Assembly (NCBI GenBank): GCA_014360655.1
Contig: JACIXC010000001.1
Coordinates: forward strand, 17,173 to 81,172
From: Actinomycetota bacterium
GTDB lineage: Bacteria > Actinomycetota > Geothermincolia > Geothermincolales > RBG-13-55-18
Direction: 5' to 3'
Length of the DNA stretch: 64,000 bases
A program made the translations under genes and the position numbers. Shown one piece after another: positions 1 to 64,000 of this stretch (its first letter is position 1; every line of letters begins with the position of its first letter). The notes beneath the pieces were generated by a model. The model worked only from the letters and a program-made list of their open reading frames with translations, was not told the origin of the DNA and searched no databases.

Positions 1-1623
1 CGGCAGCGCCATGAAGGAGAGGGCCATGAAGGGGTCGCTCAACGCGCAACCCAGTCCCCGCACCGCCTCCCGCAGCTGCCGTACCCGTTCCGCCACCTTC
101 GCCAGTGGCAGGGTGGACATGAGGCCCGCCACGTCCAGGGGGAGCTCCGCGAGGACCTCCCCTCCCCTGACCGCCGCCTGGCCTCCTCCCATCTCCACCA
201 CCCTGCGTGCGGCCGCCAGGATATCGCCGTCCTCCACTCCCAGCACCACCAGGTTGTGGGAGTCGTGGGCCACGGTGGAAGCCATGGCCCCCTCGCGCAG
301 GCCGAAACCACGGATAAAGCCCACCCCCACGTTGCCCGTTCCCCGGTGCCTCTCGAATACGCATATCTTCAGGATGTCCCGTTGCGGGTCCGATACCACC
401 ATGCCCTTCTCCACGCGGGGCTTCTCCGCCAGCCTCTCCGTGACGATCTGGTCCGGGACGACCCCGATGACCAGGATGTCCCCCTTCTCCGCGGCGACGC
501 CAATTCCTGGTATTTTTTCCCAGGCCACGTTCATGGTCCCACGGGCGGCCTCACCCGGGCTCGCCTCCACCAGGAGTTCCCCTCCCGCGGCCACCCTGCG
601 CCCACGCTTGTAGACCTCCCTCACGGTGAAGTCCTCCAGATCCTCGAGCACCACCAGGTCCGCCTGCCATCCGGGGGCGATACCTCCCCTGCGGGGAAGC
701 CGGAAGCGCATCGCGGGATGCAGGGTGACCATGCGCAGCGCCTTCACGGGGTCCAGCCCCAACCCCACCGCCCGGCGCAGCACGTGGTCAAGGTGCCCCT
801 GCCTCATGAGGTCGTCGGGCTGCCGGTCGTCGGTGACCAGGAGCAGGCGGTGGGAGAAGGACTCCAGGGCGAGAGGCAGCAGAGCCTGCAGGTTCCTGGC
901 GGTGGAACCCTCGCGCACGTAGATGTACATGCCTCTTTCCAGTTTTTCCCATGCCTCCCCGCTCTCCACGCACTCGTGGTCCGACTCCACCCCCGCCGCG
1001 ATATAGGCATCGAGCCTCTCGCCCCCCAGGCCGGGCGCGTGTCCGTCAACGGGCAAGCCCCTGCATAACGCGATCTTGGCCATGACCGAAGCGTCGCCTG
1101 CGATCACGCCGGGGAAATTCATCACCTCGCCCAGGCCGACCACCGCCTCCTCCGCGAGGAGAGGAGCGAGGTCCTCCGCCTCCAGCACCGCCCCCGCCGT
1201 TTCCATGGGGGTGGCGGGCACGCAGGAGGGAAGCATGACGAAGACCTCCAGGGGGAGTCCCTCGGCCAGGCGCATCATGTAGCGCACGCCCTCCAACCCC
1301 ATCACGTTGGCTATCTCGTGGTAATCGGTGACCACCGCCGCGGTGCCGTGCGGGACCACGGCGCGGGCGTATTCCGGAAGGGAGACCAGGGAGGACTCGA
1401 TGTGCACGTGGCCGTCTATGAAGGCGGGGCAGAGGAAGGCACCGTCAAGCTCGACGCGCTCTCGCGCGCGCCTGCTCCCGAAACCGGCGATGCGCCCCCC
1501 GTGCACCGCCACCGCCTCCTCCCTGACCCTGCCGCTGAAGACATCCACCACGCGCGCCCCGGTGAAGACGAGATCGGCCTCGCCCTCTCCCCTTGCCACC
1601 GCCAGCCACGTATCGTTTTCCAT
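1..1623 (-). CDS. ade: Adenine deaminase (partial; C-terminus runs off the window start)
   Basis: Manual minus-strand translation from ATG at 1623 gives MENDTWLAVARGEGEADLVFTGARVVDVFSGRVREEAVAVHGGRIAGFGSRRARERVELDGAFLCPAFIDGHVHIESSLVS, the amidohydrolase/adenine-deaminase metal-binding signature. The ORF track omits it because there is no in-window stop. Frame verified for the first 80 codons only. Confidence 0.8.
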   Translation of the reverse strand, partial: MENDTWLAVARGEGEADLVFTGARVVDVFSGRVREEAVAVHGGRIAGFGSRRARERVELDGAFLCPAFIDGHVHIESSLVSLPEYARAVVPHGTAAVVTDYHEIANVMGLEGVRYMMRLAEGLPLEVFVMLPSCVPATPMETAGAVLEAEDLAPLLAEEAVVGLGEVMNFPGVIAGDASVMAKIALCRGLPVDGHAPGLGGERLDAYIAAGVESDHECVESGEAWEKLERGMYIYVREGSTARNLQALLPLALESFSHRLLLVTDDRQPDDLMRQGHLDHVLRRAVGLGLDPVKALRMVTLHPAMRFRLPRRGGIAPGWQADLVVLEDLEDFTVREVYKRGRRVAAGGELLVEASPGEAARGTMNVAWEKIPGIGVAAEKGDILVIGVVPDQIVTERLAEKPRVEKGMVVSDPQRDILKICVFERHRGTGNVGVGFIRGFGLREGAMASTVAHDSHNLVVLGVEDGDILAAARRVVEMGGGQAAVRGGEVLAELPLDVAGLMSTLPLAKVAERVRQLREAVRGLGCALSDPFMALSFMALP

Positions 1624-1802
1624 GCCTCCTCCCGCTCTCCGGCGCGTGCCCCGCTCCCCGCGAGGCTTCCCCTTCTCTTTATATCCCATATCATGGAAGC
1701 CGGCGCCGCCCTCGACCGGCGCTTCTCTCACTACGTGCGGGAATGACCTGCCGGTGCGGCGCCGCGCGGGCCGTGCGCGGCGGGACCGCGCGGGTAAGGC
1801 GG

Positions 1803-2816
1803 TCAGATCACCGGCTCCTCCTGCAGCTCACCCGGCTTGCGCAGGCCCTCGGCCGGATAGGCCCTCATCTCCAGGATGACCTTCAGCGCCTCTTCCTTCA
1901 TGGCGTAATCGAATGCCTGCAGCCCCATCTCCAGCGGGAACCTGCGGTCGATGAGCTCCTGCACGTTGACCAGCCCCCGCATGAGGGCGCGGATGGCGGG
2001 CTGGAAAGGCCCGCAGCGCGAGCCGATGACCTGCACTTCGTCCACCACCAGCCTGGAGACGTCCAGCAGGACGTTGTCCACGAAAGTGCTCTTCTGCACG
2101 ATGGTCCCCGCGGGCTTCACCAGGGCACGGGCCATCTCGAAGCCCTCCGGCCTTCCCGTGCACTCCACCACCACGTCAAAACGTTCTTCCCCTGCCCCAT
2201 CGCTCTCCAGGGCGGTCCTCACCCCCAGGCGATCGAGGATCTTAAGCTTGTGGGGATAGCGCCCCACGGCAAGCAAGGAACAACCCGAGAGCCGCATCAC
2301 CTGGGCCGCCAGCAGCCCCAGCTTGCCGTCTCCCAGAACCGCGACCCGCAAGCGCGGGCTCAGGTGCACCTGTTCGGCGATGCGGAAGCAGGCCGCCAGT
2401 GGCTCCACGAAAACGGCGGTGTAGGTGGGCATGGTGTCAGGGACCAGGTGGAGGTTGGAGACGGGGAGAACGGTGTACTCGGCGAAGGTGCCGTTCCTGC
2501 CGCTTATCCCCAGGGTGGTGCGCTGCGGGCAGTGGTTTCCTTTTCCCTCGATGCACATGGCGCAGACGCCGCAGGGGCAGTTTATCTCCCCCACCACCCT
2601 TTTCCCGACCCATTCGGGATTGTCGCAGCTCTCCACCACCCCCACGAACTCGTGACCCAGTATGCCCTTGAACTCCATGTAGCCATGGACCACCTCCAGG
2701 TCCGTGTGGCATATGCCCGCGGCGATGACCTTGATCAGGGCCTCGCCCGGTCCCGGTTCCGGCATGGGCAGGTCGTCGCGGAGCTGCAGTTCGCCGTCGA
2801 AATACAGGCCCAACAT
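1803..2816 (-). CDS. Zn-dependent alcohol dehydrogenase (MDR family, threonine/sorbitol DH-like)
   Basis: 337 aa. GICHTDL...GHEFVG zinc-binding motif, structural-Zn Cys cluster CPCGVCAMCIEGKGNHC, Rossmann VLGDGKLGL. Confidence 0.85.
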   Translation of the reverse strand: MLGLYFDGELQLRDDLPMPEPGPGEALIKVIAAGICHTDLEVVHGYMEFKGILGHEFVGVVESCDNPEWVGKRVVGEINCPCGVCAMCIEGKGNHCPQRTTLGISGRNGTFAEYTVLPVSNLHLVPDTMPTYTAVFVEPLAACFRIAEQVHLSPRLRVAVLGDGKLGLLAAQVMRLSGCSLLAVGRYPHKLKILDRLGVRTALESDGAGEERFDVVVECTGRPEGFEMARALVKPAGTIVQKSTFVDNVLLDVSRLVVDEVQVIGSRCGPFQPAIRALMRGLVNVQELIDRRFPLEMGLQAFDYAMKEEALKVILEMRAYPAEGLRKPGELQEEPVI

Positions 2817-3268
2817 CTCGCGCCACTCTCCTTTACTCCCTCAACAACGCCGGCGGAGCCTGAAAGCCGCTCGTATTCTATCTTACCTCATGCGCGGGCT
2901 TACTTCCCGCCCTTTCTCGATCCGGTTCCGGCGAGGAAAACCCCTTTTCCTCTTACGTCTTGGTTTGATCTACCATGGGTTCGCAGAGGCTTCTCCCCTC
3001 CCCGGACCCCATCGTGACCCTTCATGTCTCCCTGGGGCCCTTTACGCCTCTTCACGGAGATTCCCTCAAACCGACTTGTTTTTCGCGCATCTCGGAACCC
3101 TTTTTCACCATTCTGCAACACAACCCGTCTTCCCTTCCGAGAACAAGCGCGGCCCGTGCCCGGTCTGTCCACGCCCGCCACGGTAGCCCGAGAGGAAGCG
3201 AAAGGCGTCACACCCACACGACACGAGGCGCTTGCCCCGTTCATTCCAAGGAGCGGTGAGGAAGCGCT

Positions 3269-5821
3269 TCAGCTGGGAGCGTGGATTTCCGCCGGCTCCG
3301 GTCCGCCGGCCTCTTCGGATTCCCACTCCTCCCGCGGATGCGGCTTCCTGCGGGCGATGATGGTGATGATGGAGGGAAGCACCAGGAGGCTCGCCGCAAG
3401 GGAGACGGCCAGGGAAAGCGCGGTGATGAGCCCGAAACGGCGGATGGGGGCCATCTTGGAATAGGAGATGACCAGGAAGGCGCCGGCGGTGGAGGCCGCG
3501 CTGGCCAGGAGGGGTTTTCCCACGCGCATCACGGAGATGTCCAAGGCCTCCGCCACGCTAACCTCTTGCGGGGAGTATTCCTCCAGGAATCGGTGGGTCA
3601 CGTGGATGCCGTAGTCGATTCCCATGCCGATGATCATGGATGCCACCAGCACGGTCATCATGTCCAGTTCCCACCCCATGAGCGCCAGGAACCCCATCTC
3701 CACCGCCACCCCGGCCACCAGCACGGAGAGGGTGGCCAGCCCGTAGGTGACGGAACGGAAGATGAGGATGAGCACCAACCCGGAGAGCAGCAGAGCGAGG
3801 AGCGCCGTGCGCAACTGGGTGGGAACCAGGTTCCCCAGCAGATCGTAGGTGAGGGGGGTGATGCCTCCCACCTTGTATCCGATAGCGAGCGAGCCGAAGC
3901 AGTTCTCGGCCGCCTCCTTGAGGACGCGGTTCTTGTCTATGGCCTCCCGGTTGCTCCTGGCGCCCTCGCTGAACACGCTGATCAGGGCGGCCCGGTGATC
4001 GGCGGAGATCAGCTTGCCCTCCTGCGACCCGAAGAGCTCGCTGATGGTGGCGAGGTCCTCTTCCGCCTCCTTCGCCGTGGCCGGCAGGGAGGCGGCGTAA
4101 TCCGCTCCCGGCGCGGCCTTTCCCGTCTCCACGCGGAAATCCTGCAGCAGTTCCGCGAGGGTCGAGCTCCCGTTCTCCGTGAAATAGGGCGTGGATGCCA
4201 GTTCCTCCTGGAAGCGGCGCATGGCGGCCAGTACCTGGGGCTCCAGCACGTTTCCGGTCAGGAGCACCACGTCCTCCTGCTGTCCCCCGAAGATGCGCTC
4301 CTGCTCGTACTGGGCCTGCAGCGAGGGGATGTCCTGCGGGGCCAGGGCACGCAGGTCCGGGGTGGTGGTCAGGCGCAGGGAACCCAACACGCAGGCCAAG
4401 ACCACCAGAACATAGATGGCCACCACCGCGCGGGGGCGGTCCTGCGAAATGCCCGCGATCCTTCCCATGGCGCGGTCGATCCGCGAGCTTCCTCGCGACG
4501 AGAAGATGGCGACGCCGCGGGGAGCACGGCTTCCCTCCCGGCGCAACCTGCGGTCCTCGCGCAGGATCATGAGGGCGGGGAGGAAGGTCACGCTGAGCAG
4601 GAAACAGATGCCTATGCCCACCGCGCCCATGTAACCGAACTGCCGCATGACGTCGAAGTCGGAAAAATGAAAGCTCGCGAAACCGAAGAAGGTGGTGATG
4701 CAGGCCAGGAAGACGGCTACTCCGACGGTCACCACCGCGCGGTAAGCGGCGTCCCTCTGGTCCTTGCGCATGCCGAATTCCTCGTAAAAGCGGCTCATCA
4801 TGTAGACGAGGTTCCCCAGGCTGATCCCCAGCACCAGCGGCCCGATGACGGCGGAGAGCATGGTGTAGGGAACGTGCAGCCATCCCATGAGCCCGTATAT
4901 CCACATGGCGGACATGACGATCACCGCGAGGGGAAGGAAGATGTCTGTGAACCTCTGGAAGGTCATGTAAAGCAGGAGCATGAGCACCAGGACGGCGATA
5001 AGGGCCAGTACCCAGGTGCTCTCGAAGACGTAGTTCTCCAGGTCACGGTCTATGGAAGGGTCGCCGCTTATCATTACCCTTGCAGGTATCTCGCCGTCCT
5101 CGAAGTATCCGTGGAAGAAATCCTCGAACCTGCGGGCCGCCTCCCGCATCTCCTCCGTCTTCAGCATGGGGTTGACTTTGACCCAGATGGCGGCGTGCTT
5201 CCCGTCCGCGGAGAGGAGCGCGGAGCCCTCCTTCTCCACCGTCCACTTGCGTGCCACCGGGTTCGCCAAATACTGCGCGACCCCCTTCTCGATGGCCTCC
5301 TCAAAGGGGATGCTCCTCGCGGGGTCGTCGGGGTCGGGCACCGTGGTCCCCTCCGCGAAGCGCAGGATGGCGCCGATGTCGTTTATCAAAGGCCCGTAGG
5401 TCTTGCGCGCCTCGTTCAGGGCGTTCAGGGCGAACCCGGTGAGGAAATGCTCCATGTAGGTGTAATATTCCTCCCCCACCTCCGCTGCCATCTCCTTCTC
5501 GAGCAGGAGGAACTTCTTGATCATGGGGTAGGTGAGCAGGCGGTCGCTCTCCACCATGGGGATCTCGTAGACGGTGCCGCCGAAAAGCCGGTCCACTTCC
5601 TCGATGGTGCGCGAGGTCTCGAACTTGCTGGGGATGAGGTCCTTCTGGCCCGCCTTCACATCGATGAAGCCCATGCCCGCCGCCACCGGCAGGGTGAGGG
5701 CGATGCAGATAAGGACCACCGCGAGCGCATGATCGCGGCACAAGCGGGCGAAGAACTTCAACCTTCCATCCTCCTCCTGGCCTGTTCCCGTGCGGCGGGC
5801 AAATGCCTTGCCGCCATCCAC
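3269..5821 (-). CDS. MMPL/RND-superfamily membrane exporter (two 6-TM modules)
   Basis: 850 aa. Duplicated hydrophobic MMPL-type blocks separated by soluble loops; typical RND/MMPL length and topology. Confidence 0.85.
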   Translation of the reverse strand: MDGGKAFARRTGTGQEEDGRLKFFARLCRDHALAVVLICIALTLPVAAGMGFIDVKAGQKDLIPSKFETSRTIEEVDRLFGGTVYEIPMVESDRLLTYPMIKKFLLLEKEMAAEVGEEYYTYMEHFLTGFALNALNEARKTYGPLINDIGAILRFAEGTTVPDPDDPARSIPFEEAIEKGVAQYLANPVARKWTVEKEGSALLSADGKHAAIWVKVNPMLKTEEMREAARRFEDFFHGYFEDGEIPARVMISGDPSIDRDLENYVFESTWVLALIAVLVLMLLLYMTFQRFTDIFLPLAVIVMSAMWIYGLMGWLHVPYTMLSAVIGPLVLGISLGNLVYMMSRFYEEFGMRKDQRDAAYRAVVTVGVAVFLACITTFFGFASFHFSDFDVMRQFGYMGAVGIGICFLLSVTFLPALMILREDRRLRREGSRAPRGVAIFSSRGSSRIDRAMGRIAGISQDRPRAVVAIYVLVVLACVLGSLRLTTTPDLRALAPQDIPSLQAQYEQERIFGGQQEDVVLLTGNVLEPQVLAAMRRFQEELASTPYFTENGSSTLAELLQDFRVETGKAAPGADYAASLPATAKEAEEDLATISELFGSQEGKLISADHRAALISVFSEGARSNREAIDKNRVLKEAAENCFGSLAIGYKVGGITPLTYDLLGNLVPTQLRTALLALLLSGLVLILIFRSVTYGLATLSVLVAGVAVEMGFLALMGWELDMMTVLVASMIIGMGIDYGIHVTHRFLEEYSPQEVSVAEALDISVMRVGKPLLASAASTAGAFLVISYSKMAPIRRFGLITALSLAVSLAASLLVLPSIITIIARRKPHPREEWESEEAGGPEPAEIHAPS

Positions 5822-6148
5822 CCGCCGATATTCCTAACCATTATAATCATTTCGCCGGCATTTGGTTACCTACCTTGCGCCCCCATGCTCACACATACTT
5901 ACATTTTTGCCCGCCCTTGCCCTCCCGCTCCCGGCGGCCATGACTTCCGGCCGCCGCGCATTTCCGTTAGTTCACGGCTGGCAGGGTCTTTTTCCTGCCG
6001 ATGAGGGGGTGATATCCTCATGCGTATGGCGGCGCGGTTTCCACGGTAAGGACCGGGATCGCCGCGGCTTTCCGCAGTGCGCCCCACCCGGCGCCGAAGG
6101 TGAAGGTGGGCGAGGGGACTCGTTTCCCCTCAAGGTAAGGAGCTTACG

Positions 6149-7243
6149 TTGGCTTATCTTCTTGTAAGCAGGGTTTCCTCCTACCGCGAGGACGAGGTCC
6201 GTCCCGCCGTCTCCGATATGCTTGACAGAAGCGGGCTGGAGTGGCGGGGAAAAACGGTCCTGGTCAAACCCAACCTGCTGGGGCCCTTCACCCCGCAATC
6301 CGGGGTGGTGACGCATCCCTGCGTAATCCGCTCCCTGCGCGACGAGCTGCGCCGCAGGGGCTGCCGCGTGATGGTGGGGGATAACCCGGGCATACGCGGC
6401 TACGGCATGGTGGGCCGCATGGCCCGCGTGAGCGGCGCGGAGGAGGCTGCGGGAGAGGATCTCGTCAACCTCGGCCTGCGCCCGCGGCAGGTCGCGATAG
6501 ATTCGCGCCACGTGAGGCGCGTTTCCGTGTGCTCCGAGGTCTTCGAGGCGGACTTGTGGATATCCGTCCCCAAGTTCAAGACCCACATGACCACGGTCAT
6601 CACCGGCGCCGTGAAGAACAGCTACGGGCTCCTGGTGGGAGGGGAAAAAGCCCGTCTCCACGCCGCCGCCCCCCGTCCGTGGGACTTCGGCGAGCTGCTG
6701 GTGGACCTCTACGCGCTGCGCCCCCCCGACCTGGTGATCATGGACGCGGTGGTGGGCATGGAGGGGAACGGCCCCTCGGGTGGCAAGCTAAGGGACATCG
6801 GCGTCCTGCTGTCCTCGCGCAGCGGCGGCGTGATCGACCTGGCCATGTGCCGCATGGCCGGCATCGATCCCGCGCGCGTTCCCACCCAGGCCTGGGCGAC
6901 GAGGCGCGGCCTGGCACCGGACGACCTGGAGGCCGTGGAGGTGTTGGGGGAGTTACCGGTCATACCCCGCTTCAGGAAGCCCTCCACCATGGCGCGGCTC
7001 GATCCCGGCGGTGCGGTACAGAAGCTCATCTTCCGCAGTCTCTCGCGGCCGCGCCTGGGGGTGAACAGGAAGAGGTGCACCGGCTGCGGTTCCTGCGTGC
7101 GCGGATGCCCGGTGCAGGCCATCTCCCTGCACGGGTATCCCCGCTTCGACGCCGCGAAGTGCATAGCCTGCTACTGCTGCCACGAGCTGTGCCCCGAGGG
7201 AGCCGTAAAGGTCGGCGGGATGGTCGCCTTCCTGCGCGGCTAG
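6149..7243 (+). CDS. DUF362-domain protein with C-terminal 2x[4Fe-4S] ferredoxin domain
   Basis: 364 aa. LVKPNLL ... VPKFKTHMTTVITGAVKNSYGL DUF362 core. C-terminal CTGCGSCVRGCP and CIACYCCHELCP ferredoxin motifs. Confidence 0.75.
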   Translation: MAYLLVSRVSSYREDEVRPAVSDMLDRSGLEWRGKTVLVKPNLLGPFTPQSGVVTHPCVIRSLRDELRRRGCRVMVGDNPGIRGYGMVGRMARVSGAEEAAGEDLVNLGLRPRQVAIDSRHVRRVSVCSEVFEADLWISVPKFKTHMTTVITGAVKNSYGLLVGGEKARLHAAAPRPWDFGELLVDLYALRPPDLVIMDAVVGMEGNGPSGGKLRDIGVLLSSRSGGVIDLAMCRMAGIDPARVPTQAWATRRGLAPDDLEAVEVLGELPVIPRFRKPSTMARLDPGGAVQKLIFRSLSRPRLGVNRKRCTGCGSCVRGCPVQAISLHGYPRFDAAKCIACYCCHELCPEGAVKVGGMVAFLRG

Positions 7244-7280
7244 AGACTCGTTTTCAACGGATAGAAAAGCATCTTCCGTA

Positions 7281-8873
7281 TTGATAAGATGTTGTGAGGT
7301 CGCTACTGTTCATGCCGCTGTCAAGGACGGCCCGTCGGATGGAAAGGCACTGGAGATGACGCTTCTCACCGATTCCCTGGACCGGGACCTGGTCGGTTTT
7401 CCCGAGTTCAAACTCATGCATTTCGAGGGCCGCGATTACACCAACCTCCATATCTACAGCGAGTCCTGCCGCATAGGGAACGCCCTGCGCGAGCTCGGCC
7501 TGCAGGCCGGCGACGTGCTGCTCATCCACACCGAGAACATCCCCGAATTCATATTCTTGTTCGGCGCCTGCGCGAAAACGGGCGTCGTGTTCTGCCCCAC
7601 CCTCTTCCTCATCAGCGCCGAGGAGCTTTCCTGGATAGCCGAGCACTGCGAGGCCAAGTGGGTGGTGACCACGCCGAACCTGCTGCCGAAAGTGCGCACC
7701 GCATGCTCCCGACTGCTGGAAAAGGGCCGGGTGATCCTCTGCGAGGGGGAGGAGAGCGGCCTGGTCTCCCTCTCGGACCTCACCAGGGACCAGCCGGAGG
7801 AGCTACCAACCTCCCGCGAGATGGGCGAGGACGACACGGCGGCCCTCCTTTACACCTCGGGCACCACGGGGAAACCCAAGGGAGTCATGCTGACCCACCG
7901 CAACCTCGGAAGCAACGCGCGCTCGACAGCCGAGACCAACCGCATGACGCGGGGGGAAGTGGCCCTCTCCGCCCTTCCCCTCACCCATTCCTACGGGCTT
8001 ACCATGTCCCTGGTGCCGCCGCTCGTGGGCCTCTACTGCGTGCTGGTGCGCTGGTTCGACGCGGAGGATATCTTCGCCTACACCGAAAGCCACCACATAA
8101 CCACCATGACGGGAGTGCCGGCCATGTACATCCAGCTCCTCAACCACCCGCGCGCCCCCCAGTACAACGTGCGCAGCTGGAAACGGTTGCTGAGCGGAGC
8201 CGCTCCCCTTCCGGAGGAGGTGCTCCTCGCTTTCCGGGAAAAGTTCGGCGTCTATATCTACGAGGGTTACGGGCTTACGGAGGCTTCACCGGTGGTCTCC
8301 TGCCAGAGGCCGGACATCCCGTTAAAGCCCGGATCGGTAGGTCCCCCCATCAAGGGAGTGGAGGTGAGCATCCGCGACGAGTTCGAGCGCGTCCTTCCGG
8401 CCGGCAGCCCCGGCGAGATCTGCGTGCGCGGCCCGAACGTCATGAAGGGGTACTTCAAGGACCCGGAGGAAACGGAGAAGGCGCTGCGCGGGGGATGGCT
8501 GCACACCGGCGACATCGGCTATCTCGACGAGGACGGCTACCTCTACATCGTGGAGCGGAAGAAGGACCTCATCATATCGGGAGGTTTCAACCTCTACCCC
8601 TCCGAGGTGGAACAGGTGCTGGAAAGGCATCCCGCGGTACGGGAGGTCGCCGTGGTGGGAGAGCCCGACCCCATCAGGGGCGAGGTGGTGCACGCCTTCG
8701 TGGTCCTGGAGGAAGGCCTTGAGGCTTCGGAGGCGGAGCTCATCGAGTTCGCCCGCAATTCCCTCGTCTATTACAAGGTCCCGCACCGCGTGTCTTTCCT
8801 CGACGAGATGCCGCGTACCTTCCTGGGAAAAGCTTCCAAGAAAGAATTGCGGGAACGCCTGCTGCACCGGTAA
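7281..8873 (+). CDS. AMP-dependent acyl-CoA synthetase/ligase
   Basis: 530 aa. AMP-binding signature LYTSGTTGKPKGVMLTHRNL, GYGLTE, conserved C-terminal Lys. Real start may be internal (MTLLTD at about 7356). Confidence 0.85.
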   Translation: MIRCCEVATVHAAVKDGPSDGKALEMTLLTDSLDRDLVGFPEFKLMHFEGRDYTNLHIYSESCRIGNALRELGLQAGDVLLIHTENIPEFIFLFGACAKTGVVFCPTLFLISAEELSWIAEHCEAKWVVTTPNLLPKVRTACSRLLEKGRVILCEGEESGLVSLSDLTRDQPEELPTSREMGEDDTAALLYTSGTTGKPKGVMLTHRNLGSNARSTAETNRMTRGEVALSALPLTHSYGLTMSLVPPLVGLYCVLVRWFDAEDIFAYTESHHITTMTGVPAMYIQLLNHPRAPQYNVRSWKRLLSGAAPLPEEVLLAFREKFGVYIYEGYGLTEASPVVSCQRPDIPLKPGSVGPPIKGVEVSIRDEFERVLPAGSPGEICVRGPNVMKGYFKDPEETEKALRGGWLHTGDIGYLDEDGYLYIVERKKDLIISGGFNLYPSEVEQVLERHPAVREVAVVGEPDPIRGEVVHAFVVLEEGLEASEAELIEFARNSLVYYKVPHRVSFLDEMPRTFLGKASKKELRERLLHR

Positions 8874-8925
8874 GCCACGGCGGCGTCCGCGAGCGCTTGA
8901 CCGCCTCCGCACGGCCCGCGGCCGT

Positions 8926-9912
8926 TCACAAGAGCGACATGCCCCTCTCTTCCTCCACGCGCCTCCTCAGCTCGCGCAGGTTATGCGCGCCCGGTTCCCT
9001 CTGCCCCCTTTCCAGCTCCCTCACCAGGGAGAGCAAGGCACCCGTCACTGGTGCCTTCAGGCCATGCTCGCCTGCCCTTTCCAGCAACCTCCCGCACAGC
9101 CATTCCACCTCCGTGGCGGACCCACGCATGACGTCACGCAGCATGGGCGGTCGCACGCGCCGCCACACCGCCGCTTCCCAGGGCGAATCCTCGACCGGCA
9201 GCTCCACGCCGTGCAACGCGGCCACCCGCGCGCACTCCTCCGCCGCCTCGCGCGCATAGAAGGCCAGCTCCTCGCGCCACTCCTCGCGCGAGCGGAGGCT
9301 CTCGGGCGCTTCCCCGCACAGGCCGCAAAGGCAGCTCACGCCGGCCGCGTCACGGACCCTCCGCCACAGCTCCGGGCGTATGTCCTCCCGCAATCCGACC
9401 GCCGTCACCCCAGGGCCACCCAGGGTTTCCGAAAGCGCCGCCAGGCGCGAGGCGTTGCCGCCCTCCCGCATGCCGCCCAGGATCAGGGAGCGCACCTCCT
9501 CCACCCACACCTCGCCCTCCTCTCCCTCCTCCGCCGAGAACCAGGGCGCCGCCGCCACCGCCCTTTCCGCGCCCACCATGGCGGCGAGCTCCTCCGCCGC
9601 GAAACCTTCCTGCAGGGAGAGGTAGAGGGTGTCGCGGTGGACGAAGGGGCTCAGCGGCCGCAGCGCGTCCCCGGAATCTCCCGCCTTGACCGCAAGGACG
9701 ATGAGGTCGAAGGGGGCGTCCGCCTCCCCGGGCGAGTGTACCGGCAGCCCCTCCGCGACCTCGAGCGCCCCACGAAGGCGAATGCCCCGCGCCGCCAGTT
9801 GCTCCCTCCTGTCCTCCCTCCTCTCGTAGAGGTGCACCTCGCTTCCTCCCGCATGCAGCAGGTGGGCCACGAGGCTGCCCGCGGCTCCCGCTCCGATGAC
9901 GGCGATCCTCAT
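8926..9912 (-). CDS. 2-dehydropantoate 2-reductase family oxidoreductase (ApbA/PanE-like)
   Basis: 328 aa. N-terminal MRIAVIGAGAAGS Rossmann motif, ApbA-family length and C-terminal domain. Confidence 0.75.
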   Translation of the reverse strand: MRIAVIGAGAAGSLVAHLLHAGGSEVHLYERREDRREQLAARGIRLRGALEVAEGLPVHSPGEADAPFDLIVLAVKAGDSGDALRPLSPFVHRDTLYLSLQEGFAAEELAAMVGAERAVAAAPWFSAEEGEEGEVWVEEVRSLILGGMREGGNASRLAALSETLGGPGVTAVGLREDIRPELWRRVRDAAGVSCLCGLCGEAPESLRSREEWREELAFYAREAAEECARVAALHGVELPVEDSPWEAAVWRRVRPPMLRDVMRGSATEVEWLCGRLLERAGEHGLKAPVTGALLSLVRELERGQREPGAHNLRELRRRVEEERGMSLL

Positions 9913-10013
9913 TGCTCCTCCCGGGCCGTTTTTCTCATCCCTTCCCCAGCGCCTCCCGGAAACACGCGGCGCCGTGCCGCGCAGGATGACTTCGCGTCAT
10001 GCTCCCTGGCCCC

Positions 10014-11234
10014 TTACCGCCCGGCGGCGGGCTCCTGCGTGGTCGGCGCCTGCTCCTGCGTCCCGCCCAAGCCCGGGTCCTGCGGGCCCACGGGGGGTCC
10101 CTGCTCGGGCGGAGGTGGCGGCACCGGCTTGGAAGTCCAGATGAAGAGGGGGGTTCCCACTTTTACGTGGTCGAAGAGCTCGAGGATGGCCCAGTTGGCC
10201 ATCCTTATGCAGCCGTGCGAGTGGAGGCCCGGGACGAGGTTGCTGGTGCCGTGGATGAGCACCGTGCCGCCCGCGGCGCTGGTGACCAGGGCACGCACTC
10301 CCAGGGGGTTGTTCGGCCCCGGCTCGATGCGCGGCGGCATGTCCTTGGACCACTCCACGTTGGGGTTGATCCAGACCGGGTTCTCCTCCTTGCGGATGAT
10401 GTAATACTTTCCCAGGGGGGTTGGGTACTTGGGCTCTCCCGTCGCCACGTAATAGGTCTTCACCGGGGTGTCCTTGTTGTACCAGGTGAGGGTGTTGCCC
10501 ATGATGTCCACCACCAGCACCGTCTGCACGTCGTCGCTGGAAAGGGAGGGTGGCGTGACCACCACCACCGGCTCCACCACGCGGTTGCGTGAGAGCAACC
10601 CCTCCTCCACCGCCTTGAGCGTGGCCTCCACGTCCATCCACAGCCCGTCCCGAGAGGGGTGGAAGGTCAGCTTCCCGGTCTGAAAATCGAAGCTCAGCGA
10701 GGCGTTCACCACCTCGCAGTCGATGGCGGCGGCGATGTTGTTGAGCTTCTTCGCCAGCAGGTCCTTGTCGAGCGAGTACTCCAGGCCTATTTCGATGCTC
10801 AGTGGGCGGTTGAAGGCGCGGCGGAAGGCGCGCTCGAGCGCGGGCCGCTCCCATCCCTGGCGATAGGCCATGTCGACCAGGGATTCCACGTCCACGTTGA
10901 GGCCTATCTCCGCCGGGTTGATAACCCATTCCCGTTCCCGGTACCTGACGGTCAGCGGCGACATGAGGGGGGCCACGACCTCCTCCCGCACGCTCTCCAC
11001 CGCTTCATCCCGGGTCATTCCCGTCACGTCCACGCCCAGCACCACCGTCCTGGGGAACATCTCCCCGCGGTGGCGCGAGTCGGCGTACACGGACACGGCG
11101 GAAGCGAGGGCGAGGAAGGCCACCACCGCCAGGAGGACGATGAGCAGCCAGCGCACGACGCCGCTGCGCGGCTTCAGGAAGGATACCAGCTTCTTCCAGT
11201 TGCTCATCTTTCGGGCCATCATCTTCGGCATCAC
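10014..11234 (-). CDS. L,D-transpeptidase (YkuD domain), membrane-anchored, Pro-rich C-terminal tail
   Basis: 406 aa. N-terminal TM helix. YkuD catalytic motif LIHGTSNLVPGLHSHGCIRM. C-terminal PVPPPPPEQGPPVGPQDPG low-complexity tail. Confidence 0.8.
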   Translation of the reverse strand: MMPKMMARKMSNWKKLVSFLKPRSGVVRWLLIVLLAVVAFLALASAVSVYADSRHRGEMFPRTVVLGVDVTGMTRDEAVESVREEVVAPLMSPLTVRYREREWVINPAEIGLNVDVESLVDMAYRQGWERPALERAFRRAFNRPLSIEIGLEYSLDKDLLAKKLNNIAAAIDCEVVNASLSFDFQTGKLTFHPSRDGLWMDVEATLKAVEEGLLSRNRVVEPVVVVTPPSLSSDDVQTVLVVDIMGNTLTWYNKDTPVKTYYVATGEPKYPTPLGKYYIIRKEENPVWINPNVEWSKDMPPRIEPGPNNPLGVRALVTSAAGGTVLIHGTSNLVPGLHSHGCIRMANWAILELFDHVKVGTPLFIWTSKPVPPPPPEQGPPVGPQDPGLGGTQEQAPTTQEPAAGR

Positions 11235-11291
11235 TCCTTACCCGGTGCTCTTCCGGGGTTAGGACGCGCCGGGCCCCTTTTTCGTTCCACG

Positions 11292-11624
11292 CTACCACCT
11301 TTCCACGAACTGCTCGAAATAGCTGAGGAACGAGTATTCGGATAGGACCCGTTGCCGCTCCTCGTGCAGGGAGCGGATGTGCCTCATGTCGCGGGCGGCC
11401 CCCCTGCAGCCTTCTCCCTCGATGAGGGCGATCAGTTCGTTGTTGCGCCGCCTCAGCTCCTCCAGGCGCAGGTGAAAACCGGGGATGTGCATGGCCAGCA
11501 GCTCCTCGCCGCGGAAGCGCGCCATCGCGCGGCAGCGCGTGCACGCGAAGCACCCCGCTTCCTCCGTCTCCTCCGCCCAGGCGTCGCACAGGGGGCAACG
11601 ACGCCCGCTCTCCCCGTCCTGCAA
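11292..11624 (-). CDS. Hypothetical small zinc-ribbon protein
   Basis: 110 aa. CPLCDAW...CFACTRC paired CxxC. Clean intergenic placement. No family recognised. Confidence 0.4.
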   Translation of the reverse strand: MQDGESGRRCPLCDAWAEETEEAGCFACTRCRAMARFRGEELLAMHIPGFHLRLEELRRRNNELIALIEGEGCRGAARDMRHIRSLHEERQRVLSEYSFLSYFEQFVERW

Positions 11625-11873
11625 ATCTACCTCCCGTAAAACCGCCCACGTGCATTATCTCCCCTTGCACGCGGACATGCCATGACGCATCCCGCCCTGC
11701 CGCCACCGTAAAGCGCGGGCGGGAGGCTCGGCGCCCCCCGCCCCACGCGACGCTCTCCGCGGCCCCGCTTCCCCGCGCCCCTTACTCCTTTACTTGATCA
11801 CATCACTCCATATCGCTACACGGCGGCCACGGCGCCGTCCTACCCTTCCTCCTGTTCTTCCTCTAATGTTCTT

Positions 11874-13076
11874 CTATTCTTCCTCCGCCTGCTCGGGAAC
11901 GGGCCCTCCCCCCGCGAGCAACCCGACGATGAGCAGCAGGGCCCCGACGATGAGCAGCGCCCAGGGGATGTACACTTTGATGAGGTTGATCCTTCCCGCG
12001 CCCTCCCTAGCGTCTTCCGCGTTCGCCACGATGGAGTCCTGGATGGACGCATAGTCGTAGGAGAACACCTTGCTGGCCTTCCCCATCTGCGACTGCAATC
12101 CCGCCAGTTGCGCGATGACCGGCCCCAGCTGGGGATCGCTCGCATACTTGGCCAGCACACCCTGCAATTGGGACATGCCGCTGAGGTCGACCCTCATGGA
12201 GAGGGCCTCCGCGCTCTTGTACACGTCCACCGGTATGCCCGTCTTGGGGTCGACGGAAAGTTCCTGTTCCATGCTCCAGAGATACGTGATGGGTATCTTC
12301 GCCTGCAGCGCGGCGCCGAGAACCTGCCGGTCCTCGGCGGACATGACCCCCATCGCCAGGGAAACGAAGGCGTCCACGTCCAGACCCGCCGCCTTGAGGG
12401 TTTCCTTCATCTCCTCGATGGTGGTTTCACGGGGAAGACCCATGCTCTCGATGTACGCGTCCACCACCGGTTTTTCCTCGCAGGACATCTTGAAGTCATA
12501 GACGGTTACGTGTTCCTTCTCCTGCTCGTCCACGTATTCCGCCTCCAGGCCCTCGCCGATCTCGCTCTTCCAGAATGAATAGGTCTCGTCCTTGGAGGTA
12601 TCGAAGGTGAAGAAGGGGTAATACGAGCCCTCGCGATTCACCGTGTTGCGCGGATCCCAGGCATAGGCGCGGTCATCCTTGACGTTCTCCAACGTCTTGC
12701 GGTCGAGGGCGTAGACGAACTCCGCCGCGGGTTGTTTCATCCCTCCCATGCTGATGGTTATGGTCTCCTTTACCAGTCCGGTGGAGGAGTCGAACTCCTC
12801 CGCAAGGGTGGTGATCTTTTGTGTCACCTCGAGGGGCGCCTTTATCTCCTGGCCTTCCGGAAGCGGCTGGCGGCTGACCGGGTCTACGTACCAGGTGACC
12901 TCACCCTCGTACCGGTTCTCCACGTCCACGTCGCTGGGCAACTTCACCATGGCGTTTACGGCGATCGCCCACCAGAGTATGGAGGCCAGTATGAACAGTA
13001 TCCCCAGGACTATCAGGACCTTGCTTACCGCCCCTTTCATGACTACCTCCTTAAACACCGAAAACCCTCGCCGCAC
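11874..13076 (-). CDS. Membrane-anchored protein with N- and C-terminal TM helices (DUF3068-like topology, tentative)
   Basis: 400 aa. N-terminal TM VLIVLGILFILASILWWAIAV and C-terminal TM IPWALLIVGALLLIVGLLAG flank a large acidic extracytoplasmic domain. Family assignment is from memory of DUF3068 architecture only. Confidence 0.55.
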   Translation of the reverse strand: MRRGFSVFKEVVMKGAVSKVLIVLGILFILASILWWAIAVNAMVKLPSDVDVENRYEGEVTWYVDPVSRQPLPEGQEIKAPLEVTQKITTLAEEFDSSTGLVKETITISMGGMKQPAAEFVYALDRKTLENVKDDRAYAWDPRNTVNREGSYYPFFTFDTSKDETYSFWKSEIGEGLEAEYVDEQEKEHVTVYDFKMSCEEKPVVDAYIESMGLPRETTIEEMKETLKAAGLDVDAFVSLAMGVMSAEDRQVLGAALQAKIPITYLWSMEQELSVDPKTGIPVDVYKSAEALSMRVDLSGMSQLQGVLAKYASDPQLGPVIAQLAGLQSQMGKASKVFSYDYASIQDSIVANAEDAREGAGRINLIKVYIPWALLIVGALLLIVGLLAGGGPVPEQAEEE

Positions 13077-13335
13077 GTCTTGGCGGCGGTACGCTCCGCA
13101 ACTCCATTCTTACTCCTAGTCTATTTTCTATGCCGCAAGCGGACTTTCCTCCGCTTGCCCATCCTCTCTCACGCTCCCGTTTCCGCCGCTCCTGCCGTTT
13201 CGTTTCATGTAGCGTTAAAGACGCTTTGAAAAGACCGTAAAGACACGGCATTATTTTACCCAAAGCGCGGCCCGAATTCCTCCCCGACTGTCTTCACTCC
13301 GGCAACCTCCCCATATACCAAGGCGGGCGGCCCGG

Positions 13336-13590
13336 CTTCCGGAAGAAGCACATATACGCAACCACCAAGCCCGGGGAACTACAGGGTCGGTCGCAGCGAG
13401 CCTGCGAGCGAGACCGTTACCCTGAGGCCCCGGGCCGGAAGAAGGTACATATACGCAACCACCTAGCCCGGGGAACTACAGGGTCGGTCGCAGCGAGGAC
13501 GCCTTTCCCAAGGCCTCGGATCTACGAGAAAGGAACGCGGCGCCGAGCGAGACCGTTACCCTGAGGCCTGGCCGCTGGAAGAAGGAAAGG
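13336..13590. repeat. Two tandem copies of a ~100-bp intergenic repeat unit (family shared with 22914-23285); second copy carries a 45-bp insertion
   Basis: Unit about ggaagaagg-acatatacgcaaccacc(a/t)agcccggggaactacagggtcggtcgcagcgag-cctg-cgagcgagaccgttaccctgaggcc. Copy 1 at 13336-13429. Copy 2 at 13430-13568, with an insert between gcagcgag and cgagcgagaccg. Confidence 0.7.
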
Positions 13591-13601
13591 CCGCGCACCT
13601 T

Positions 13602-15833
13602 TCAGCGCGACATCCCCGGGGCGTATCCGCAATTCACGTGTCCCCCCACCCAGGAGCCGTTATAACGGAAGTAGATGGGCCGCTCCACCACGATTTCCCC
13701 CGTGGCGTGCACGGAAACGGACATGCCTTCCTGGTAGGGCGACATGCTGTTCAGGTAGAGGGTGGTGCGCGAGGAGGCGGGCAGCCGCACCCTCTCCATC
13801 ATCAGCTCGCCGCTCTCGAAGTGCAGCATGATCTCGGCCGAAAGCTCCACCGCGCCAGCATTCTGCAGGCACAGCCAGTCCTCGAAGCCGGGCCCGGTGT
13901 AACCCTCCGCCAAATACCAGTGGCGGGAGGGCGCCTTCACGCCCACGAGCACGTCGCCGCCCTTGCACCACTTACCGTAATCGTGGTAGATGCTCCTCTC
14001 GGCCACGAAGGGCCTCTCCCCCTCCATCTTGACGGAGACCTCCAGGTTAGCCCCCGCGCGCAGGTTGACGTTCACCGTGCGCCTGGAGAGAGGGGGCACG
14101 ACCTCCTCGTCAGCGATGTTGGCCCCGTTTCTGGTCTGGTACGTGATGCGCACGCGGTTGGGCGCCGTATCGGGGTTGAACAGGCACAGCCACTCCTCGA
14201 AGCCGGCTCCCGTGTATCCCTCGGCGAAGTACCAGGTGGTGGAGGGTTGATTGCTGCCGCCCGAGACGTGTCCCCCCGCCCACTGGTTGCGGTAGAGGAA
14301 ATACATGGGGCGCTCCGCGACCAGCGGGACGCCGTTCGTGGAGGTCACCCGCAGGGAGACATCCTTTCCCGGTCCCACCTTTCCGTTGACGAAGACGCTG
14401 TAGCGCCGCCTGGGCGCCAGGGACATGTCCTCCGAGAGGAGCAGGCCGGCCGGTGAGAGGTACTCGACCCTCGCCTTCGCCTCCGTATTCCCCGGGTTGA
14501 GCAGGCACAGCCATTCATCGAAACCGTCGCCGGTGTGCCCCTCGGCGAAGTACCAGGTGGTGGAGGGTTGATTGCTGCCGCCCGAGACGTGTCCCCCCGC
14601 CAACCGGTTGCGGTAGAGGAAATACATGGGGCGCTCCGCCACGATGGGGAGCGGGGAATCCACCACCAGGCTCACGTCCCGCCCCGCGCCCACCTGTCCC
14701 CCAACGTTGATGCTCAGCCGCGCCTCGGCCTCCACGCGGTAGGTGCGTGTGAGCGCCTCCCGGTCCTGGAAGAGGTACTGCACGCTGAAGTCCACGGGCG
14801 TGCCGTTGGGATTGAGCACGGTGAGCCACTCCTCGATCCCCGCCCAGGTGGCCCCCTCCGCGAAATACCATTTTCTGGCAGCAGAGGCCACGATGAGGTC
14901 CCGCTCCACCGCGGCGGTGCCGCCATCGCCGTAGTAGGCCACGGCCCGCAGGCGGTGTGTGCCGTCCCCCAGCGACGCGGTGTCCACATTGGTGCTGAAG
15001 GGGGGACCGCCGAAGCTCCGCAACAGCCCGCCGTCGAGGAAGAGGTCCATCCGGCTTACGGCCTCCGCTCCCAGCACCTGTAGGGAGACGTTGACGACAC
15101 CGCTCGATATGCGGTTCTCCTGCGGCTGGATAAAGCTTACGCGCGAGGGCATGCGTATGCCGCGCAGGATGGCCATGGCCTCCCGCGCCAGGTAGGCGTC
15201 ATCGCGCAGCAGTCGCTCCTGCGCGGGATTGGAGATAAAGGAGGCCTCGGTGAGTATGGCCGGCATGTTGGTGTTGTTGAGCACGCCGCAGTAGCCCACC
15301 TTTTTCACGCCGCGGTTGGGCAGCCCGAACTCCCCCACCAGCTCCGCCTGCACGGAGTTGGCCAGCTCCAGGGAGGCCTGGCTGGCGTATGTGGAAACCA
15401 GGGTCTCGGTTCCGTTGACGTTCGGGTCGTCCGGGTAGGCGTTGTGATGGATGCTGATGAAGCGGTCGGCCCCCCAGGAGTTGGCCATCTGCCAGCGCTG
15501 GGTGATGCTCACCGCGACGTCGCTCTCGCGCGTCATGAGCACCTGGGCGCCGTTGGCCAGGAGCAGGTCACGCAGCCTTAGGGCCACCTTGAGGTTGACT
15601 TCCTTCTCCTGCAGGCCCGTGGGGCCCACCGCTCCCGTCTCCGCCCCGCCGTGCCCGGCATCCACGCAGAATTTCCAGCCGCTCAGGGCGCCGGCGAGGG
15701 CGCGTTCTTCCCCGGCGGGCAGGCGGAGAGCGAGCGGGGAGAGCAACGCCAGGGAAGCGAGAAGGAGGCAGAGCGGGGCTGCCATGGCGCGGGACGCCGC
15801 TTCTCCGCGCGGACGGATTCCTTTACGGTGCAC
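13602..15833 (-). CDS. N-acetylmuramoyl-L-alanine amidase (Amidase_3) with four C-terminal tandem ~108-aa WYFAEG modules
   Basis: 743 aa. Signal peptide. Amidase_3 motifs CVDAGHGG...RFISIHHNA...TEASFISN. Then four repeats, each starting WY(F/L)AEG.TG.GFE.WL.L.NP (aa 321-743, nt 13602-14873). Confidence 0.85.
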   Translation of the reverse strand: MHRKGIRPRGEAASRAMAAPLCLLLASLALLSPLALRLPAGEERALAGALSGWKFCVDAGHGGAETGAVGPTGLQEKEVNLKVALRLRDLLLANGAQVLMTRESDVAVSITQRWQMANSWGADRFISIHHNAYPDDPNVNGTETLVSTYASQASLELANSVQAELVGEFGLPNRGVKKVGYCGVLNNTNMPAILTEASFISNPAQERLLRDDAYLAREAMAILRGIRMPSRVSFIQPQENRISSGVVNVSLQVLGAEAVSRMDLFLDGGLLRSFGGPPFSTNVDTASLGDGTHRLRAVAYYGDGGTAAVERDLIVASAARKWYFAEGATWAGIEEWLTVLNPNGTPVDFSVQYLFQDREALTRTYRVEAEARLSINVGGQVGAGRDVSLVVDSPLPIVAERPMYFLYRNRLAGGHVSGGSNQPSTTWYFAEGHTGDGFDEWLCLLNPGNTEAKARVEYLSPAGLLLSEDMSLAPRRRYSVFVNGKVGPGKDVSLRVTSTNGVPLVAERPMYFLYRNQWAGGHVSGGSNQPSTTWYFAEGYTGAGFEEWLCLFNPDTAPNRVRITYQTRNGANIADEEVVPPLSRRTVNVNLRAGANLEVSVKMEGERPFVAERSIYHDYGKWCKGGDVLVGVKAPSRHWYLAEGYTGPGFEDWLCLQNAGAVELSAEIMLHFESGELMMERVRLPASSRTTLYLNSMSPYQEGMSVSVHATGEIVVERPIYFRYNGSWVGGHVNCGYAPGMSR

Positions 15834-15984
15834 GCAAAATACCTCCCCACGGTCTCACTCACTGGGTTATTCGACGGCACGTGATGTAAACCTTTAGCAA
15901 CGCGCCACGCATGCCAACCCCACCACACGCTTGACGCCCGCCGGAGAAGCGCTCGCGCAAGCACCACGTGCACACCGGCCGCAG

Positions 15985-17301
15985 CTAACCGCCCAAGCCG
16001 GAAAGGAGGCGCAGGGCGTCGGGCTCATCCGGGTTTATGCGCAGGACCTCCCGGAAATCATCCAGAGCTCCCGCGATGTTGCCCCTCTTCTTCCTGCCGA
16101 GCCCGCGGGAAAGATAGGCGGGATAGTAGTCCGGGTTGAGGATGAGCGCCCGGTCCCAGTCGTCCACCGCCTCCCCCCAGGCGTTGAGCAGCGCATAACA
16201 CACGCCGCGCTCGTAGTAGGCCTCGGCCGACCCCGGGTTCATCCTTATCACCTGGTTGAAATCTCGTATGGCCCGGTTGTAGATGGGGTTGTCGTCGTAC
16301 TGTATCTTGCGCCGTAAGGCCTTGCCGCGCAGCATGTAAGCCTCCGGCAGGTCCTGCCGCACCTTCACCAGGCGGTCGAGGTCCTTGATGGCCGCCCGGT
16401 AATAGCCCCAGTCCATGAACAGCCTGGCGCGCCGCAGCAGGGCGCCATCGTCCCCGGGGTCCTCCGCGAGGACGCGGTTGAGTTCCTGCAGAAGCGCCCG
16501 GTCCTCCTCAGCCTTCAGGGTGTCGTTGGCCGTCCCCTCCTCCTCGCCCAGGAGCCCCACCAGCAACCCGACGACGGAGCGGGAACGCACCATGCCCATG
16601 TGGGTGCAGAGCCACCCGAGGCGGAGATTTTCCGCTCCCGGCAGGCAGCAATTGGTCCACGGCACCACGGCAAGATCCCAGGGCGTGCAGATGGAAACAT
16701 ACGGCAAGTCGTCCGCTCGAGGCCCTCCCCCTTCACGGGCGTTCAACTCCCCGAGGAAGGCGCTGCCCGGAAGGGCCTGCCGCGCGGCCTTGAACGGAAG
16801 GAAGAGGTAGAAGGTGTACGACCCGCCGTTGGGGGTTCCCAGCATGATCAACTTCTTCAGGTGATCCGCCCCGCCCATGCGCTCCACCGCGAACCTTGCC
16901 ACCAGTCCTCCCACGCCCTGCCCTATGATGGAGACCTTCTTTGCCCCGAGGAGGATGCGGAGCTCCTCCATCTTGTCAAGGAGTATGCGCGCCCCCCGGC
17001 GTATGTCACCGGCGCCGAAATTGGGAAGGCGCAGGGTGTAGATCTCGAAATCGAGGTTGCGCAGCCTGCGCCTGATGGCGGCGGAGAGGATGTAGAAGCG
17101 GAAGAACCCCGGAACGTAGAGGACGGGGTCCCTTCTCCTCGCCACAACGAGAGGCGCGGGAGACTCCTCCGCCGAATGCACCCGGCATTCCCCACGGGTC
17201 ACCGTCCTCCGCCGCAGGGGCTCCACTCGCTCCTCGTCTCTCTCGGCGCCCGAAGGAGTCGCGTATCCGTTCTCCCGCACGTCCTCACTTCTCTCCAACA
17301 T
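15985..17301 (-). CDS. Lipase-like alpha/beta-hydrolase fold protein (PGAP1/LipA-like) fused to C-terminal TPR repeats; nucleophile motif degenerate (GQGVG)
   Basis: Aligns to Bacillus LipA-type block AKKV.I..HSMGG...LGG as AKKVSIIGQGVGG...LGTPNGG, so the Ser and His of the AHSMGG motif are replaced. C-terminal about 180 aa form 4-5 TPR-like repeats. Start trimmed to ATG 17301 (SD AGGAG 9 nt upstream; the upstream part of the maximal ORF overlaps the neighbouring gene). Confidence 0.7.
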   Translation of the reverse strand: MLERSEDVRENGYATPSGAERDEERVEPLRRRTVTRGECRVHSAEESPAPLVVARRRDPVLYVPGFFRFYILSAAIRRRLRNLDFEIYTLRLPNFGAGDIRRGARILLDKMEELRILLGAKKVSIIGQGVGGLVARFAVERMGGADHLKKLIMLGTPNGGSYTFYLFLPFKAARQALPGSAFLGELNAREGGGPRADDLPYVSICTPWDLAVVPWTNCCLPGAENLRLGWLCTHMGMVRSRSVVGLLVGLLGEEEGTANDTLKAEEDRALLQELNRVLAEDPGDDGALLRRARLFMDWGYYRAAIKDLDRLVKVRQDLPEAYMLRGKALRRKIQYDDNPIYNRAIRDFNQVIRMNPGSAEAYYERGVCYALLNAWGEAVDDWDRALILNPDYYPAYLSRGLGRKKRGNIAGALDDFREVLRINPDEPDALRLLSGLGG

Positions 17302-17464
17302 CGGCCAGCTCCTGCTTCTACCGCATACACTCACGCCGAACGTTTCCACCGCATATATATATTCGGCGCGAGGGCCCCGTTGACATGAGCCCCGGAACCG
17401 CCGCAGGGCCGCCGGTGGGTGTGCCGGGTCCTGGCCGGAAAGGCCGGAAAGGATACCGGGGAGG

Positions 17465-18784
17465 TCAGCGGGCAAGCAGCGGGGGGATGCGGGCGGTGGT
17501 GCGCCGCAGGCGCGCCATGGCCAGCAATAGCGCGGACTCCCAGGGCGGCAGGGGCACCATGGAGATGGGGTTTATCCCCATGAGGGGCGTGAGCGAGGCC
17601 AGCACGTCCCGGAGGTTGTTGCAACCCCACGCCACCCGCAGCGCTTTCCTTCCCAGCCTGCGGAGCAACGCCGGGTAGGCCTCCTCGGCCGCGCAGTCCC
17701 CCACCACCAGCACCCTGCCCTCGATCCCTTCGAGGGTCTCCTCGCGCCATCCCTTTCCCATGCATATGGTGAAACCGCCCTTCCCCTTGAAATCGACGTA
17801 GAGCATCTGCAGTACCATACGCGTGTTCAGGGAACAACCCTCGCGGCAGCACCTCTCCTCCCCCTCGAGGATGCGCACGTCGGGAGGGTAGACGGGGAGC
17901 AGCTCCGGGGTGTAGCGGCGCCAAAAGGGCTCCCGGTCGCCTATGACCTCTATGTCCGCAAGGTCGATGCAACCCAGGCCCTCCGCGGCGGAAAGCCGGA
18001 GGTGCTCCACCCTGGCGGGATCTATGCCCAGGAGATCTGCCCCCACGGCATCCACCGCCAGCGTATCGTCCCCTCCCAGGAGCACGCCCAGCTCCTCCAC
18101 GCACTCCCCGGCCAGCCCCTGGGGCGCGTAGTGGCCGTGGTTCAGGGCGTGCAGGCCCTCGATGACCGTGAAGTCGGGCCGCACCAGCATGTAGATGTCC
18201 GCGAACTTGCGGTGCAGCATCCAGTTGTGGTCGCGGATGCGGTCCTCCTGCATGACCAGGCCGAACTGGTTCTTCACCCCCAGGGTGACGGTGGCCATGG
18301 AATGGGTCTTGAGCTTGGGAAGGGAGATGTATAGATTGTCATCCCTTTTCTCCATGAGCCTTTCCCTGACCCAGCGCGAAACGCGCACCCGGTAGCCGAG
18401 TGTGGGCAGGGTGACCTCCACCTGCTTCCCCTCGTCCAGGTAGAGGGGTATGCCGCCCGCCTCCCGGGTCGCCCGCGCCAGGCCGCTCACCCGGAACACC
18501 AGGCGTGTGAAGTTGCCCTGGGTGCAGTTGTCCATCACGTACACCCTGCGTGCCCCCGCCTCCAGCAGCAGCCTCACCAGGGCCGAGACCGCCCTCGGGT
18601 CGGTGTGACAATAGGGCTTGAAGTCTACGGCGTTGACCTTTATGAAGGCGTCGCGCCTGCCGCCCAGGAGCGACGAGAGGCCTCCGAAGTGACTGAATAT
18701 CTCGACCATGCCCTCCCGCAGATCATCCCCCGCGGCAGCGACAACCACCCTGGGCATCTTTCCTCCTTTCCCGGGAACCGTCAC
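17465..18784 (-). CDS. DUF362-domain protein (paralog of 6149-7243, no ferredoxin domain)
   Basis: 439 aa. FIKVNAVD ... LPKLKTHSMATVTLGVKNQFGL matches the other DUF362 copy motif-for-motif. C-terminal Cys-containing extension. Confidence 0.75.
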   Translation of the reverse strand: MTVPGKGGKMPRVVVAAAGDDLREGMVEIFSHFGGLSSLLGGRRDAFIKVNAVDFKPYCHTDPRAVSALVRLLLEAGARRVYVMDNCTQGNFTRLVFRVSGLARATREAGGIPLYLDEGKQVEVTLPTLGYRVRVSRWVRERLMEKRDDNLYISLPKLKTHSMATVTLGVKNQFGLVMQEDRIRDHNWMLHRKFADIYMLVRPDFTVIEGLHALNHGHYAPQGLAGECVEELGVLLGGDDTLAVDAVGADLLGIDPARVEHLRLSAAEGLGCIDLADIEVIGDREPFWRRYTPELLPVYPPDVRILEGEERCCREGCSLNTRMVLQMLYVDFKGKGGFTICMGKGWREETLEGIEGRVLVVGDCAAEEAYPALLRRLGRKALRVAWGCNNLRDVLASLTPLMGINPISMVPLPPWESALLLAMARLRRTTARIPPLLAR

Positions 18785-18831
18785 CCCCCACGCGCCGCGC
18801 GTGGGGGTCGCTGGGGAGCGGGAAGGTCCCG

Positions 18832-19221
18832 CTATTCCCGGCAGGCCACCGCCGCCAGTTCCACACGGAACCTCCCGGGCAGGGCCACGCCCACCGCCGA
18901 ACGCGCGGGATAGGGGGGCCGGAAGAATTCCTCGTAGACCTCGTTGAAGGCCGAGATCTCACCGATATCCGCGAGGAAGACGGTCACCGCGAGCACCTTG
19001 TCCATGCCGCTTCCCGCAGCCCGAAGAACCCTCTCCAGGTTGCGCAGCACCACCATGGCCTCTTCGCGCACGTCCCCCGTCACCTCGCCGCCTTCCTCTT
19101 TTACCGCGAGCAGGCCGGAGACGAAAACGAGCCCGTTCCACGCCACCGCGTGCGAATAAGGGCCGCGCGCGGGCGGCAGCCCCTCACCCGCGAAAGCCGT
19201 AATGCCGGACACCTGCGCCAT
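18832..19221 (-). CDS. ridA: RidA/YjgF/TdcF family reactive-intermediate deaminase
   Basis: 129 aa from ATG 19221: MAQVSGITAFAGEGLPPARGPYSHAVAWNGLVFVSG...PARSAVGVALP. The listed maximal ORF (to 19548) has a repeat-derived spurious N-terminus. Confidence 0.8.
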   Translation of the reverse strand: MAQVSGITAFAGEGLPPARGPYSHAVAWNGLVFVSGLLAVKEEGGEVTGDVREEAMVVLRNLERVLRAAGSGMDKVLAVTVFLADIGEISAFNEVYEEFFRPPYPARSAVGVALPGRFRVELAAVACRE

Positions 19222-19440
19222 CACCCCCCTCACGCAGTCTTTTCCCGCAGTATAACAAAAGCTTGTGCGCCGTATAACCCCCGCCCCCCACCGGCTTTCC
19301 CGCCTTCGGCACGAACATGCCTCCCGACGCCTGGTTCTTCGGGGACGGGAAGCGACCGCGGGCGGCGGGGTCGGCGGCCGCCCCGGAGGGAGGCGAGCAG
19401 ATGCGACACGGGTGTGGCCGCCGGGTGTGAAACGCAGGGC

Positions 19441-19555
19441 GGGTGCGTGCGAGGGAATCCACGGCAAACGCATGGATACGAGGAGGGAATTGCGGCAGTG
19501 GGCGCGGCTCTCCCAGGGTGCGTGCGAGGGAATCCATGGCAAACGCATGGATACG
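19441..19555. repeat. Two 40-bp direct repeats separated by a 35-bp spacer, each with an internal 7-bp-stem hairpin
   Basis: gggtgcgtgcgagggaatcca(c/t)ggcaaacgcatggatacg at 19441-19480 and 19516-19555 (1 mismatch). Embedded ATCCATG-GCAAACG-CATGGAT hairpin. A degenerate third half-copy lies upstream (gtgaaacgcagggc). Confidence 0.75.
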
Positions 19556-19578
19556 GCGGGAACCTCCGGGCACGAGGG

Positions 19579-20115
19579 TCAACGCAACACCCTTGTGATC
19601 ACCGGCCGGTAGGAGGAAGCCCCCCTGGTGCCGGGGGCGTACACGCGCGCCAGCAGGAGATAGGAGAGGACGAGGAAACCGAAGCCGAAGAACAGTCCAA
19701 GCGGCACGGCGAATGCGCCGTCGAAAAGCACGGCGGAGACGAGCGCCGCGACGCCCAGGCCCGCCAGGAAGGCGGCCAGTGGTAGCCCGTAGAGGATATA
19801 GGCGGCCTTGAGGGAGGTCCTGAAGGGGAGTTCCACCTCTACCCTGTCACCCACCCCGGCACCCGCCTCGTTCAGGGCCTCGGCCAGCATTTGTCCTTCA
19901 CCTGCAACCACGCAGCAGGACCCGCACCCCTCGCACTGCCTGCCACGTGGGATGAGCACCTCGGCCAGCTCCCCCCGCACGGCTATCACGGTGCCCTCCT
20001 CCCGCCTGCCGTGCCCGTCCCCTCCCGCAAGGCGCCTCCAGGACGCCTCCGTCGCGCCGTCCCTCTCCTCCACCTTCAACCTCTCCTCTTTACCGGCGGT
20101 CTCCACGCAACACAC
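19579..20115 (-). CDS. RseC/MucC-like (SoxR-reducing system type) membrane protein
   Basis: 178 aa. Cytoplasmic GTVIAVRGELAEVLIPRGRQCEGCGSCC Cys cluster followed by two TM helices, the RseC_MucC architecture. Starts 9 nt after the copA stop. Confidence 0.55.
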   Translation of the reverse strand: MCCVETAGKEERLKVEERDGATEASWRRLAGGDGHGRREEGTVIAVRGELAEVLIPRGRQCEGCGSCCVVAGEGQMLAEALNEAGAGVGDRVEVELPFRTSLKAAYILYGLPLAAFLAGLGVAALVSAVLFDGAFAVPLGLFFGFGFLVLSYLLLARVYAPGTRGASSYRPVITRVLR

Positions 20116-20124
20116 GGTATTATC

Positions 20125-22797
20125 TTACCCCGCTTCCGACCTCGCCTTCACGGCGCCCATTCTCCCCACCTCGCGGAACCGGCGCAGGCGCAACGAATTG
20201 CTCACCACCGAGACGGAGCTGAAGGCCATGGCCAACGCGGCGTAGACCGGGTTGAGCAGAACCCCCCACAGGGGATAGAGCACCCCCGCGGCCACGGGAA
20301 TGCCCACCACGTTGTAGAAGAAGGCCCAGAAGAGGTTCTGCCTGATGGTGCGCAGGGTGGCGCGGGAAAGGGTCACGGCGGCGGCTACCTTGCGCAGGTC
20401 GTCGGAGATAAGGGTGATGTCCGAGGCCTCCAGGGCCACGTCGGTGCCGCTCCCCACGGCTATGCCGATATCCGCCTGTGCCAGGGCGGGAGCGTCGTTG
20501 ATGCCGTCGCCCACCATGGCCACCACCCTGCCCTCGCCCTGCAGTCGCTCTATCTCCCGCGCCTTCTCCCCCGGAAGGACCTCCGCCAGGACCCGCTCCA
20601 CCCCCGCCCGGCGCGCAACCGCCTGCGCGGAGGAGAGCCGGTCCCCGCTGAGCATGGCCACCTCGATCCCCAGCGCGCGCAGGGCACGCACGGCCTCCAC
20701 AGCCGTGTCCTTGAGCGCATCGGTAACCGCCACCAGCCCCCAGAGTTCTCCGTCCAGGGACACGTAGACCACCGTCTTGCCCTCACGCGACAGCCTCTCC
20801 GCCTCTCCCTCGAGACCGCGCGTGTCCACGCCGTTTTCGGACAGGAAGGCGGAGTTGCCCAGCAAAGCCCTCGCGCCACGCCAGGCGGCAGCCACCCCCT
20901 TACCTGGAAACGCCTGGAAATCGGATGCCTCTCCCGGGGTTATCCCCCTCTCTTCGGCTTCCCGCACCATGGTCTCCGCCAGCGGGTGCTCACTCCCCCG
21001 CTCCACGGTGGCCGCCAGGAATAGCAGCTCCTCCTCGCTCCTCCCCTCCGCGGCGAGGAGGTCGCTCACCTCGGGCCTTCCCCGCGTTAGGGTCCCCGTC
21101 TTATCGAAGACCACGGTATCAAGCCTGCCGGCTCTCTCCAGCACCTCTCCTCCCCTGATGAGAATCCCCATCTCCGCGCCCTTCCCCGTGCCCACCATGA
21201 TGGCGGTAGGAGTGGCCAGCCCCAGGGCGCAGGGGCAGGCGATGACCAGTACGGCCACGAAGTTGAGGAGGGCGAAGTTGAAGGACGGCTCCGGTCCCGC
21301 CAGCAACCAGGCCAGGAAGGTCACCGCCGCCATACCCATGACCGCGGGGACGAAGACGGCGGCCACCCTGTCTGCCAGGCGCTGCACGGGCGCCTTGCTG
21401 CCCTGCGCCTCCTCCACCAGGCGTATGATCTGCGCCAGCACCGTGTCCCCTCCCACCCGCGTCGCCCGGAAGCGGAAGGAGCCGGTGCCGTTGATGGTAG
21501 CCCCGGTGACCTCGTCGCCGGGCCCCTTCTCCACCGGAAGCGGCTCGCCGCTCAGCATGGACTCGTCAACGCTGCTGCGGCCTTCCAGGACCACACCGTC
21601 CACGGGGATCTTCTCGCCGGGCCGCACCACCACGACATCCCCCACCTTTACCTCCTCCACCGGGATCTCGACCTCTCCATCGTCCCTGACCACCCTCGCG
21701 AGGCGGGCACGCAGGCCCATGAGGCGCCTTATGGCCTCCGAGGTGCGCCCCCTCGCCCTTGCCTCCAGGAAGCGCCCCAGCAGGATGAGGGCGATGATGG
21801 TGGCGGAGGCGTCGTAGTAGACCGCAAGCTCGAGACCGGTGCCGCTGATGAAAGAGGGGAAGAAGGTCGCCACCACGCTGTAGGCGTAGGCGGCGGTGGT
21901 CCCCACCGCTATGAGTGTGTTCATGTCCGTGGTCCCATGGCGCGCCGCCCGCAAGGCCGCGCGATAGAAGGTCAGGCCCGGCCCGAACTGCACCGGCGTG
22001 GCCAGGGCGAAGAGCAGGTAGAAGAGGGTCCGCTCGGGGATATCCCTCAGTCCCGGGAGGTGCATGCCGAGCATGGACAGGAACATGATCACCGCGGCCG
22101 ATGCCAGGCTGTAGATGAGCTTCGCCCGCAACACGCGGCCCTCCCTCTCGCGGCGCCGCCTCTCGCGGTCGAGGGGTTCCTCTCCCTCGCCGGGAGGCAG
22201 CAGCCTGTATCCCGCCGCCTCCACGGTGCGGGCCATCTTCTCGTAAGAAGCGATTGCGGGGTCGAAGACGACGGCAGCCCTCTCCGTGGCCAGGTTGACG
22301 TCCGCGCTCATCACCCCCTCCACCCCGCCGAGGGCCTTCTCCACGCGCGCCACGCAGGAGGCGCAGGTCATGCCCTCCACGCCGAAGACCGCCTTCTCCA
22401 GCCCTGCCCGGTAGCCCAGCTCCTCTATGACCTTCGCCATCCCTTCCGCGCTCACCTTGTTGGGCTGGTAGGATATGGTAGCTTTCTCGGAAGCCAGGTT
22501 CACGGACACCTCCTCCACCCCCGGCAGGTCCCTGAGGGCCTTCTCCACCCTGGCGGTGCAGGAGGCGCAGGTCATGCCGCCCACCCTGATGACCAACCGG
22601 GAGGCGTCACCACCGCTCCCGCTCTCTGCCTTCTCCCCGCCCGCGGCGACTTGCTCTTCTTGCTCCTCGCTCCCGACCCCTGTGCGCTTCATCTCCATCA
22701 TCTCCAGACCCGCTCGCGCCACGCCTCCGTGAGCCCCCGGAAGCAGACTCAGAATCCCTCTTCCGCTCAACTCCCGCTTTTCAAGCGCGACTTCCAA
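20125..22797 (-). CDS. copA: Copper-translocating P1B-type ATPase with two N-terminal HMA domains
   Basis: 890 aa. Two GMTCASC heavy-metal-associated motifs. TM CPC motif ([12 protein letters not shown]). DKTGTLT phosphorylation site. GDGINDAP hinge. Confidence 0.9.
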
Positions 22798-22913
22798 CTC
22801 GTGAAACGCGCTCTCGACGCATAAAGTCCTTCTTAATCCATTATGAATGCATCGTTTTCCTCAGTACATGAGCCATCCCATAAAGGTCCCTCCCCGTAGA
22901 AAGGCATGTGACG

Positions 22914-23285
22914 CCGGGCGGGACCGCTACCCTGAGACCTCGGCCCGGCCTCCTTATACGCTCCCACCAAGGCCGGGAACGACCGGGTCGGTCGCAGCGA
23001 GCCTCTACTGAACCACCCACACAGGCCGGGTCCGGGGGTCGGGTGAGCGACATCGCAAGCGGCCTCAGGACGAGGAAGGTAGATGATGAACCCTTGCATG
23101 GATGGAGCCCCTGCATGAAGAGGGGAGACCATCGTGAGGCCGCGCGTCGCGGAGCGAGCACGAAACCCCGGCCCGGCCTCCTTATACGCTCCCACCAAGG
23201 CCGGGAACGACCGGGTCGGTCGCAGCGAGCCTGCGAGCGAGACCGTTACCCGGCGGCCCGGCCGCCGGAAGAAGGACGGGCGTCA
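22914..23285. repeat. Second locus of the ~100-bp repeat family (two copies, first carries a ~150-bp insertion at the same internal site)
   Basis: tccttatacgctcccaccaaggccgggaacgaccgggtcggtcgcagcgagcc at 22951-23003 and 23178-23232. Copy 2 continues tgcgagcgagaccgttacccggcggcccggccgccggaagaagg. Copy 1 is interrupted after gcagcgagcc by 23004-23150. Lies in the divergent region between copA and the UPF0104 gene. Confidence 0.7.
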
Positions 23286-23341
23286 TGGAGCGATCACGCG
23301 CACCCGGCCCCATTTCATCGCGCTTCGGGTAAAATGCCCTT

Positions 23342-24460
23342 ATGGGCGAGGAACAACCCTGCGACACGGGCGGAAGCACCGGCCGCTCTCGGAGGCGGCG
23401 GGGCCTTATCATGGCCGTCTCCCTCTCCGCCGCCACCCTCATCGTCATCTCCCTGGTCACCCTGGACAGGGCGACGTTCAGCGCCCTCTCCAACCTCTCC
23501 CCCGGCTTCCTGCTCCTCGCCGTCGCCCTCTCCCTCGGGCGCTGGCTGTGGGCGGTGCTGCGCATGCGCCTGCTCATAAGCTGGGCGGGAAAGAGCGTGC
23601 CCGTACGGAACGTCGCAAAGACGGTGTACGCGGGCTATTTCACCGGCCTCATCACGCCCTGGAGGGCGGGCGGGGTAACGGGGGAGATGTTCTTCCTTTA
23701 CGTCTACGGGCTGGGGGCAGGGGAGGGGGTGGCCGTGGTCTCCTTCGGCGCCTGCGTATCCACCGTGCTGCTCATGCTCTTCTTCCCCTTCGCCATATGG
23801 ATAGCACGCAGCCACATCGCCCTCTCCGTGTCCGTGCAGGGGGTACTCTTCTCGGCCCTGGCCGTGGGGCTGCTTTACCTGGCCCTTGTGCTGTGGGCCC
23901 TGCTGCGGCCACAGAGCGCCTTGGACAAGACGCTCCTCGCGCACTCGCCCGCGTTCCTGCGCAGGCGGGAGCGGTACCGCCGCTTCCTGGAAAGGCTCGC
24001 TTGCGAGATCCAGTCCTTCACGCTGTCCCTGCGCCGCCTGGTCCGCCTGGGAAAAGCAAGGCTGTCGGCCGTGGTGCTCCTGACGGCGCTTTACTGGCTG
24101 ACGGGATTCCTGGCCGTCCCGGCGGCGGTGGTCGGCCTGGGCTATGCTTCCTATTTCTGGAAGGCGCTGGTGGCGCAGCTGGTGGTGCACATCCTCATGC
24201 CCTTCGTGCCCACCCCCGGCGGGAGCGGGATAGGCGAGATAGGGTTCCTCTACGTGTACAAGAGCGTTCTGCCCGACCTGGGCCTCGCCGCGCTGCTCAC
24301 CCTCATCTGGCGCTTCATAGACTTCTATCTCGGTCTGCTGGTGGGCGGCGGGGCCTTCCTGCTCGTCATGCGGGATTTCAACCGCTCTCCGAGCCGCGCC
24401 GCCGCGGACGCGCAGCTCGCGGCGCCGCGCGCCGGCGAGGAGACCTCCAAGGCGGGTTGA
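23342..24460 (+). CDS. UPF0104/LPG-synthase-TM (flippase-like) integral membrane protein
   Basis: 372 aa. About 8 TM helices. Motifs typical of the flippase-like TIGR00374 family (RWLWAVLRMRLL, GYFTGLITPWRAGG). Confidence 0.65.
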   Translation: MGEEQPCDTGGSTGRSRRRRGLIMAVSLSAATLIVISLVTLDRATFSALSNLSPGFLLLAVALSLGRWLWAVLRMRLLISWAGKSVPVRNVAKTVYAGYFTGLITPWRAGGVTGEMFFLYVYGLGAGEGVAVVSFGACVSTVLLMLFFPFAIWIARSHIALSVSVQGVLFSALAVGLLYLALVLWALLRPQSALDKTLLAHSPAFLRRRERYRRFLERLACEIQSFTLSLRRLVRLGKARLSAVVLLTALYWLTGFLAVPAAVVGLGYASYFWKALVAQLVVHILMPFVPTPGGSGIGEIGFLYVYKSVLPDLGLAALLTLIWRFIDFYLGLLVGGGAFLLVMRDFNRSPSRAAADAQLAAPRAGEETSKAG

Positions 24461-24690
24461 GGGCCATTCCCCGTTCCGCGCCCTTCACACGAGGGGCGGG
24501 GCACGCCGTGGGGGTGGCCCGGAAGCGGTAAAACACCGATCTCCACGGTCACCGAGCAGAGCGACCGGTTGACGGGCGAGCACGCGAGAGGATATGATTA
24601 CCCAGCGTTTACATACGGCTGCCGCAATGCTGTTCTTGCCCGCGGCCGTCACAACGGCATCCGCGGGGGAAAGGAAGGGGTGCCTCAAAG

Positions 24691-25536
24691 ATGAAGCTCG
24701 ATGGGAAAAGGGTGGTCATCACCGGCGCGGGGGCCGGCCTGGGAAGGGAGTTCGCCCTCGCGCTGGCCGCGAAGGGCTGCAGCATAGGGGTAACGGATAT
24801 AGAACTCGCGAGGGCGGAGGAGACCCTGCGCCTCGTGTTGGAAAGGGGCGGGAAGGGCGAGGCTCTGCGGGTGGACGTCACCGACCCATCCGCCGTGGAG
24901 GCCATGGCCGATCACTTCTTCGAAGCCTGGGGAGGGGTGGACCTCCTCGTCAACAACGCCGGCGTGGTGTCCGCGGGTTACGTGGGTGACATCCCCCTCG
25001 AGGACTGGCACTGGCAGTACGACGTTAACTTCTGGGGGGTCATCCACGGGTGTCATTTCTTCATCCCCAGGATGAAAAAGCAGGGTTTCGGCCATATCCT
25101 GAACGTCGCCTCATCCTTCGGCTTCCTAAGCTTTCTGGAGATAGCCCCCTACAACTCCACCAAGGCTGCCGTGATCTCAGTCTCGGAAACCCTCAGGACC
25201 GAGCTCGCCCCCTCGGGGATAGGCGTCACCGCCCTCTGCCCCATGTTCGTGCGCACCAGCCTCCTGGAGTCTCTGAGGTACACCGACGATTTCGAGAGCA
25301 ACCTGGCCCACACCGCCTTCGCGCATGCGCGCATGGGAGCCGACAGGGTGGCCGCGGCCGGCTTGAGGGCGGTGGAGAAGAACCGGCTCTACTGCGTGCC
25401 CCAGCTCTCCGGCCAGATCTTCTGGCACTTGAAGCGCTTCAACCCGGAGCTCTTCTACCGCACGCTGGCCTGGATAAACGGGCAAAAATGGGGCAGGGGC
25501 TTCATGCTGTGGATGGCCCGCAGGGGCTTCCTGTGA
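24691..25536 (+). CDS. Short-chain dehydrogenase/reductase (SDR)
   Basis: 281 aa. GKRVVITGAGAGLGRE cofactor motif, NNAG, S...YNSTKAA catalytic triad region. Confidence 0.85.
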   Translation: MKLDGKRVVITGAGAGLGREFALALAAKGCSIGVTDIELARAEETLRLVLERGGKGEALRVDVTDPSAVEAMADHFFEAWGGVDLLVNNAGVVSAGYVGDIPLEDWHWQYDVNFWGVIHGCHFFIPRMKKQGFGHILNVASSFGFLSFLEIAPYNSTKAAVISVSETLRTELAPSGIGVTALCPMFVRTSLLESLRYTDDFESNLAHTAFAHARMGADRVAAAGLRAVEKNRLYCVPQLSGQIFWHLKRFNPELFYRTLAWINGQKWGRGFMLWMARRGFL

Positions 25537-25635
25537 GCCCCGTGAGCCTCGACCAACCACCCGCCGCACGAGGGGCTCAGGCCGCGAGTCCCCGGCTGTC
25601 AGCCCGGCGGGTTCCCGCTCCCTGGCTCCCGGGCC

Positions 25636-26871
25636 CTATTCCTCGCCCACTATGGCCTCCCCGGCTACCAGTGCCAGGAAGTCGTTGGAACCGTCCTCGA
25701 TGAGGCCCGCCCGGGCGTCCCGGAAGAGCTTCTCTATGGTCGACTCCTTGGAAAGCCCGAAGCCCCCCATGAGCTGCACCGCCTCGTTGGCCACCTCGAA
25801 GGCCGCCTGGGTACAGAAGACCTTGGAGGCGATGGAGTACTGGGTGAGAGGCGGGTTGGTGTTGAAGTTGAACTCCATGACCGCGCGCGAGAAGGCGCGG
25901 CACGCCTCCACCAGCTTGAACATGTGGAAGAGCTTGTAGCGGACCAGCTGGTGCTCTATGAGCCTCTTCCCTCCCTGCACCCTCTGCTTGCAGTAGGCGA
26001 GCGCTTCCTCGTAGCAGGCCCGCGCGACGCCGGTGAAGAAGGCGCCCATGCTGGCGTTGGCCGTGGACAGGGTGACATCCAGCATGGCTTCGTAGGAGTC
26101 CTGTTCGATGAGCATGTACTCCCTGGGCACCCTCACGTTGTCGAAGTATATCTCCCCCTGGTTGAGGGCCCGCTGTCCCAGCTTGTTCCAGGGTTTCCCG
26201 CGCGAGACGCCCGGCAGGTCGAGGGGGACGATGCATATTCCTCCCCCGGCCATGCCCATCTCGGGGTCGATGGTCAGGTAAACGGTGGCGTGGGTGGCGA
26301 TGGTCCCGCAGGACACCCATGCGGCCTTGGTGCCGTTGATCACCCACTCGTCCCCGTCCAGGACGGCGCGGCAGGCGGTGCGGGCGATGTCCGGGTTGCA
26401 GAACTGCTCCGTGAAGGGGGCCAGGGTATCCGAGCCGTGGTCGGGCTCCGTGATGGCCCAGCAGCCGATCATCTTGGCCTCCTCGTCCTCGCAGTAGGGG
26501 ACGATGATGTTCTCGATGAGGAACTCCGTGGGCACCAGGCTGGCCAGGAAGGCCGGAAAGCAGGCCACCCCGAAGGCGATCATGAAGTCGATGGAGCCCC
26601 AGGATATCTCCTCGAAGAGCATGTGTACCTCGAGGGGCGAGAAGCCGCCTCCGCCGTAGATCTCGGGTATGAGTATCTTGTGCAGGCCGATCTTGTAGCC
26701 CTTGCGGAACACATCCCAGAAAACGGATTCCTTGGCGATGACGTCCTCGGGATCCAGCTTGTCCAGCTCCAGGCTGGCCGGGCGCAGCACCTCGCTCGCG
26801 AAGGTGTGCACCATGTCGCGGTTCATCTTCTGCACCTTGGTGATGTTCAGGTTCAGGTCGGTGTACGGCAT
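25636..26871 (-). CDS. Acyl-CoA dehydrogenase
   Basis: 411 aa. ACAD N/M/C domains. C-terminal RDARAGLIEDGSN carries the catalytic Glu in the IxEG position. Confidence 0.85.
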   Translation of the reverse strand: MPYTDLNLNITKVQKMNRDMVHTFASEVLRPASLELDKLDPEDVIAKESVFWDVFRKGYKIGLHKILIPEIYGGGGFSPLEVHMLFEEISWGSIDFMIAFGVACFPAFLASLVPTEFLIENIIVPYCEDEEAKMIGCWAITEPDHGSDTLAPFTEQFCNPDIARTACRAVLDGDEWVINGTKAAWVSCGTIATHATVYLTIDPEMGMAGGGICIVPLDLPGVSRGKPWNKLGQRALNQGEIYFDNVRVPREYMLIEQDSYEAMLDVTLSTANASMGAFFTGVARACYEEALAYCKQRVQGGKRLIEHQLVRYKLFHMFKLVEACRAFSRAVMEFNFNTNPPLTQYSIASKVFCTQAAFEVANEAVQLMGGFGLSKESTIEKLFRDARAGLIEDGSNDFLALVAGEAIVGEE

Positions 26872-26916
26872 GCTTACCCCCTCCCTTTCACGGCGCTCTT
26901 ACCCTTCCCTGCCTCT

Positions 26917-28527
26917 TCACAGGTAATCCTCGGCCCGGTAGACGTTTTCCGCCTGCGGCGAAAACTCCTCGCGCAGCACCCGGTCCAGGTACTTCTCCGA
27001 GGCGCTCTTGGGAATCTCTTCCACCACCTGCAGGTAACTCGGGACGGCGTTCTTCTCCAGGCCCTCGGCGGCCTTCCTGAACACGGAAGCGGGATCGATG
27101 GAGCGGCCCTCGAAGGGAGCCACCGCGGCGACCAGGTCGCTCTCCCCGGGAGCCCCGGAGGAGGCCGGTATGCCGTATACGCACACCTCGGACACGTCGG
27201 GGTGCTCCCCGATGACCTTCTCCACGTAGGAGGGGATGATGAACTCGCCCTGGCGCCGCAGCCCCCCTCCCTCCTTGCGGTAATCGAAGAAGAGCCAGCC
27301 TTCCTCGTCGCGGTGGACCATGTCGCCGGTGCGCAGCCAGCCCCCCCGCGTCTTCGCCGCAGAGTCCTCGGGTCTCCCGTGGTACTCCACCTCGGGCTTC
27401 TGAGTGACCGCCCGCATGAGCAGCTCACCGGTGACGAAGGGCGGCACCTCGTTGTCGTTCTCGTCCACGATCCTGTACTCCATGAGCCCTTCGATGGGCT
27501 TGCCGAAGGAGCCTACGGGGCCCTGGTCGATTGGCTTGTAGGCGAAGCCTCCCTCCACCGCCCCGTACCATTCCAGTATCTTCACGTTGAAGCGCTTCTC
27601 GAAGTCCTCCCAGATGGCCACGGGGGTGCCCGCGGAGATGACCACCTCCACGGGGTTGTCCGCGTCGTCCGGCCGCGGCGGCTCGTTGTAGATACCGGAC
27701 ATCATGCCCCCCAGGAGGGAAAAGGTGGTGCAACCGTAGCGCCGGCATATGTCCCAGATGCGGCTCTTGGTGAAGCGCTGGCTGATCACCGCCCGGATGC
27801 CCAGGGCCAGGGCGGACATCATGGTCACCGCCTGGGCATTGCCGTGGGTGAGGGAAAGGCCGGTGTAGAGGATGGAGTCCTCCGTGTATCCCCACACCAT
27901 CCTGGCGAGGGCGGTGTACATCAACGTGCGCGACGCCTTGATGACCACTCCCTTGGGGTTGCCGGTGACCCCCGAAGTGTAGATTATTTCCATGGGGAGG
28001 TTCGGGTCATCCACCCTGCCTTCAAGCTCGTAGATGTCCGGGCCGTCCACCAGCTCGTTCACGGTGGGATACTTCGTGGCCAAAGAAAGGTCGGCATCCG
28101 GTTTAAGGTTGAGCCAGATGCGCTCAATCCCCGGCAGGGTTCTCGCCTGCGCCTCCACCTCCGGCAACAGGTCGGCGGTGGTGATCACGGCCCTGGCCCT
28201 GCAGTCACCCAGCATGTAGGCGAGCTTCTCGCCCCGGGATCGAGGGTCTATGGGCACCGCCACGTAGCCGAGCAGGTTGGCGGCCGCCATGGCGTAGACC
28301 ATCTCAGGGTGGTTGCGCATGACCAGGGCCACGGCATCCCCCTTGCCTATGCCGCTCTCCCGCAGGCCCCTGGCCACCTTGAAGGTGTTGGCCACCAGCT
28401 GGCGGTAGGTCAGGGGCTCGTCACGGTAAAGCCCGCCGTTCTCGAAGACCAGCCCCACGAACTCGGGCTTCTCCTCCATGCGCATCTCCATCTGGTGAAA
28501 GATGAGCGCGGGGTTTTTCTCCTCCAT
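26917..28527 (-). CDS. AMP-dependent acyl-CoA synthetase (paralog A)
   Basis: 536 aa. YTSGVTGNPKGVV AMP-binding motif. About 75% aa identity to 31458-33197 with about 100-bp near-identical DNA blocks. Confidence 0.85.
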   Translation of the reverse strand: MEEKNPALIFHQMEMRMEEKPEFVGLVFENGGLYRDEPLTYRQLVANTFKVARGLRESGIGKGDAVALVMRNHPEMVYAMAAANLLGYVAVPIDPRSRGEKLAYMLGDCRARAVITTADLLPEVEAQARTLPGIERIWLNLKPDADLSLATKYPTVNELVDGPDIYELEGRVDDPNLPMEIIYTSGVTGNPKGVVIKASRTLMYTALARMVWGYTEDSILYTGLSLTHGNAQAVTMMSALALGIRAVISQRFTKSRIWDICRRYGCTTFSLLGGMMSGIYNEPPRPDDADNPVEVVISAGTPVAIWEDFEKRFNVKILEWYGAVEGGFAYKPIDQGPVGSFGKPIEGLMEYRIVDENDNEVPPFVTGELLMRAVTQKPEVEYHGRPEDSAAKTRGGWLRTGDMVHRDEEGWLFFDYRKEGGGLRRQGEFIIPSYVEKVIGEHPDVSEVCVYGIPASSGAPGESDLVAAVAPFEGRSIDPASVFRKAAEGLEKNAVPSYLQVVEEIPKSASEKYLDRVLREEFSPQAENVYRAEDYL

Positions 28528-28618
28528 CGCTGCGTCCCTCCTCTAAGCCCTGCCTCCTGCGCCAGCAGGCATCTCGCCCGCGGCGGCATGTCCAGCCTGT
28601 CTCGAACGCCGTTTACCC

Positions 28619-29269
28619 TCACTCAACCGCACCCATGAAACGACGGGTGAAGGAGGGGAACTCCCTGGCGAATATCTCCGCCCATTCCTCCTCCGTCCAG
28701 TACTTGTGACGGTCGAAGAAGGGGTCCCGCGGCTGGTAACTGACCGCCACCCCGATGCAGAAGTCCACGTCCTCTATGAACTCGCAGGCGGGCGCGGCGG
28801 CGCCTATGGTCTGGAAGACGCGGCAGTGCAGCCCCAGGCGCCAGGCCATGGCCGCCGCGGCGTTTGCCGCCATGTGCACGTCGTAGACAACGAAGTGGCA
28901 GCACGGGCCGTTTATGATAGACTCTACTTCATCCGCCTTGTTCAGCTCCTCGCAGGTGCGAAAACCGCAGGCCCCGCAGTCGAAGTTGTAGACGGATTTT
29001 CTCCTCGCCCCTATCAGCAGCGCACGGGCATCCTCCTTGGCCAAGTCCAGAAAGCTCCTGCCGTCCCGGTTGAAGAGGGGCGAGACCTCCGCCACGCCTT
29101 CGCAATATCCCGACAAGTCCTCGAATTCCTCCGGTCCTATGGCCGCCATCCTGATCCTGGGATGCCCGAATTTCAGGGCCGTGGAAGCCGCAACCGCCAT
29201 GAGCTCCACCGCCCGGTCGAGACCACCGCCCAAGAGCTCCTCAGCTTTTTTGACCGCCATGGCACGCAC
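28619..29269 (-). CDS. Cys-rich protein, DUF2148/COG4739-like ferredoxin-domain protein (tentative)
   Basis: 216 aa. DCGACGFRTC and GPCCHF motifs. Paralog of the adjacent gene. Confidence 0.45.
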   Translation of the reverse strand: MRAMAVKKAEELLGGGLDRAVELMAVAASTALKFGHPRIRMAAIGPEEFEDLSGYCEGVAEVSPLFNRDGRSFLDLAKEDARALLIGARRKSVYNFDCGACGFRTCEELNKADEVESIINGPCCHFVVYDVHMAANAAAAMAWRLGLHCRVFQTIGAAAPACEFIEDVDFCIGVAVSYQPRDPFFDRHKYWTEEEWAEIFAREFPSFTRRFMGAVE

Positions 29270-29273
29270 CCCC

Positions 29274-29933
29274 TCAACAGTAGATGGAACGGAAGGTGGG
29301 AAAGAGCCGGTGGATAAGCCTGTTGGAAAGGGTCGCGTCGTTGAACTCGTCCCAGCGGCGCGGCAGGTCGCGGTAGGGGCTCTTCTCCGTCACCGAGGCG
29401 AGGAAGCCCAGGGCGATGCCGCACCCGTGCGGGACCAGCCCCGTGCGCACCGCGGCCGCCCCCACCGACATCTTCACGGCATGATCGATGCCCAACTGCC
29501 GGGCCAGCGAAACCGCCCCGTTGAGCGCATAGGCCATGTTCATGGAGCGCAGCAGGCAGAAGGGCCCGCGAAAGGCCACCGAGGGCTCATCCGGGAGACG
29601 TTCCGCATCCCGCCAGTTGTCGCACAGGATGTTGCCGCACAGGTTGCAGTTGGAATCCATTGGATCGTGCCCGGCGCGCCTGTCGGCCATGATGAGGACG
29701 ACATCGGAGTCGCGCACCTGGACGGCATCGGAGCGGAAGAAATCCCAGCGGGGGTTGTCCGCCGCCATGCGCTCGACGGCGATCGCCAGGTCCTCGATGG
29801 CGTCCCGGTCGTCGAGGGCCACCACGCAGATCTCGTCTATGCCCCCCACGCGGGGGGAGGTGACGGCGGAAGCGAGGAGGAGCTTGCAGGCTTCCCTGGC
29901 GCTTTCCGCCCGCCTTTCCTCGTATTCCCTCAT
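29274..29933 (-). CDS. Cys-rich protein, paralog of 28619-29269 (DUF2148-like, tentative)
   Basis: 219 aa from ATG 29933 (SD GGAAAGGA 5 nt upstream). NCNLCGNILC and GPFCLL motifs in positions equivalent to the neighbour. Confidence 0.45.
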   Translation of the reverse strand: MREYEERRAESAREACKLLLASAVTSPRVGGIDEICVVALDDRDAIEDLAIAVERMAADNPRWDFFRSDAVQVRDSDVVLIMADRRAGHDPMDSNCNLCGNILCDNWRDAERLPDEPSVAFRGPFCLLRSMNMAYALNGAVSLARQLGIDHAVKMSVGAAAVRTGLVPHGCGIALGFLASVTEKSPYRDLPRRWDEFNDATLSNRLIHRLFPTFRSIYC

Positions 29934-30051
29934 TATCCTTTCCACGGAACATCCCTCCCTTGCAAGAATGCGCCTATACGAGCGGGAAAAACACGTCACG
30001 GAAAAAAGCGGCCCGGCCGTGACCGCGAGCGGCGGCGGCCGCGTGCGCCCG

Positions 30052-30453
30052 TCAGGTGGGCAGCCCCTTTTCCTCGCAGATCTTGGGATAGGCCTCGTAG
30101 GCTGGCTTGAGCAAGGGGAGCATGCCGAGGATCTTGCTCATGGGACCCTTGGCCTTCACCTTGCGCTTGGCCAAGGCCACGGGCAGCTTGAGCTTCTGCA
30201 GCCAGAAGTTGTGGCAGTCATCTCCGGCAAGCCACATGACCACGTCCGGCTCCGCCTCCGTCTCCCCCAGGGAGAGGGATGGCTTCTCGTCGCCGTGCAG
30301 CAGCCAGATCTCCCCGTCCGGATCGTTGATCACGAACTGCACGTTGATGTTCTCCTCGTTGAATTTCCTCGACACCGTCTCGTCCTCGAGCAGCTTGGTG
30401 AAAAGCTCGCCCAGGACCTCGTACATGTGAGCGGTATCCTTGAAGACAGCCAT
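30052..30453 (-). CDS. SCP2 sterol-carrier-like lipid-binding protein
   Basis: 133 aa from ATG 30453 (MAVFKDTAHMYEVLGELFTKL...). SCP2 fold sequence pattern. The maximal ORF N-terminus was discarded. Confidence 0.7.
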   Translation of the reverse strand: MAVFKDTAHMYEVLGELFTKLLEDETVSRKFNEENINVQFVINDPDGEIWLLHGDEKPSLSLGETEAEPDVVMWLAGDDCHNFWLQKLKLPVALAKRKVKAKGPMSKILGMLPLLKPAYEAYPKICEEKGLPT

Positions 30454-30629
30454 CGCGCACACCCCTTTCCCTCTCCTGCTAAACCGGTTGCCGGACATGC
30501 CGATACATACCAGAGTATGATACCATGGTATGTGATTGTCAAGGTCGCGCCGGAAAGCCCGGAGCGGCACAGGGAACAAAGGCGGCTGCCGTGCCGAAGG
30601 AGCCGCAAGCGTGACCGACGAGGTGCATC

Positions 30630-31301
30630 GTGCCCGAAAAGGCTCGCCTTTCGCGGAGGGAAAGAGGCTTGGCGACGAAGAAGGAGCTCTTCGAAGCCGC
30701 CATCTCGCTCTTCGCCAGGAAGGGCTACGACAAGGTCACCGTGGACGAGATCTGCGAGAAGGTGGGGGTGACCAAGGGCGCCTTCTACCACCACTACCGC
30801 TCCAAGGACCAGATCATCCTGGAGGAGTTCAAGCAGATGGACGAGCACTACGCGCGCGTGGCCGAGGAGATCTCCTCCCTCCCCGGCACCGTGGAAAAGC
30901 TCCGGGCCTTCAACCGCGCGGCCATCACCCTCATGGCGGAGCTGGGGGTGACCCTGATGAAGGTCCTCTACCACTCCCAGATCGCCCCCCACATGAGGAA
31001 ACCCTACCTCGCCGACGGCCGCCGCTCTCTCTACCGCATCACCGGCGAGCTCATCAGGGAGGGGCAGGAAAGGGGCGAGATCCGCGACGACCTGCCGAGC
31101 GAGGAACTGGCGGCGATGCTCATCGACTGTTTCCGCGGGCAGATCTACCACTGGTGCCTTTGCAACGGCGCCTTCGATCTCGTGGGCACCTGCGAGAGGC
31201 TCATGGACCTTCTCGTCGACAGCCTGAAGCCCCCGCAAAGCGCGCGCCAGCGCGGCGATTCCGGCAAGCTCCCCGGGCGGCGCCCTTCCCGACCCGCGTG
31301 A
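30630..31301 (+). CDS. TetR/AcrR-family transcriptional regulator
   Basis: 223 aa. N-terminal HTH RKGYDKVTVDEICEKVGVTKGAFYHHYRSKDQI. Confidence 0.85.
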   Translation: MPEKARLSRRERGLATKKELFEAAISLFARKGYDKVTVDEICEKVGVTKGAFYHHYRSKDQIILEEFKQMDEHYARVAEEISSLPGTVEKLRAFNRAAITLMAELGVTLMKVLYHSQIAPHMRKPYLADGRRSLYRITGELIREGQERGEIRDDLPSEELAAMLIDCFRGQIYHWCLCNGAFDLVGTCERLMDLLVDSLKPPQSARQRGDSGKLPGRRPSRPA

Positions 31302-31457
31302 CGGGCCGGTGCTCCTCCCCTTCGACAGGTCGTGACCGTAGGAGCTCCTCCCGCGTCTCCCGCGCATGCCGCCAGGGGTGGCAGGGGCCGGCCTCCCGCC
31401 TTGGGAACCCGCCTCCCGCTGGGAGGCTCTCGCCGGAGGTGCGGCGCGCTTTCCCCC

Positions 31458-33197
31458 TCAGGCGTAATCCTCCAGGCGGTAGACGTTTTCCGCGTCGGGA
31501 CGGAAAGCCTCGCGCAGGAGGCGGTCCAGGTGCTTCTCCGAGGGGCTCTTGGGAATATCTTCCACAACCTGCAGGTAACTGGGCACGGAGTTACGCTCCA
31601 GGCCGGCCAGGGCCGCCTTGAAGACGGAATCCGGGTCTATACTGCGGCCTTCGAAGGGGACCACCGCCGCCACCAGGTCACTCTCGCCCGGTGCGCCAGA
31701 GGCCGCCGGGATGCCGTAGACGCACACCTCTGAGACGTCGGGGTGTTCCCCGATGACCTTCTCCACCAGGTCGGGCTTGATGAAGTCGCCGGCCCGCCGC
31801 AGCGCTCCTCCCTTGCGGTAGTCGAAGAAGAACCACCCCTCCTCGTCACGGTGCACCATGTCCCCGGAGCGCAGCCAGCCGCCCCGCATCTTCTCCGCCG
31901 AGGCCTCCGGTTTCTTGTAGTAATCCACCTTGCTCTGCGTGAGCATGCGGCAGATGAGCTCGCCGGTCACGCCGGGAGGCACTTCGTTGTCCTCCTCGTC
32001 CACCACTTTCATCTCCACCAGCCCGGGAAGGGGCTTTCCGAAGGACCCTATTGGGCCCTTGCCGATGGGCCGGTAGGCGAAACCGCCCTCGATGGCCGCG
32101 TACCACTCGAGGATCTGGACGCCGAAGCGCCGCTCGAAATCCTCCCATATGGCCCGCGGGGTTCCCGCCGATACCACCATGCGTACCGGGTTGTCGGCGT
32201 CGTCCGGGCGCGGCGGCTCGTTGTAGATCCCGGACATCATGCCCCCCAGGAGGGAGAAGGTGGTGCATCCGTAGCGGCGGCACACATCCCATATGCGGCT
32301 CTTGGTGAAGCGCTGGCCTATCACCGCCGGGATGCCCATGGCCAGCGACGGGAAGAGGGTGACCGCCTGGGCGTTCCCGTGCGCCAGGGAAAGCCCGGTG
32401 TAGGGGATGTCGTCCTCCCGGTAGCCCCAGACTATGTACCCGAGCAGGCAGTACATGGCGTTGCGGCGCGAGTCCAGTGTGACCCCCTTGGGGTTGCCCG
32501 TCACCCCGGAGGTGTAGATGATCTGCACCGGGGCGGAGGGGTCACCGGCCGCCCCCTCCGGCTCCCGCGGCGGGTTCCCCTCCAGCATCTCGTTGAGCGT
32601 GGGGTAACGCGAGGCGAGGGAGGGGTCGGCATCCGGCTTCAGGTTCAGGTAGATCTTCGGCGAGGCCGAGACGCTCCTCGCCGCCGCCTCCACCTCCGGC
32701 AGGAGGTCAGCGGTGGTGACCACGGCCCTGGCGTCGGAGTCCGCCAGCTGGTAGGCGAGCTTCTCTCCCCTGGCGCGGGGGTCGATGGGCACCAGCACCG
32801 TGCCCAGCAGGCTGCAGGCGGCCAGCGCGTAGACGAACTCGGGGTGGTTGCGCATGACCAGGGCCAGTTTGTCCCCCTTCTCGAACCCCTCGCGCCGCAG
32901 CCCCTCCGCCAGACGCAGGGACCGGGAGTAGAGCTGCGCGTAGGTCAGCCTCTCGTCCTCGTAGAGACCTCCGTTCTCGAAGATGAGCCCGGTGCGGTTG
33001 GGGCTCTCCTCGGCGCGTTGCGCGAGGAGCCCGGAAAGCAGCCCCCTGTGCCGGGGCAGCCTGGTTTCCGCCACCCCGCGCACGGCGCGGGAGACCAGGT
33101 CGACGTGGGCCAGGAACTTGAGCGCCATGTATAGCCTGGGATTTTTTTCCTCCAGCTTTTTCAGGGCCGGCTTATCGAAGATCTTATCCAGATCCAT
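31458..33197 (-). CDS. AMP-dependent acyl-CoA synthetase (paralog B)
   Basis: 579 aa. YTSGVTGNPKGVT motif. Shares long identical peptide runs with paralog A (IYNEPPRPDDADNPV, KVIGEHPDVSEVCVYGIPA.SGAPGESDLVAAV). Confidence 0.85.
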   Translation of the reverse strand: MDLDKIFDKPALKKLEEKNPRLYMALKFLAHVDLVSRAVRGVAETRLPRHRGLLSGLLAQRAEESPNRTGLIFENGGLYEDERLTYAQLYSRSLRLAEGLRREGFEKGDKLALVMRNHPEFVYALAACSLLGTVLVPIDPRARGEKLAYQLADSDARAVVTTADLLPEVEAAARSVSASPKIYLNLKPDADPSLASRYPTLNEMLEGNPPREPEGAAGDPSAPVQIIYTSGVTGNPKGVTLDSRRNAMYCLLGYIVWGYREDDIPYTGLSLAHGNAQAVTLFPSLAMGIPAVIGQRFTKSRIWDVCRRYGCTTFSLLGGMMSGIYNEPPRPDDADNPVRMVVSAGTPRAIWEDFERRFGVQILEWYAAIEGGFAYRPIGKGPIGSFGKPLPGLVEMKVVDEEDNEVPPGVTGELICRMLTQSKVDYYKKPEASAEKMRGGWLRSGDMVHRDEEGWFFFDYRKGGALRRAGDFIKPDLVEKVIGEHPDVSEVCVYGIPAASGAPGESDLVAAVVPFEGRSIDPDSVFKAALAGLERNSVPSYLQVVEDIPKSPSEKHLDRLLREAFRPDAENVYRLEDYA

Positions 33198-33242
33198 GCC
33201 GCACCTACCTCCTTTCCGAAACTCCCCGCGTCCCGGGTGGTG

Positions 33243-34238
33243 TCAGGGCATCTCCTGCCAGGTCTTTCCCCCCTTGCGCCAGATGATGCGGGGCAGCTCG
33301 CGCTTGACCATGGTGTCGGCGTTCACCCGCGGGTAGCCCATGACCAGGGCCGTCACCGGGACGTAGGGCCACTTTATCCCCAGGTACCGCTTCACCCAGG
33401 GGAGCATCTTGGCTCCCACGGCCGCGAAGCTTAGGTAACAGGTGACCAGGCCCAGGGAGTGCGCGGCCAGTACCATGTTCTGGCCGCAGATCCCGATATC
33501 GACGTACATGTTGTTGATGCCCCGCTTGTCCCCCAGCAGATACACCAGGCAGGGAGCCCCCAGGAAGACGTCACGGGGCTTGAGGATGGCCTTCCCCCCC
33601 GTCATGGCCCTCTGGTCCATCAGGGGCGGGACGACGGCCGAGGAAAGGGCGAGGGCCCCCCTCAGGAGGACGTTGCGCTTCCCGGCGAAGTAGAAGGCGG
33701 TCAGGAAGCGGTAAAAGGGGTCCATCATGTCCGCGATCCTGTCCATCTCCTCGCGGTCGTTGACGATGATGAAGCTCCAGGGCTGGCAGTTGCCGTGGGA
33801 GGGCGCGAAGCGCCCCGCCTCCACAACGCGTCGCACTAACTCGTCGGGCACCGGTTTGCTGGAGAATATGCGGTTGCTGCGGCGCTTGTAGATGACCTCC
33901 TCCACAGGGGTCAGCCCCTGGATGCCCTCCACCTCCGGCACGCGGGGATAGCCGTCGTCGGGATGGAGGTGCAGAGTCCGGAAGAGGCCCTCCTCCACGT
34001 TGTAGAAGCCGCGCATGGAAACGGCGTCCTTCTCGCAGTGGGACACGCATGCCGAGCAGGACATGCAGACGACTCCCTCGATCATCCTCGCCTTTCCGCC
34101 CACCACCTCCAGGCAGGCGCACGGGCAGGCCTGCACGCAGTTTCCGCATCCCGTGCACCTCTCCTCGTCCACGACAATGGTGGAGTTGGACCAGGCTTCC
34201 GGATGGGCCGGCAGGTAAGTCTTGCTGAATTTTCCCAT
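33243..34238 (-). CDS. 4Fe-4S ferredoxin-nitroreductase fusion protein
   Basis: 331 aa. N-terminal CTGCGNCVQACP / CMSCSACVSHC ferredoxin motifs. C-terminal nitroreductase-family fold (RRSNRIFS..., HGNCQPWSFIIV). Confidence 0.75.
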   Translation of the reverse strand: MGKFSKTYLPAHPEAWSNSTIVVDEERCTGCGNCVQACPCACLEVVGGKARMIEGVVCMSCSACVSHCEKDAVSMRGFYNVEEGLFRTLHLHPDDGYPRVPEVEGIQGLTPVEEVIYKRRSNRIFSSKPVPDELVRRVVEAGRFAPSHGNCQPWSFIIVNDREEMDRIADMMDPFYRFLTAFYFAGKRNVLLRGALALSSAVVPPLMDQRAMTGGKAILKPRDVFLGAPCLVYLLGDKRGINNMYVDIGICGQNMVLAAHSLGLVTCYLSFAAVGAKMLPWVKRYLGIKWPYVPVTALVMGYPRVNADTMVKRELPRIIWRKGGKTWQEMP

Positions 34239-34283
34239 GAGAACCCCTACCTCCTTCTTCCATCTCGCCGTCGCACCCCGCGC

Positions 34284-35306
34284 TCAGCTTTCGACCCTCT
34301 CTTGCTTTTTCTCCACGTCGCCTTCCCCGCGCACCTCGACGGTCATCAGTATCTCCCCGCATGCCCCCAGGGGAAGGCCCGCGCCGTAACAGTTCATGGG
34401 AAGGTCGAAGAGCGCGCCGCGGAAATCCTCCTCGCCGTCGACCGCGGCGGCCATGCGGTCGAGGACCAGCATCACCCGCCACCAGATCTTGGCAAGGGCC
34501 ATGATGCAGGCGCCCTCCCCCTTGCCGCTCGCTAGGACCCTTCCCAGGGCATCCAGGTGGAATTCGTCGCCCTCCCCGTGGCCGGCCGGGCAGGCGTGCG
34601 CGGAGACCACCTTGACCACGATGCGGCGGTCCTTGTACTTTTCCGCGGCAAGCAGGCGCCGCACGCGCTTCGGTGATGCCAGGAAGGCCGCGAGCTCCTC
34701 CTCCCCGAGGGGCAATCCCCTCATGAACGCGTCCGGCTCGGGTCCCCCGGAAAGCGGCGCCTCCCTCACCGCCCGGCACTCCCCCCGCGCCCTGCGGTTC
34801 CTAACGAGAAGGTAGGGGGCCATGGTGAGCAGGAAGTACAGGATCTCCGGCAGGGGCATCTTCTCCCGCCGTATCCTGAAGAGGTTGTTCCCCAGGCCTC
34901 CCATCTCCAGGCCGGTATCCGTGCAGGTCACGTGGTCGAAGAGCATGCCGTTGGGGTCCTTCCCCCGCAGCATGTAGTCGTAGTAGGCGTAGATGACCGG
35001 GGAGAGCTGGGAAAGTCCGTGTATGCAGATGCCGGGCGGGCACCTGTGCCTGATGAGCATGCCCATGGGGTTGAAATAGAGCGGCCGCCCCTCGTTGTGG
35101 CATCCCGAGCAGTGGTTGGAGCACACCGGCTCCGCCACCAGCCAGTAGGTCATGGCCTCAACGTTCAGCGCCTCCAGCAGCCCCAGCCGCGACGCCTGTG
35201 CGAATTCCTCCTCCGTGTAGCCCCAGCGGTTCATGATGACCCTCTTGAGGACGGGCCTGGAGGCCCAGTTGAGAAAACCCCACACGCCTCGCATCGGCTT
35301 GTCCAT
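34284..35306 (-). CDS. Hypothetical Cys/His-rich protein (two putative metal-binding clusters)
   Basis: 341 aa from ATG 35306. CSNHCSGCH ... HRCPPGICIHG cluster and C-terminal HACPAGHGEGDEFH ... NCYGAGLPLGACGE cluster. The upstream 250 codons of the maximal ORF overlap the thiolase gene and are rejected. Confidence 0.5.
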   Translation of the reverse strand: MDKPMRGVWGFLNWASRPVLKRVIMNRWGYTEEEFAQASRLGLLEALNVEAMTYWLVAEPVCSNHCSGCHNEGRPLYFNPMGMLIRHRCPPGICIHGLSQLSPVIYAYYDYMLRGKDPNGMLFDHVTCTDTGLEMGGLGNNLFRIRREKMPLPEILYFLLTMAPYLLVRNRRARGECRAVREAPLSGGPEPDAFMRGLPLGEEELAAFLASPKRVRRLLAAEKYKDRRIVVKVVSAHACPAGHGEGDEFHLDALGRVLASGKGEGACIMALAKIWWRVMLVLDRMAAAVDGEEDFRGALFDLPMNCYGAGLPLGACGEILMTVEVRGEGDVEKKQERVES

Positions 35307-35524
35307 CCCATCACCCCCATCCTTGACCGCCCGCATCGGCGATGCGCGCACGCACCCGATAATCCGGCCCGTAACAAGCAATCCATGCCCCGCAAGCCCA
35401 CCCCGGGGCATCCCCCGCCCGTGCCCATGTGCTCGCTCAGCCCAGCCCGGAGAGACCCTCGCCTCGCCCAAGCCGGAAGCACGCGGCCCGCGCGCGGGCC
35501 GGGGAGCGGTCCCCCCGCAGCCCC

Positions 35525-36787
35525 TCAGGTCGCGACCTTTTCCAGTATATGGATGCACATGGCCGCTTCCCCGGTGCCGATGAAGCCGCCCCCGTTCTCG
35601 GAAAGGGCGATGCGAGCGCCCTCCACCTGGCGCCTTCCCGCCTCGCCGCGCAGCTGGGTCACCAGCTCGTGGATCTGGGCGATGCCGGATGCCCCTATGG
35701 GGTGTCCCCTGCACTCGAGGCCGCCGCTCGTGTTCACCGGAAGCTTTCCCCCCAGCCTGGTGGCGCCGGACTCCGCGAAGGGCCCTCCTTCCCCTTCCCC
35801 GCAGAAACCGAGCTCCTCCGTCTGCAGCAGTTCCCCGAAGGCGGTGGCGTCGTGCACCTCGGCCACGTCGACGTCCCCGGGGCCTACCCCGGCCACCTCG
35901 TAGGCCTTGGCGCTCAGCCTCTTCCCTATGAGGTCCATCTCCCCTCCCTCCGGCAGGGTCCCCGAGGTGAGCACGGAGGCCAGTATCTTCACCGGCCGGG
36001 CGCCGGGATAACGACGCAGTGCCCGCCCGGAGCAGAGAAGGGCGGCGGAGGCCCCGTCCCCCATGGGAGCGCACATGGCCCGCGTGAGCGGGTAGGCCAC
36101 CGGCCTGTCCGCGAGCACCTCTTCCACGCTCATGTCCACCTGGTACTGTGCCAGGGGGTTCAGCGAGGCATGGTAATGGTTCTTGGCGGCGATCACCGCG
36201 AGCTGGCGTTGTGTTGTGCCATATTTTTCCATATGCATGCGGGCGGCCATGGCGTAGATGTCCATGAAGGGCGAGCGCCCTCCCCCGCCTCCCCCGGACT
36301 TGGCCTCCCCCTTGGCCGACGCCTCCTCAGCCTTCCTGCGCTCGTCCGCCTGGAAGGCCTCGATGATGGCCCGTATGAATTCCACGTCCGCGTTGGACAT
36401 GAACATCTCGAACATGGCCTGCTTGTTCTCCGGGTTGTACATCTTCTCCACCCCCAGGGCCAGGGCCACGTCGTACTGGCCGGCCTTTATGCCCAGGTAA
36501 GCGCCGTGCAGGGCGCTGGTGGCCCCCGCGCAGGCGTTCTCCACGTTCATCACCGGTATCCCCTGGATGCCCAGCGGGGTAAGGGCCACCTGTCCCCGGA
36601 TGCTGTGCTGCCCCGTCACGATCCCCCAGAAGGAATTGGAGAACCAGGCGGCCTCGATCTCCTCCCTGCGCACCGGACAATCCCGCAAAAGGGCCTCCAG
36701 GACCTCGGCGGTCATCTGCTTGATGCTCTTTTCGGGGTACTTCCCGAAGCGGATCATTCCCACGCCGATGATGTAAACCTCATCCAT
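35525..36787 (-). CDS. SCPx-type (nonspecific lipid-transfer protein) thiolase
   Basis: 420 aa from ATG 36787 (SD AAGGAGG). N-terminal active-site Cys region (NACAGA), C-terminal GHPIGASG thiolase signature. Confidence 0.85.
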   Translation of the reverse strand: MDEVYIIGVGMIRFGKYPEKSIKQMTAEVLEALLRDCPVRREEIEAAWFSNSFWGIVTGQHSIRGQVALTPLGIQGIPVMNVENACAGATSALHGAYLGIKAGQYDVALALGVEKMYNPENKQAMFEMFMSNADVEFIRAIIEAFQADERRKAEEASAKGEAKSGGGGGGRSPFMDIYAMAARMHMEKYGTTQRQLAVIAAKNHYHASLNPLAQYQVDMSVEEVLADRPVAYPLTRAMCAPMGDGASAALLCSGRALRRYPGARPVKILASVLTSGTLPEGGEMDLIGKRLSAKAYEVAGVGPGDVDVAEVHDATAFGELLQTEELGFCGEGEGGPFAESGATRLGGKLPVNTSGGLECRGHPIGASGIAQIHELVTQLRGEAGRRQVEGARIALSENGGGFIGTGEAAMCIHILEKVAT

Positions 36788-36990
36788 CCCTGCCTCCTTG
36801 CAAAACCACGACACTTACCACGTCACCACCGCACCGGGCATCGGGGGCGGACAAGATCATGTTAAGCGCAACGGGGCGCGCGTCTCAAGGGCAAGGGCCA
36901 AGGGCAAGGGCCTCCCGGACCTCGGCGGCATGCCGTTTCTCACCCGCGACGCGCCGCTCTCGCCGAGCCATTTGCGCCTTCCCCTTCCCG

Positions 36991-38043
36991 TCAACCTTCG
37001 GAGAGGGCGAGCATGCGCAACAGTACCTCCTGCGGGGTGCGGGGGTACACCTGGCAGTACTTGGCATCGCGCATCAGGCGCTCCATGCCGTAATCGCGCA
37101 TGTACCCGTAACCCCCGTGTACCTGCACCCCGTCGGTGGCGGCCTGGAAGGCCCCCTGCGTGGCGCGAAGCCAAGCGGTCATGGCGGGGATCATCTCCCG
37201 GCTCTCGCAGGCGCGACGCACCAGCGTCCTGCCCTCCTCCACCACGGCCACCATCCCCGCCAGGAGGAGGCGTATCCCCTGGTGCTGGATGATCGTCTTT
37301 CCCGCCTGGTACCTCTCGCAGGCATAGGCGTGGGCCTTGTCCAGCGCCTTGCGCGCGATGCCCACCCCGATGGAGGCCAGGCCCACGTGGAGCAGCCTCT
37401 CCACGGCTTCCACCATACCCGCGCCCGTGACGGCATTGGCCGGGGATACGCCCTCGAGGCGCAAGGCCCCCGGACGCGCGGGCCGCAGCCCCAGCGGATA
37501 GGCCTCCGGCGTCACCCGCAAGCCTTCCGCCTCCCTGCCCAGGGCGAGGGCCGTGTCGTGGCCCTCCCCCCGCACCAGAACGACTATGGCCCCTTCCGCG
37601 GCGGCGTTCAGGGCGAAGGGCACGCTTCCGTTCACCCTGTCTCCCGCCATGGAGACCTCCCCGGGAAAGGCCAGGCACGCGGGGAAGGATGCGCCGCCGA
37701 TCCCGGTGATGAGCCCCTGCAGCTCGCCCAGCGCCGTCGGGTAAAGGGCGGCGTTATGGGCAAGGAGCGAGGCCGCCAGGCCGGCGCACTCCACGGCGAT
37801 CTCCTCCAGCGCCACGCAGAAGGCGTACTCGTCAAGCCCCCCTCCCCCCGCGTCCTCGGGGAGCAGCGCCGCGAAAAGGCCCAGGTCCCCGGCGCGGAGA
37901 AAGGCCTCGCGCACCCGCGGGGAGCCGGGTTCGAGGTCCGCCTCTTCCGCCAGGGGTGCCAGTTCCTTTGCCGCGTAGGAGGCGGCGGTCTCGCGCAGGA
38001 TCCCGTACTCCTGCTTCTCTTCCATGCCGGCAAGCCTCACCAT
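36991..38043 (-). CDS. Acyl-CoA dehydrogenase-like subunit lacking the canonical catalytic Glu (putative non-catalytic partner)
   Basis: 350 aa. ACAD fold throughout, but the catalytic-base region reads RDAKYCQVYPRTPQEV instead of RDARI..IYEGT. Start codon is 1 nt after the stop of the upstream ACAD. Confidence 0.65.
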   Translation of the reverse strand: MVRLAGMEEKQEYGILRETAASYAAKELAPLAEEADLEPGSPRVREAFLRAGDLGLFAALLPEDAGGGGLDEYAFCVALEEIAVECAGLAASLLAHNAALYPTALGELQGLITGIGGASFPACLAFPGEVSMAGDRVNGSVPFALNAAAEGAIVVLVRGEGHDTALALGREAEGLRVTPEAYPLGLRPARPGALRLEGVSPANAVTGAGMVEAVERLLHVGLASIGVGIARKALDKAHAYACERYQAGKTIIQHQGIRLLLAGMVAVVEEGRTLVRRACESREMIPAMTAWLRATQGAFQAATDGVQVHGGYGYMRDYGMERLMRDAKYCQVYPRTPQEVLLRMLALSEG

Positions 38044-38044
38044 A

Positions 38045-39520
38045 TCACCTCACCCCCTTCTTGAAGGGGCGCGGCACTTCCACCTTCAGCGACCCCTCCA
38101 CTTCCGTGTTGAAGACCACCAGGCGGTTGAGCTGGTTGGTCCCCTCGTAGATCTGGGTCAGCTTCGCGTCGCGCAGGGACTTTTCCACCCAGCGGCGGTG
38201 CGGGGTATCGTCCAGCCCCATGACCTCCAGCGCCCGCGAGATGATCTCCATGGCGTTGTCCGCGCAGCGGAACTTGGCCAGGGAAGCCTTGGCCAGGAGG
38301 TCCGTGACCTCCTCGTCCCCTATGAAATGGCGGAATAGGGTGTTCACAACCCCCTTGCCGTAATAGGAGTTGTAGAAGGCCGCCATGGGCTTCGCGGTGC
38401 GCAGGGCGCGCGGCATGCTGAAGGCCGCCTGGAAGACGGGATGGGTGAAGGCGCTGCGGAAGACGGCATCCCCCAGCAGGGCGTGGTTGAGGTACAGGCC
38501 CCGGTTCTCCTGGATCATGGCCAGCATGTCCGCCAGGGTCATGCGCACGCGGTCCTCGTCCGCGGGACGTTTGCCGTTACGCCTTTCCAGCGCCCAGGCC
38601 CGGAAGTGCTCGAAGGCCCCCCGGGCGATGCCCGTGGCTATGGCCCCCACGGGACCACGCGAGGAGGCCATGATGATGAGAATGCCGTTGGCCATGCCGT
38701 CGCCGGGATAGCCGAGCACGTGGGAATCGGGGACGAAAACGTCCTCGAAGAGCAACTCCGCCGCGTGGCAGGCGCGCTGTCCCATCTTCAGCTCCACGCG
38801 AGGTGTGGAAAATCCTTCCATGCCCCTCTCCACCAGGAAGGTGGTCCATGTTTCAAGGGGCCGGCTGCGGTCGATCGCCGCGCACACCGTTATGTACTTG
38901 GCCTCGCTGCCGCCGGATATGAAGCACTTGCGGCCGTTGAGGATGTAGCCTCCTTTCACCCTCCTGGCCTCCAGGCTGAGGCGGGCCACCTCCAGGAACT
39001 CCGGTTCCTCCACGTCGGTTCCCGCCGAAGGCTCGGTGATGGCATAGGCCATGACCACCGGGTTGCCCTTCTTCTCCTCCTCCGCTATCTCGTGCAGGAC
39101 GGTGTCCCAGTGGGCCAGGGCCCCGGAGGCGATCACCGGGGAGACCCCCAGGCTGTGGGCCCCTATGGCCAGCCCGATACCCCCGCAGCAGGAGCACAGC
39201 TCCTCCACCACCAGGGACATGCCGGAAACCAGGTACTCCTTGGCCAGCCCTCCCACCACCTCGGGGATGATCAGGGAGAAGAAACGGTACTTGCAGGCCT
39301 CCCGCATCATCTCCCAGTCGAAGTACTCCGGCTCGCGCTCCATGCGCTCGTCCAGGGCGAGGGCCCTCGGCTCCGCCACCGCGCGGTTATATTCCACGGC
39401 CCTCTCCACCAGCTCGATCAGCCAGTCGATCCCCTTGCGGTCATGCTCGCGCAGGGCGGCCAGGACGGGGAAATCGGTCAGCACCCTCTTTCCCACTTCG
39501 CTCACTCCGCGTCCTCTCAT
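38045..39520 (-). CDS. Acyl-CoA dehydrogenase (catalytic subunit)
   Basis: 491 aa from ATG 39520 (SD GGAGAGGGGGG). C-terminal LTQIYEGTNQLNRLVV carries the catalytic Glu. Confidence 0.8.
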   Translation of the reverse strand: MRGRGVSEVGKRVLTDFPVLAALREHDRKGIDWLIELVERAVEYNRAVAEPRALALDERMEREPEYFDWEMMREACKYRFFSLIIPEVVGGLAKEYLVSGMSLVVEELCSCCGGIGLAIGAHSLGVSPVIASGALAHWDTVLHEIAEEEKKGNPVVMAYAITEPSAGTDVEEPEFLEVARLSLEARRVKGGYILNGRKCFISGGSEAKYITVCAAIDRSRPLETWTTFLVERGMEGFSTPRVELKMGQRACHAAELLFEDVFVPDSHVLGYPGDGMANGILIIMASSRGPVGAIATGIARGAFEHFRAWALERRNGKRPADEDRVRMTLADMLAMIQENRGLYLNHALLGDAVFRSAFTHPVFQAAFSMPRALRTAKPMAAFYNSYYGKGVVNTLFRHFIGDEEVTDLLAKASLAKFRCADNAMEIISRALEVMGLDDTPHRRWVEKSLRDAKLTQIYEGTNQLNRLVVFNTEVEGSLKVEVPRPFKKGVR

Positions 39521-40346
39521 GATCCCCCCTCTCCGTAGACACCAAGAACCGTTCTCCCCTCCGCCGAAAAGCATGCGAAAACCTCCTCGCACCGCGTCAG
39601 GCCGGTGCAGTTCCCATGCTTTTCCTACTCCCCGCCGCTTCCGCCGGAATCGCAGCCCTTCACGTTCCCCGGGGTGGGCCGGCCCGGCCAGCCGGCGACC
39701 CCGCCCACACGCATACAAAAGGAACGCAACTGTACATACGTATAATACAATAAATCCTTTCACTGCAAAGACGGCGGTGGATTCTTCCCCTTGTAAAAAG
39801 AATCTCCCGTCATCAGGCCACCTGCCTCGCGCACGGGACGGGAACCCAGCGCTTGAAGCGAACTTGCGATCTCATCGACGTCGGGGGCTCCGGAGGCCGG
39901 CCGCTCCCCGGCGAGTTGCCGGTGCACTGTCCCGCACCGCCGGGCCGTTGTCTTTCGGCGCGCGTTCACTCCCGCAAGTCAAACCCACAGCCGCCTCCCT
40001 TGGGCGCATGCATGCCCGCGCACCCTGTCGAACGGTAGCTCTTGGTCAACGGTGACTTTAAACCGCCGGTGGAAAAATCCGATAGAATAGTAAGTGTCAG
40101 TTGCTGCGGCCGCCCGGGAAGGCCCGACAACACCGCGAAGGACGGGAGGCGGGGGGTGCCGCTTGCGCGGGGAGGACCAGGCAAGGGGGCATGTGCTCCC
40201 GGTAAGCATGGGAAGTCGATGTTTTTCAGTAATCCGCTTCCTTGGCATGGCGGAACGCCAAACGGGAAGGGGTGAAAGAATGCCCTGTCAGCACGGCCTC
40301 GCATGCCGCACCCAGGTGGCATTACGGAGTAAGAGAGTGAGGTATC

Positions 40347-42509
40347 GTGTTTAAGTTCGTCCTGACCGCCCTGGAGGCCGCCCTCCTGATGAGCATGGCC
40401 GTGGCGGTCCTGGCGGCGAAGCGAAGGGCGAGCCTCAACCGCCATTTTTCCCTTTTCCTGGCCCTGGTTTCTCTATGGCTCCTCTCGGGTTTCGTCGACC
40501 GCCTGGTGCCCCGGCCCTCAACTTTCTTCGTCACCATGCAATACCGCTCCTCCTACGCCGTGGCGTCGCTCGCCGTTCCCTCCTTCTTCCTCTTCGGCCT
40601 CGCCTTCCTGCGGGGGACCAGGCCGCCTTCCTGGCTGACCCGCGTCGTCTATGCCGCCGCCGCGCTCCTGGCCTTCATCTGCTTCACGGACATGGTCATC
40701 GGGGAAGCCTCCTACCGGGATGGCTACTACCTGGTGACCAACGGTCCGTTGTACGCCCTTTTCACGTTCTACTTCCTGCTGCTGGGCGGCGCGAGTTTCT
40801 TCTTCATATTCCTGAAATGGCGACATTCGCACAGCATCGACCGCTCGCGGGCGCTCTACATACTCATCGGTTTCGGCATCTTCTTCGTCCTCGCCTTCCT
40901 CCTCACCATCGTCATACCGGGGGTGATGAACCGCGACGTGACCTCGGACTACACCTTCCTCTCGGTGATAATCCCGGCCGCCTTCACCGCCTACGCCATC
41001 ATGCGCTACCAGTTGCTGGACGTGCGCATCGCCATGCGCCGCTCCTTCGCCTACCTGCTCAGCCTGGCGCTCTTCGTGACCCCCGTCATCCTCGCTTATG
41101 CCGTCCTGAACTCCATATGGGATCCCGACCCGGCCCTGGAGCGGGTTTTCTTCCTCGTCGCCCTGGCCCTTGCAGTGGCTTTCGCACCGGCGCTGCGTAA
41201 ACTGTGCTTCCGCTTCGCCTCCCGCTTTCTCTTCGCGAGCCTGTACGACGAGGTGGCATTGCTGCACGAGGTCTCCACCGTTCTTACCCGCAACCCCGAC
41301 ATCAGGGATGGGACGGCCGCTGCCGCGGCGCTGGTCAGCCGGCAACTCCATCTCGAGAAACTCGCCGTGGTCATACCGAGGGAGATCTTCTCGGGCAAGG
41401 GCGACTGGATCATGGGCGCGCGCAGGCAGGGAGAAACCTATGAGGACTTCCGGGATATGGATTACTCGGGCTCCCCCCTCCACCGCCTGCGGCAGCACCC
41501 GCTGGTGCTCGATGACATCGCCTTCGACACGCAGGCGGGCGATGGGGAAAGGCAGCTGCGCGACGAGATGCGGAGCCAGGGGCTGGTCGCGTGTCTACCC
41601 GTCAAAGGCACCCTGGGGGAGGTGGGGGTGCTGCTGGTGGGGAAAAAGACGGCTCCGGCCTCGCTGGATCCCGCGGACCTTGCTTTCCTGCGCCGGCTAA
41701 GCGAGAGCCTCGGCATCTTCATCGAGAACTACCTCCTCTCCACCTACCTCGCGGCACAGCTGGAGGAGGCCCGCGATTTCCAGAAAAAGGTGGAGGAGCT
41801 GGACCGCCTCAAAACGGACATCATCAACGTGACCTCCCATGAATTCCGCACCCCCATCACCATCCTCAACGGTTACGCCATATTGCTGCGCGACCACTAC
41901 CACGAGTTCAGCGAGGAGCAGAGGGAGGAATGCATCCGGCACATCACCAACTCCTGCCAGCGCCTCACGGCCCTCCTTAACCAGTTCATCACCATCTCGC
42001 GCTTCCAGAGAAAGGAAGCCTCATTGAGCACGGAGGTCATACCGGTGAGCGAGATCTTCGAGAGCCTGCGCTCCGGCCTGGAGCCGGAGGCGAGCAAACG
42101 CCTGGCCAGCGAGATCGCGGGAGGGGATATCCGCGTGGCCTCCGACCGCTCTTACCTCATGGTGCTCCTCAAGAACATCGTGGAGAACGCCATCCGCTTC
42201 AGCCCCCCGGAGAGCCCGGTGATAATGAGGGCCGAGGCGGAGGACGACCGGGTGTGTATCTCGGTGCGCGACTTCGGGACGGGCATGGACGCCTCCGAGG
42301 TGCGCAACATCTTCAATCCCTTCGACCGCCTGGAGGACGTGGACAAGCACCAGACGGGTATCGGCCTGGGTCTTTACATCGTGCGCCTCATCGCCGACTT
42401 CCTGAACACGGAGATCGAGGTGGACACCCGCCCGGGGGAGGGGACCAGGTTCTCCTTCCGCCTCCCCGCGAACGGCGGCGAACTGCCCGAACCGGAGGCA
42501 CGGGGCTGA
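40347..42509 (+). CDS. Membrane sensor histidine kinase (multi-TM sensor + HisKA + HATPase_c), orphan
   Basis: 720 aa. About 7 N-terminal TM helices. H-box VTSHEFRTPIT. G-boxes DFGTGMD and GIGLGL. No cognate regulator adjacent. Confidence 0.85.
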   Translation: MFKFVLTALEAALLMSMAVAVLAAKRRASLNRHFSLFLALVSLWLLSGFVDRLVPRPSTFFVTMQYRSSYAVASLAVPSFFLFGLAFLRGTRPPSWLTRVVYAAAALLAFICFTDMVIGEASYRDGYYLVTNGPLYALFTFYFLLLGGASFFFIFLKWRHSHSIDRSRALYILIGFGIFFVLAFLLTIVIPGVMNRDVTSDYTFLSVIIPAAFTAYAIMRYQLLDVRIAMRRSFAYLLSLALFVTPVILAYAVLNSIWDPDPALERVFFLVALALAVAFAPALRKLCFRFASRFLFASLYDEVALLHEVSTVLTRNPDIRDGTAAAAALVSRQLHLEKLAVVIPREIFSGKGDWIMGARRQGETYEDFRDMDYSGSPLHRLRQHPLVLDDIAFDTQAGDGERQLRDEMRSQGLVACLPVKGTLGEVGVLLVGKKTAPASLDPADLAFLRRLSESLGIFIENYLLSTYLAAQLEEARDFQKKVEELDRLKTDIINVTSHEFRTPITILNGYAILLRDHYHEFSEEQREECIRHITNSCQRLTALLNQFITISRFQRKEASLSTEVIPVSEIFESLRSGLEPEASKRLASEIAGGDIRVASDRSYLMVLLKNIVENAIRFSPPESPVIMRAEAEDDRVCISVRDFGTGMDASEVRNIFNPFDRLEDVDKHQTGIGLGLYIVRLIADFLNTEIEVDTRPGEGTRFSFRLPANGGELPEPEARG

Positions 42510-42533
42510 AGCGGCCCCCGCGAGAGAACGCGA

Positions 42534-43145
42534 TCAGCCGTCCACGAGCTCCAGGGAGTAGTAGACCTGGGCGTCCAGGCGGCGCGCGCGAACGGGTATC
42601 CCCACCTCCCCGTCGCGGCTCAGGTTCTCGATCACCGCGGCCAGGAATTCCTTGGCCTCGCTGAAATCGAAACCCGCGACCCGCCGCCCCTCCTTCATGA
42701 AGGAGAGCATGGCGCGCAGCAGCGACTTCACCTGTCCCATCCCCTGCGACTGCGGGTCGATGAAGATGGTGGTGACGTAGTAGAACCTGCCCTCCGCCAC
42801 CTCGCGCGGATACCTCCTGCGGAGGAAATCGGCGTTGATGTAGGCCACGGCCGCCTTATCCAGGTCGTTGACCGCCAGGGCAAGCCCGCTGGGACGGCCT
42901 TCCTCCACCACCACGAACTTCAGGTAGTCCGCGTCGCGGAGGGCCGCCAGGAAGCTCTCGCGGTCGTAGCACATCTGGTCCTGGTAGCTGTCAAGGGCGC
43001 CGAAACTCTCCTCGTACTTCCTCCAGAGGAGCTCCTCCCACTCGCGCGGGAGGTCGTCGCGGTAAATCCTGGTAACTGCGTGCCTGGTAACTGAGTGCTC
43101 TTCCGTCCTCTTCTCTGTGGTCGCCCTCATGTGCGCTCCTTTCAT
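42534..43145 (-). CDS. Hypothetical protein, possible GNAT-like acyltransferase
   Basis: 203 aa from ATG 43145, which overlaps the TGA of the upstream decarboxylase (ATGA). QSQGMGQ resembles GNAT motif A (Q/R-x-x-G-x-G/A). Weak assignment. Confidence 0.45.
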   Translation of the reverse strand: MKGAHMRATTEKRTEEHSVTRHAVTRIYRDDLPREWEELLWRKYEESFGALDSYQDQMCYDRESFLAALRDADYLKFVVVEEGRPSGLALAVNDLDKAAVAYINADFLRRRYPREVAEGRFYYVTTIFIDPQSQGMGQVKSLLRAMLSFMKEGRRVAGFDFSEAKEFLAAVIENLSRDGEVGIPVRARRLDAQVYYSLELVDG

Positions 43146-44635
43146 CCCTCGCTTGACATGAAATACACCGCGGGGGGCTCGAACCCGTTGAAGGCTGTGG
43201 AGCAGACATTGGTGTAAGCCCCGGTGCTCATGATGTAAACGCGATCGCCGCACTGCAACTCGGGAAGGGCGACGTCCCGCGCCACCACGTCCCCCGCGTC
43301 GCAGGTGGGCCCGCCCAGGCAGTACCTGCGCAGGGGGCCGTTGCCCTGCGCGTAAACCAGGTATGAGAAACGTTCCCTCTCCTGCACCGCTTCCACCAGT
43401 CCCTGGTAGATGCCGGCGTCCAGGTAGAGCCATTCCTGACCGTCGCGGCGCGCCTTGCCGATCACCGACGCCACCATGACCGCAGCGTCCCCCACGAGTG
43501 AGCGGCCCGGCTCGATGATCAGCCTGGGCCTGCGGTGAAAGTGCCCCCTCACCGCCAGGTTGAGGTTGCTGAGAAAGACCTCCTTGGCGAGGACCGAACC
43601 GGCATAGCGGATGGGGATGCCTCCCCCCACGTTCAGGAGGTGGAGGCATATGCCGGCCGCCTTCGCCCGGTTCCACACCCATGCCGCGGCGGCCACGGCG
43701 AGCCACCACGCGGAGGGTTCGAGGCATTGCGAGCCCACGTGAAAGGAAAGCCCCACGGGCCGCAAACCGGCCAGCTCCGCCGCGCCCATCAGGGCGACGG
43801 CTTCGCGGGGAGGGGCTCCGAACTTTTTCGAGAGGGGGAACACGCTCGCACCGCGGTCGGGCACCGCGAGCCGCAGGTAGACCCGGCATCCGGGCGCCGC
43901 CGCCGCCAGCTTGGCGATCTCCGCGTACGAATCGTAGGCGTAAAGGTCGACCCCCTCGCGGTACGCCCGCGCGATATGCTCCTCCACCTTCACCGGGGCG
44001 CCGAAGATGATCCTCTCCGGCTCCACCCCGATGTCCAGGAGCTTCCTCACCTCACCCCAGGACGCCGCCTCGAACCCCGAACCCCAGTCGCGCAGGAGCT
44101 CGAGTATGCCGCGGTGGTCATTGCACTTCACCGGATAGAATATCTCCGCCTGGCCCGGGAAACCGCTCAGGAGGCGGAAGTTGTCCAGGAGCCGGTCGAT
44201 GTCGAACACGATGAAGGGGGTCTTCGCGGACGCGTAATCCCTCTTGATCCTCTCGACCATGAGGCAGTCTCGCAAGTGCGGCAGGAGCGGCGAGTCGCGC
44301 CCCGGCACCCCCGGCACAAGAAGGTTCCTGCGTGCCGCGGCGTCTCCCACAGTGAGCAGCGCTTCTCCTGGCGCAAACCCCTCCTCGTGGTAATCGCCGC
44401 CGTCGTTTCCCACTGCGTGACCCGGGGTCAACCCGCAGCTCCGCGGGGAAGCGGGAAACCTTCCGTAGAGGCGAAAGAAGGAGCCCGCCAGCTCCTTCCA
44501 CCCGGAAGATCCGTCTCGCCCGCCCTTTTTCTCGTCTCGCGGGATCCAACCCGCACGCAGCGGTTGCTCCGCGGGCGAGCATCCCTCCCCTTCCGTCCGC
44601 ACCCGCCTCTCGACCGTGGCAACGTTCTCTTCCAT
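43142..44635 (-). CDS. Type-III-fold PLP-dependent decarboxylase (ornithine/lysine/arginine/DAP decarboxylase family)
   Basis: FYPVKCN PLP-lysine motif, GGG..IRY and CGPTCDAGD substrate-binding motifs. Start ambiguous: ATG 44635 (SD GGAAGGAAGG; adds a 125-aa N-terminal extension) or ATG 44260 (MVERIKRDYASAKTPFIVFDID, canonical ODC N-terminus). Confidence 0.8.
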   Translation of the reverse strand: MEENVATVERRVRTEGEGCSPAEQPLRAGWIPRDEKKGGRDGSSGWKELAGSFFRLYGRFPASPRSCGLTPGHAVGNDGGDYHEEGFAPGEALLTVGDAAARRNLLVPGVPGRDSPLLPHLRDCLMVERIKRDYASAKTPFIVFDIDRLLDNFRLLSGFPGQAEIFYPVKCNDHRGILELLRDWGSGFEAASWGEVRKLLDIGVEPERIIFGAPVKVEEHIARAYREGVDLYAYDSYAEIAKLAAAAPGCRVYLRLAVPDRGASVFPLSKKFGAPPREAVALMGAAELAGLRPVGLSFHVGSQCLEPSAWWLAVAAAAWVWNRAKAAGICLHLLNVGGGIPIRYAGSVLAKEVFLSNLNLAVRGHFHRRPRLIIEPGRSLVGDAAVMVASVIGKARRDGQEWLYLDAGIYQGLVEAVQERERFSYLVYAQGNGPLRRYCLGGPTCDAGDVVARDVALPELQCGDRVYIMSTGAYTNVCSTAFNGFEPPAVYFMSSEG

Positions 44636-44955
44636 CTGCCCCACCTTCCTTCCCGTGCCCTCTCGTCCCCTGCCTGCCGTACGGGGACCCTTGCCGTGCG
44701 TCGCGCCCTGACGGTCGCTCTCATGAAGCTTCGCCGGCAAACACGCCGGTGCCCGAGGGTTGCCCCCTGTGTTCCTTGCGCGCAAAAGCGACGCGGCTAG
44801 AGCCTTGCTCCCTGTCTGTTGGATTCCTTGCTTACGTGGGTGATCTGCGGGCTTCCACGCACATTATAGCGGAATGCCGCCATGCCGGGTCAACGGGCGG
44901 ACGGGCGTATCCCGCGGACAGAGGGCGCGGCGGCGGCAACCATGCGCGGCCGGGC

Positions 44956-45264
44956 TCAAGGCAGGAAACCGTAAGAGAGGCCGTCTCCCTCGCGGCGCAG
45001 GAAGAACCTCACCCTCTCCCCGCGCAGGAACCTCTCCTCGCAGAGGCCGCGCAGCGCCGCAAAATCGGCGCTCACGAGGAACTCGCGCAGCAGCTCGAGC
45101 CTCTCCCCGAGTTCCTCGTCGTCTCCCCCCTCCCGCAGGAGAGCGCGCATGATGCCGTCGTATTCCGTCCTTGCCGCCGTCTCCACGCAGTGGTCCGGGT
45201 CCACCTCGAGGACAATCTGCGGCGGTGGGGCCTCGTTCTCCCCTTTGCCCGTCCTTGCCGTCAT
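44956..45264 (-). CDS. Hypothetical small acidic protein
   Basis: 102 aa from ATG 45264 (SD GGAAAGGGG). No recognisable domain. Coding status uncertain. Confidence 0.3.
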   Translation of the reverse strand: MTARTGKGENEAPPPQIVLEVDPDHCVETAARTEYDGIMRALLREGGDDEELGERLELLREFLVSADFAALRGLCEERFLRGERVRFFLRREGDGLSYGFLP

Positions 45265-45610
45265 GCCGCGATCCCCTTTCCCCTGCCTTCCCCTGACCTT
45301 GCCCCGCCCAGGGACATCCCCTGGAGAAGCCGGGAACTGCCCTGATTTTACCACCAAGGACCGGCCTTCGTGCGCGCGGCAAAGTCGTCTACGCGAGAGG
45401 AGAAGCCTGGCCTGCCTGATCTTACCACCACGAACGCCGCTTTACCCATGGCATCGCGGTGTGAATCCCATATCGCCGTTGGCGCAAAAGGGACGCGCAT
45501 GCAGGAAGGTGCGCGTGGCAATGCGTATACCGCTCATCATGCCTCAGTGGACAATCCAGGAAGGTCCGGGGAGGGTCCAGGACCAGCGGCAAAGCCCGTG
45601 CTTCCCCGCG

Positions 45611-46258
45611 TTAACGCCCGGTTGCATCGGCTTCGTTGGAATAACCCCGGCTCTCCCAGTAACCACGGTATTCCCCGGAGGTCACCTCGATGCCGGTGAG
45701 CCACTTTATCCACTTGTAGCCCAGCTTTCCCGGGACCACCAGCCGCAGGGGGAATCCCTGCTCCCGCGGGAGCGTTTCCCCGTTGACGGCGTAGGCCAGA
45801 AGGGGGTCGCTCTCCCTTATGTCCTGCAGCGTGAGGGAGGTCGTGTAACCACCCGGGGAGGAGAAGACCACGCTATCGGCCTCCTCCCCGATGCCGGCCC
45901 TCTCCAGCAACGGCATGAGCCTCGTCCCCTTCCACAGGGCCCTCTCCGTCCATCCCTCCACGCAGGGGAGTTCGACCAACCTCTCCTCGGCGGGCAGGGC
46001 CGTGACTTCGGCGAGGCTAAGCGTGATCTCCTCTTCCACCAGGCCGGTGACCCGCAGGCGGTAGTCCGCTTCGTCGATGAAGGGCGCGGGCTCCGCGGTC
46101 CTCACCCGCATCTCGTCGACCGGCGTCACCTCGGCCCTGCTCCCGTCCGGGAGCAAAATCTCCGTCGAGGGCCCGTCTCCACGCGCAAGCGCCCACGCGA
46201 GACTCCCCACCAGGAGGGCAGCGATCACCACCCAGCCGTAACGCTTCAAGACATGCAT
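45611..46258 (-). CDS. Molybdopterin-dependent oxidoreductase domain protein (sulfite-oxidase/MsrP-like Moco domain), membrane-anchored
   Basis: 215 aa. N-terminal TM. Sequence pattern of the Oxidored_molyb domain (LPCVEGWTERALWKGTRL...PLRLVVPGKLGYKWIKW). Confidence 0.65.
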   Translation of the reverse strand: MHVLKRYGWVVIAALLVGSLAWALARGDGPSTEILLPDGSRAEVTPVDEMRVRTAEPAPFIDEADYRLRVTGLVEEEITLSLAEVTALPAEERLVELPCVEGWTERALWKGTRLMPLLERAGIGEEADSVVFSSPGGYTTSLTLQDIRESDPLLAYAVNGETLPREQGFPLRLVVPGKLGYKWIKWLTGIEVTSGEYRGYWESRGYSNEADATGR

Positions 46259-46598
46259 ATGCCTAGATTATCCGCCAGTCCATCCCGGCAGCCATGACGC
46301 CTCTCAACCCGCCCGGGCACTGCCTCCGTCCGGGTCGGAGAGCCCCCTTTCTCCCTCCCTCCCGCTGCAACCTTTCAATGGCGCAAGCGACCGGGGAAAC
46401 GGGTCGCCCCAATCCTGCGCCTGAAAAAGAGGAAAGGAGAGAAAGGCAGCGCCTCCCCTTTTTCCAATCATGCTGCCGGAAACGAGTGAAAGGCGCCTCC
46501 CTTCTTTGCTCGCCTTGCCTTACGCGCCCTCCTTCCCGGAAAGGCGATGGAGGAGAGTTTCCCCTCCTCCATCGCAGAGACTGATTACGGCTTACCTC

Positions 46599-48197
46599 TT
46601 AGCGCGCACGGATCATCCTCGCCGCCCCGAGGGAAGCAAGCAAGGCTCCCGCCGCGAACAACGATCCCATCATGATGAAGAGGTAGACTACGTCGAAGCC
46701 GGTGGCCGGCAGGGTCTGCTCCGCTCCCACCTGCACCTGCGGCTCCACCGGCGGCGTCACCACCTCTCCTCCCACCGGCACCCGGTTGAAGAAGTCCACC
46801 TTCTTTTTCTGCCCGGGAAGGAGGTCGAAGGTCACGGCCGTGGGCGCGGTGGCCTCGTAGCCGAAGGGAACGATCTCCTGCACGGTGTAACGGCCGGGCT
46901 TGAGGCCGCCGAAGGAATAAGCGCCACCGGCGGCGCTTTTCGTGCTGGCGACCGGCAGGCCGTCCGCGTCAAGGAGCTGGATGGTAACTTCATCCAAGCC
47001 GCTTTCTCCCTCGTCCGCCGTGCCGTTGCCGTTGGCATCCAGCCACTTGGTGCCCGCGATGGATGCGGGAAGAACTTCCTCCTGCTTGACCTCGATGTCC
47101 ACCTCCACCTCGTCCTCCAGCTCACCGATCCTGGCCTTGTTGTTCAGGGTGTAGGTCCCCGCGGCCTCGGCGGTGAGTTCCTTGGTAATGAGCAGGGTGT
47201 AGGGAGCGGTGGCCAGGTCAAGCGACCAGGGCCCGGTCAGGGATGCCGCCGGGGCTCCGTTGACGGTCACGGACTTGATCTCGTATCCCAGCCCCGTGGG
47301 CGGGTCCACGCTCTCGATGTCCTCCAGGGTAACCACCTGCGGTCCGCCCGCCGCCGGCTTGTCGAAATCCTGCCGGCTGTGGAAGGTCCAAGTCTGCATG
47401 CCCGGCTTGGGCGGATCGGGCTTGTTGCTGATGGTGATCTCGATGAGGTTGCTCATGGAGCTGACGCTGGAGAGCGCCACCGGCAGGGTGAAGGTTCCCT
47501 CGTAGGAATAGACGTGCGGCCCACCTGTAGGTATGGCGTTGTCTCCCAGGGGGACGGTGGTGGTGATGCTCGAGGGGGCGGCAATCCAGCTCGGACCTCC
47601 GGCCTTGTACTCCACGGTGTCCGAGACGGCGGTCACGTCCGCCGGCCAGTCGCCCTTGTTCTGTACGAAGATGTTGCCGGTGATGTGATAGGTATCCGGG
47701 CTCAGGCCGGCCGTCACCTCTATGGTGAAGGTGATCTCCTTCTTCTCGCCCACGGTCATCTCCAGGTAGTCCTCGGAAGCCGTCTTTTCCAGTCCTATCT
47801 CCGGGTCCACGGCCTCCACCAGGTCCACGTCCTTCCAGACGTCCAGGCTGGTGACCTCCCAGGGGTCAGGACCGTTCTCGATGGAGAGGGCAGCGGCCTT
47901 GAGATCAGAGGAAGGCGCCTGTTCCGCCTCCCCATCTTCCCCCGCTTCCGCCGCCGCGGCTTCCCCCGCGTAAGGCGTTTCCGCGGACGTTGCCTCCAAC
48001 CCCGGAGACTCGTCCTCCGCCTCTTCTCCTATTCCCGATTCCTCGCCGCGCTCTCCGGTGGACTGGACGATATCGCCCTTACCCGATGCCGCAACAGGCA
48101 TAAAGGGAGAGGCGAGGAAAAAGAGGAGCGCCGAGGCCAAGAGAATAATCGCTGATCTTCTCAACATCTCGTTCATTTTGTTCACTCCTTTCGCCAT
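46599..48197 (-). CDS. LPXTG-anchored cell-surface protein with SdrD-B/Cna-B-like domain
   Basis: 532 aa. Signal peptide. Acidic Glu/Ala-rich spacer. Cna-B-like GTKWLDANGNGTADEGESGLDEVTIQLLDADG...GRYTV. C-terminal LPATG + hydrophobic helix + ARMIRAR sorting signal. Confidence 0.8.
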   Translation of the reverse strand: MAKGVNKMNEMLRRSAIILLASALLFFLASPFMPVAASGKGDIVQSTGERGEESGIGEEAEDESPGLEATSAETPYAGEAAAAEAGEDGEAEQAPSSDLKAAALSIENGPDPWEVTSLDVWKDVDLVEAVDPEIGLEKTASEDYLEMTVGEKKEITFTIEVTAGLSPDTYHITGNIFVQNKGDWPADVTAVSDTVEYKAGGPSWIAAPSSITTTVPLGDNAIPTGGPHVYSYEGTFTLPVALSSVSSMSNLIEITISNKPDPPKPGMQTWTFHSRQDFDKPAAGGPQVVTLEDIESVDPPTGLGYEIKSVTVNGAPAASLTGPWSLDLATAPYTLLITKELTAEAAGTYTLNNKARIGELEDEVEVDIEVKQEEVLPASIAGTKWLDANGNGTADEGESGLDEVTIQLLDADGLPVASTKSAAGGAYSFGGLKPGRYTVQEIVPFGYEATAPTAVTFDLLPGQKKKVDFFNRVPVGGEVVTPPVEPQVQVGAEQTLPATGFDVVYLFIMMGSLFAAGALLASLGAARMIRAR

Positions 48198-48317
48198 ACA
48201 AGAAACCGACCTCTATGTGAAGAGGCCGGTTTCACTGTTAGCTCCCGGCGGCTCCCGAGTGACCAAACTACAAGCCGCCTTTCAAAGCTTCCTCTTGCTC
48301 TTTAGATAATTCTAACA

Positions 48318-48332
48318 AATCCTATTAGGATT
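48318..48332. promoter_or_regulatory. Perfect 15-bp palindrome AATCCTATTAGGATT in an AT-rich island upstream of the LPXTG gene
   Basis: 7-bp arms around a central T. An additional AATCCTAC half-site at 48343-48350. The local AT-rich stretch (48300-48360) contrasts with the about 70% GC background. Confidence 0.4.
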
Positions 48333-48485
48333 TACAATTCATAATCCTACGATTAATCTACATGTGTTCCACGCCCTTCGCCATGATCCCGGTCATGACC
48401 GGGAAGGCCGGGCGCGGCCCATGCGGCTTTTCGCAGATCCCCCGCCACCGCTCCCCGGCCGCCGCGGCAATGCCAACGCATTTCC

Positions 48486-49784
48486 CTACGGGCGACGAAG
48501 CTTCTCGTAGACGGGGTTGGGGTGGAAGGGGTCGAGGCGGTAGTAACCGCCCGCGATGTCCATCTTCAGCTGCTGGGGCACGGCGTCCAGGAGATGCAGG
48601 GTGCGCGCGTCCCTCCAGTACTTCTCCACGTGGTAATCGGTCACGTACCCGTAGGAGCCCATGAGCTCCATGGCCCGGTTGGTGACCTCCACCGCCGCAC
48701 GGCCGCAATGATGCCTCGCCATGGAGGCGCGGGAGAGCACCGCGGGAGAGGAGCGTAGGCCTTTCTCCGCCTGGTCGAAGACGCGCGCCGCGCAGGCGTA
48801 GGCATCCCTTCCCGTCTGGATGGCGGTGGCGATGTCCGCCAGTATGCAGGCGCAGACGCTGTGCTGGCGGATGGGCTTCCCGGCCGCCAGGCGCTCGCTG
48901 GTGAAGTCCAGCACCTCCTCGAAGGCACCCTGGGCCACGCCCACGCACGATGCCGCCCCCAGCAGGCGGGAAAAGGCCAGGTTGTCCAGGAGTATCTCGG
49001 CGTCCTCTTCCGGCCCAGCCGCCCTATCGGAAAGGGGAACCCTTACCCCCTCCAGCCGTATGTCCCCGAAGGACGCGGAGAGCAGTCCCGCTGTCTCCCG
49101 GCGGCCCAGGAAACGGAAACCCTCGTCCGTCGCCTCGCAGTAGACCAGGACCAGGCCTTCCCTCCCGCGGGAGGGGTCCTCGCCGGCTGTGACGCAATAG
49201 ATGCCCGCCTGGCCCGCGTTCGGGCACCAGACCTTGCCGCCGTGCAGCTTCCAGCCCCCCTTGGCCCGAACCGCCTTCGTTTCCAGGTTCGATCCCAGCA
49301 GCGCGACGTTCAGGACATCCCCGGTGGCGGGCTCTTCGTGGACGGCCAGGCAACCCTGGCGGATCTCCTCGCTGCGCGCAAAATGCGGGGAGAAGCGGCG
49401 CAGAAGCTCTTCGTTGCCGGCCAGAACGGCCGGCCGCAGGGCCAGTATCGTCCCCGCCACCACCTGGAAGAGGGAGGCGTCCCCGCGGCTCACCTCCTCC
49501 GCCGCCAGGGCCAGGGTGAGGGCCGACCCCAGGCCCGAGCCCCCGTACTCCTCGGGCAGCACCCCGCCGGGAAGGCCCAGCGGCTGAAGCTTGCGCAGCA
49601 GCCCGTTAAGGAGCGACCGCGATCCCGCCCTCGCCTCCCGGTCCAGCTCCCTCCTCACCGGCATGACCTCCCGGTCGACGAATTCCCTGAGGGATTCCAT
49701 GAGCATGTGGTCCTCTGGCCCCAGGAGATCCGCGACGAAACGTCCTGCGCCGTTTTCCGGTGATGTCCGGGCCATCCTGCTCAC
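48486..49784 (-). CDS. Acyl-CoA dehydrogenase-like protein, catalytic-base motif divergent (RDARTLHLLDAVPQQ)
   Basis: 432 aa. ACAD fold. Position of IYEGT reads LLDAV. Confidence 0.75.
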   Translation of the reverse strand: MSRMARTSPENGAGRFVADLLGPEDHMLMESLREFVDREVMPVRRELDREARAGSRSLLNGLLRKLQPLGLPGGVLPEEYGGSGLGSALTLALAAEEVSRGDASLFQVVAGTILALRPAVLAGNEELLRRFSPHFARSEEIRQGCLAVHEEPATGDVLNVALLGSNLETKAVRAKGGWKLHGGKVWCPNAGQAGIYCVTAGEDPSRGREGLVLVYCEATDEGFRFLGRRETAGLLSASFGDIRLEGVRVPLSDRAAGPEEDAEILLDNLAFSRLLGAASCVGVAQGAFEEVLDFTSERLAAGKPIRQHSVCACILADIATAIQTGRDAYACAARVFDQAEKGLRSSPAVLSRASMARHHCGRAAVEVTNRAMELMGSYGYVTDYHVEKYWRDARTLHLLDAVPQQLKMDIAGGYYRLDPFHPNPVYEKLRRP

Positions 49785-49842
49785 CCCCCGAGATGCCGCG
49801 GGCCGCCGCCCGTCATGTCATTCTTCCCATATATTTCCATGT

Positions 49843-51147
49843 CTACCCTCGCTTTCCTCGCCGGGACTGCGCCGCCTCGTAGAGATCGTTAGGGTAAAAC
49901 TGGTCGTAGGGGTAGTAGCCCCGGGCGACGTCCATGCGTCCCAGCTGGGCGCCGCCCTCCCAGAGCTGGATTATCTTGTTGTCCCGCCAGTACTTCTCCA
50001 CGTTGCGGGCGCGTTCCGCGCCGTACATGCCCATGAGCTCCATGGCCCTGTTGGTCACCTCCACCGCCATGTCGCAGCAGAAGACCTTGGCCAGCGTGGA
50101 GCGCGAGAGCATGTGCCGCGAGGTGCGCGAGCCGTAGGTCTCGGGATGGTCGAACATGTAGGCGGCGTTCACGTAGGAGTCCCTCCCCACCTGGATGCCG
50201 ATGGCCATGTCCGCCAGCAGGTTGGCCGCCTCGCTGTGCTGGCGGAGGGGCCTCCCGGCGAGCTTGTGGTCGCGGGCGAAGGCCAGGACCTCGTCGAAGG
50301 CCCCCTGCGCGATACCCACCGCCCACGAGGCGCTGAAAAGGCGGGCGAAGATGAGGTTGTCGTGCAGGAGCACGGCGTCCTTTCCCGGCCCCGCCGCCCG
50401 GTACGCCCGGGGCACGCGCACGGCGTCGAAGTAGAAATCCCCCTCGCGGCTGGCGCGGAATCCCGCCTTGTCCTCGAACCTCCCGAAGCTGAACCCTTCC
50501 GTGGGGACGGGCACGTAGATGAGGGCGATGCCCTCGTCCCCCAGCTCGGGATCGGTGTTGCACACCACGCAGTAGACGTCGGCGATGCCGGAGTTGGTGG
50601 GCCACACCTTGGCCCCGTCGATCACCCATTCGTCCCCGTCCAGCACCGCCCGGGTATGGATGCCCCTGCCGTGCATGTCCACGTTCTCGATGTTGCATCC
50701 CCCGGAGGGCTCGGTCATGGCGAAACAGGCCACGTAGGGTTCCCCGCTCGTGAAGCGGGGGGCGAAATCCTCCAGCAACGTGCGGTTGCAGGCTATCACC
50801 GCCGGCCGGAAGGCCCAGGCCCCGCCTCCCAGGGCGGCGATGCAGGCCGGCTCCCCGCGCCCGAACTCCTCCACGATCACGCAGTAGGTGAGGGCGGAGG
50901 TCAGGTTCCAGCCCCCGTACTCCGGGGGGAGGAAGGCGCCCTGGAAGCCCAGGCCGACCAGCTTCCTCTGCACCTCCTCCACCAGGGCGAAATCGCCGCG
51001 GGTGCTCGCCTCCATCTCCCTGCGGATGGGCATGATCTCCCGGTCGATGAAATCCCTTATCAGGTCGATGAGGAACGTGTCCCCGGGGCCCACCAGCTCC
51101 CGCATGAACCTGTTCTCGCGCCTCTCGATGGAGATGGGCTCATCCAT
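49843..51147 (-). CDS. Acyl-CoA dehydrogenase (catalytic Glu present: RDNKIIQLWEGGAQ)
   Basis: 434 aa. ACAD fold. Tandem with and upstream of 48486-49784. Confidence 0.8.
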   Translation of the reverse strand: MDEPISIERRENRFMRELVGPGDTFLIDLIRDFIDREIMPIRREMEASTRGDFALVEEVQRKLVGLGFQGAFLPPEYGGWNLTSALTYCVIVEEFGRGEPACIAALGGGAWAFRPAVIACNRTLLEDFAPRFTSGEPYVACFAMTEPSGGCNIENVDMHGRGIHTRAVLDGDEWVIDGAKVWPTNSGIADVYCVVCNTDPELGDEGIALIYVPVPTEGFSFGRFEDKAGFRASREGDFYFDAVRVPRAYRAAGPGKDAVLLHDNLIFARLFSASWAVGIAQGAFDEVLAFARDHKLAGRPLRQHSEAANLLADMAIGIQVGRDSYVNAAYMFDHPETYGSRTSRHMLSRSTLAKVFCCDMAVEVTNRAMELMGMYGAERARNVEKYWRDNKIIQLWEGGAQLGRMDVARGYYPYDQFYPNDLYEAAQSRRGKRG

Positions 51148-51300
51148 GTTTCCCTCCCTTCAGCCGGTCAGCTTCTACGCACGCGTGCCGCGAGCCGTAC
51201 CGCCGCGTTTCTCCGGCGTACGCTCCCTCTCCTGCACCCCGCAGGGCGTTTCCTTCCCACCGCGCATCTCCCTCCGGCGAGACGCTGCCCGGCTCCCTCC

Positions 51301-52383
51301 CTATTCCTCCTCGGGCGACAGCAGGTAGGAAACGGTGGAGGGGCCCTGGAAAGACCATTCCACCCTGGCCTTTCTTCCCTCCATGGCCTGGTAATAGGCG
51401 GCCATCCTTCCCGCCAGGAGGTATTCGTCGTATGGATTGTCTATCCATACCCGCAGTATGCCGCCGGAGGTGAACTCCACCTCGGTGGCCAGCCCGTACC
51501 CGTAGAGAGGTAGGATGGAGAGCATCTCCTGCAGCAGCTGTCCCCGCTCCTCCGCCACCCCGCGTATCCCCAGGTCCTCCAGCATGCGCAGGGTGTGTTC
51601 CCTCTCCGCATCCACGATGATGGGGATCACGGCCTCCCCCAGCTCCCTCACCAGCTCCCTGGTCACCAGGCGCACGGAATGCGCTTCCCAGTTGATCATG
51701 CGTATCCCCCGGCGCCTTTCCACGATGATCCCTTCCTCTTCCCTCCACTCCAGGTTCCTTAGCGGCAGGGGGAGACCGCAGCGGGGGCAGACGTGATGGC
51801 GGTGATCTCCTCCCTTCACCGGGGTGAAATCGACCTCGAGGCGCGCGGAGTGTTCCGGTTTCGACTCCACGACCTCGACGCGCAGCAGGTAGTCATCTTC
51901 CATTTCTTTCCATGTAGCGCGCAGGGGCCGCCTCTCCAGGGCCTCGAAGGCACCCACCACCACCGCGGCCATGAGATCGATGTCCCAGGGATTGCGCAGC
52001 AGCGCCTCCCCGAACCTGCCCGGCCTGTATCTCACGGTGCGCGAATGCGCCGTCCCGGTGAGCGCCGCGAGGTCATGAAAGAAATGCACGGCGCCGCGCC
52101 GGAAAGGGGGGATGCGCAGGGTGAGGCGCTTGGTGAACGTGTCGAGCAGGGCCTCCACCACCACGCGCACGGAGTTGCGTTCCGCCTCGTAGAAGATGCG
52201 GTTGACGGGAAAGCCAAGCCCTTCCGAAATGCGCTGCCTGATCTTCGGAAGAAGGTCCGCCTCGAAAAAAACCTGCCGGATGCGGGGATCTCCCACGCTC
52301 ACGATGGTGCCGTTGGGCATCCAGCGGTTGAGTCGGGCGACAATCCTGGGGCTGCCGCATACCTGGCAGCGCCTGTACCTCAC
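51301..52383 (-). CDS. Hypothetical protein with two zinc-ribbon-like CxxC pairs
   Basis: 360 aa. CQVCGSPRI at the N-terminus and HHVCPRCGLP mid-protein. No family recognised. Confidence 0.5.
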   Translation of the reverse strand: MRYRRCQVCGSPRIVARLNRWMPNGTIVSVGDPRIRQVFFEADLLPKIRQRISEGLGFPVNRIFYEAERNSVRVVVEALLDTFTKRLTLRIPPFRRGAVHFFHDLAALTGTAHSRTVRYRPGRFGEALLRNPWDIDLMAAVVVGAFEALERRPLRATWKEMEDDYLLRVEVVESKPEHSARLEVDFTPVKGGDHRHHVCPRCGLPLPLRNLEWREEEGIIVERRRGIRMINWEAHSVRLVTRELVRELGEAVIPIIVDAEREHTLRMLEDLGIRGVAEERGQLLQEMLSILPLYGYGLATEVEFTSGGILRVWIDNPYDEYLLAGRMAAYYQAMEGRKARVEWSFQGPSTVSYLLSPEEE

Positions 52384-52634
52384 TCGTTCCCCCTGCCGTC
52401 GGCTGTGTACCCTTTACCCGTCGAAACGCGGTGCCGCAACGACACGCGGAGACCCCGTTTCGCCGCTACAGAATATATACCCACTCGGGCGCGGTGGTAA
52501 AATGCGGGGCGCCGACGGCGTCCCTCGAAACAGGAAAAACCGGAAGGGTGAGGGGTGGCGCGGGAAAAGTCGCCGCGTTCCCTTGCCGGGATGATACCGG
52601 GCATACGAAAAGAGGTGCCGACGGCAGGAACTTG

Positions 52635-52719
52635 TGGTGCCCGGGGCGGGAGTCGAACCCGCACGGGATAACCCGAGGGAGTTTAAGTCCCTTGTGTCTA
52701 CCGGTTCCACCACCCGGGC
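52635..52719 (-). tRNA. tRNA-Leu (anticodon UAA), type II with long variable arm
   Basis: Minus-strand sequence GCCCGGGTGGTGGAACCGGTAGACACAAGGGACTTAAACTCCCTCGGGTTATCCCGTGCGGGTTCGACTCCCGCCCCGGGCACCA. 7-bp acceptor stem. Anticodon loop CTTAAAC. GGTTCGACTCC T-arm. Encoded CCA. Closely resembles E. coli leuZ. Confidence 0.85.
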
Positions 52720-53012
52720 GCCTGACGATACCTTCGGGATGCGGCCATGCGAGATGCCTGCGCAGTGCCTTGCGCTTCCCCACACCGGCACTCCATGCAT
52801 CACGGCGTTACCGCGACACGGATAACATGAATATGATACGACCTTTCCGCCCGCCCGCTCAACATGCGCGTTATGTCATCCCCGCCTGCTCGACATCATC
52901 GGGAAGCGCTCACGAAACCATGAAGGCATGAAGGCGTGACCTGGCGTGTTCATGTTTCCGGGTATGCGCCCAGGGCACGCGGCGAGCGGGCCCCCGGCGC
53001 GACTGGCGGCCG

Positions 53013-53390
53013 CTAACAGGCGGAGGGACCCGCCAGGGACCTCACCGCCTCCACCAGTTGCGACGGCTCGAAGGGCTTCGTCATGTAGAGGTCGGCGCCC
53101 ATTGACAGGGCCTTCTCCCTGTCCTCGCTGAGGATGCGCACGGTGAGGATGATGACGGGGATCTCCCTCGTCTCGTCGTCCTCCTTGAGCATCTTGAGTA
53201 TCTCGAAGCCGTCCACCTCCGGCATCATGAGGTCGAGGATGATCACGTCGGGCTTCCCCAGCTTCACCGACCGCCGGGCCTCCGCCCTCTCCTCCATGCC
53301 CTCCACCTGGAATCCCTCCTGTTCCAGGATGATCTTCACCAAGCGGTGGATTGCCGGCTCGTCATCTATCACAAGAATCCTTTTCCCCAT
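53013..53390 (-). CDS. Single-domain response regulator (CheY-like receiver)
   Basis: 125 aa from ATG 53390 (SD GGAGAGAGGG). MGKRILVIDDE...DVIILDLMMP...TVRILSE...K receiver signature. Confidence 0.8.
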   Translation of the reverse strand: MGKRILVIDDEPAIHRLVKIILEQEGFQVEGMEERAEARRSVKLGKPDVIILDLMMPEVDGFEILKMLKEDDETREIPVIILTVRILSEDREKALSMGADLYMTKPFEPSQLVEAVRSLAGPSAC

Positions 53391-53467
53391 ATTCCCTCTC
53401 TCCGGCGTGGATGAACCTCGCTTCCCGTCTTTGCTTGCGCACATTGTATAATGGAAGCGATTCCCGT

Positions 53468-54502
53468 TCAAGTTCCGTGTGAGCCAGGTGCTTCGGGACG
53501 CGCCCTCCCGCCACGGGCTGCGTGCGAGCATCCGGCCGCCTCCAGCGCCAGGCCGTCGAGGATGTCCTTCTCGCTCACCAGCAGGCTGTCCAGGGCGAGC
53601 TCACGCATGAACACCGCCAGCACGCCGCAACCGCCAACTATCACGTCCGCCCGCCCCGGCTCCAGGCGCATGAGGTCGCGCCTCGCGGCGCAGGGGAGAG
53701 CGGAGAGCGTCGCGTAGAGTTCCTCCACGTCCCCTCGGGTCAGGCGGGTGTGGTGTATGGCATCGCCGTCGTACTCGCTCAGCCCCTGCCTCAAACCCGA
53801 GAGGGTGGTGACGGTCCCCGCCAGCCCCACGGCGAGCGAGGGCTCGTACGGCCCGATCTCCCGCGCGAGCGGCGCCATGCGCCCGCGCAGGAAGGCTTCC
53901 ATCTCCTCCCTCTCCCGCGGGGTGGGAGGATCCGTCTTGAGGAACCTCTCGCTCATGCGCACGCAGCCCACGTCCAGGCTCCAATCCCTTATCACCTCGC
54001 CGCCACGCCCCAGGATTATCTCGGTGGAACCGCCCCCGATGTCCACCACCAGCAACGCCCTGCCGACCGGCTCGAGCTCGCCCAGGTCGTAGGTGGCGCC
54101 GACATAGGACAGGAAGGCCTCCTCCCTCCCCGTCAGCACCCGGGCGCCGGCGCCCATGACCCCCTTCACCATGGCCTGAAAGGCGGATGCGTTCGCCGCG
54201 TCGCGCACGGCGCTGGTGGCGGCTACCAGCAGGGCCGTGACTCCCTCCTCGCGCAGCAGTTCCCGGTACTCCTCCAGGACGCGCCCGGTGCGCTGCAGGG
54301 CTTCCCGCCGCAGCAACCCCGATTCGTCCACGCCCTCTCCCAACCGCGTTATGCGCATGCGCCGGTGCAGGGTACGCAGGGTCGGCGCCCCGCCACCTTC
54401 CGCCACCTCGGCGATGAGCAGGCGCACCGAGTTGGTCCCGATATCCACGGCGGCCGCCTTCACCGCTTCCTCCCCATGAAGCCAGCGCATTCCCCGCCAC
54501 AT
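53468..54502 (-). CDS. ppx: Exopolyphosphatase / guanosine pentaphosphate phosphohydrolase (Ppx/GppA)
   Basis: 344 aa. AAVDIGTNSVRLLIAEV N-terminal ASKHA motif and VVDIGGGSTE second phosphate motif. Confidence 0.85.
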   Translation of the reverse strand: MWRGMRWLHGEEAVKAAAVDIGTNSVRLLIAEVAEGGGAPTLRTLHRRMRITRLGEGVDESGLLRREALQRTGRVLEEYRELLREEGVTALLVAATSAVRDAANASAFQAMVKGVMGAGARVLTGREEAFLSYVGATYDLGELEPVGRALLVVDIGGGSTEIILGRGGEVIRDWSLDVGCVRMSERFLKTDPPTPREREEMEAFLRGRMAPLAREIGPYEPSLAVGLAGTVTTLSGLRQGLSEYDGDAIHHTRLTRGDVEELYATLSALPCAARRDLMRLEPGRADVIVGGCGVLAVFMRELALDSLLVSEKDILDGLALEAAGCSHAARGGRARPEAPGSHGT

Positions 54503-55044
54503 TCATCGCGCTGCACGTCGCCCAGCTCCGCGCATATCTCGGCTCCCACCGGGTTGGCGCCGCCTGCCAGGTAGTGGGCAAGGTGGGCGTGCAGGCACTT
54601 CAAGCCCCCAGCGACCGTCCCCCCGATGCCCTCCCTGTCGCCGTAGAGCGCCTCCACCCTCTCCGCGACTCCCAGCCGCCGCGCCCAGGCCGACCTCGCC
54701 TCGCGGTAGCCCTCCTCGGCCCTGCGCAACGCCGCGGCGAAATCCTCGTCGCCCTCCAGCCTGCGACGCAGTTCCTCCCTGAACCCGCTTCCCTCCAGAC
54801 GAGAAACGGCACGCTGCAACAGGGGACAGGTAAGCCAGAAGAGGGTGGGGAAGGGCGTGCCGTCCTCGAGAAGGGGCGAGGTGGCGATCACCTGCACCCT
54901 GCCGTGGGGGCAGCGCGAGGCGACCGCCACCTCGCCCCGCAACGGACGGCCGAGCTGCCTTTCCACCAGCAAGCGGTCCTCCTGCCGCATCTCTTCGCAA
55001 TGCACGGCTCCTCCAGCCATCTTCCCGCCCCGCGCACGGGGCAT
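54460..55044 (-). CDS. DUF501-domain protein
   Basis: 194 aa. CPHGRVQV and PFPTLFWLTCP motifs characteristic of DUF501. Immediately upstream of ppx, as in mycobacterial genomes. Confidence 0.6.
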   Translation of the reverse strand: MPRARGGKMAGGAVHCEEMRQEDRLLVERQLGRPLRGEVAVASRCPHGRVQVIATSPLLEDGTPFPTLFWLTCPLLQRAVSRLEGSGFREELRRRLEGDEDFAAALRRAEEGYREARSAWARRLGVAERVEALYGDREGIGGTVAGGLKCLHAHLAHYLAGGANPVGAEICAELGDVQRDECGGECAGFMGRKR

Positions 55045-55071
55045 CCGGGAGGAAACGCGCCGCGGCCCCGT

Positions 55072-55500
55072 TCACCGGCGCGACGCTATGAACACCTTGA
55101 AGTCGGCGACCGCCATGCTCTCGCCCTTCTGGTTCTTCACCTCCATGAGGAAGGAGACCACGCCTCCGCGCTCGTCCTTCTCCCGCTTGTCGACCACCTC
55201 CGCCTCCACGTGCAAGGTGTCTCCTATCTTCGTGGGGTTCACGAAGCGCACGCGATCCATGCCGTAGAAAGCGATGAGGGCCCACTCCGTGAGCGGCATG
55301 AGCCCCGTCGCCACCGAGAGCACCAGCATGCCGTGGGCTATCCTCTCCCCGAAGGGGCTCCTCGCCGCGTACTCCCGGTCCACGTGCAGGGGATACCAGT
55401 CGCCGCTGAAGGCCGCGAACATGACTATGTCCGCCTCGGTCACGGTACGTCCGCGGGTCACGAGCTTCTCCCCCACCTTGAAATCCTGGTAGTACAACAT
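55072..55500 (-). CDS. MaoC-like (R)-specific enoyl-CoA hydratase (hot-dog fold)
   Basis: 142 aa. DWYPLHVDREYA...GERIAHGML hydratase-2 motif. Confidence 0.8.
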   Translation of the reverse strand: MLYYQDFKVGEKLVTRGRTVTEADIVMFAAFSGDWYPLHVDREYAARSPFGERIAHGMLVLSVATGLMPLTEWALIAFYGMDRVRFVNPTKIGDTLHVEAEVVDKREKDERGGVVSFLMEVKNQKGESMAVADFKVFIASRR

Positions 55501-55660
55501 GGGCTTTCACTCCTTCCTCGCCTCTTCTTCCTCGCCGCTCGCCGGCTTTGCCTCATGCCTGAGTATACCCCATCTGCGCACCTTCCACGGAAGGGTTGAC
55601 CCCCCGCGCCCTGGGGACTATCTTAAGGGCATGGTTATGTTAAGTGGAGATTAATACATC

Positions 55661-56833
55661 GTGGAAAGGAGCGCTGGCATGGCCCTCAGTCCCTTTTTCA
55701 CCGAGGAGCACGAGATGCTCCGCCAGAGCATCCGCGAGTTCACCGAGAAGGAGCTCGCGCCGCACGCCGACGAATGGGAGGAACAGGGAAGTTTCCCCGA
55801 CTGGGTCTTCACGCGCCTGGGCGAGCTTGGCTTCCTCGGCCTCCACTACCCCGAGGAGTACGGGGGCGGCGGGGGCGATTACTTCACCAACATAGTCCTG
55901 GCGGAGGAGCTCAGCCGCTGCGGCAGCGGCAGCGTCAACATGGCCGTGGCCGTGCAGGTGGGCATGGCCACCCCTCCCATCCTGGCCTTCGGCACGGAGG
56001 AGCAGAAACAGAAATACCTGGTGCCCGCCATCAAGGGCGAGAAGATAGCGTGCCTGGGCATCACCGAGCCCAACGCCGGTTCCGACGTGGCCGGCATACA
56101 GACCTACGCCGAGAAGGTCCCGGGGGGCTGGAGGGTCAACGGCAACAAGATCTTCATCACCAACGGCGCCCGGGCCCACTTCATGACCCTCCTGGCACGC
56201 ACCGAGAAGCGCAAGGGCTACAAGGGCATGAGCGTCTTCCTGGTGGACACGGACACCCCGGGCTTCGTCGTCAACCGCAAGCTGGACAAGGTGGGCATGC
56301 GCGCTTCGGACACGGCGGAGATATTCTTCGAGGACATGTTCATCCCCGAGGACGCCCTGCTGGGCGAGGAGGGACGCGGTTTCTACAACATCATGTGGGA
56401 GCTGCAGGGGGAAAGGCTCATCGGCGCCGCGGCGGCCATCGGCGGCGCGCGCCTGACCCTGGAGAGCGTGGTGGAATACACCAAGGAGAGGGTGCAGTTC
56501 GGCAAGCCCATCTGCAAGAACCAGGCCATCGCCCACCGCATCGCCGACCTGGCCACCAAGATAGAGGCCGCGCAGTCGCTGGTATATCTCTGCGCCTGGA
56601 AATACGACCGCGGCGAATACCCGGTGAAGGAGATATCCATGGCCAAGCTCATCGCCGCCCAGGTGGCCTGCGAGGTGGCCGACGAGGCCCTGCAGTTCAT
56701 GGGGGGCTACGGTTACATGATGGAGTACCCGGTGCAGAGGGCCTGGCGCGACGCCCGCCTGGGGCGCATCGGCGGCGGCACGGACGAGATCATGCGGGAG
56801 ATCATCGCCACCACCATGGGCCTCTACGCCTGA
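55661..56833 (+). CDS. Acyl-CoA dehydrogenase (IVD/LCAD-type, Gly at the canonical Glu position: RIGGGTDEIMR)
   Basis: 390 aa. ACAD N/M/C domains. The IGGGT motif is as in isovaleryl/long-chain ACADs, where the catalytic base sits on helix G. Confidence 0.85.
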   Translation: MERSAGMALSPFFTEEHEMLRQSIREFTEKELAPHADEWEEQGSFPDWVFTRLGELGFLGLHYPEEYGGGGGDYFTNIVLAEELSRCGSGSVNMAVAVQVGMATPPILAFGTEEQKQKYLVPAIKGEKIACLGITEPNAGSDVAGIQTYAEKVPGGWRVNGNKIFITNGARAHFMTLLARTEKRKGYKGMSVFLVDTDTPGFVVNRKLDKVGMRASDTAEIFFEDMFIPEDALLGEEGRGFYNIMWELQGERLIGAAAAIGGARLTLESVVEYTKERVQFGKPICKNQAIAHRIADLATKIEAAQSLVYLCAWKYDRGEYPVKEISMAKLIAAQVACEVADEALQFMGGYGYMMEYPVQRAWRDARLGRIGGGTDEIMREIIATTMGLYA

Positions 56834-56836
56834 GGC

Positions 56837-57262
56837 TCAGGGAAGGTAGACCACGGCCTCGCCGCCCTTGAGGACGTCGCTCCCGTCCCCCTTCTCCGCC
56901 CAGACGTCCAGCACCACCAGGTTGCCCTCCAGTTTCTCGCGCACCCTGCCCCTGAAGGTGACCGTCTCCCCCGGGATGACCATGCCCCGGAACTGGCAGG
57001 ACAGCTTCTTCAGGTACCCGGGGTCGCCGATCCAGTCCATGACCGTCTTGCCCAGCAGGGCCATGTTGAAGAGCCCGTGTGCGATGACGTCGGGGAGCAT
57101 GGCCACGTCCCTTGCGAAGAAAGGGTTGGTGTGGATGGGGTTGAAGTCCCCGCTGGCCCCGGCGTAGACCACGGCGTCCATGCGGTCGAACGTATGGGAA
57201 AAACTGGGGATCTCCTGGCCCACCTGCACGTCCCCGTATCTCAAGTCGCAGAGCTCGGCCAT
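56837..57262 (-). CDS. MaoC-like hot-dog dehydratase/hydratase, catalytic subunit (HadB/ChsH2-like)
   Basis: 141 aa from ATG 57262, overlapping the TGA of the upstream partner (ATGA). DFNPIHTNPFFARDVAMLPDVIAHG motif. Confidence 0.75.
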   Translation of the reverse strand: MAELCDLRYGDVQVGQEIPSFSHTFDRMDAVVYAGASGDFNPIHTNPFFARDVAMLPDVIAHGLFNMALLGKTVMDWIGDPGYLKKLSCQFRGMVIPGETVTFRGRVREKLEGNLVVLDVWAEKGDGSDVLKGGEAVVYLP

Positions 57263-57705
57263 CACGCGCCACCTCCCCGGATGATGAAGGTGGCCCGCGA
57301 GCGGCACACCAGCTCGCCCCGCTGGTTGCGCGCCTCGCCCTCGTAGACGATGAAATCCAGGTTGCCTTTTTCGTAGATGTCCGCCACCTTGCCCGTTTCG
57401 GTGATGACATCGTTGGGCTTGACCACCGTGAACCACTCGAACTCCTGCGCGCCGTGCACCAGCATGGCCAGGTTCAGCTTGATCTCCTGGTCCAGGAGGA
57501 GCATTCCCGCCCCCCGCAGCGCGTACACCGCGGCGAAGTTGGGCATGGCGATTATATCGCCGTACGCGGTACCCGCGGCGAACTCCTCGTCGTGGAAGAT
57601 GGGACGGTAGTCCTTGGCGGCGGCGGCGTACTCCCGCATCTTCTCCCGGCCCACCTCGTACTTGATGGGGCCGTAGGCCTTGCCTATCCAGCGGTGATCT
57701 ATCAT
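57262..57705 (-). CDS. Hot-dog-fold partner subunit (MaoC_dehydrat_N-type, HadA/ChsH1-like)
   Basis: 147 aa from ATG 57705 (SD AAGGAGGGAGG). MIDHRWIGKAYGPIKYEVGREKMREYAAAAKD... Translationally coupled to the downstream MaoC gene. Confidence 0.65.
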   Translation of the reverse strand: MIDHRWIGKAYGPIKYEVGREKMREYAAAAKDYRPIFHDEEFAAGTAYGDIIAMPNFAAVYALRGAGMLLLDQEIKLNLAMLVHGAQEFEWFTVVKPNDVITETGKVADIYEKGNLDFIVYEGEARNQRGELVCRSRATFIIRGGGA

Positions 57706-57763
57706 GTACCTCCCTCCTTTTTGCTTTCCGCCGAGCGACGCGAAGCAAGGAAATTCTAACACC

Positions 57764-57945
57764 CGCCTCGCCGCGCGGACAATGCCGCGCGCGGCCCCGC
57801 TCCGTCGGAAGCGCCATGCAGGGGCTTCTTGGTACCGTGTGCGGTGCATTCGCATTATGGTACGGCGCGCAAGACATCCCCTTTTCTCAAACAGCGGCCC
57901 CGCCGCGCGGACAACACCGCCGCGCGCGGCCCCGCTCCGTGGGAA
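57764..57945. repeat. Two copies of a ~45-bp GC-rich stem-loop element (REP-like or terminator-like)
   Basis: cgccgcgcggacaatgccgcgcgcggccccgctccgtcgga at 57770-57810 and cgccgcgcggacaacaccgccgcgcgcggccccgctccgtggga at 57901-57944. Each contains a GCCGCGCGG/CCGCGCGGC inverted repeat. Confidence 0.65.
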
Positions 57946-58150
57946 ACACCTATCGAAACGTGCGGCATGGCGCAAAGCTCGCTCCCTGCAAGAGCGCCGT
58001 GCGGAATGCGTCACGGCGGGTTATGCGATGTTCTTCTTCCTGCGCGTAAGAAAAGGCGCTTGCCCGAGCCGGCGGGCGGCGACTTCGCGCCTCCTCCCTG
58101 GTCCGGGCAAGAACCGTTGGCAAGGCCTGTCAGGTCCCGGAGGGAACGGC

Positions 58151-58633
58151 TCATGCGCCCCCGGAGCCGTCGCGCGCGCAATCGCGGGCGCGGTCACGTT
58201 CGCGCAGGCAGTCGCCGGCGCAATCCCCGTCGCCGCTTCCCCCGGCAACGTATCCGCTACCGTACCGCCGCACGGCTCCCTCGGCTCCGGGCACTTCTTC
58301 CCCCGCGGGAGTCCCGTTGCCCTTGCGGAACTGCTCGCCGGTACCGTCGCACGGGCACTCTCCGTCCCTCTCGCGCAACTGCTCACGCAGGCGTTCACAA
58401 TCACCGGCGCATGCGCCGTTCTCCACCTGCTCGCAATGCTCGCTTCGGGACCTGCATTCGCCTCCAGGGTTACAGCCTGCCGGCTCTTTCGCCAGCCCGC
58501 TCCGCGGCACCATCCCGCAACCCGGTGCATCGGATGACCCGCCTACTCCGTCGGCCGCCGCCACGGCAAGGCCCGCCGCAAGCAGAACGGCCACTCCCGT
58601 GATCACGGCGATCATGATCGCTCTTCTGGACAT
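58151..58633 (-). CDS. Hypothetical secreted/membrane-anchored Cys-rich protein with internal CAGDC...RERD...C repeats
   Basis: 160 aa from ATG 58633 (SD AAGGAGGTGAG). Signal/TM segment IMIAVITGVAVLLAAGLAVAAA. Repeats CAGDCERLREQLRERDGECPCDG / CAGDCLRERDRARDCARDG. Confidence 0.45.
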   Translation of the reverse strand: MSRRAIMIAVITGVAVLLAAGLAVAAADGVGGSSDAPGCGMVPRSGLAKEPAGCNPGGECRSRSEHCEQVENGACAGDCERLREQLRERDGECPCDGTGEQFRKGNGTPAGEEVPGAEGAVRRYGSGYVAGGSGDGDCAGDCLRERDRARDCARDGSGGA

Positions 58634-58866
58634 ATTCTCACCTCCTTTTCCGTTTCTGAGCCTATATACGCATGCGCCTCCCCCCATATACGCCCCGTCC
58701 GAAAAGAAGGCGGGCGCGGGCCGCCGCAAGCGTTTCGTCATACCGGCCGGCGCGGAGATGTTGTTTAATCATATCGCAAGCGCGGAGGCGGCCCGGTTCC
58801 CCCCTTTCCGCGGAGATGGGACCACGATGCCCCTCCGCGTGGAGGCGGCCAAGCAAGGCGGGGCCG

Positions 58867-58892
58867 GGAAAAGCCCGCGGGGGCCTTGCGTT
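58867..58892 (+). promoter_or_regulatory. Candidate ECF-type promoter (GGAAA-N17-CGTT) upstream of the ECF sigma gene
   Basis: GGAAA at 58867-58871, 17-nt spacer, CGTT at 58889-58892, about 47 nt upstream of the proposed TTG start. ECF sigma factors are commonly autoregulated from GGAAC-N16-17-CGTT-like promoters. Confidence 0.3.
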
Positions 58893-58938
58893 CATTTCTC
58901 GCGCGGGGGACGTATATAAGGACAGAAAGGAATATCGC

Positions 58939-59475
58939 TTGAGCACCTTGGAGGAACTGGCGGAAAGCGCCGCCGGCGGCGATAAGGAGGCGTTCGCCGC
59001 GCTGTACGAGCGATTGCTTGAGCCGGTCTACCGTTACCTTTACTGGAGCCTTTCCTCGCCGGAGGAAGCGGAAGACCTGGCGCAGGAGGCCTTCGTGCGG
59101 TGTCTCGCCAATATCGCCGCCTTTGACGCCCGCAAGGCGTCCTTCAAATCCTGGGTCTTCCGTATCGCCCATAACCTGCTGGTCGATCACCTGAGGCGCG
59201 GGAGAAGGACGCAGGAGCTCCCCGCAGAGCTGGAGTCGGGGCAGGAACCGCCGTCGGAGGCGGTGGAGGAAGAGGAGCGGAGGCGCGCTGTATACAGCGT
59301 GCTGAAGGAGCTTCCCGAGGCGCAGAGGCAGGTCATCGTGATGAAATATTTCACCGAGATGAGCAACGAGGAGGTGGGCGCGGTCCTGGGCCGCAGCCCG
59401 GGAGCCGTCAATGCCCTGCAGCACAGGGCGCTCAGGAAGTTGGGCAGATTGCTGGAGAAGAGGGGTTGGCACTGA
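58939..59475 (+). CDS. ECF-subfamily RNA polymerase sigma factor
   Basis: 178 aa from TTG 58939 (AAAGGAA SD). Region-2 motifs (LYERLLEPVYRYL, DLAQEAFVR) and region-4 HTH (MSNEEVGAVLGRSPGAVNALQHRALRKL). The maximal ORF N-terminus (from 58672) is rejected. Confidence 0.8.
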   Translation: MSTLEELAESAAGGDKEAFAALYERLLEPVYRYLYWSLSSPEEAEDLAQEAFVRCLANIAAFDARKASFKSWVFRIAHNLLVDHLRRGRRTQELPAELESGQEPPSEAVEEEERRRAVYSVLKELPEAQRQVIVMKYFTEMSNEEVGAVLGRSPGAVNALQHRALRKLGRLLEKRGWH

Positions 59476-60428
59476 TGATGAGACGGAGAGAGAGGAGTGA
59501 AACGGCGCTGGAGATGAAGGCGGACGCCTTCCTGCGGGAAATCCCGCAGCCGCGCGTGCCGCGCGCGCTGGTGCATCACGGTGCGCAGCGCGCCGCCGCC
59601 ATCGCCTCCGCCCGGCAGGCGGCGACGGGCAGACGCGTTTACCGCAGGCCGCTTCCCGCCCACCGTGCCGTCCTGGCCACGCTGCTCGCCGTCGTTCTCC
59701 TCGCGGGCACAACCTCGGCCACCTACGCCGCATCCATGGACGCCGCGCCCGGGTCCCTGCTCTACGGGAGCAAGATCTTCTTCGAGAGGACCCGCGTGTT
59801 CTTCACCGTCTCCCGCGCCGAGGATGCCAAGCTGGAGATGGAGTACAGCGAGCGGCGCATGCGAGAGCTCTCGCACATGATGGCCGGCGCTTCGGAGCCC
59901 GCGGCAGAGCGCTGGCTGCGGGAATACCGGCGCAACGTGGAGGGCGCCGAAGCCCTGCTTGACGGCCTTTCCGGACAGGAGGCTTCCCTGCTGGCCGCCC
60001 GCTTGCTGGAAACGCTGGAGGAGCAGGCGGCCGCGCTCGAGAGCATGCCGCGCTTTCCCGCGACCACTCCCGCCATGTCGTCCTGCCTGGAGGAGGCTTA
60101 CAGGATCTGCGACGGGAGCAGGGCGCGCATGCGCAGGCGCTGCGGTGAAGGCTGCGATCACGAGGGAAAGCCGGGCTTACCCGGCAACGGTGAGGACAAG
60201 GGCGAAAGGGGCGGCGGAGCTGCCGTTGATGCGCCGGGCGACGCTACCTCCTTCTCCTGCCAGGAACAGGAAGCCATTACGACCTGCACCGCAACGTATC
60301 CCGGGGAAGGTGGGGTCTCACGCGGGGGCGTGACAACGGAGGGGGAGGCAAGCGGGGGCGGTACGCACGGGCAGGCGACCACGGGAGCGCGCGGCGACTT
60401 CCGTTCCGGAAATCACCGGGAAGATTGA
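59475..60428 (+). CDS. Putative anti-sigma factor (single-pass membrane protein, DUF5667-like extracytoplasmic domain, Gly/Cys-rich C-terminus)
   Basis: ATG 59475 overlaps the sigma TGA (TGATG). One TM AVLATLLAVVLLAGTTSA. Positioned immediately downstream of the ECF sigma gene. Confidence 0.55.
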   Translation: MMRRRERSETALEMKADAFLREIPQPRVPRALVHHGAQRAAAIASARQAATGRRVYRRPLPAHRAVLATLLAVVLLAGTTSATYAASMDAAPGSLLYGSKIFFERTRVFFTVSRAEDAKLEMEYSERRMRELSHMMAGASEPAAERWLREYRRNVEGAEALLDGLSGQEASLLAARLLETLEEQAAALESMPRFPATTPAMSSCLEEAYRICDGSRARMRRRCGEGCDHEGKPGLPGNGEDKGERGGGAAVDAPGDATSFSCQEQEAITTCTATYPGEGGVSRGGVTTEGEASGGGTHGQATTGARGDFRSGNHRED

Positions 60429-60706
60429 GCCCTTTCCGGCCCGCGGAGACGGCCCCTCGACCCTTTTTCCCGACATGGGCGGCGCGGAGGGGGAGATGGA
60501 CCGGGTCGCCTCCCGGCCCGGGGAACCGGACTTTCATCCGGCCCCCTATCCTCTATCTTCGCGCGGACGGTGCTGTGGGAAAATATTCCAGAGATGACCA
60601 TGCAGGGTGCGCTCGACGCGGGCGCGGTCCGTTCCCGGGATGCGCGTTGCGGCGAAAAACCGGGGCCCATGAGCCCCTTGTGCTTTTTCCCCGGTTCACC
60701 CGCGGC

Positions 60707-61246
60707 TCAAGGCGAAGCCTCAACGGAAGCGGCGTTTTCCTCCCCTTCCGCCCCTTCCTCCGTGTTGCCATCCCCCGAAGCGCGATCCTTATCGTCCAGG
60801 ACGATGAGTGGTATCTCCCCGGGTTTCACGTAACCCATCCTGCGCGCTTCGCCCTCGACGTATTCCTCGCTGAGGTCGCGTTCCAGCCTCTCCTCCAGCT
60901 CCCGCGTCTTCGCCTTCTCCTCGGCCAGCCTTTCCTCCGCCCGTAGCAGCGACCTCCTGCTCTCGACGACCCGCGTGACCGGGCGGTAGAGCACCGCGGC
61001 GATCAGTCCGAGGGCGATGAGAACAGCGACGAGCACCACCGCACGACGCTTTTTTCTCCTCACCGGCGAGACCTGCCGCCGGGATTGCGATGCGGCCGTG
61101 CGCGTTTCCTTCCTGCCGCTCTCCCGCCTGATCCCATGGGCATCGGAAATGCCGGCGCGCGTGCGCTCCTCCGCCCTTCCTCGGCGGACCCGTACGGTCG
61201 CAGAGCACGACCCCCTCGCCCCTTCAACTCTTGCCGTCCCGCTCAT
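60707..61246 (-). CDS. Septum formation initiator family protein (FtsB/DivIC-like)
   Basis: 179 aa. Basic N-terminus, one TM (AVVLVAVLIALGLIAAVLY), coiled coil LLRAEERLAEEKAKTRELEERLE and the family C-terminal motif MGYVKPGEIPLIVLD. Confidence 0.7.
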   Translation of the reverse strand: MSGTARVEGARGSCSATVRVRRGRAEERTRAGISDAHGIRRESGRKETRTAASQSRRQVSPVRRKKRRAVVLVAVLIALGLIAAVLYRPVTRVVESRRSLLRAEERLAEEKAKTRELEERLERDLSEEYVEGEARRMGYVKPGEIPLIVLDDKDRASGDGNTEEGAEGEENAASVEASP

Positions 61247-61482
61247 ATCCTCACATTTTCACCAATAATGAGATTACACCACTTTTATTATCATTAATAT
61301 CATAATATAACTTTAATTTACAAGCCCAACGGGTACAGGGGCCGGGCACGGGGTCGTCCGGAGATCGTTCTATGCCCGAGGGGACGCGTGGCTCTTTCCC
61401 GGGGTCAACACGGAAACACGCATCGCCTTAGGCACCCCGAACGCAAGCGACCTACCCTTACGTACGAGACGGGCCCTGAACC

Positions 61483-62910
61483 CTACGCGGTTATGCAGTG
61501 GATGGTGTTGGTGGTGGGCATTCCCGTCTGGCCCGGCGCCTTCAGCCCGGCGGTTATTACCAGCGTCTGCCCGGGCGCGAAGAGCCCCTCCTCGCGCGCC
61601 ACTTGCTTCGCAGCGTCCAGCGTCTCCTCCACGCCGCCGTGCACCTCCACCAGGAGGGGACGCACGCCCCAGTAGAGGTTCAGGCGCCTGGCGACGGCAG
61701 GGTCGGGTGTGGGGGCCAGGATGGGCTGGCGCGGCCGCAGACGGCTCACCTGCCGCGCGGTGAACCCGGTTTCCGTGGGGGTCACTATGGCGCTGGCCTC
61801 CGTCTGGAGCGCGAGCTCGCATGCCGCCATGCACACCGCCTCCACGGCGCCTTTCCCGATCCAGCGGCGGCGTTCCTCCAGCCATGCGGCGTAATCGAGC
61901 GCGCCCTCCGCCGTGCGCACTATGCGCCGCATGGTCTCCACAGCCTCCACCGGGAAGGCGCCCACCGCCGTCTCCCCCGAGAGCATCACCGCGTCGCTGC
62001 CGTCCAGCACCGCGTTGGCCACGTCGGTGACCTCCGCGCGTGTCGGTGTAGGACTCTCCATCATGCTCTGCAGCATCTGGGTGGCGGTGATGGCAGGCTT
62101 CCCACGCCTGGCCGCCGCGGCGATTATCCTCTTCTGCAGGAGGGGTATCTCCTCCAGGGGCATCTCCACCCCGAGGTCCCCACGCGCCACCATCACCGCG
62201 TCGGCCGCTTCCACCACCGCCTCCAGTTCCTGCACCGCTTCCCGCTTCTCGACCTTGGCGATGAGCGGCAGTTCCCAGCCGTTCTCCCGCAGCACCCCGC
62301 GCAGGGCCTCAAGGTCATCCGGCGAGCGCACGAAGGAGAGCGCCACCCAGTCCACGCCGGCCCGCACTCCCGCCTCCAGGTCCGAGAGGTCCTTCTCCGT
62401 AAGGGAAGGGAGCGGCAGTCGCCTGCCGGGCAGGTTGATTCCCTTGCGCGAACGCAGCACGCCCCCGCTCACCACGCGGCATACCACCTCGGAACCCCGC
62501 ACCCCCTCCACGGCGAGGACGATGGCCCCGTCGTCCAGGAGCAAGGTATCGCCCACGCTAACCAGCGTCGGGAACGCGGGCAGGTTGACGCTCACCCTCC
62601 GGGCGTCGCCCGCGACGGGCTCCCCGCAGAGGGAAAGCAGGCTGCCCTCCGCGAGTAACACTTCTCCTCCCGCGATCTCCCCCACCCGCAATTTCGGCCC
62701 CATGAGGTCCAGGATGATGCCCACCTCCCTGCCCGCGCGGCGCGCGGCCTCGCGTACCGCCTCCACCTCGGACCGGATGATGTCCGTGTCGGCATGCGAA
62801 GCGTTGATGCGCGCGACATCCATCCCCCCGCGTATCATGGCCTCAAGGGTCCCCACTTCCCTGCAGGCCGGACCGAGAGTGGCGACTATCTTGGCCTTGC
62901 CCGTTTCCAT
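61483..62910 (-). CDS. pyk: Pyruvate kinase
   Basis: 475 aa. KIVATLGPA, MVARGDLGVE and other pyruvate kinase signatures. Full barrel + C-terminal domain. Confidence 0.9.
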   Translation of the reverse strand: METGKAKIVATLGPACREVGTLEAMIRGGMDVARINASHADTDIIRSEVEAVREAARRAGREVGIILDLMGPKLRVGEIAGGEVLLAEGSLLSLCGEPVAGDARRVSVNLPAFPTLVSVGDTLLLDDGAIVLAVEGVRGSEVVCRVVSGGVLRSRKGINLPGRRLPLPSLTEKDLSDLEAGVRAGVDWVALSFVRSPDDLEALRGVLRENGWELPLIAKVEKREAVQELEAVVEAADAVMVARGDLGVEMPLEEIPLLQKRIIAAAARRGKPAITATQMLQSMMESPTPTRAEVTDVANAVLDGSDAVMLSGETAVGAFPVEAVETMRRIVRTAEGALDYAAWLEERRRWIGKGAVEAVCMAACELALQTEASAIVTPTETGFTARQVSRLRPRQPILAPTPDPAVARRLNLYWGVRPLLVEVHGGVEETLDAAKQVAREEGLFAPGQTLVITAGLKAPGQTGMPTTNTIHCITA

Positions 62911-62971
62911 GATCCCTCCTCACCGCCGGGGAAGCGCGTCCTCGCCGACCGCCTCCCCTTGCGACCTCCCC

Positions 62972-63997
62972 TCACCGCAGGGCGAGCCGGTAGATGCCCC
63001 CCGCTCCCGCGTAGAGCAACGCGTTTTCCGTTCCCTTCCAGGCTACTATCTTCGGCGAAGCCTGCACCGCGGGGTAGCGGTGAATCGCCTCCCGTACCAG
63101 GTCCAGCACCTCCAGGCCCTTCTCGCCCGCATAGGCGACCCTCTCCCCTTCCCTGTCGGGATAGAACACGTAAGACGCCGCGTCCTCCCCCAGGCCGTCC
63201 GTGGACGCCTCCCTGAGCACGCGCCCGGAAGGCTCGACCTTGAACCACACCGCCCGCACCCCCTCTTCCTCCAGCCGGCGCGGGGCCACGAAGAAAAGTC
63301 CCGCAGGGCACCACCACAGGAAGCGCACCTCCTCGTCGCTGCGCAGGTAGTAATTCCATCCCGTGCCTCCCACCCTCGCCTCCTGCAAAAGGTAGCCCGC
63401 CCCGTCGTGCGCGTCCCGGGAAACGGTACGGCTCACCGACATGACGCGGTCGCCCGCCGGGCTCCAGGCTACCATTTCCTGCCAGGGCGCGAGGTAGGCC
63501 TTCTCCCTGCCGTTGCTCAACATGCACCAGAACTCCTTCTCCACCGTACCGGGAGGGGAAGCGGTCCACAGGATATAGTCACCGTGCGGGGAGGGCAGGG
63601 GATCCTCGTCGAAGGCTTCGCTCTCGGTGAGGTTAAGGGCAGCCGGCTCGGGCGCGGAGAGATCGAGCAACCATATATCCCCCCCGTCCTCGAAGGACAG
63701 CCTGTTCCCTTGCCCCACCCAGCGCGCCCTGAAGCCCTTCACTTCGCGCTGCCACAACGGTTCCCCCGCCGTGCCCTCTCCCAGGCGGTACACCGCGAGC
63801 AGGTTGCCGCCCCGCCCGCCTCCGGAGACGATCACGGAGAGCAACCCCCCGTCAGCGGACACCTGCATGGAAAGTACTTCCCGCTCCAGCGGCAGCAGGA
63901 GCTCGCCATCGCCGCCGACCTCCTCCACCCTGGTTCGCGGTATCATGACCATCCCGGAGAAAAGGCTCGCGATGTAATAGCTGAGCCCCACCAGCAC
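62972..63997 (-). CDS. Hypothetical protein (possibly beta-propeller-like; N-terminus may extend beyond the window end)
   Basis: 341+ aa ORF on the minus strand reaching the window edge. Repeated W/G-rich strands but no recognised family. Confidence 0.35.
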   Translation of the reverse strand: MLVGLSYYIASLFSGMVMIPRTRVEEVGGDGELLLPLEREVLSMQVSADGGLLSVIVSGGGRGGNLLAVYRLGEGTAGEPLWQREVKGFRARWVGQGNRLSFEDGGDIWLLDLSAPEPAALNLTESEAFDEDPLPSPHGDYILWTASPPGTVEKEFWCMLSNGREKAYLAPWQEMVAWSPAGDRVMSVSRTVSRDAHDGAGYLLQEARVGGTGWNYYLRSDEEVRFLWWCPAGLFFVAPRRLEEEGVRAVWFKVEPSGRVLREASTDGLGEDAASYVFYPDREGERVAYAGEKGLEVLDLVREAIHRYPAVQASPKIVAWKGTENALLYAGAGGIYRLALR

Positions 63998-64000
63998 GGC

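Follow-up and report, generated by a model that had tools for sequence, protein, structure and literature searches.

The genes described here lie in a 64-kb window, the whole stretch of DNA that was analysed, and are transcribed in the order thiolase, Cys/His-rich protein, ferredoxin-nitroreductase fusion and CoA ligase (Table 1). Both ORFs singled out by the earlier note, the fusion and the Cys/His gene, exist on the minus strand as listed. The Cys/His gene had been placed directly downstream of the nitroreductase on the same strand; the strand is correct, but the gene is transcribed before the nitroreductase, from which it is separated by a 45-nt spacer containing GGAGG. Orthologues of the small acyl-CoA dehydrogenase (ACAD) subunit have 350-351 amino acids and are always paired with a larger ACAD, and the TetR-family gene occupies the same position in the homologous loci L009, L013, and L020. 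NCBIfam assigns no named family to the DUF2148 and SCP2 genes. The GC content of the window is 65%, and many long non-coding ORFs are present. No second copy of the Cys/His gene was found within the window, and an Rfam scan of the whole window gave no match near the gene.

Table 1. Genes, domains and intergenic features around the Cys/His gene (positions within the window)
Feature	Position	Strand	Remarks
Acyl-CoA dehydrogenase, large subunit	38045..39763	-	maximal ORF 572 aa; orthologues ~491 aa
Acyl-CoA dehydrogenase-like small subunit	36991..38043	-	350 aa; no Pfam ACAD middle-domain match
SCPx/lipid-transfer-type thiolase	35525..36814	-	429 aa; Thiolase_C_1, Thiolase_N; PRK06064, PRK08256; directly upstream of Cys/His gene
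Spacer, thiolase gene to Cys/His gene	35307..35524	-	non-coding, without coding periodicity; aligned to orthologous spacers
Tandem TIGR04076-like protein (Cys/His gene)	34284..35306	-	CDS, 340 aa
Alternative start of Cys/His gene	ATG 35294	-	336 aa
Module 1, aa 1-165	34812..35306	-	helical leader with NRWGYTEEE motif + alpha/beta domain
Module 2, aa 176-335	34302..34781	-	helical leader (LPLGEEELAAFLASP) + alpha/beta domain; TIGR04076-matching part
Ferredoxin-nitroreductase fusion	33243..34238	-	331 aa; Pfam, NCBIfam, Cys motifs; 2x[4Fe-4S]-type aa 17-80, nitroreductase aa 112-305
Acyl-CoA synthetase (AMP-binding)	31458..33197	-	last gene of operon
TetR-family regulator	30630..31301	+	between the two sub-clusters
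Second sub-cluster	25636..30579	-	five genes
SCP2-like	30052-30579	-	second sub-cluster
DUF2148	29274-29999	-	second sub-cluster
DUF2148	28619-29269	-	second sub-cluster
Acyl-CoA synthetase	26917-28527	-	second sub-cluster
ACAD	25636-26871	-	second sub-cluster

The fusion is, as proposed, a nitroreductase with an N-terminal two-cluster ferredoxin. Two CxxCxxCxxxC motifs (Cys 28/31/34/38 and Cys 58/61/64/68) are present, and several Fer4 models match amino acids 19-75 (Fer4_7 36.5 bits and Fer4 32.2 bits, both over their cutoffs). The Nitroreductase model (PF00881) is covered at positions 1-167 of 167 by amino acids 116-302 with 107.2 bits compared with a cutoff of 23.5. NCBIfam makes no equivalog-level assignment for the fusion, and its PDB sequence matches are to a polyferredoxin and nitroreductases.

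The Cys/His gene is real and strongly conserved. It encodes 340 amino acids rather than the 341 first counted, a number of codons that includes the stop. Its codon-position GC values (0.65/0.45/0.89) resemble those of the neighboring genes, whereas the 218 nt 5' of it read 0.78/0.72/0.74 in the same frame and are non-coding. About 120 close homologues (117 counted) of ~320 amino acids are 50-90% identical to the protein, and since the N termini of all 117 lie 20-22 residues ahead of the NRWGY motif the trimmed start is right, homologue length fitting ATG 35294 slightly better than ATG 35306. The trimming made in the earlier note is thus borne out, and the maximal ORF of 596 aa is an artefact of the high GC content. 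A spurious ORF is suggested by the base composition, the abundance of long non-coding ORFs and the overlap of the maximal ORF with the thiolase gene; this explanation is already refuted by the strong coding periodicity, the 117 homologues with 41 invariant columns in their alignment and a confident fold prediction (AF2 model with pLDDT 88.3 and pTM 0.81). The spacer toward the thiolase gene contains a GC-rich hairpin (GGCCCGCGCGCGGGCC) and, at 35320, an ancestral start that survives as an out-of-frame remnant. Motifs kept in the orthologous spacers were not found in the aligned spacer of the window, and a candidate sigma-54 promoter 5' of the Cys/His gene was rejected by eye for its unsuitable spacing.

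In the protein, two ~150-aa modules that arose by internal duplication are fused head to tail, each composed of a ~45-aa helical leader followed by a TIGR04076-like alpha/beta domain (pLDDT 83 for the module 2 domain model). Comparison of the two modules with hhalign gives a probability of 96.4% (E 1.1e-9). Against A4, an alignment of ~145-aa single-module relatives, module 1 aligns over its full length with a probability of 99.95% (E 1.8e-38) and module 2, likewise full length, with 99.8% (E 1e-27). The profile search that had been proposed for the protein returns TIGR04076 at 29.6 bits (E 7.6e-7), under the curated cutoff of 33 bits, aligning amino acids 228-281 with model positions 3-54 of 91. 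The C-terminal half alone scores 22.3 bits, and the N-terminal half (module 1) alone does not match this HMM. All 37 members of A1, the alignment of the Cys/His protein family, match TIGR04076 (best E 4.3e-9), and ten single-module relatives scanned one by one reach at most 27.2 bits. The A4 profile recovers proteins to which NCBI gives the name "TIGR04076 family protein" (P0269 and P0358) and which JGI likewise calls TIGR04076; the close tandem homologues are labeled "uncharacterized repeat protein (TIGR04076 family)" by JGI and hypothetical proteins by NCBI. The protein is therefore homologous to TIGR04076-type modules. TIGR04076 itself is an uncharacterised ~90-aa Cys-containing domain (model length 91), whereas the protein of the window is of a 320-340-aa tandem type and not a small single domain. 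Pfam matched no family to either the trimmed or the maximal ORF, and the family profile gave no match to PDB sequences at E<=10.

It follows that the earlier statement that no family could be named is superseded by the HMM and hhalign results. A match to a known family, such as a hydratase or a zinc-finger protein, had been set out as evidence against the claim. That objection applies formally because the protein matches a TIGR04076-like family; no hydratase or zinc-finger family was matched, and the TIGR04076 family is itself one without a characterised function or a known solved structure.

Eight cysteines are invariant in A1, four per module (C66, C89, C94, and C128 in module 1; C239, C267, C306, and C316 in module 2). 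Only part of the two dense Cys/His clusters originally quoted is conserved, as C62, C69, H70, and C177 vary in the alignment while C128 and C267 had been missed. Three cysteines are equivalent between the modules (C66/C94/C128 and C239/C267/C306) and, respectively, follow strand 1, cap the N terminus of the long helix and lie within strand 3; the fourth lies at non-equivalent positions, C89 and C316. The convergence of four cysteines in each module is predicted from their secondary-structure positions only. The same three cysteines are invariant or nearly so in 25 single-module relatives, in which the fourth position is taken by a Cys before the helix, a Cys in CGGWG or the invariant Asp of CxD. 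Some relatives, P0119 and P0149, have only three cysteines per module. None of the invariant cysteines form a CxxC pair, the sole CxxC (C66-C69) not being conserved. Cysteine makes up 3.2% and histidine 2.3% of the protein, and the signal lies in conservation, not composition. Module 1 also has invariant H96, Q100, S102, P103, Y106, D110, T129, and D130, and H243 of module 2 is nearly invariant. With so many invariant non-Cys residues, module 1 resembles a site for ligand binding or catalysis more than it does a simple carrier of electrons. Another relative, P0151, has a twin-arginine signal, which is typical of cofactor-carrying exported proteins.

The hosts of the ~120 close homologues are all uncultured anaerobes of the Actinomycetota, Chloroflexota, and Desulfobacterota, with hot springs, tar and sulfidic sediments among the source habitats. 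Among 65 non-identical loci of the tandem gene, 20 have a ferredoxin or nitroreductase (NTR) within 5 kb in four different arrangements, although the type-A loci belong to related Actinomycetota and cannot be counted as independent. The tandem gene is followed by the ferredoxin-NTR fusion in at least 10 Actinomycetota loci; NTR and a separate 107-aa ferredoxin precede it in L023 and L032; NTR, ferredoxin and a CoA ligase precede it in L050; and a separate ferredoxin follows it in L048. An acyl-CoA dehydrogenase is near the gene in 19 of the 65 loci, CCG-domain proteins in 8 and old-yellow-enzyme (OYE) in 4. These further recurrent neighbors are redox enzymes (flavin and Fe-S) that belong to acyl-CoA metabolism. 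Orthologous Actinomycetota loci contain the ACAD pair, SCPx-type thiolase, tandem protein, ferredoxin-nitroreductase and CoA ligase together with TetR, SCP2, two DUF2148 genes, a CoA ligase and an ACAD, and a rearranged version occurs in the Desulfosarcinaceae loci L006 and L008, where the second sub-cluster set is linked to the tandem gene. Because this set recurs, the redox genes are no chance addition to the beta-oxidation island, in agreement with the unusual redox content remarked upon earlier. Many copies of the tandem gene stand alone, with unrelated housekeeping genes around them. Of the 24 loci that extend at least 3 kb from the gene in both directions, six lack every tracked partner, and no hidden common partner was found among the neighbors of 20 orphan copies. 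One single-module relative lies inside a FadB-SCP2-NMO-ECH cluster (three samples).

The module architecture, the cysteine pattern, the twin-arginine signal of P0151, the gene contexts and the anaerobic hosts tentatively suggest that the tandem protein may be an Fe-S-type redox protein of anaerobic acyl-CoA metabolism that partners the ferredoxin/nitroreductase pair, a role we regard as possible but short of probable. The two fused TIGR04076-type modules would form a pseudo-dimeric metalloprotein in which each offers three equivalent cysteines and a module-specific fourth ligand (C89 in module 1 and C316 in module 2) to what we infer could be one Fe-S-type cluster per module. The flavoprotein of the nitroreductase family and its 2x[4Fe-4S] ferredoxin domain might then form a short electron chain, with the tandem protein as redox partner or as the component that performs the terminal catalytic step. 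In the window this chain would serve an anaerobic pathway for bulky or branched acyl-CoA, represented by the heteromeric ACAD, the SCPx-type thiolase, SCP2 and two CoA ligases. Both the kind of metal and the exchange of electrons with the ferredoxin, like the substrate, are inferences only. A redox or iron-cluster role has also been guessed for a TIGR04076 protein (PMC8667426), the sole published comment found. Only two papers in the library searched mention the family, and neither puts a function to the test. For no TIGR04076 protein has a bound metal or cofactor been shown, which counts against the Fe-S reading, as do the orphan loci, the relatedness of the type-A loci, the invariant non-Cys residues of module 1 and the relatives with only three cysteines per module.

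A more specific and unlikely version would make the tandem protein the metal-cluster catalytic subunit of an undescribed three-component reductase (NTR-type flavoprotein, 2x[4Fe-4S] ferredoxin and TIGR04076 tandem). In anaerobic members of the Actinomycetota and Desulfobacterota, this enzyme would perform an oxygen-independent redox step on a bulky or branched acyl-CoA that resembles an isoprenoid or steroid. If true, this would be the first function for the whole TIGR04076 superfamily.

Catalysis on an acyl-CoA intermediate, for example by an Fe-S or Zn-dependent hydratase, lyase or reductase with an open coordination position for substrate at the three-Cys site, is somewhat unlikely. It would account for the three-Cys core with its variable fourth ligand, for the 50-90% identity across phyla and for the many invariant polar residues of module 1, and the window operon and the Desulfosarcinaceae cluster, both of which have ACAD and thiolase, yielded no enoyl-CoA hydratase. 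However, a crotonase is close by in the type-A relatives L011, L013, and L020, the fold does not resemble that of hot-dog, crotonase or aconitase-type hydratases, and orphan genomic contexts are common; replacement of the hydratase is weakened by the first two points. This enzyme also overlaps the Fe-S redox protein, from which it differs only in the site of catalysis.

The position of the tandem gene directly downstream of the SCPx-type thiolase, in an operon without a DUF35 partner, raises a structural zinc protein that serves as adaptor for the thiolase or the ACAD complex in the role of the DUF35/BbsA/ChsH2-type Zn-ribbon proteins. The thiolase-tandem gene pair recurs in 12 of 65 loci, and the four-Cys sites could bind Zn. 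Common to the DUF35/BbsA/ChsH2-C partners and the tandem protein is a Cys-containing small protein encoded beside an SCPx-type thiolase in an acyl-CoA cluster, but fold and motifs differ, with no conserved CxxC knuckles and no Pfam match to zf-ChsH2, DUF35_N or the OB-fold domain OB_aCoA_assoc. The thiolase is missing from most of the 65 loci and lies five genes off in the Desulfosarcinaceae loci, and in L003 the adjoining thiolases have their own zf-ChsH2/DUF35 partners, a coexistence that weakens replacement of DUF35 by the tandem protein. Overall, the zinc adaptor is quite unlikely.

A role as a chaperone that handles cofactors, with kinship to the N-terminal domain of the XdhC/CoxF-type proteins that insert the molybdenum cofactor, is highly doubtful. 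The XdhC-family structure 3on5 recurs among the searches, though with marginal scores and Foldseek TM-scores of only 0.17, and in a single case a Fer2/Fer2_2 gene, of the kind usual for molybdenum hydroxylases, is found close to a single-module relative. Compared with the XdhC/CoxF-type accessory proteins (PDB codes 2we7 and 3on5), the tandem protein is without sequence similarity (no XdhC_CoxI or XdhC_C match and no PDB sequence match at E<=10), without the Rossmann-like XdhC_C domain and without systematic linkage to a molybdenum enzyme or Moco gene. A likeness at this level could reflect convergence of fold.

Equally improbable is a redox- or metal-sensing regulator of adjacent operons. Copies of the gene are often monocistronic with a 200-450-nt upstream region and often divergent from ACAD/CCG/OYE operons (L007, L010, and L026-L030), and sigma-54 activators adjoin in L003 and are nearby in L006 and L008. 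Against this, no DNA-binding or signalling domain was found, and in the window the gene is internal to the operon between thiolase and nitroreductase.

The tandem gene does not define a new kind of system and is a lead, not a discovery, holding no surprise for a specialist yet. Anaerobic bacteria and archaea contain thousands of TIGR04076-type proteins, of which the single-module profile alone finds 2260. New here are the domain dissection of the tandem subfamily, the definition of its eight invariant cysteines and the recurrent ferredoxin and nitroreductase-type partner in a conserved acyl-CoA cluster, which together give the anonymous ORF a hypothesis that can be tested biochemically. The repeated occurrence of the gene in uncultured anaerobes next to genes for ferredoxin, nitroreductase and acyl-CoA metabolism makes it a reasonable lead for enzyme discovery. 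Literature searches found no paper on DUF2148 and none on beta-oxidation in Geothermincolia; with two DUF2148 proteins lacking literature, the cluster may therefore be the sign of an anaerobic pathway for bulky acyl-CoA substrates that has yet to be described.

Mycobacterial steroid side-chain operons have heteromeric ChsE/FadE ACADs, an Ltp2-type thiolase and TetR control. The window shares with them a large and a truncated ACAD, a lipid-transfer-type thiolase, CoA ligases, SCP2 and TetR. Its host differs in being an anaerobe, and the MaoC hydratase, P450 and oxygenase are absent; the cluster has instead the ferredoxin-nitroreductase, the DUF2148 pair and the TIGR04076 tandem.

The codon-position GC of the Cys/His open reading frame as trimmed (0.65/0.45/0.89) resembles that of adjacent genes, and the preceding 218 nt, read in frame with it, have the non-coding values 0.78/0.72/0.74. 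Searching 5.8 billion proteins gave 117 homologues that share 50-90% identity with the window protein and, with few exceptions, measure 316-330 amino acids; they begin 20-22 residues ahead of an NRWGY motif, placing the start at ATG 35306 (340 amino acids) or ATG 35294 (336 amino acids). The gene is therefore real, and the trimming made in the earlier note is right. Homologues conserve an ancestral start sequence, ATGGGnnTGATGG, that the window still has at 35320 but out of frame, and the window protein shares a replaced N-terminal peptide with two 90%-identical relatives (protein P0001 and locus L040), which fits a small indel at the gene's 5' end. The thiolase-to-target spacers of orthologous loci are long (165-420 nt); those of L009, L011, L013, L020, and L024 share a GNRA-loop hairpin (GCATCGC-GAAA-GCGATGC), and those of L011, L013, L017, L020, and L024 share the motif CCTGGCACGTGTACGTC. 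The window spacer has neither and carries a GC-rich hairpin instead.

Features of the window and of related loci (L numbers, loci of target homologues or relatives; ACAD, acyl-CoA dehydrogenase)
Sequence	Feature	Coordinates	Strand	Basis
Window	ACAD	38045-39763	-	ORF list, Pfam/NCBIfam
Window	Truncated ACAD-like gene	36991-38043	-	ORF list, Pfam/NCBIfam
Window	SCPx/lipid-transfer-type thiolase	35525-36814	-	ORF list, Pfam/NCBIfam
Window	Thiolase-to-target spacer	35307-35524
Window	Cys/His gene (target), trimmed; maximal ORF up to 36074	34284-35306	-	ORF list
Window	Ferredoxin-nitroreductase	33243-34238	-	ORF list, Pfam/NCBIfam
Window	Acyl-CoA synthetase	31458-33197	-	ORF list, Pfam/NCBIfam
Window	DUF2148 pair	28619-29999	-
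Window	Block syntenic with L010 223-8285	43142-51147
Window	SdrD_B/SpaA-type surface-protein ORF	46599-48197
Window	c-di-GMP-II riboswitch	48215-48301	-	RF03169, 49.2 bits (gathering score 40)
Window	360-aa ORF	51301-52383	-
Window	tRNA gene	52638-52719	-	RF00005, 56.7 bits
L009	Thiolase-to-target spacer	5010-5370
L011	Thiolase-to-target spacer	9789-10013
L013	Thiolase-to-target spacer	9775-10034
L017	Thiolase-to-target spacer	9584-10010
L020	Thiolase-to-target spacer	9717-10013
L024	Thiolase-to-target spacer	9815-10013
L001	Truncated ferredoxin-nitroreductase pseudogene	11273-11758
L002	Truncated ferredoxin-nitroreductase pseudogene	5166-5651
L036-L038	Single-module TIGR04076-like gene	6001-6447

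The Cys/His gene had been placed downstream of the nitroreductase, which is wrong, as it is transcribed first and the nitroreductase follows after a 45-nt spacer containing GGAGG. The nitroreductase itself is correctly described as a fusion with a two-cluster ferredoxin, since two N-terminal CxxCxxCxxxC motifs (Cys-28/31/34/38 and Cys-58/61/64/68) accompany a full-length Pfam match to PF00881 (107 bits). A TetR gene on the plus strand follows the acyl-CoA synthetase end of the run, and beyond it lies a second minus-strand block (SCP2-like, DUF2148, DUF2148, CoA ligase, ACAD). The adjacent DUF2148 genes have no NCBIfam name, the one compared with the PDB (29274-29999) has no sequence relative there, and the literature searched yielded no DUF2148 paper; the pair is kept with ACAD, SCP2, and CoA ligase in Actinomycetota and Desulfosarcinaceae loci alike.

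Pfam has no family for the Cys/His protein, and NCBIfam gives a single sub-threshold match over residues 228-281 (TIGR04076, 29.6 bits against a 33-bit cutoff, E 7.6e-7). The same model matches 37/37 aligned homologues, and many homologues are labeled "uncharacterized repeat protein (TIGR04076 family)" by JGI, so the description of the protein as having no nameable family is not upheld. Residues 45-160 are homologous to residues 215-335 (profile-profile comparison, 96.4%, E 1.1e-9). When 1.84 billion representative proteins were searched exhaustively with an HMM, only 210 relatives emerged at E<=1e-3, including many proteins of ~140 amino acids that match one or other half and several independent tandems. 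The single-module family aligns end to end with each half, helical leader included (99.95 and 99.8%), and its profile pulls out 2260 proteins, among them entries that NCBI calls "TIGR04076 family protein". Judged from the half-to-half homology and these end-to-end matches, the protein is two complete modules fused head-to-tail, each with a ~45-residue helical leader (motif GY-x-[DE]EE) ahead of a β-β-α-β-β domain. The AlphaFold2 model is confident for the whole protein (pLDDT 88.3, pTM 0.81) and for the module 2 domain (pLDDT 83). In its architecture the protein is a new form of a known, unstudied kind.

The alignment spanning Actinomycetota, Chloroflexota, and Desulfobacterota sequences has 41 invariant columns, eight of them cysteine (Cys-66, -89, -94, -128, -239, -267, -306, and -316). 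The Cys/His strings quoted in the earlier note are partly misleading, with Cys-62, Cys-69, and His-70 varying and Cys-128 and Cys-267 overlooked. Aligning the two modules pairs Cys-66 with Cys-239, Cys-94 with Cys-267, and Cys-128 with Cys-306, and leaves Cys-89 and Cys-316 without a counterpart. The three equivalent positions are invariant or nearly so in 25 single-module relatives, and the fourth varies, being a cysteine before the helix, a cysteine in CGGWG, or only the invariant aspartate of a C-x-D motif. No CxxC pair occurs among the invariant cysteines, and a twin-arginine signal is present in one relative. Polar residues are strongly conserved in module 1, a hint that it may itself bind a substrate.

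Among 65 non-identical loci, at least one tracked family lies within 5 kb of the target homologue in 42: a ferredoxin or nitroreductase in 20, ACAD in 19, SCPx-type thiolase in 12, CoA ligase in 11, and a CCG-domain protein in 8. No tracked family is found in 6 of the 24 loci having at least 3 kb on both sides. The full window arrangement is repeated in three loci (L009, L013, and L020) and part of it in 10 (L011, L012, L014, L017, L024, L042, L049, L052, L064, and L065). The ferredoxin/nitroreductase link takes four different arrangements: target then fusion; nitroreductase, free 107-residue ferredoxin, target (L023 and L032); nitroreductase, ferredoxin, ligase, target (L050); and target then free ferredoxin (L048). 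Desulfosarcinaceae loci combine the target with SCP2, ACAD, two DUF2148 genes, a PaaK-like ligase, thiolase, two Amidohydro_2 genes, and a TRAP transporter, with a nitroreductase too in L006. A paralogue group (53-57% identity) is oriented divergently to Fer4-ACAD-CCG or CCG x3-amidohydrolase-OYE operons, and ~20 target copies are monocistronic amid unrelated genes. The genetic partnership with ferredoxin and nitroreductase is newly defined here.

The survey of 185,579 species, one genome each, gave 25 loci, all in metagenome-assembled genomes (MAGs) of Ca. Geothermincola, Ca. Solincola, other Actinomycetota, Anaerolineae, Syntrophaceae, Desulfosarcinaceae, other delta/proteobacteria, and one bin labeled uncultured archaeon; JGI metagenomes added 43. 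All hosts are uncultured anaerobes, and the adjacency to low-potential ferredoxin and flavoenzymes is shuffled yet persistent. Together with the three-plus-one cysteine pattern, the lack of conserved CxxC knuckles, and the Tat-signal relative, these features point tentatively, at somewhat under an even chance, to an Fe-S-type redox protein partnering the ferredoxin/flavoprotein pair in acyl-CoA metabolism. One alternative is a zinc scaffold for the thiolase. A search of PDB sequences down to E<=10 gave no relative of the protein. Similarity to the XdhC N-terminal domain is a lead rather than a demonstrated relationship; an XdhC-like cofactor chaperone is a second alternative, and a sensor a third.

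In L001 and L002 the pseudogene still lies downstream of the target with DDE transposase fragments upstream, indicating an ancestral cluster decaying in that MAG. The L036-L038 gene, from three metagenome samples, sits in a conserved cluster ordered MerR | FadB-like, SCP2, 77 aa, NMO (FMN), DUF6125, module, unknown protein of 220-258 aa; ECH follows directly in L036/L037 and ~2 kb further on in L038.

Elsewhere in the window, the riboswitch is directly upstream of the surface-protein ORF. The block shared with L010, a locus of another actinobacterial MAG, contains Orn/Arg decarboxylase, a 133-aa ORF, an Oxidored_molyb gene, an SdrD_B protein, and two ACADs, and in L010 a divergently oriented target copy follows it. 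The 360-aa ORF has no Pfam family; it is homologous, at 25% identity, to "c22", an unknown protein with a Cys motif (CPxCG...CGSCGG) whose gene adjoins the target in L010/L041 and L072 and lies near it in L001 and L020.

Follow-up and report, generated by a model that had tools for sequence, protein, structure and literature searches.

Two adjacent genes in the 64-kb stretch of DNA that we analyzed (the window) appear to encode the subunits of one heteromeric ACAD, which would be separate from the steroid ACAD families and would catalyze the opening reaction of an operon resembling beta-oxidation. Judging from sequence, we put the probability of this at roughly 0.7. The upstream gene (38045..39520) encodes alpha, a catalytic ACAD of 491 amino acids, and the downstream gene (36991..38043) encodes beta, an ACAD-like, non-catalytic protein of 350 amino acids; both genes, and the sites described within and upstream of them, are on the minus strand. 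Two adjacent ACAD-family genes in one operon, with a catalytic Glu in only one of the two products, is the architecture of alpha2-beta2 heteromeric ACADs. The initial annotation had proposed such a catalytic/non-catalytic pair with a single active site, similar to FadE26-27 and FadE28-29, and had placed it in an igr- or steroid-type module. The substitution of Pro for Glu in beta, the complementary motifs of the two chains, and their linkage argue for the pair; the steroid label is not borne out.

Translation of 38045..39520 (...KLTQIYEGTNQLNR) confirmed that alpha contains the canonical IYEGT motif, here QIYEGT, and Pfam matched the ACAD N, M, and C domains to it. We place the start at the ATG at 39520 because homologs are also 491 amino acids long with the same beginning. 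Glu459 (codon 38144..38146), the predicted catalytic base, is invariant in homologs. The motifs TEPxAGTD, KxFIS, and QIYEGTN are invariant in an alignment of 42 alpha sequences (A2) and conserved in 116 homologs; the first is the TEPSAGTD loop (39014..39037), which would contribute to the flavin-ring and substrate site. In place of QxxGGYGY alpha reads ALEVMGLDDT, and in place of ERxQFGKPIxxxQ it reads ERRN-GKRPADED; neither stretch is conserved among alpha homologs. Alpha also has a helical extension at its N-terminus and, in the C-terminal domain, a helical insertion of about 55 amino acids (residues ~345-400; 38321..38488) that is evident from the two-piece match to the C domain, the alignment, and the AF2 model. 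Neither alignment nor fold comparison revealed a counterpart to this insertion in solved ACADs. The AF2 model (pLDDT 91.8) has helices at residues 361-399 within the insertion and compares with solved ACADs at a TMq of ~0.7 and a TMt of ~0.9. About 220 nt upstream of alpha, an AT-rich patch (39742..39769) contains a possible sigma-70-like promoter, identified as a consensus match.

The product of the beta gene (...RDAKYCQVYPRTPQE) reads QVYPRT at the catalytic-Glu motif, and in HMMER alignments to solved ACADs Pro334 (codon 37042..37044) aligns with the Glu of IYEGT. Pro occupies this position in all 206 beta homologs, 87/87 close relatives (group A) and 119/119 distant relatives (group B), as well as in the small subunits of two loci (L004 and L005) that were reached only via the large neighbor. 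A one-residue alignment shift is formally possible in group B because a Glu directly follows the Pro in these proteins (FPEP); beta in the window has Arg there. Pfam matched the ACAD N and C domains only, and the AlphaFold model of beta has the full three-domain ACAD fold (pLDDT 89.5; TM 0.85-0.89 to SCAD/MCAD). In beta, the residues for holding a flavin ring of its own are gone: TEP is without its canonical Thr, the W/F-I-T motif is without its Thr/Ser, and the GSD loop is absent; about 30 residues around the TEP/GSD loop are missing. By contrast, the two motifs for binding the FAD of a partner, ERYQAG and QxHGGYGY, are nearly invariant in the beta family, and R244, Q246, H254, Q307, G310, G311, G313, and Y314 are invariant in the homolog alignments. 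QVHGGYGY (37102..37125), which is invariant in alignment A1 and in group B, is predicted to contact the ADP moiety of the alpha-bound FAD; ERYQAGK (37297..37317), with Arg244 and Gln246, is predicted to be the second such motif.

The alpha TGA (38047-38045) is followed by one T (38044) and then by the beta ATG (38043). This TGA-T-ATG junction (38043..38047) confirms the 1-nt spacing that had been noted together with YPRT in the second gene. A Shine-Dalgarno-like run, GGGGGTGAGG, lies within the final alpha codons. Among the 53 metagenomic loci with enough upstream DNA, alpha immediately precedes beta in the same orientation in 52, with junctions of -4 to +3 nt; in these 52/53 loci the junction is of the same 0/1-nt or ATGA-overlap type. 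The linkage spans two subfamilies (about 35-45% identity) and three gene contexts. Because Pro is fixed in both groups of homologs and the junction is found in 52/53 independent loci, the change from Glu to Pro and the tight pairing go beyond chance. Two loci are arranged differently: L006 has a large subunit without an adjacent small gene and L159 has two large genes ahead of one small gene.

We suggest that the middle domain of alpha (TEPxAGTD, KxFIS) holds the flavin ring and that alpha also carries Glu459 and the acyl-CoA pocket. Beta would be a pseudo-enzyme, with Pro for Glu, Leu at the alternative base position, and its own flavin-ring residues gone. Its Arg/Gln pair and QxHGGYGY may reach across the dimer interface and grip the ADP moiety of alpha's FAD. 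Neither subunit should be able to form a working homo-oligomer because alpha lost motifs that beta keeps and beta lost its own site. At the level of sequence motifs, this complementary conservation and loss corresponds to one FAD site per heterodimer, and the subunits probably form an alpha2-beta2 complex in which each alpha-beta dimer has a single FAD and a single active site. The 1-nt junction and the Shine-Dalgarno-like run may couple translation and favor 1:1 production of the subunits. The solved ChsE4-ChsE5 enzyme shows an equivalent division of labor: alpha provides the flavin-ring site, the Glu, and the substrate site, and beta binds the ADP-ribose (PMC11153573; PMC8399759, section 2.5.3). 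Because the ring is on the catalytic subunit and the ADP is on its partner, each heterodimer of the steroid alpha2-beta2 ACADs has a single FAD and a single active site (PMC11153573; PMC8399759).

The other genes of the operon are also on the minus strand. The thiolase ORF (35525-36814) contains Thiolase_C_1 (Pfam) and encodes a probable SCPx/SCP2-type thiolase (35525..36787) that probably starts at the ATG at 36787, which is preceded by AAGGAGG. Its best PDB match is SCP2-thiolase type-1 (215 bits); SCP2-thiolase, BbsB, and archaeal thiolases are closest (195-215 bits), and its NCBIfam scores are below every cut-off. The nucleophile Cys, in NACAG, aligns with that of SCP2-thiolase, and the second Cys is missing because HDCF reads HDAT. 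There follow a Cys-rich protein with a partial TIGR04076-like region (34284..35306), which profile matches and locus comparison mark as a variable operon member, a nitroreductase-family flavoprotein with a fused 2x[4Fe-4S] ferredoxin domain (33243..34238; Pfam), which accompanies the pair in contexts 1 and 1b, and an AMP-forming acyl-CoA ligase (31458..33197; Pfam, NCBIfam, locus comparison). A TetR-family regulator (Pfam) is encoded divergently at 30630..31301 on the plus strand, and TetR genes flank the alpha-beta module in many loci. The conserved partners of the pair are the thiolase (3' of it in at least 11 loci), the ferredoxin-nitroreductase flavoprotein (in at least 10 loci), and the ligase; elsewhere they are an ADC-like protein and an SDR, and a third kind of context has an esterase. 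No hydratase or hydroxyacyl-CoA dehydrogenase gene was found within the operon. With its ligase, ACAD, thiolase, and flavoprotein, the operon would act on some carboxylic acid. The substrate may be bulky or branched, as had been suggested, but we found nothing that points to this.

Relatives come from presumably anaerobic Geothermincolia and Solirubrobacterales MAGs, and the named relatives are from uncultured classes. The closest named lineage, Ca. Geothermincolia, is presumably an anaerobic homoacetogen, and the host is probably an uncultured, anaerobic actinobacterium. In an anaerobe the same alpha-beta enzyme might run as an enoyl-CoA reductase, taking electrons from the ferredoxin-nitroreductase flavoprotein rather than passing them out via ETF. 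The presumed acetogenic metabolism of the lineages and the recurrence of the flavoprotein gene with the pair are consistent with this, and the family-specific surface insertion of alpha could be a docking site. However, the ADC-type and esterase-type contexts lack the flavoprotein gene. The best partial NCBIfam matches, acryloyl-CoA reductase AcrC and cyclohexanecarboxyl-CoA dehydrogenase, point the same way as the flavoprotein but score far below the thresholds of their models and amount to a general resemblance among ACADs. ETF genes were not seen among the ORFs scanned in the 64-kb window, which would also fit a reductase; they may lie elsewhere in the genome because only 64 kb is visible. 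The thiolase and ligase fit degradation and synthesis equally, and we consider operation as a reductase unlikely.

Membership of the pair in the steroid or bile-acid side-chain ACADs (ChsE/IpdE/Scd-type), in an igr-like module with thiolase, SCP2, and MaoC genes, is very improbable. Adjacent genes and a single catalytic Glu are shared with ChsE4-ChsE5 (FadE26-27), ChsE1-ChsE2 (FadE28-29), IpdE1-IpdE2, Tcur3481-3483, and Scd1AB, and the logic of the architecture is the same as in ChsE4-ChsE5. A thiolase, probably SCPx-type, adjoins the pair, and the other genes to which the initial annotation drew attention are present: an SCP2 domain (30052-30735), a MaoC hot-dog gene (55072-55506), and a two-gene MaoC hot-dog pair (56837-57700). 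The small subunit also has a weak match to IpdE2. By contrast, that match reaches 45 bits where the cut-off is 450, and generic ACAD models reach 107-124 bits; the score is 32 bits with Tcur3481 but 112 with the generic ACAD 4m9a, and ChsE4-ChsE5 is absent among the best 60 PDB matches of either subunit. Both subunits are far nearer to ordinary SCAD/MCAD-type enzymes than to ChsE, IpdE, or Tcur3481, and these profile and PDB scores place them outside the curated and solved steroid families. An Ltp2/ChsH organization had also been proposed, but the neighboring gene does not encode an Ltp2-type aldolase, a thiolase fold without the nucleophile: it keeps the Cys in NACAG and scores 72 bits with Ltp2 (6ok1) against 215 with SCP2-thiolase. 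The MaoC genes are 17-19 kb from the ACAD pair; the two-gene pair, at 19 kb, encodes proteins of about 140 amino acids without DUF35, and no ChsH1-ChsH2-type MaoC hydratase with DUF35 was found beside the ACAD genes in the operon. A Pfam search of about 57 ORFs scanned in the window, with 64 kb of the genome visible, found no DUF35, P450, Kst, Ksh, Hsa, or Mce genes; DUF35, cyp125-like P450, KstD, Ksh, Hsa, and Mce4 genes were likewise missing from the contexts of loci L001 and L002, and steroid metabolism in the window is not supported. In other genomes the pair is accompanied by an esterase gene or by ADC-like and SDR genes, and a presumably homoacetogenic lineage also argues against a steroid role. 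An MMPL/sterol-sensing-domain transporter is encoded elsewhere in the window and could be counted in favor of one.

The heteromeric enzyme that we favor would work like ChsE/IpdE and yet, by these scores, is a separate, uncharacterized family. It differs from the steroid alpha2-beta2 ACADs in having no close sequence kinship with them (32-45 bits), in a far greater size asymmetry (491 versus 350 amino acids), in the N-terminal extension and ~55-amino-acid helical insertion of alpha, in the ~30 residues that beta lacks at the TEP/GSD loop and its Pro for Glu, and in its non-steroid gene context and uncultured, presumably anaerobic host lineage.

IVD/LCAD-type ACADs have the catalytic Glu immediately before the conserved helix-G Arg and a full set of FAD residues. 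If beta were of this type, it and alpha could be independent homomeric ACADs, and the window does encode a genuine IVD-like ACAD (55655-56833; GERL/IGGGT). Beta has a Glu on helix G three residues ahead of the base position (Glu215); it is kept in 79/87 close relatives and would face a vestigial pocket. However, the exact position, aligned with the Glu of GERL, is Leu218 (codon 37390..37392), followed by His219; it is L/V/M in 83/87 close relatives and L/V/I/M in 119/119 distant ones, and the Glu215 position is Leu/Pro/Arg in group B. Of the two features that the initial annotation had named as counting against its pair, a catalytic base at the alternative helix-G position and full FAD-binding residues, beta retains neither. 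With the flavin-ring residues absent from beta, the partner-FAD motifs absent from alpha, and near-obligate adjacency, we give independent homomers very little credence and, with the caveat of Glu215, reject an IVD/LCAD-type beta. It is equally hard to credit that beta is a duplicate in decay, or a pseudo-enzyme whose role (regulation or acyl-CoA binding, for example) has nothing to do with alpha. The lost catalytic and flavin residues, the poorly conserved middle domain, and the lower identity to nearest relatives (62% versus 78% for alpha) might suggest this. Against it stand the C-terminal 45 residues and the ERYQAG region, which hardly vary across more than 200 sequences, the retention of exactly those residues that bind FAD in trans, the conserved coupled junction, a GC3 of 0.88 like that of real genes of the window, and a dN/dS of 0.22, from which purifying selection follows.

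For both subunits of the proposed alpha-beta enzyme, the nearest relatives in sequence and in fold are homotetrameric SCAD/MCAD-type ACADs (for example, 4m9a, 1ukw, and the cyclohex-1-ene-1-carboxyl-CoA dehydrogenase 7p98). In these a single chain carries every catalytic and FAD motif, whereas the pair splits the motifs over two. PimC/PimD, the pimeloyl-CoA dehydrogenase of an anaerobic dicarboxylate pathway, is likewise an ACAD with a large and a small subunit; we rejected this identity, as neither subunit matched TIGR03204 (large) or TIGR03203 (small) at E <= 0.001. FadE23 and FadE24 have 468 and 401 amino acids, different from the 491 and 350 of alpha and beta, and the likeness is one of architecture. 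FadE23-FadE24 of M. tuberculosis, with an activity reported as uncertain, is a heteromeric ACAD that does not belong to the cholesterol regulon, so the architecture extends beyond steroids (PMC11980559, citing Wipperman 2013). In the fused double ACADs CasC/FadE34, catalysis falls to one module, and the second is required solely to bind FAD (PMC8399759). Unlike in these, the modules in the window are separate polypeptides with a coupled junction; fusions of 740-790 amino acids occur among the distant matches to the beta profile.

The window contains a co-directional row of genes on the minus strand. Because the G+C content of the window is 62–69%, open reading frames were filtered on third-position GC. 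Translation of 38045–39520 gives a 491-aa acyl-CoA dehydrogenase (ACAD), ...KLTQIYEGTNQLNR, which we refer to as alpha, and translation of 36991–38043 gives a 350-aa ACAD-like protein, ...RDAKYCQVYPRTPQE, which we refer to as beta. After a gap of ~200 nt, the row continues with a thiolase gene read from the sequence (35525–36787), a gene for a Cys-rich protein with a partial TIGR04076 match in profile scans and no Pfam match (34284–35306) and, from Pfam, genes for a 2x[4Fe-4S] domain fused to a nitroreductase-family domain (33243–34238) and for an AMP-forming acyl-CoA ligase (31458–33197). Pfam also identified a divergent TetR regulator gene on the plus strand (30630–31301). One base separates the TGA of the alpha gene (38047–38045) from the ATG of the beta gene, and a Shine-Dalgarno-like run, GGGGGTGAGG, is within the final codons of the alpha gene. 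Pfam recognized all three ACAD domains in alpha, with the C-terminal domain in two pieces; in beta it recognized the N and C domains only. The initial annotation described an adjacent ACAD pair with 1-nt spacing, one member having IYEGT and the other a Pro at the catalytic position, and this was right in every detail. An Rfam scan gave no RNA element in the operon or adjoining it. Upstream of the alpha gene, at a distance of ~220 nt, is an AT-rich patch (39700–39770, minus strand) with a promoter-like match, TTTGCA-16-TATTAT, and the partly palindromic TGTATTATACGTATGTACA; it is possible that this patch is a TetR operator.

In HMMER alignments to solved ACADs, Pro334 of beta aligned exactly with the catalytic Glu of IYEGT. 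In IVD and LCAD the base is on helix G, where it directly precedes a conserved Arg (PMC11153573). A joint alignment of canonical ACADs and the other ACADs of the window placed Leu218 of beta at this position, where the window's own IVD-like ACAD (55655–56833; ...ELQGERL..., IGGGT) has Glu. We compared beta with 87 close homologues, in a 27-sequence alignment (A1) and with 119 sequences from a distant subfamily. Among the close homologues, 83 of 87 have L, V or M at the Leu218 position (L73, V6, M4), and all 119 distant ones have L, V, I or M. Glu215, three residues before Leu218, is kept in 79 of the 87 close relatives. Because the distant group has Leu, Pro or Arg here, Glu215 is not a family-wide catalytic residue and is a minor remaining caveat to a non-catalytic beta.

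In MCAD numbering, the residues that hold the flavin ring in ACADs are T136, S142 and T168, which lie in the TEP motif (Thr), the GSD loop and the (W/F)-I-(T/S) motif. In two independent alignments, beta has neither the TEP Thr nor the GSD loop, and at the last motif it reads GSVPFALN, without the Thr/Ser. The alternative set out in the initial annotation, that beta is an IVD-like homomer with a helix-G base and full FAD-binding residues, was rejected on the basis of Leu218, and the flavin-ring residues are gone as well. Homotetrameric ACADs use Arg/Gln and GGxG positions to bind the ADP moiety of the FAD belonging to the neighbouring subunit (R281, Q349 and G353 in MCAD). R244 and Q246 (ERYQAG) and Q307 and G310-G311-x-G313-Y314 (QxHGGYGY) of beta are invariant in both the close and the distant sets, as are C330 and P334. 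Q331 is nearly invariant, and H254 is invariant in close relatives and present in 115 of 119 distant sequences. Compared with a 96%-identical metagenomic copy, dN/dS was 0.22 for the beta gene and 0.12 for the 3' part of the alpha gene, and both genes are under purifying selection. A pseudogene was rejected on the basis of the conservation and the dN/dS values. An exact-sequence look-up of the beta protein found no record.

For alpha, we used 116 sequences and a 42-sequence alignment (A2). T162-E163-P164, G167-T168-D169, K198, F200-I201-S202 and Q456-I457-Y458-E459-G460-T461-N462 are invariant in the alpha family. At the sites where partner-FAD motifs are expected, alpha reads ERRN-GKRPADED and ALEVMGLDDT, and neither stretch is conserved across the family. 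Conservation and loss of motifs in alpha and beta are complementary, and therefore each chain keeps exactly what the other has lost. In single-chain predictions, beta (pLDDT 89.5) has a complete three-domain ACAD fold with low confidence restricted to residues ~101–120, the site of the missing flavin loop, and its top structural matches are SCAD/MCAD-type enzymes (TM 0.85–0.89). The alpha model (pLDDT 91.8) has an ACAD core with a TM of 0.85–0.91 when normalised to targets of ~380 residues. It also has extra N-terminal helices (8–24) and a helical insertion at ~345–400 with no counterpart among solved ACADs, and the TM normalised to the query is ~0.7.

Protein searches gave more than 120 alpha homologues of ~490 aa and ~90 beta homologues of 340–366 aa. 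Below the latter there is a sharp fall in score, from 165 bits to the 132 bits of ordinary ACADs (380–390 aa). The pair is present on contigs L001, L002, L004 and L005, reached via either subunit. Among the contexts fetched, the only exception is L006, where a lone alpha gene has no beta partner nearby. We also back-translated the family-specific pattern RDAKYCQx[YF]P into a DNA pattern, which returned 85 metagenomic stretches, and ran both family HMMs on all of their ORFs. Of the 53 loci that extend far enough upstream, 52 have an alpha gene immediately before the beta gene and in the same orientation; in the other one, the available upstream DNA is only ~390 nt long. One group of close relatives has junctions of 0–3 nt, with an ATGA overlap in some instead, and the 4-nt ATGA overlap occurs in nearly all of the distant subfamily. 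The DNA pattern used for the search is biased towards Pro; Pro is also found in the beta subunits of L004 and L005, which were reached through alpha, and in 119 of 119 distant sequences, which were found by protein search. A search with the generic ACAD motif Q[IV]HGGYGY gave only ordinary ACADs of ~30% identity among the matches listed (L007–L086). One contig (L159, 1045–5151) has two tandem alpha genes (825 and 833 bits) followed by one beta gene.

Species-level taxonomy of the family was taken from source names only. Named relatives are Actinomycetota MAGs (Candidatus Solincola, Anoxymicrobiaceae and Ca. Geothermincolia), and source names in the distant subfamily are Solirubrobacterales MAGs. 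Members of the class Ca. Geothermincolia are inferred to be anaerobic homoacetogens (PMC10989778). Contig L004 (GCA_050258325.1), labelled as a Nitrososphaerota archaeon, encodes sigma-70, a YkuD L,D-transpeptidase and peptidoglycan-binding proteins, and is probably a mis-binned bacterial contig. The order seen in the window, alpha-beta, thiolase, (TIGR04076-like protein), Fer4-nitroreductase and ligase, recurs in at least 11 loci, with a variant of ligase, alpha-beta, Fer4-nitroreductase and ligase. In a second context, usual in the distant subfamily and found in some close relatives, the order is (TetR), an acetoacetate-decarboxylase-family protein (PF06314), alpha-beta, (SDR) and (TetR). 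On Solirubrobacterales-type contigs (many of L090–L166, and L004 and L005) the PF06314 gene almost always precedes the pair, an SDR gene often follows and TetR genes flank it, forming a conserved four-to-five-gene module. In a third context (L002), the order is alpha-beta, esterase and TetR. The pair is thus a portable two-gene unit that recurs across several small operons of an acid-degradation type, and no steroid context is among them.

In heteromeric ACADs, a single subunit of each heterodimer has the Glu, one FAD is bound where the two subunits meet, and the tetramer has two active sites (PMC8399759, section 2.5.3); the crystal structures of ChsE4-ChsE5 and ChsE1-ChsE2 described in PMC11153573 have the same alpha/beta split of labour. 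The heteromeric, single-active-site reading of the initial annotation is borne out at the sequence level by the complementary motifs, conserved junction and near-obligate adjacency, and is well supported. Alpha and beta would form a heterodimer, probably within an alpha2-beta2 enzyme, and each dimer would have one FAD and a single active site. Glu459 of alpha would be the base and beta a structural, FAD-clamping partner. In the operon, the ligase would activate an acid, alpha-beta would desaturate it and the thiolase would cleave the product after hydration and oxidation by enzymes presumably encoded elsewhere. We estimate the probability of this overall explanation, including the operon role, at roughly 0.7.

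A broader reading is that independently evolved, widespread and strongly asymmetric alpha-beta ACADs occur in deep-branching Actinomycetota (Geothermincolia, Thermoleophilia), that the alpha insertion docks a dedicated ferredoxin-nitroreductase flavoprotein rather than ETF, that this provides ETF-independent, ferredoxin-linked acyl-CoA dehydrogenation or enoyl-CoA reduction in anaerobes, and that helper ACADs are a large unrecognised class. We consider it unlikely that all of this holds together. No ETF genes are in view in the 64-kb window. From the score gaps, the alpha-beta family may have had an independent origin.

The initial annotation also labelled the module as igr/steroid-type. Steroid alpha2-beta2 ACADs work in the same way as proposed for alpha-beta, but the pair here failed both the homology and the gene-context tests, and we regard the label as unsupported and very improbable. 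Neither subunit reached an NCBIfam cut-off; the top partial matches are generic (acryloyl-CoA reductase and cyclohexanecarboxyl-CoA dehydrogenase, 107–161 bits), and the IpdE2 model gave 45 bits against a cut-off of 450. In the PDB, the match of beta to an ordinary ACAD scored 112 bits and that to Tcur3481 scored 32, and ChsE4-ChsE5 was outside the best 60 matches of both subunits. There was no model match for PimCD. A Pro at the start of helix E marks ACADs for bulky substrates, such as P132 of LCAD and P89 of ChsE4 (PMC11153573); aligned by eye only, alpha reads CCGGIG here, without Pro. Among about 57 ORFs of the window scanned with Pfam, there were no DUF35, P450, KstD, Ksh, Hsa or Mce genes. 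The MaoC hot-dog genes mentioned in support of the label do exist (55072–55506 and a two-gene pair at 56837–57700), but they are 17–19 kb away, are without DUF35 and flank a different, IVD-like ACAD.

The nearby thiolase is SCPx-type as claimed, but is not Ltp2-like. Its PDB scores are 215 bits with SCP2-thiolase type-1, 197 with BbsB and 195 with an archaeal acetoacetyl-CoA thiolase, and only 72 with the Ltp2 aldolase. The nucleophile Cys is kept, and the SCP2-thiolase motif HDCF reads HDAT. We also rejected a role like that of BbsB, because the score of 220 bits is below the cut-off of 750 and there is no BbsA/DUF35. The gene is annotated at 35525–36814 (minus strand) from a GTG that is probably wrong; an ATG at 36787, preceded by AAGGAGG, is the probable start. 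The protein also has a Gly-rich low-complexity insert, AKSGGGGGGRSP.

Helper-subunit heteromeric ACADs are commonly treated as a signature of steroid catabolism in bacteria and serve as its markers. This locus and the roughly 200 related pairs show the same split of labour in an ACAD lineage unrelated to the steroid enzymes and in non-steroid contexts, within uncultured Actinomycetota of which the closest named lineage is inferred to be anaerobic. In hmmalign alignments of the best 150 cluster representatives from an exhaustive beta-profile search (library matches P0361–P0501), the catalytic column was Glu in only 29, Pro in 52 and unaligned in 44, and many non-Glu representatives still keep ERYQGG and QxxGGYGY. 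This suggests that helper subunits of this type are a common kind of ACAD that mostly goes unannotated. Double-ACAD fusions of 740–790 aa (P0373, P0378, P0380, P0383, P0396 and P0408) are also among these 150 matches. Because FadE23-FadE24, described in PMC11980559, is already known as a heteromeric ACAD outside steroid catabolism, the architecture itself is not new. The mechanism proposed for alpha-beta is no surprise. What is new is a strongly asymmetric family (491 + 350 aa) with Glu replaced by Pro, an insertion in alpha and a deletion in beta, and its breadth in uncultured Actinomycetota in non-steroid contexts. If confirmed, an adjacent ACAD pair with one member lacking the Glu should not be taken as a sign of sterol degradation in metagenomes, and the alpha-beta solution would have arisen or spread beyond what characterised examples suggest. 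The compact conserved operon would then offer an entry to an uncharacterised pathway, with its substrate and its electron acceptor, in a lineage without cultured members.

A second adjacent ACAD pair (48486–51159, minus strand) has a complementary pattern like that of alpha-beta. Its alpha-like member (49843–51159) has AMTEPSGG and LWEGG, the latter with the catalytic Glu, while its partner motifs are weakened (DHKLAG, GMYGAER); its beta-like member (48486–49817) has AVHEEP and Asp for Glu in LLDAV and keeps ERLAAGKPIRQH and GSYGY. This pair is not close to the ChsE structures either. A c-di-GMP-II-GAG riboswitch (48215–48301, minus strand; 49 bits, above the gathering score) has a gene for an SdrD_B/SpaA-like surface protein directly downstream (46599–48197). 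The IVD/LCAD-type ACAD at 55655–56833, with its base on helix G and IGGGT at the usual site, is in a cluster at 55072–58020, with the single MaoC gene (55072–55506) on one side and the hot-dog pair (57262–~57700, hydratase-2 N-like; 56837–~57260, MaoC with GDFNPIH) on the other. A lipid-type cluster (25636–30735, minus strand) encodes an ACAD with IEDGS, an AMP-ligase, two DUF2148 ferredoxin-domain proteins and an SCP2-domain protein. This ACAD brings the number of ACAD-family genes in the 64-kb window to six.
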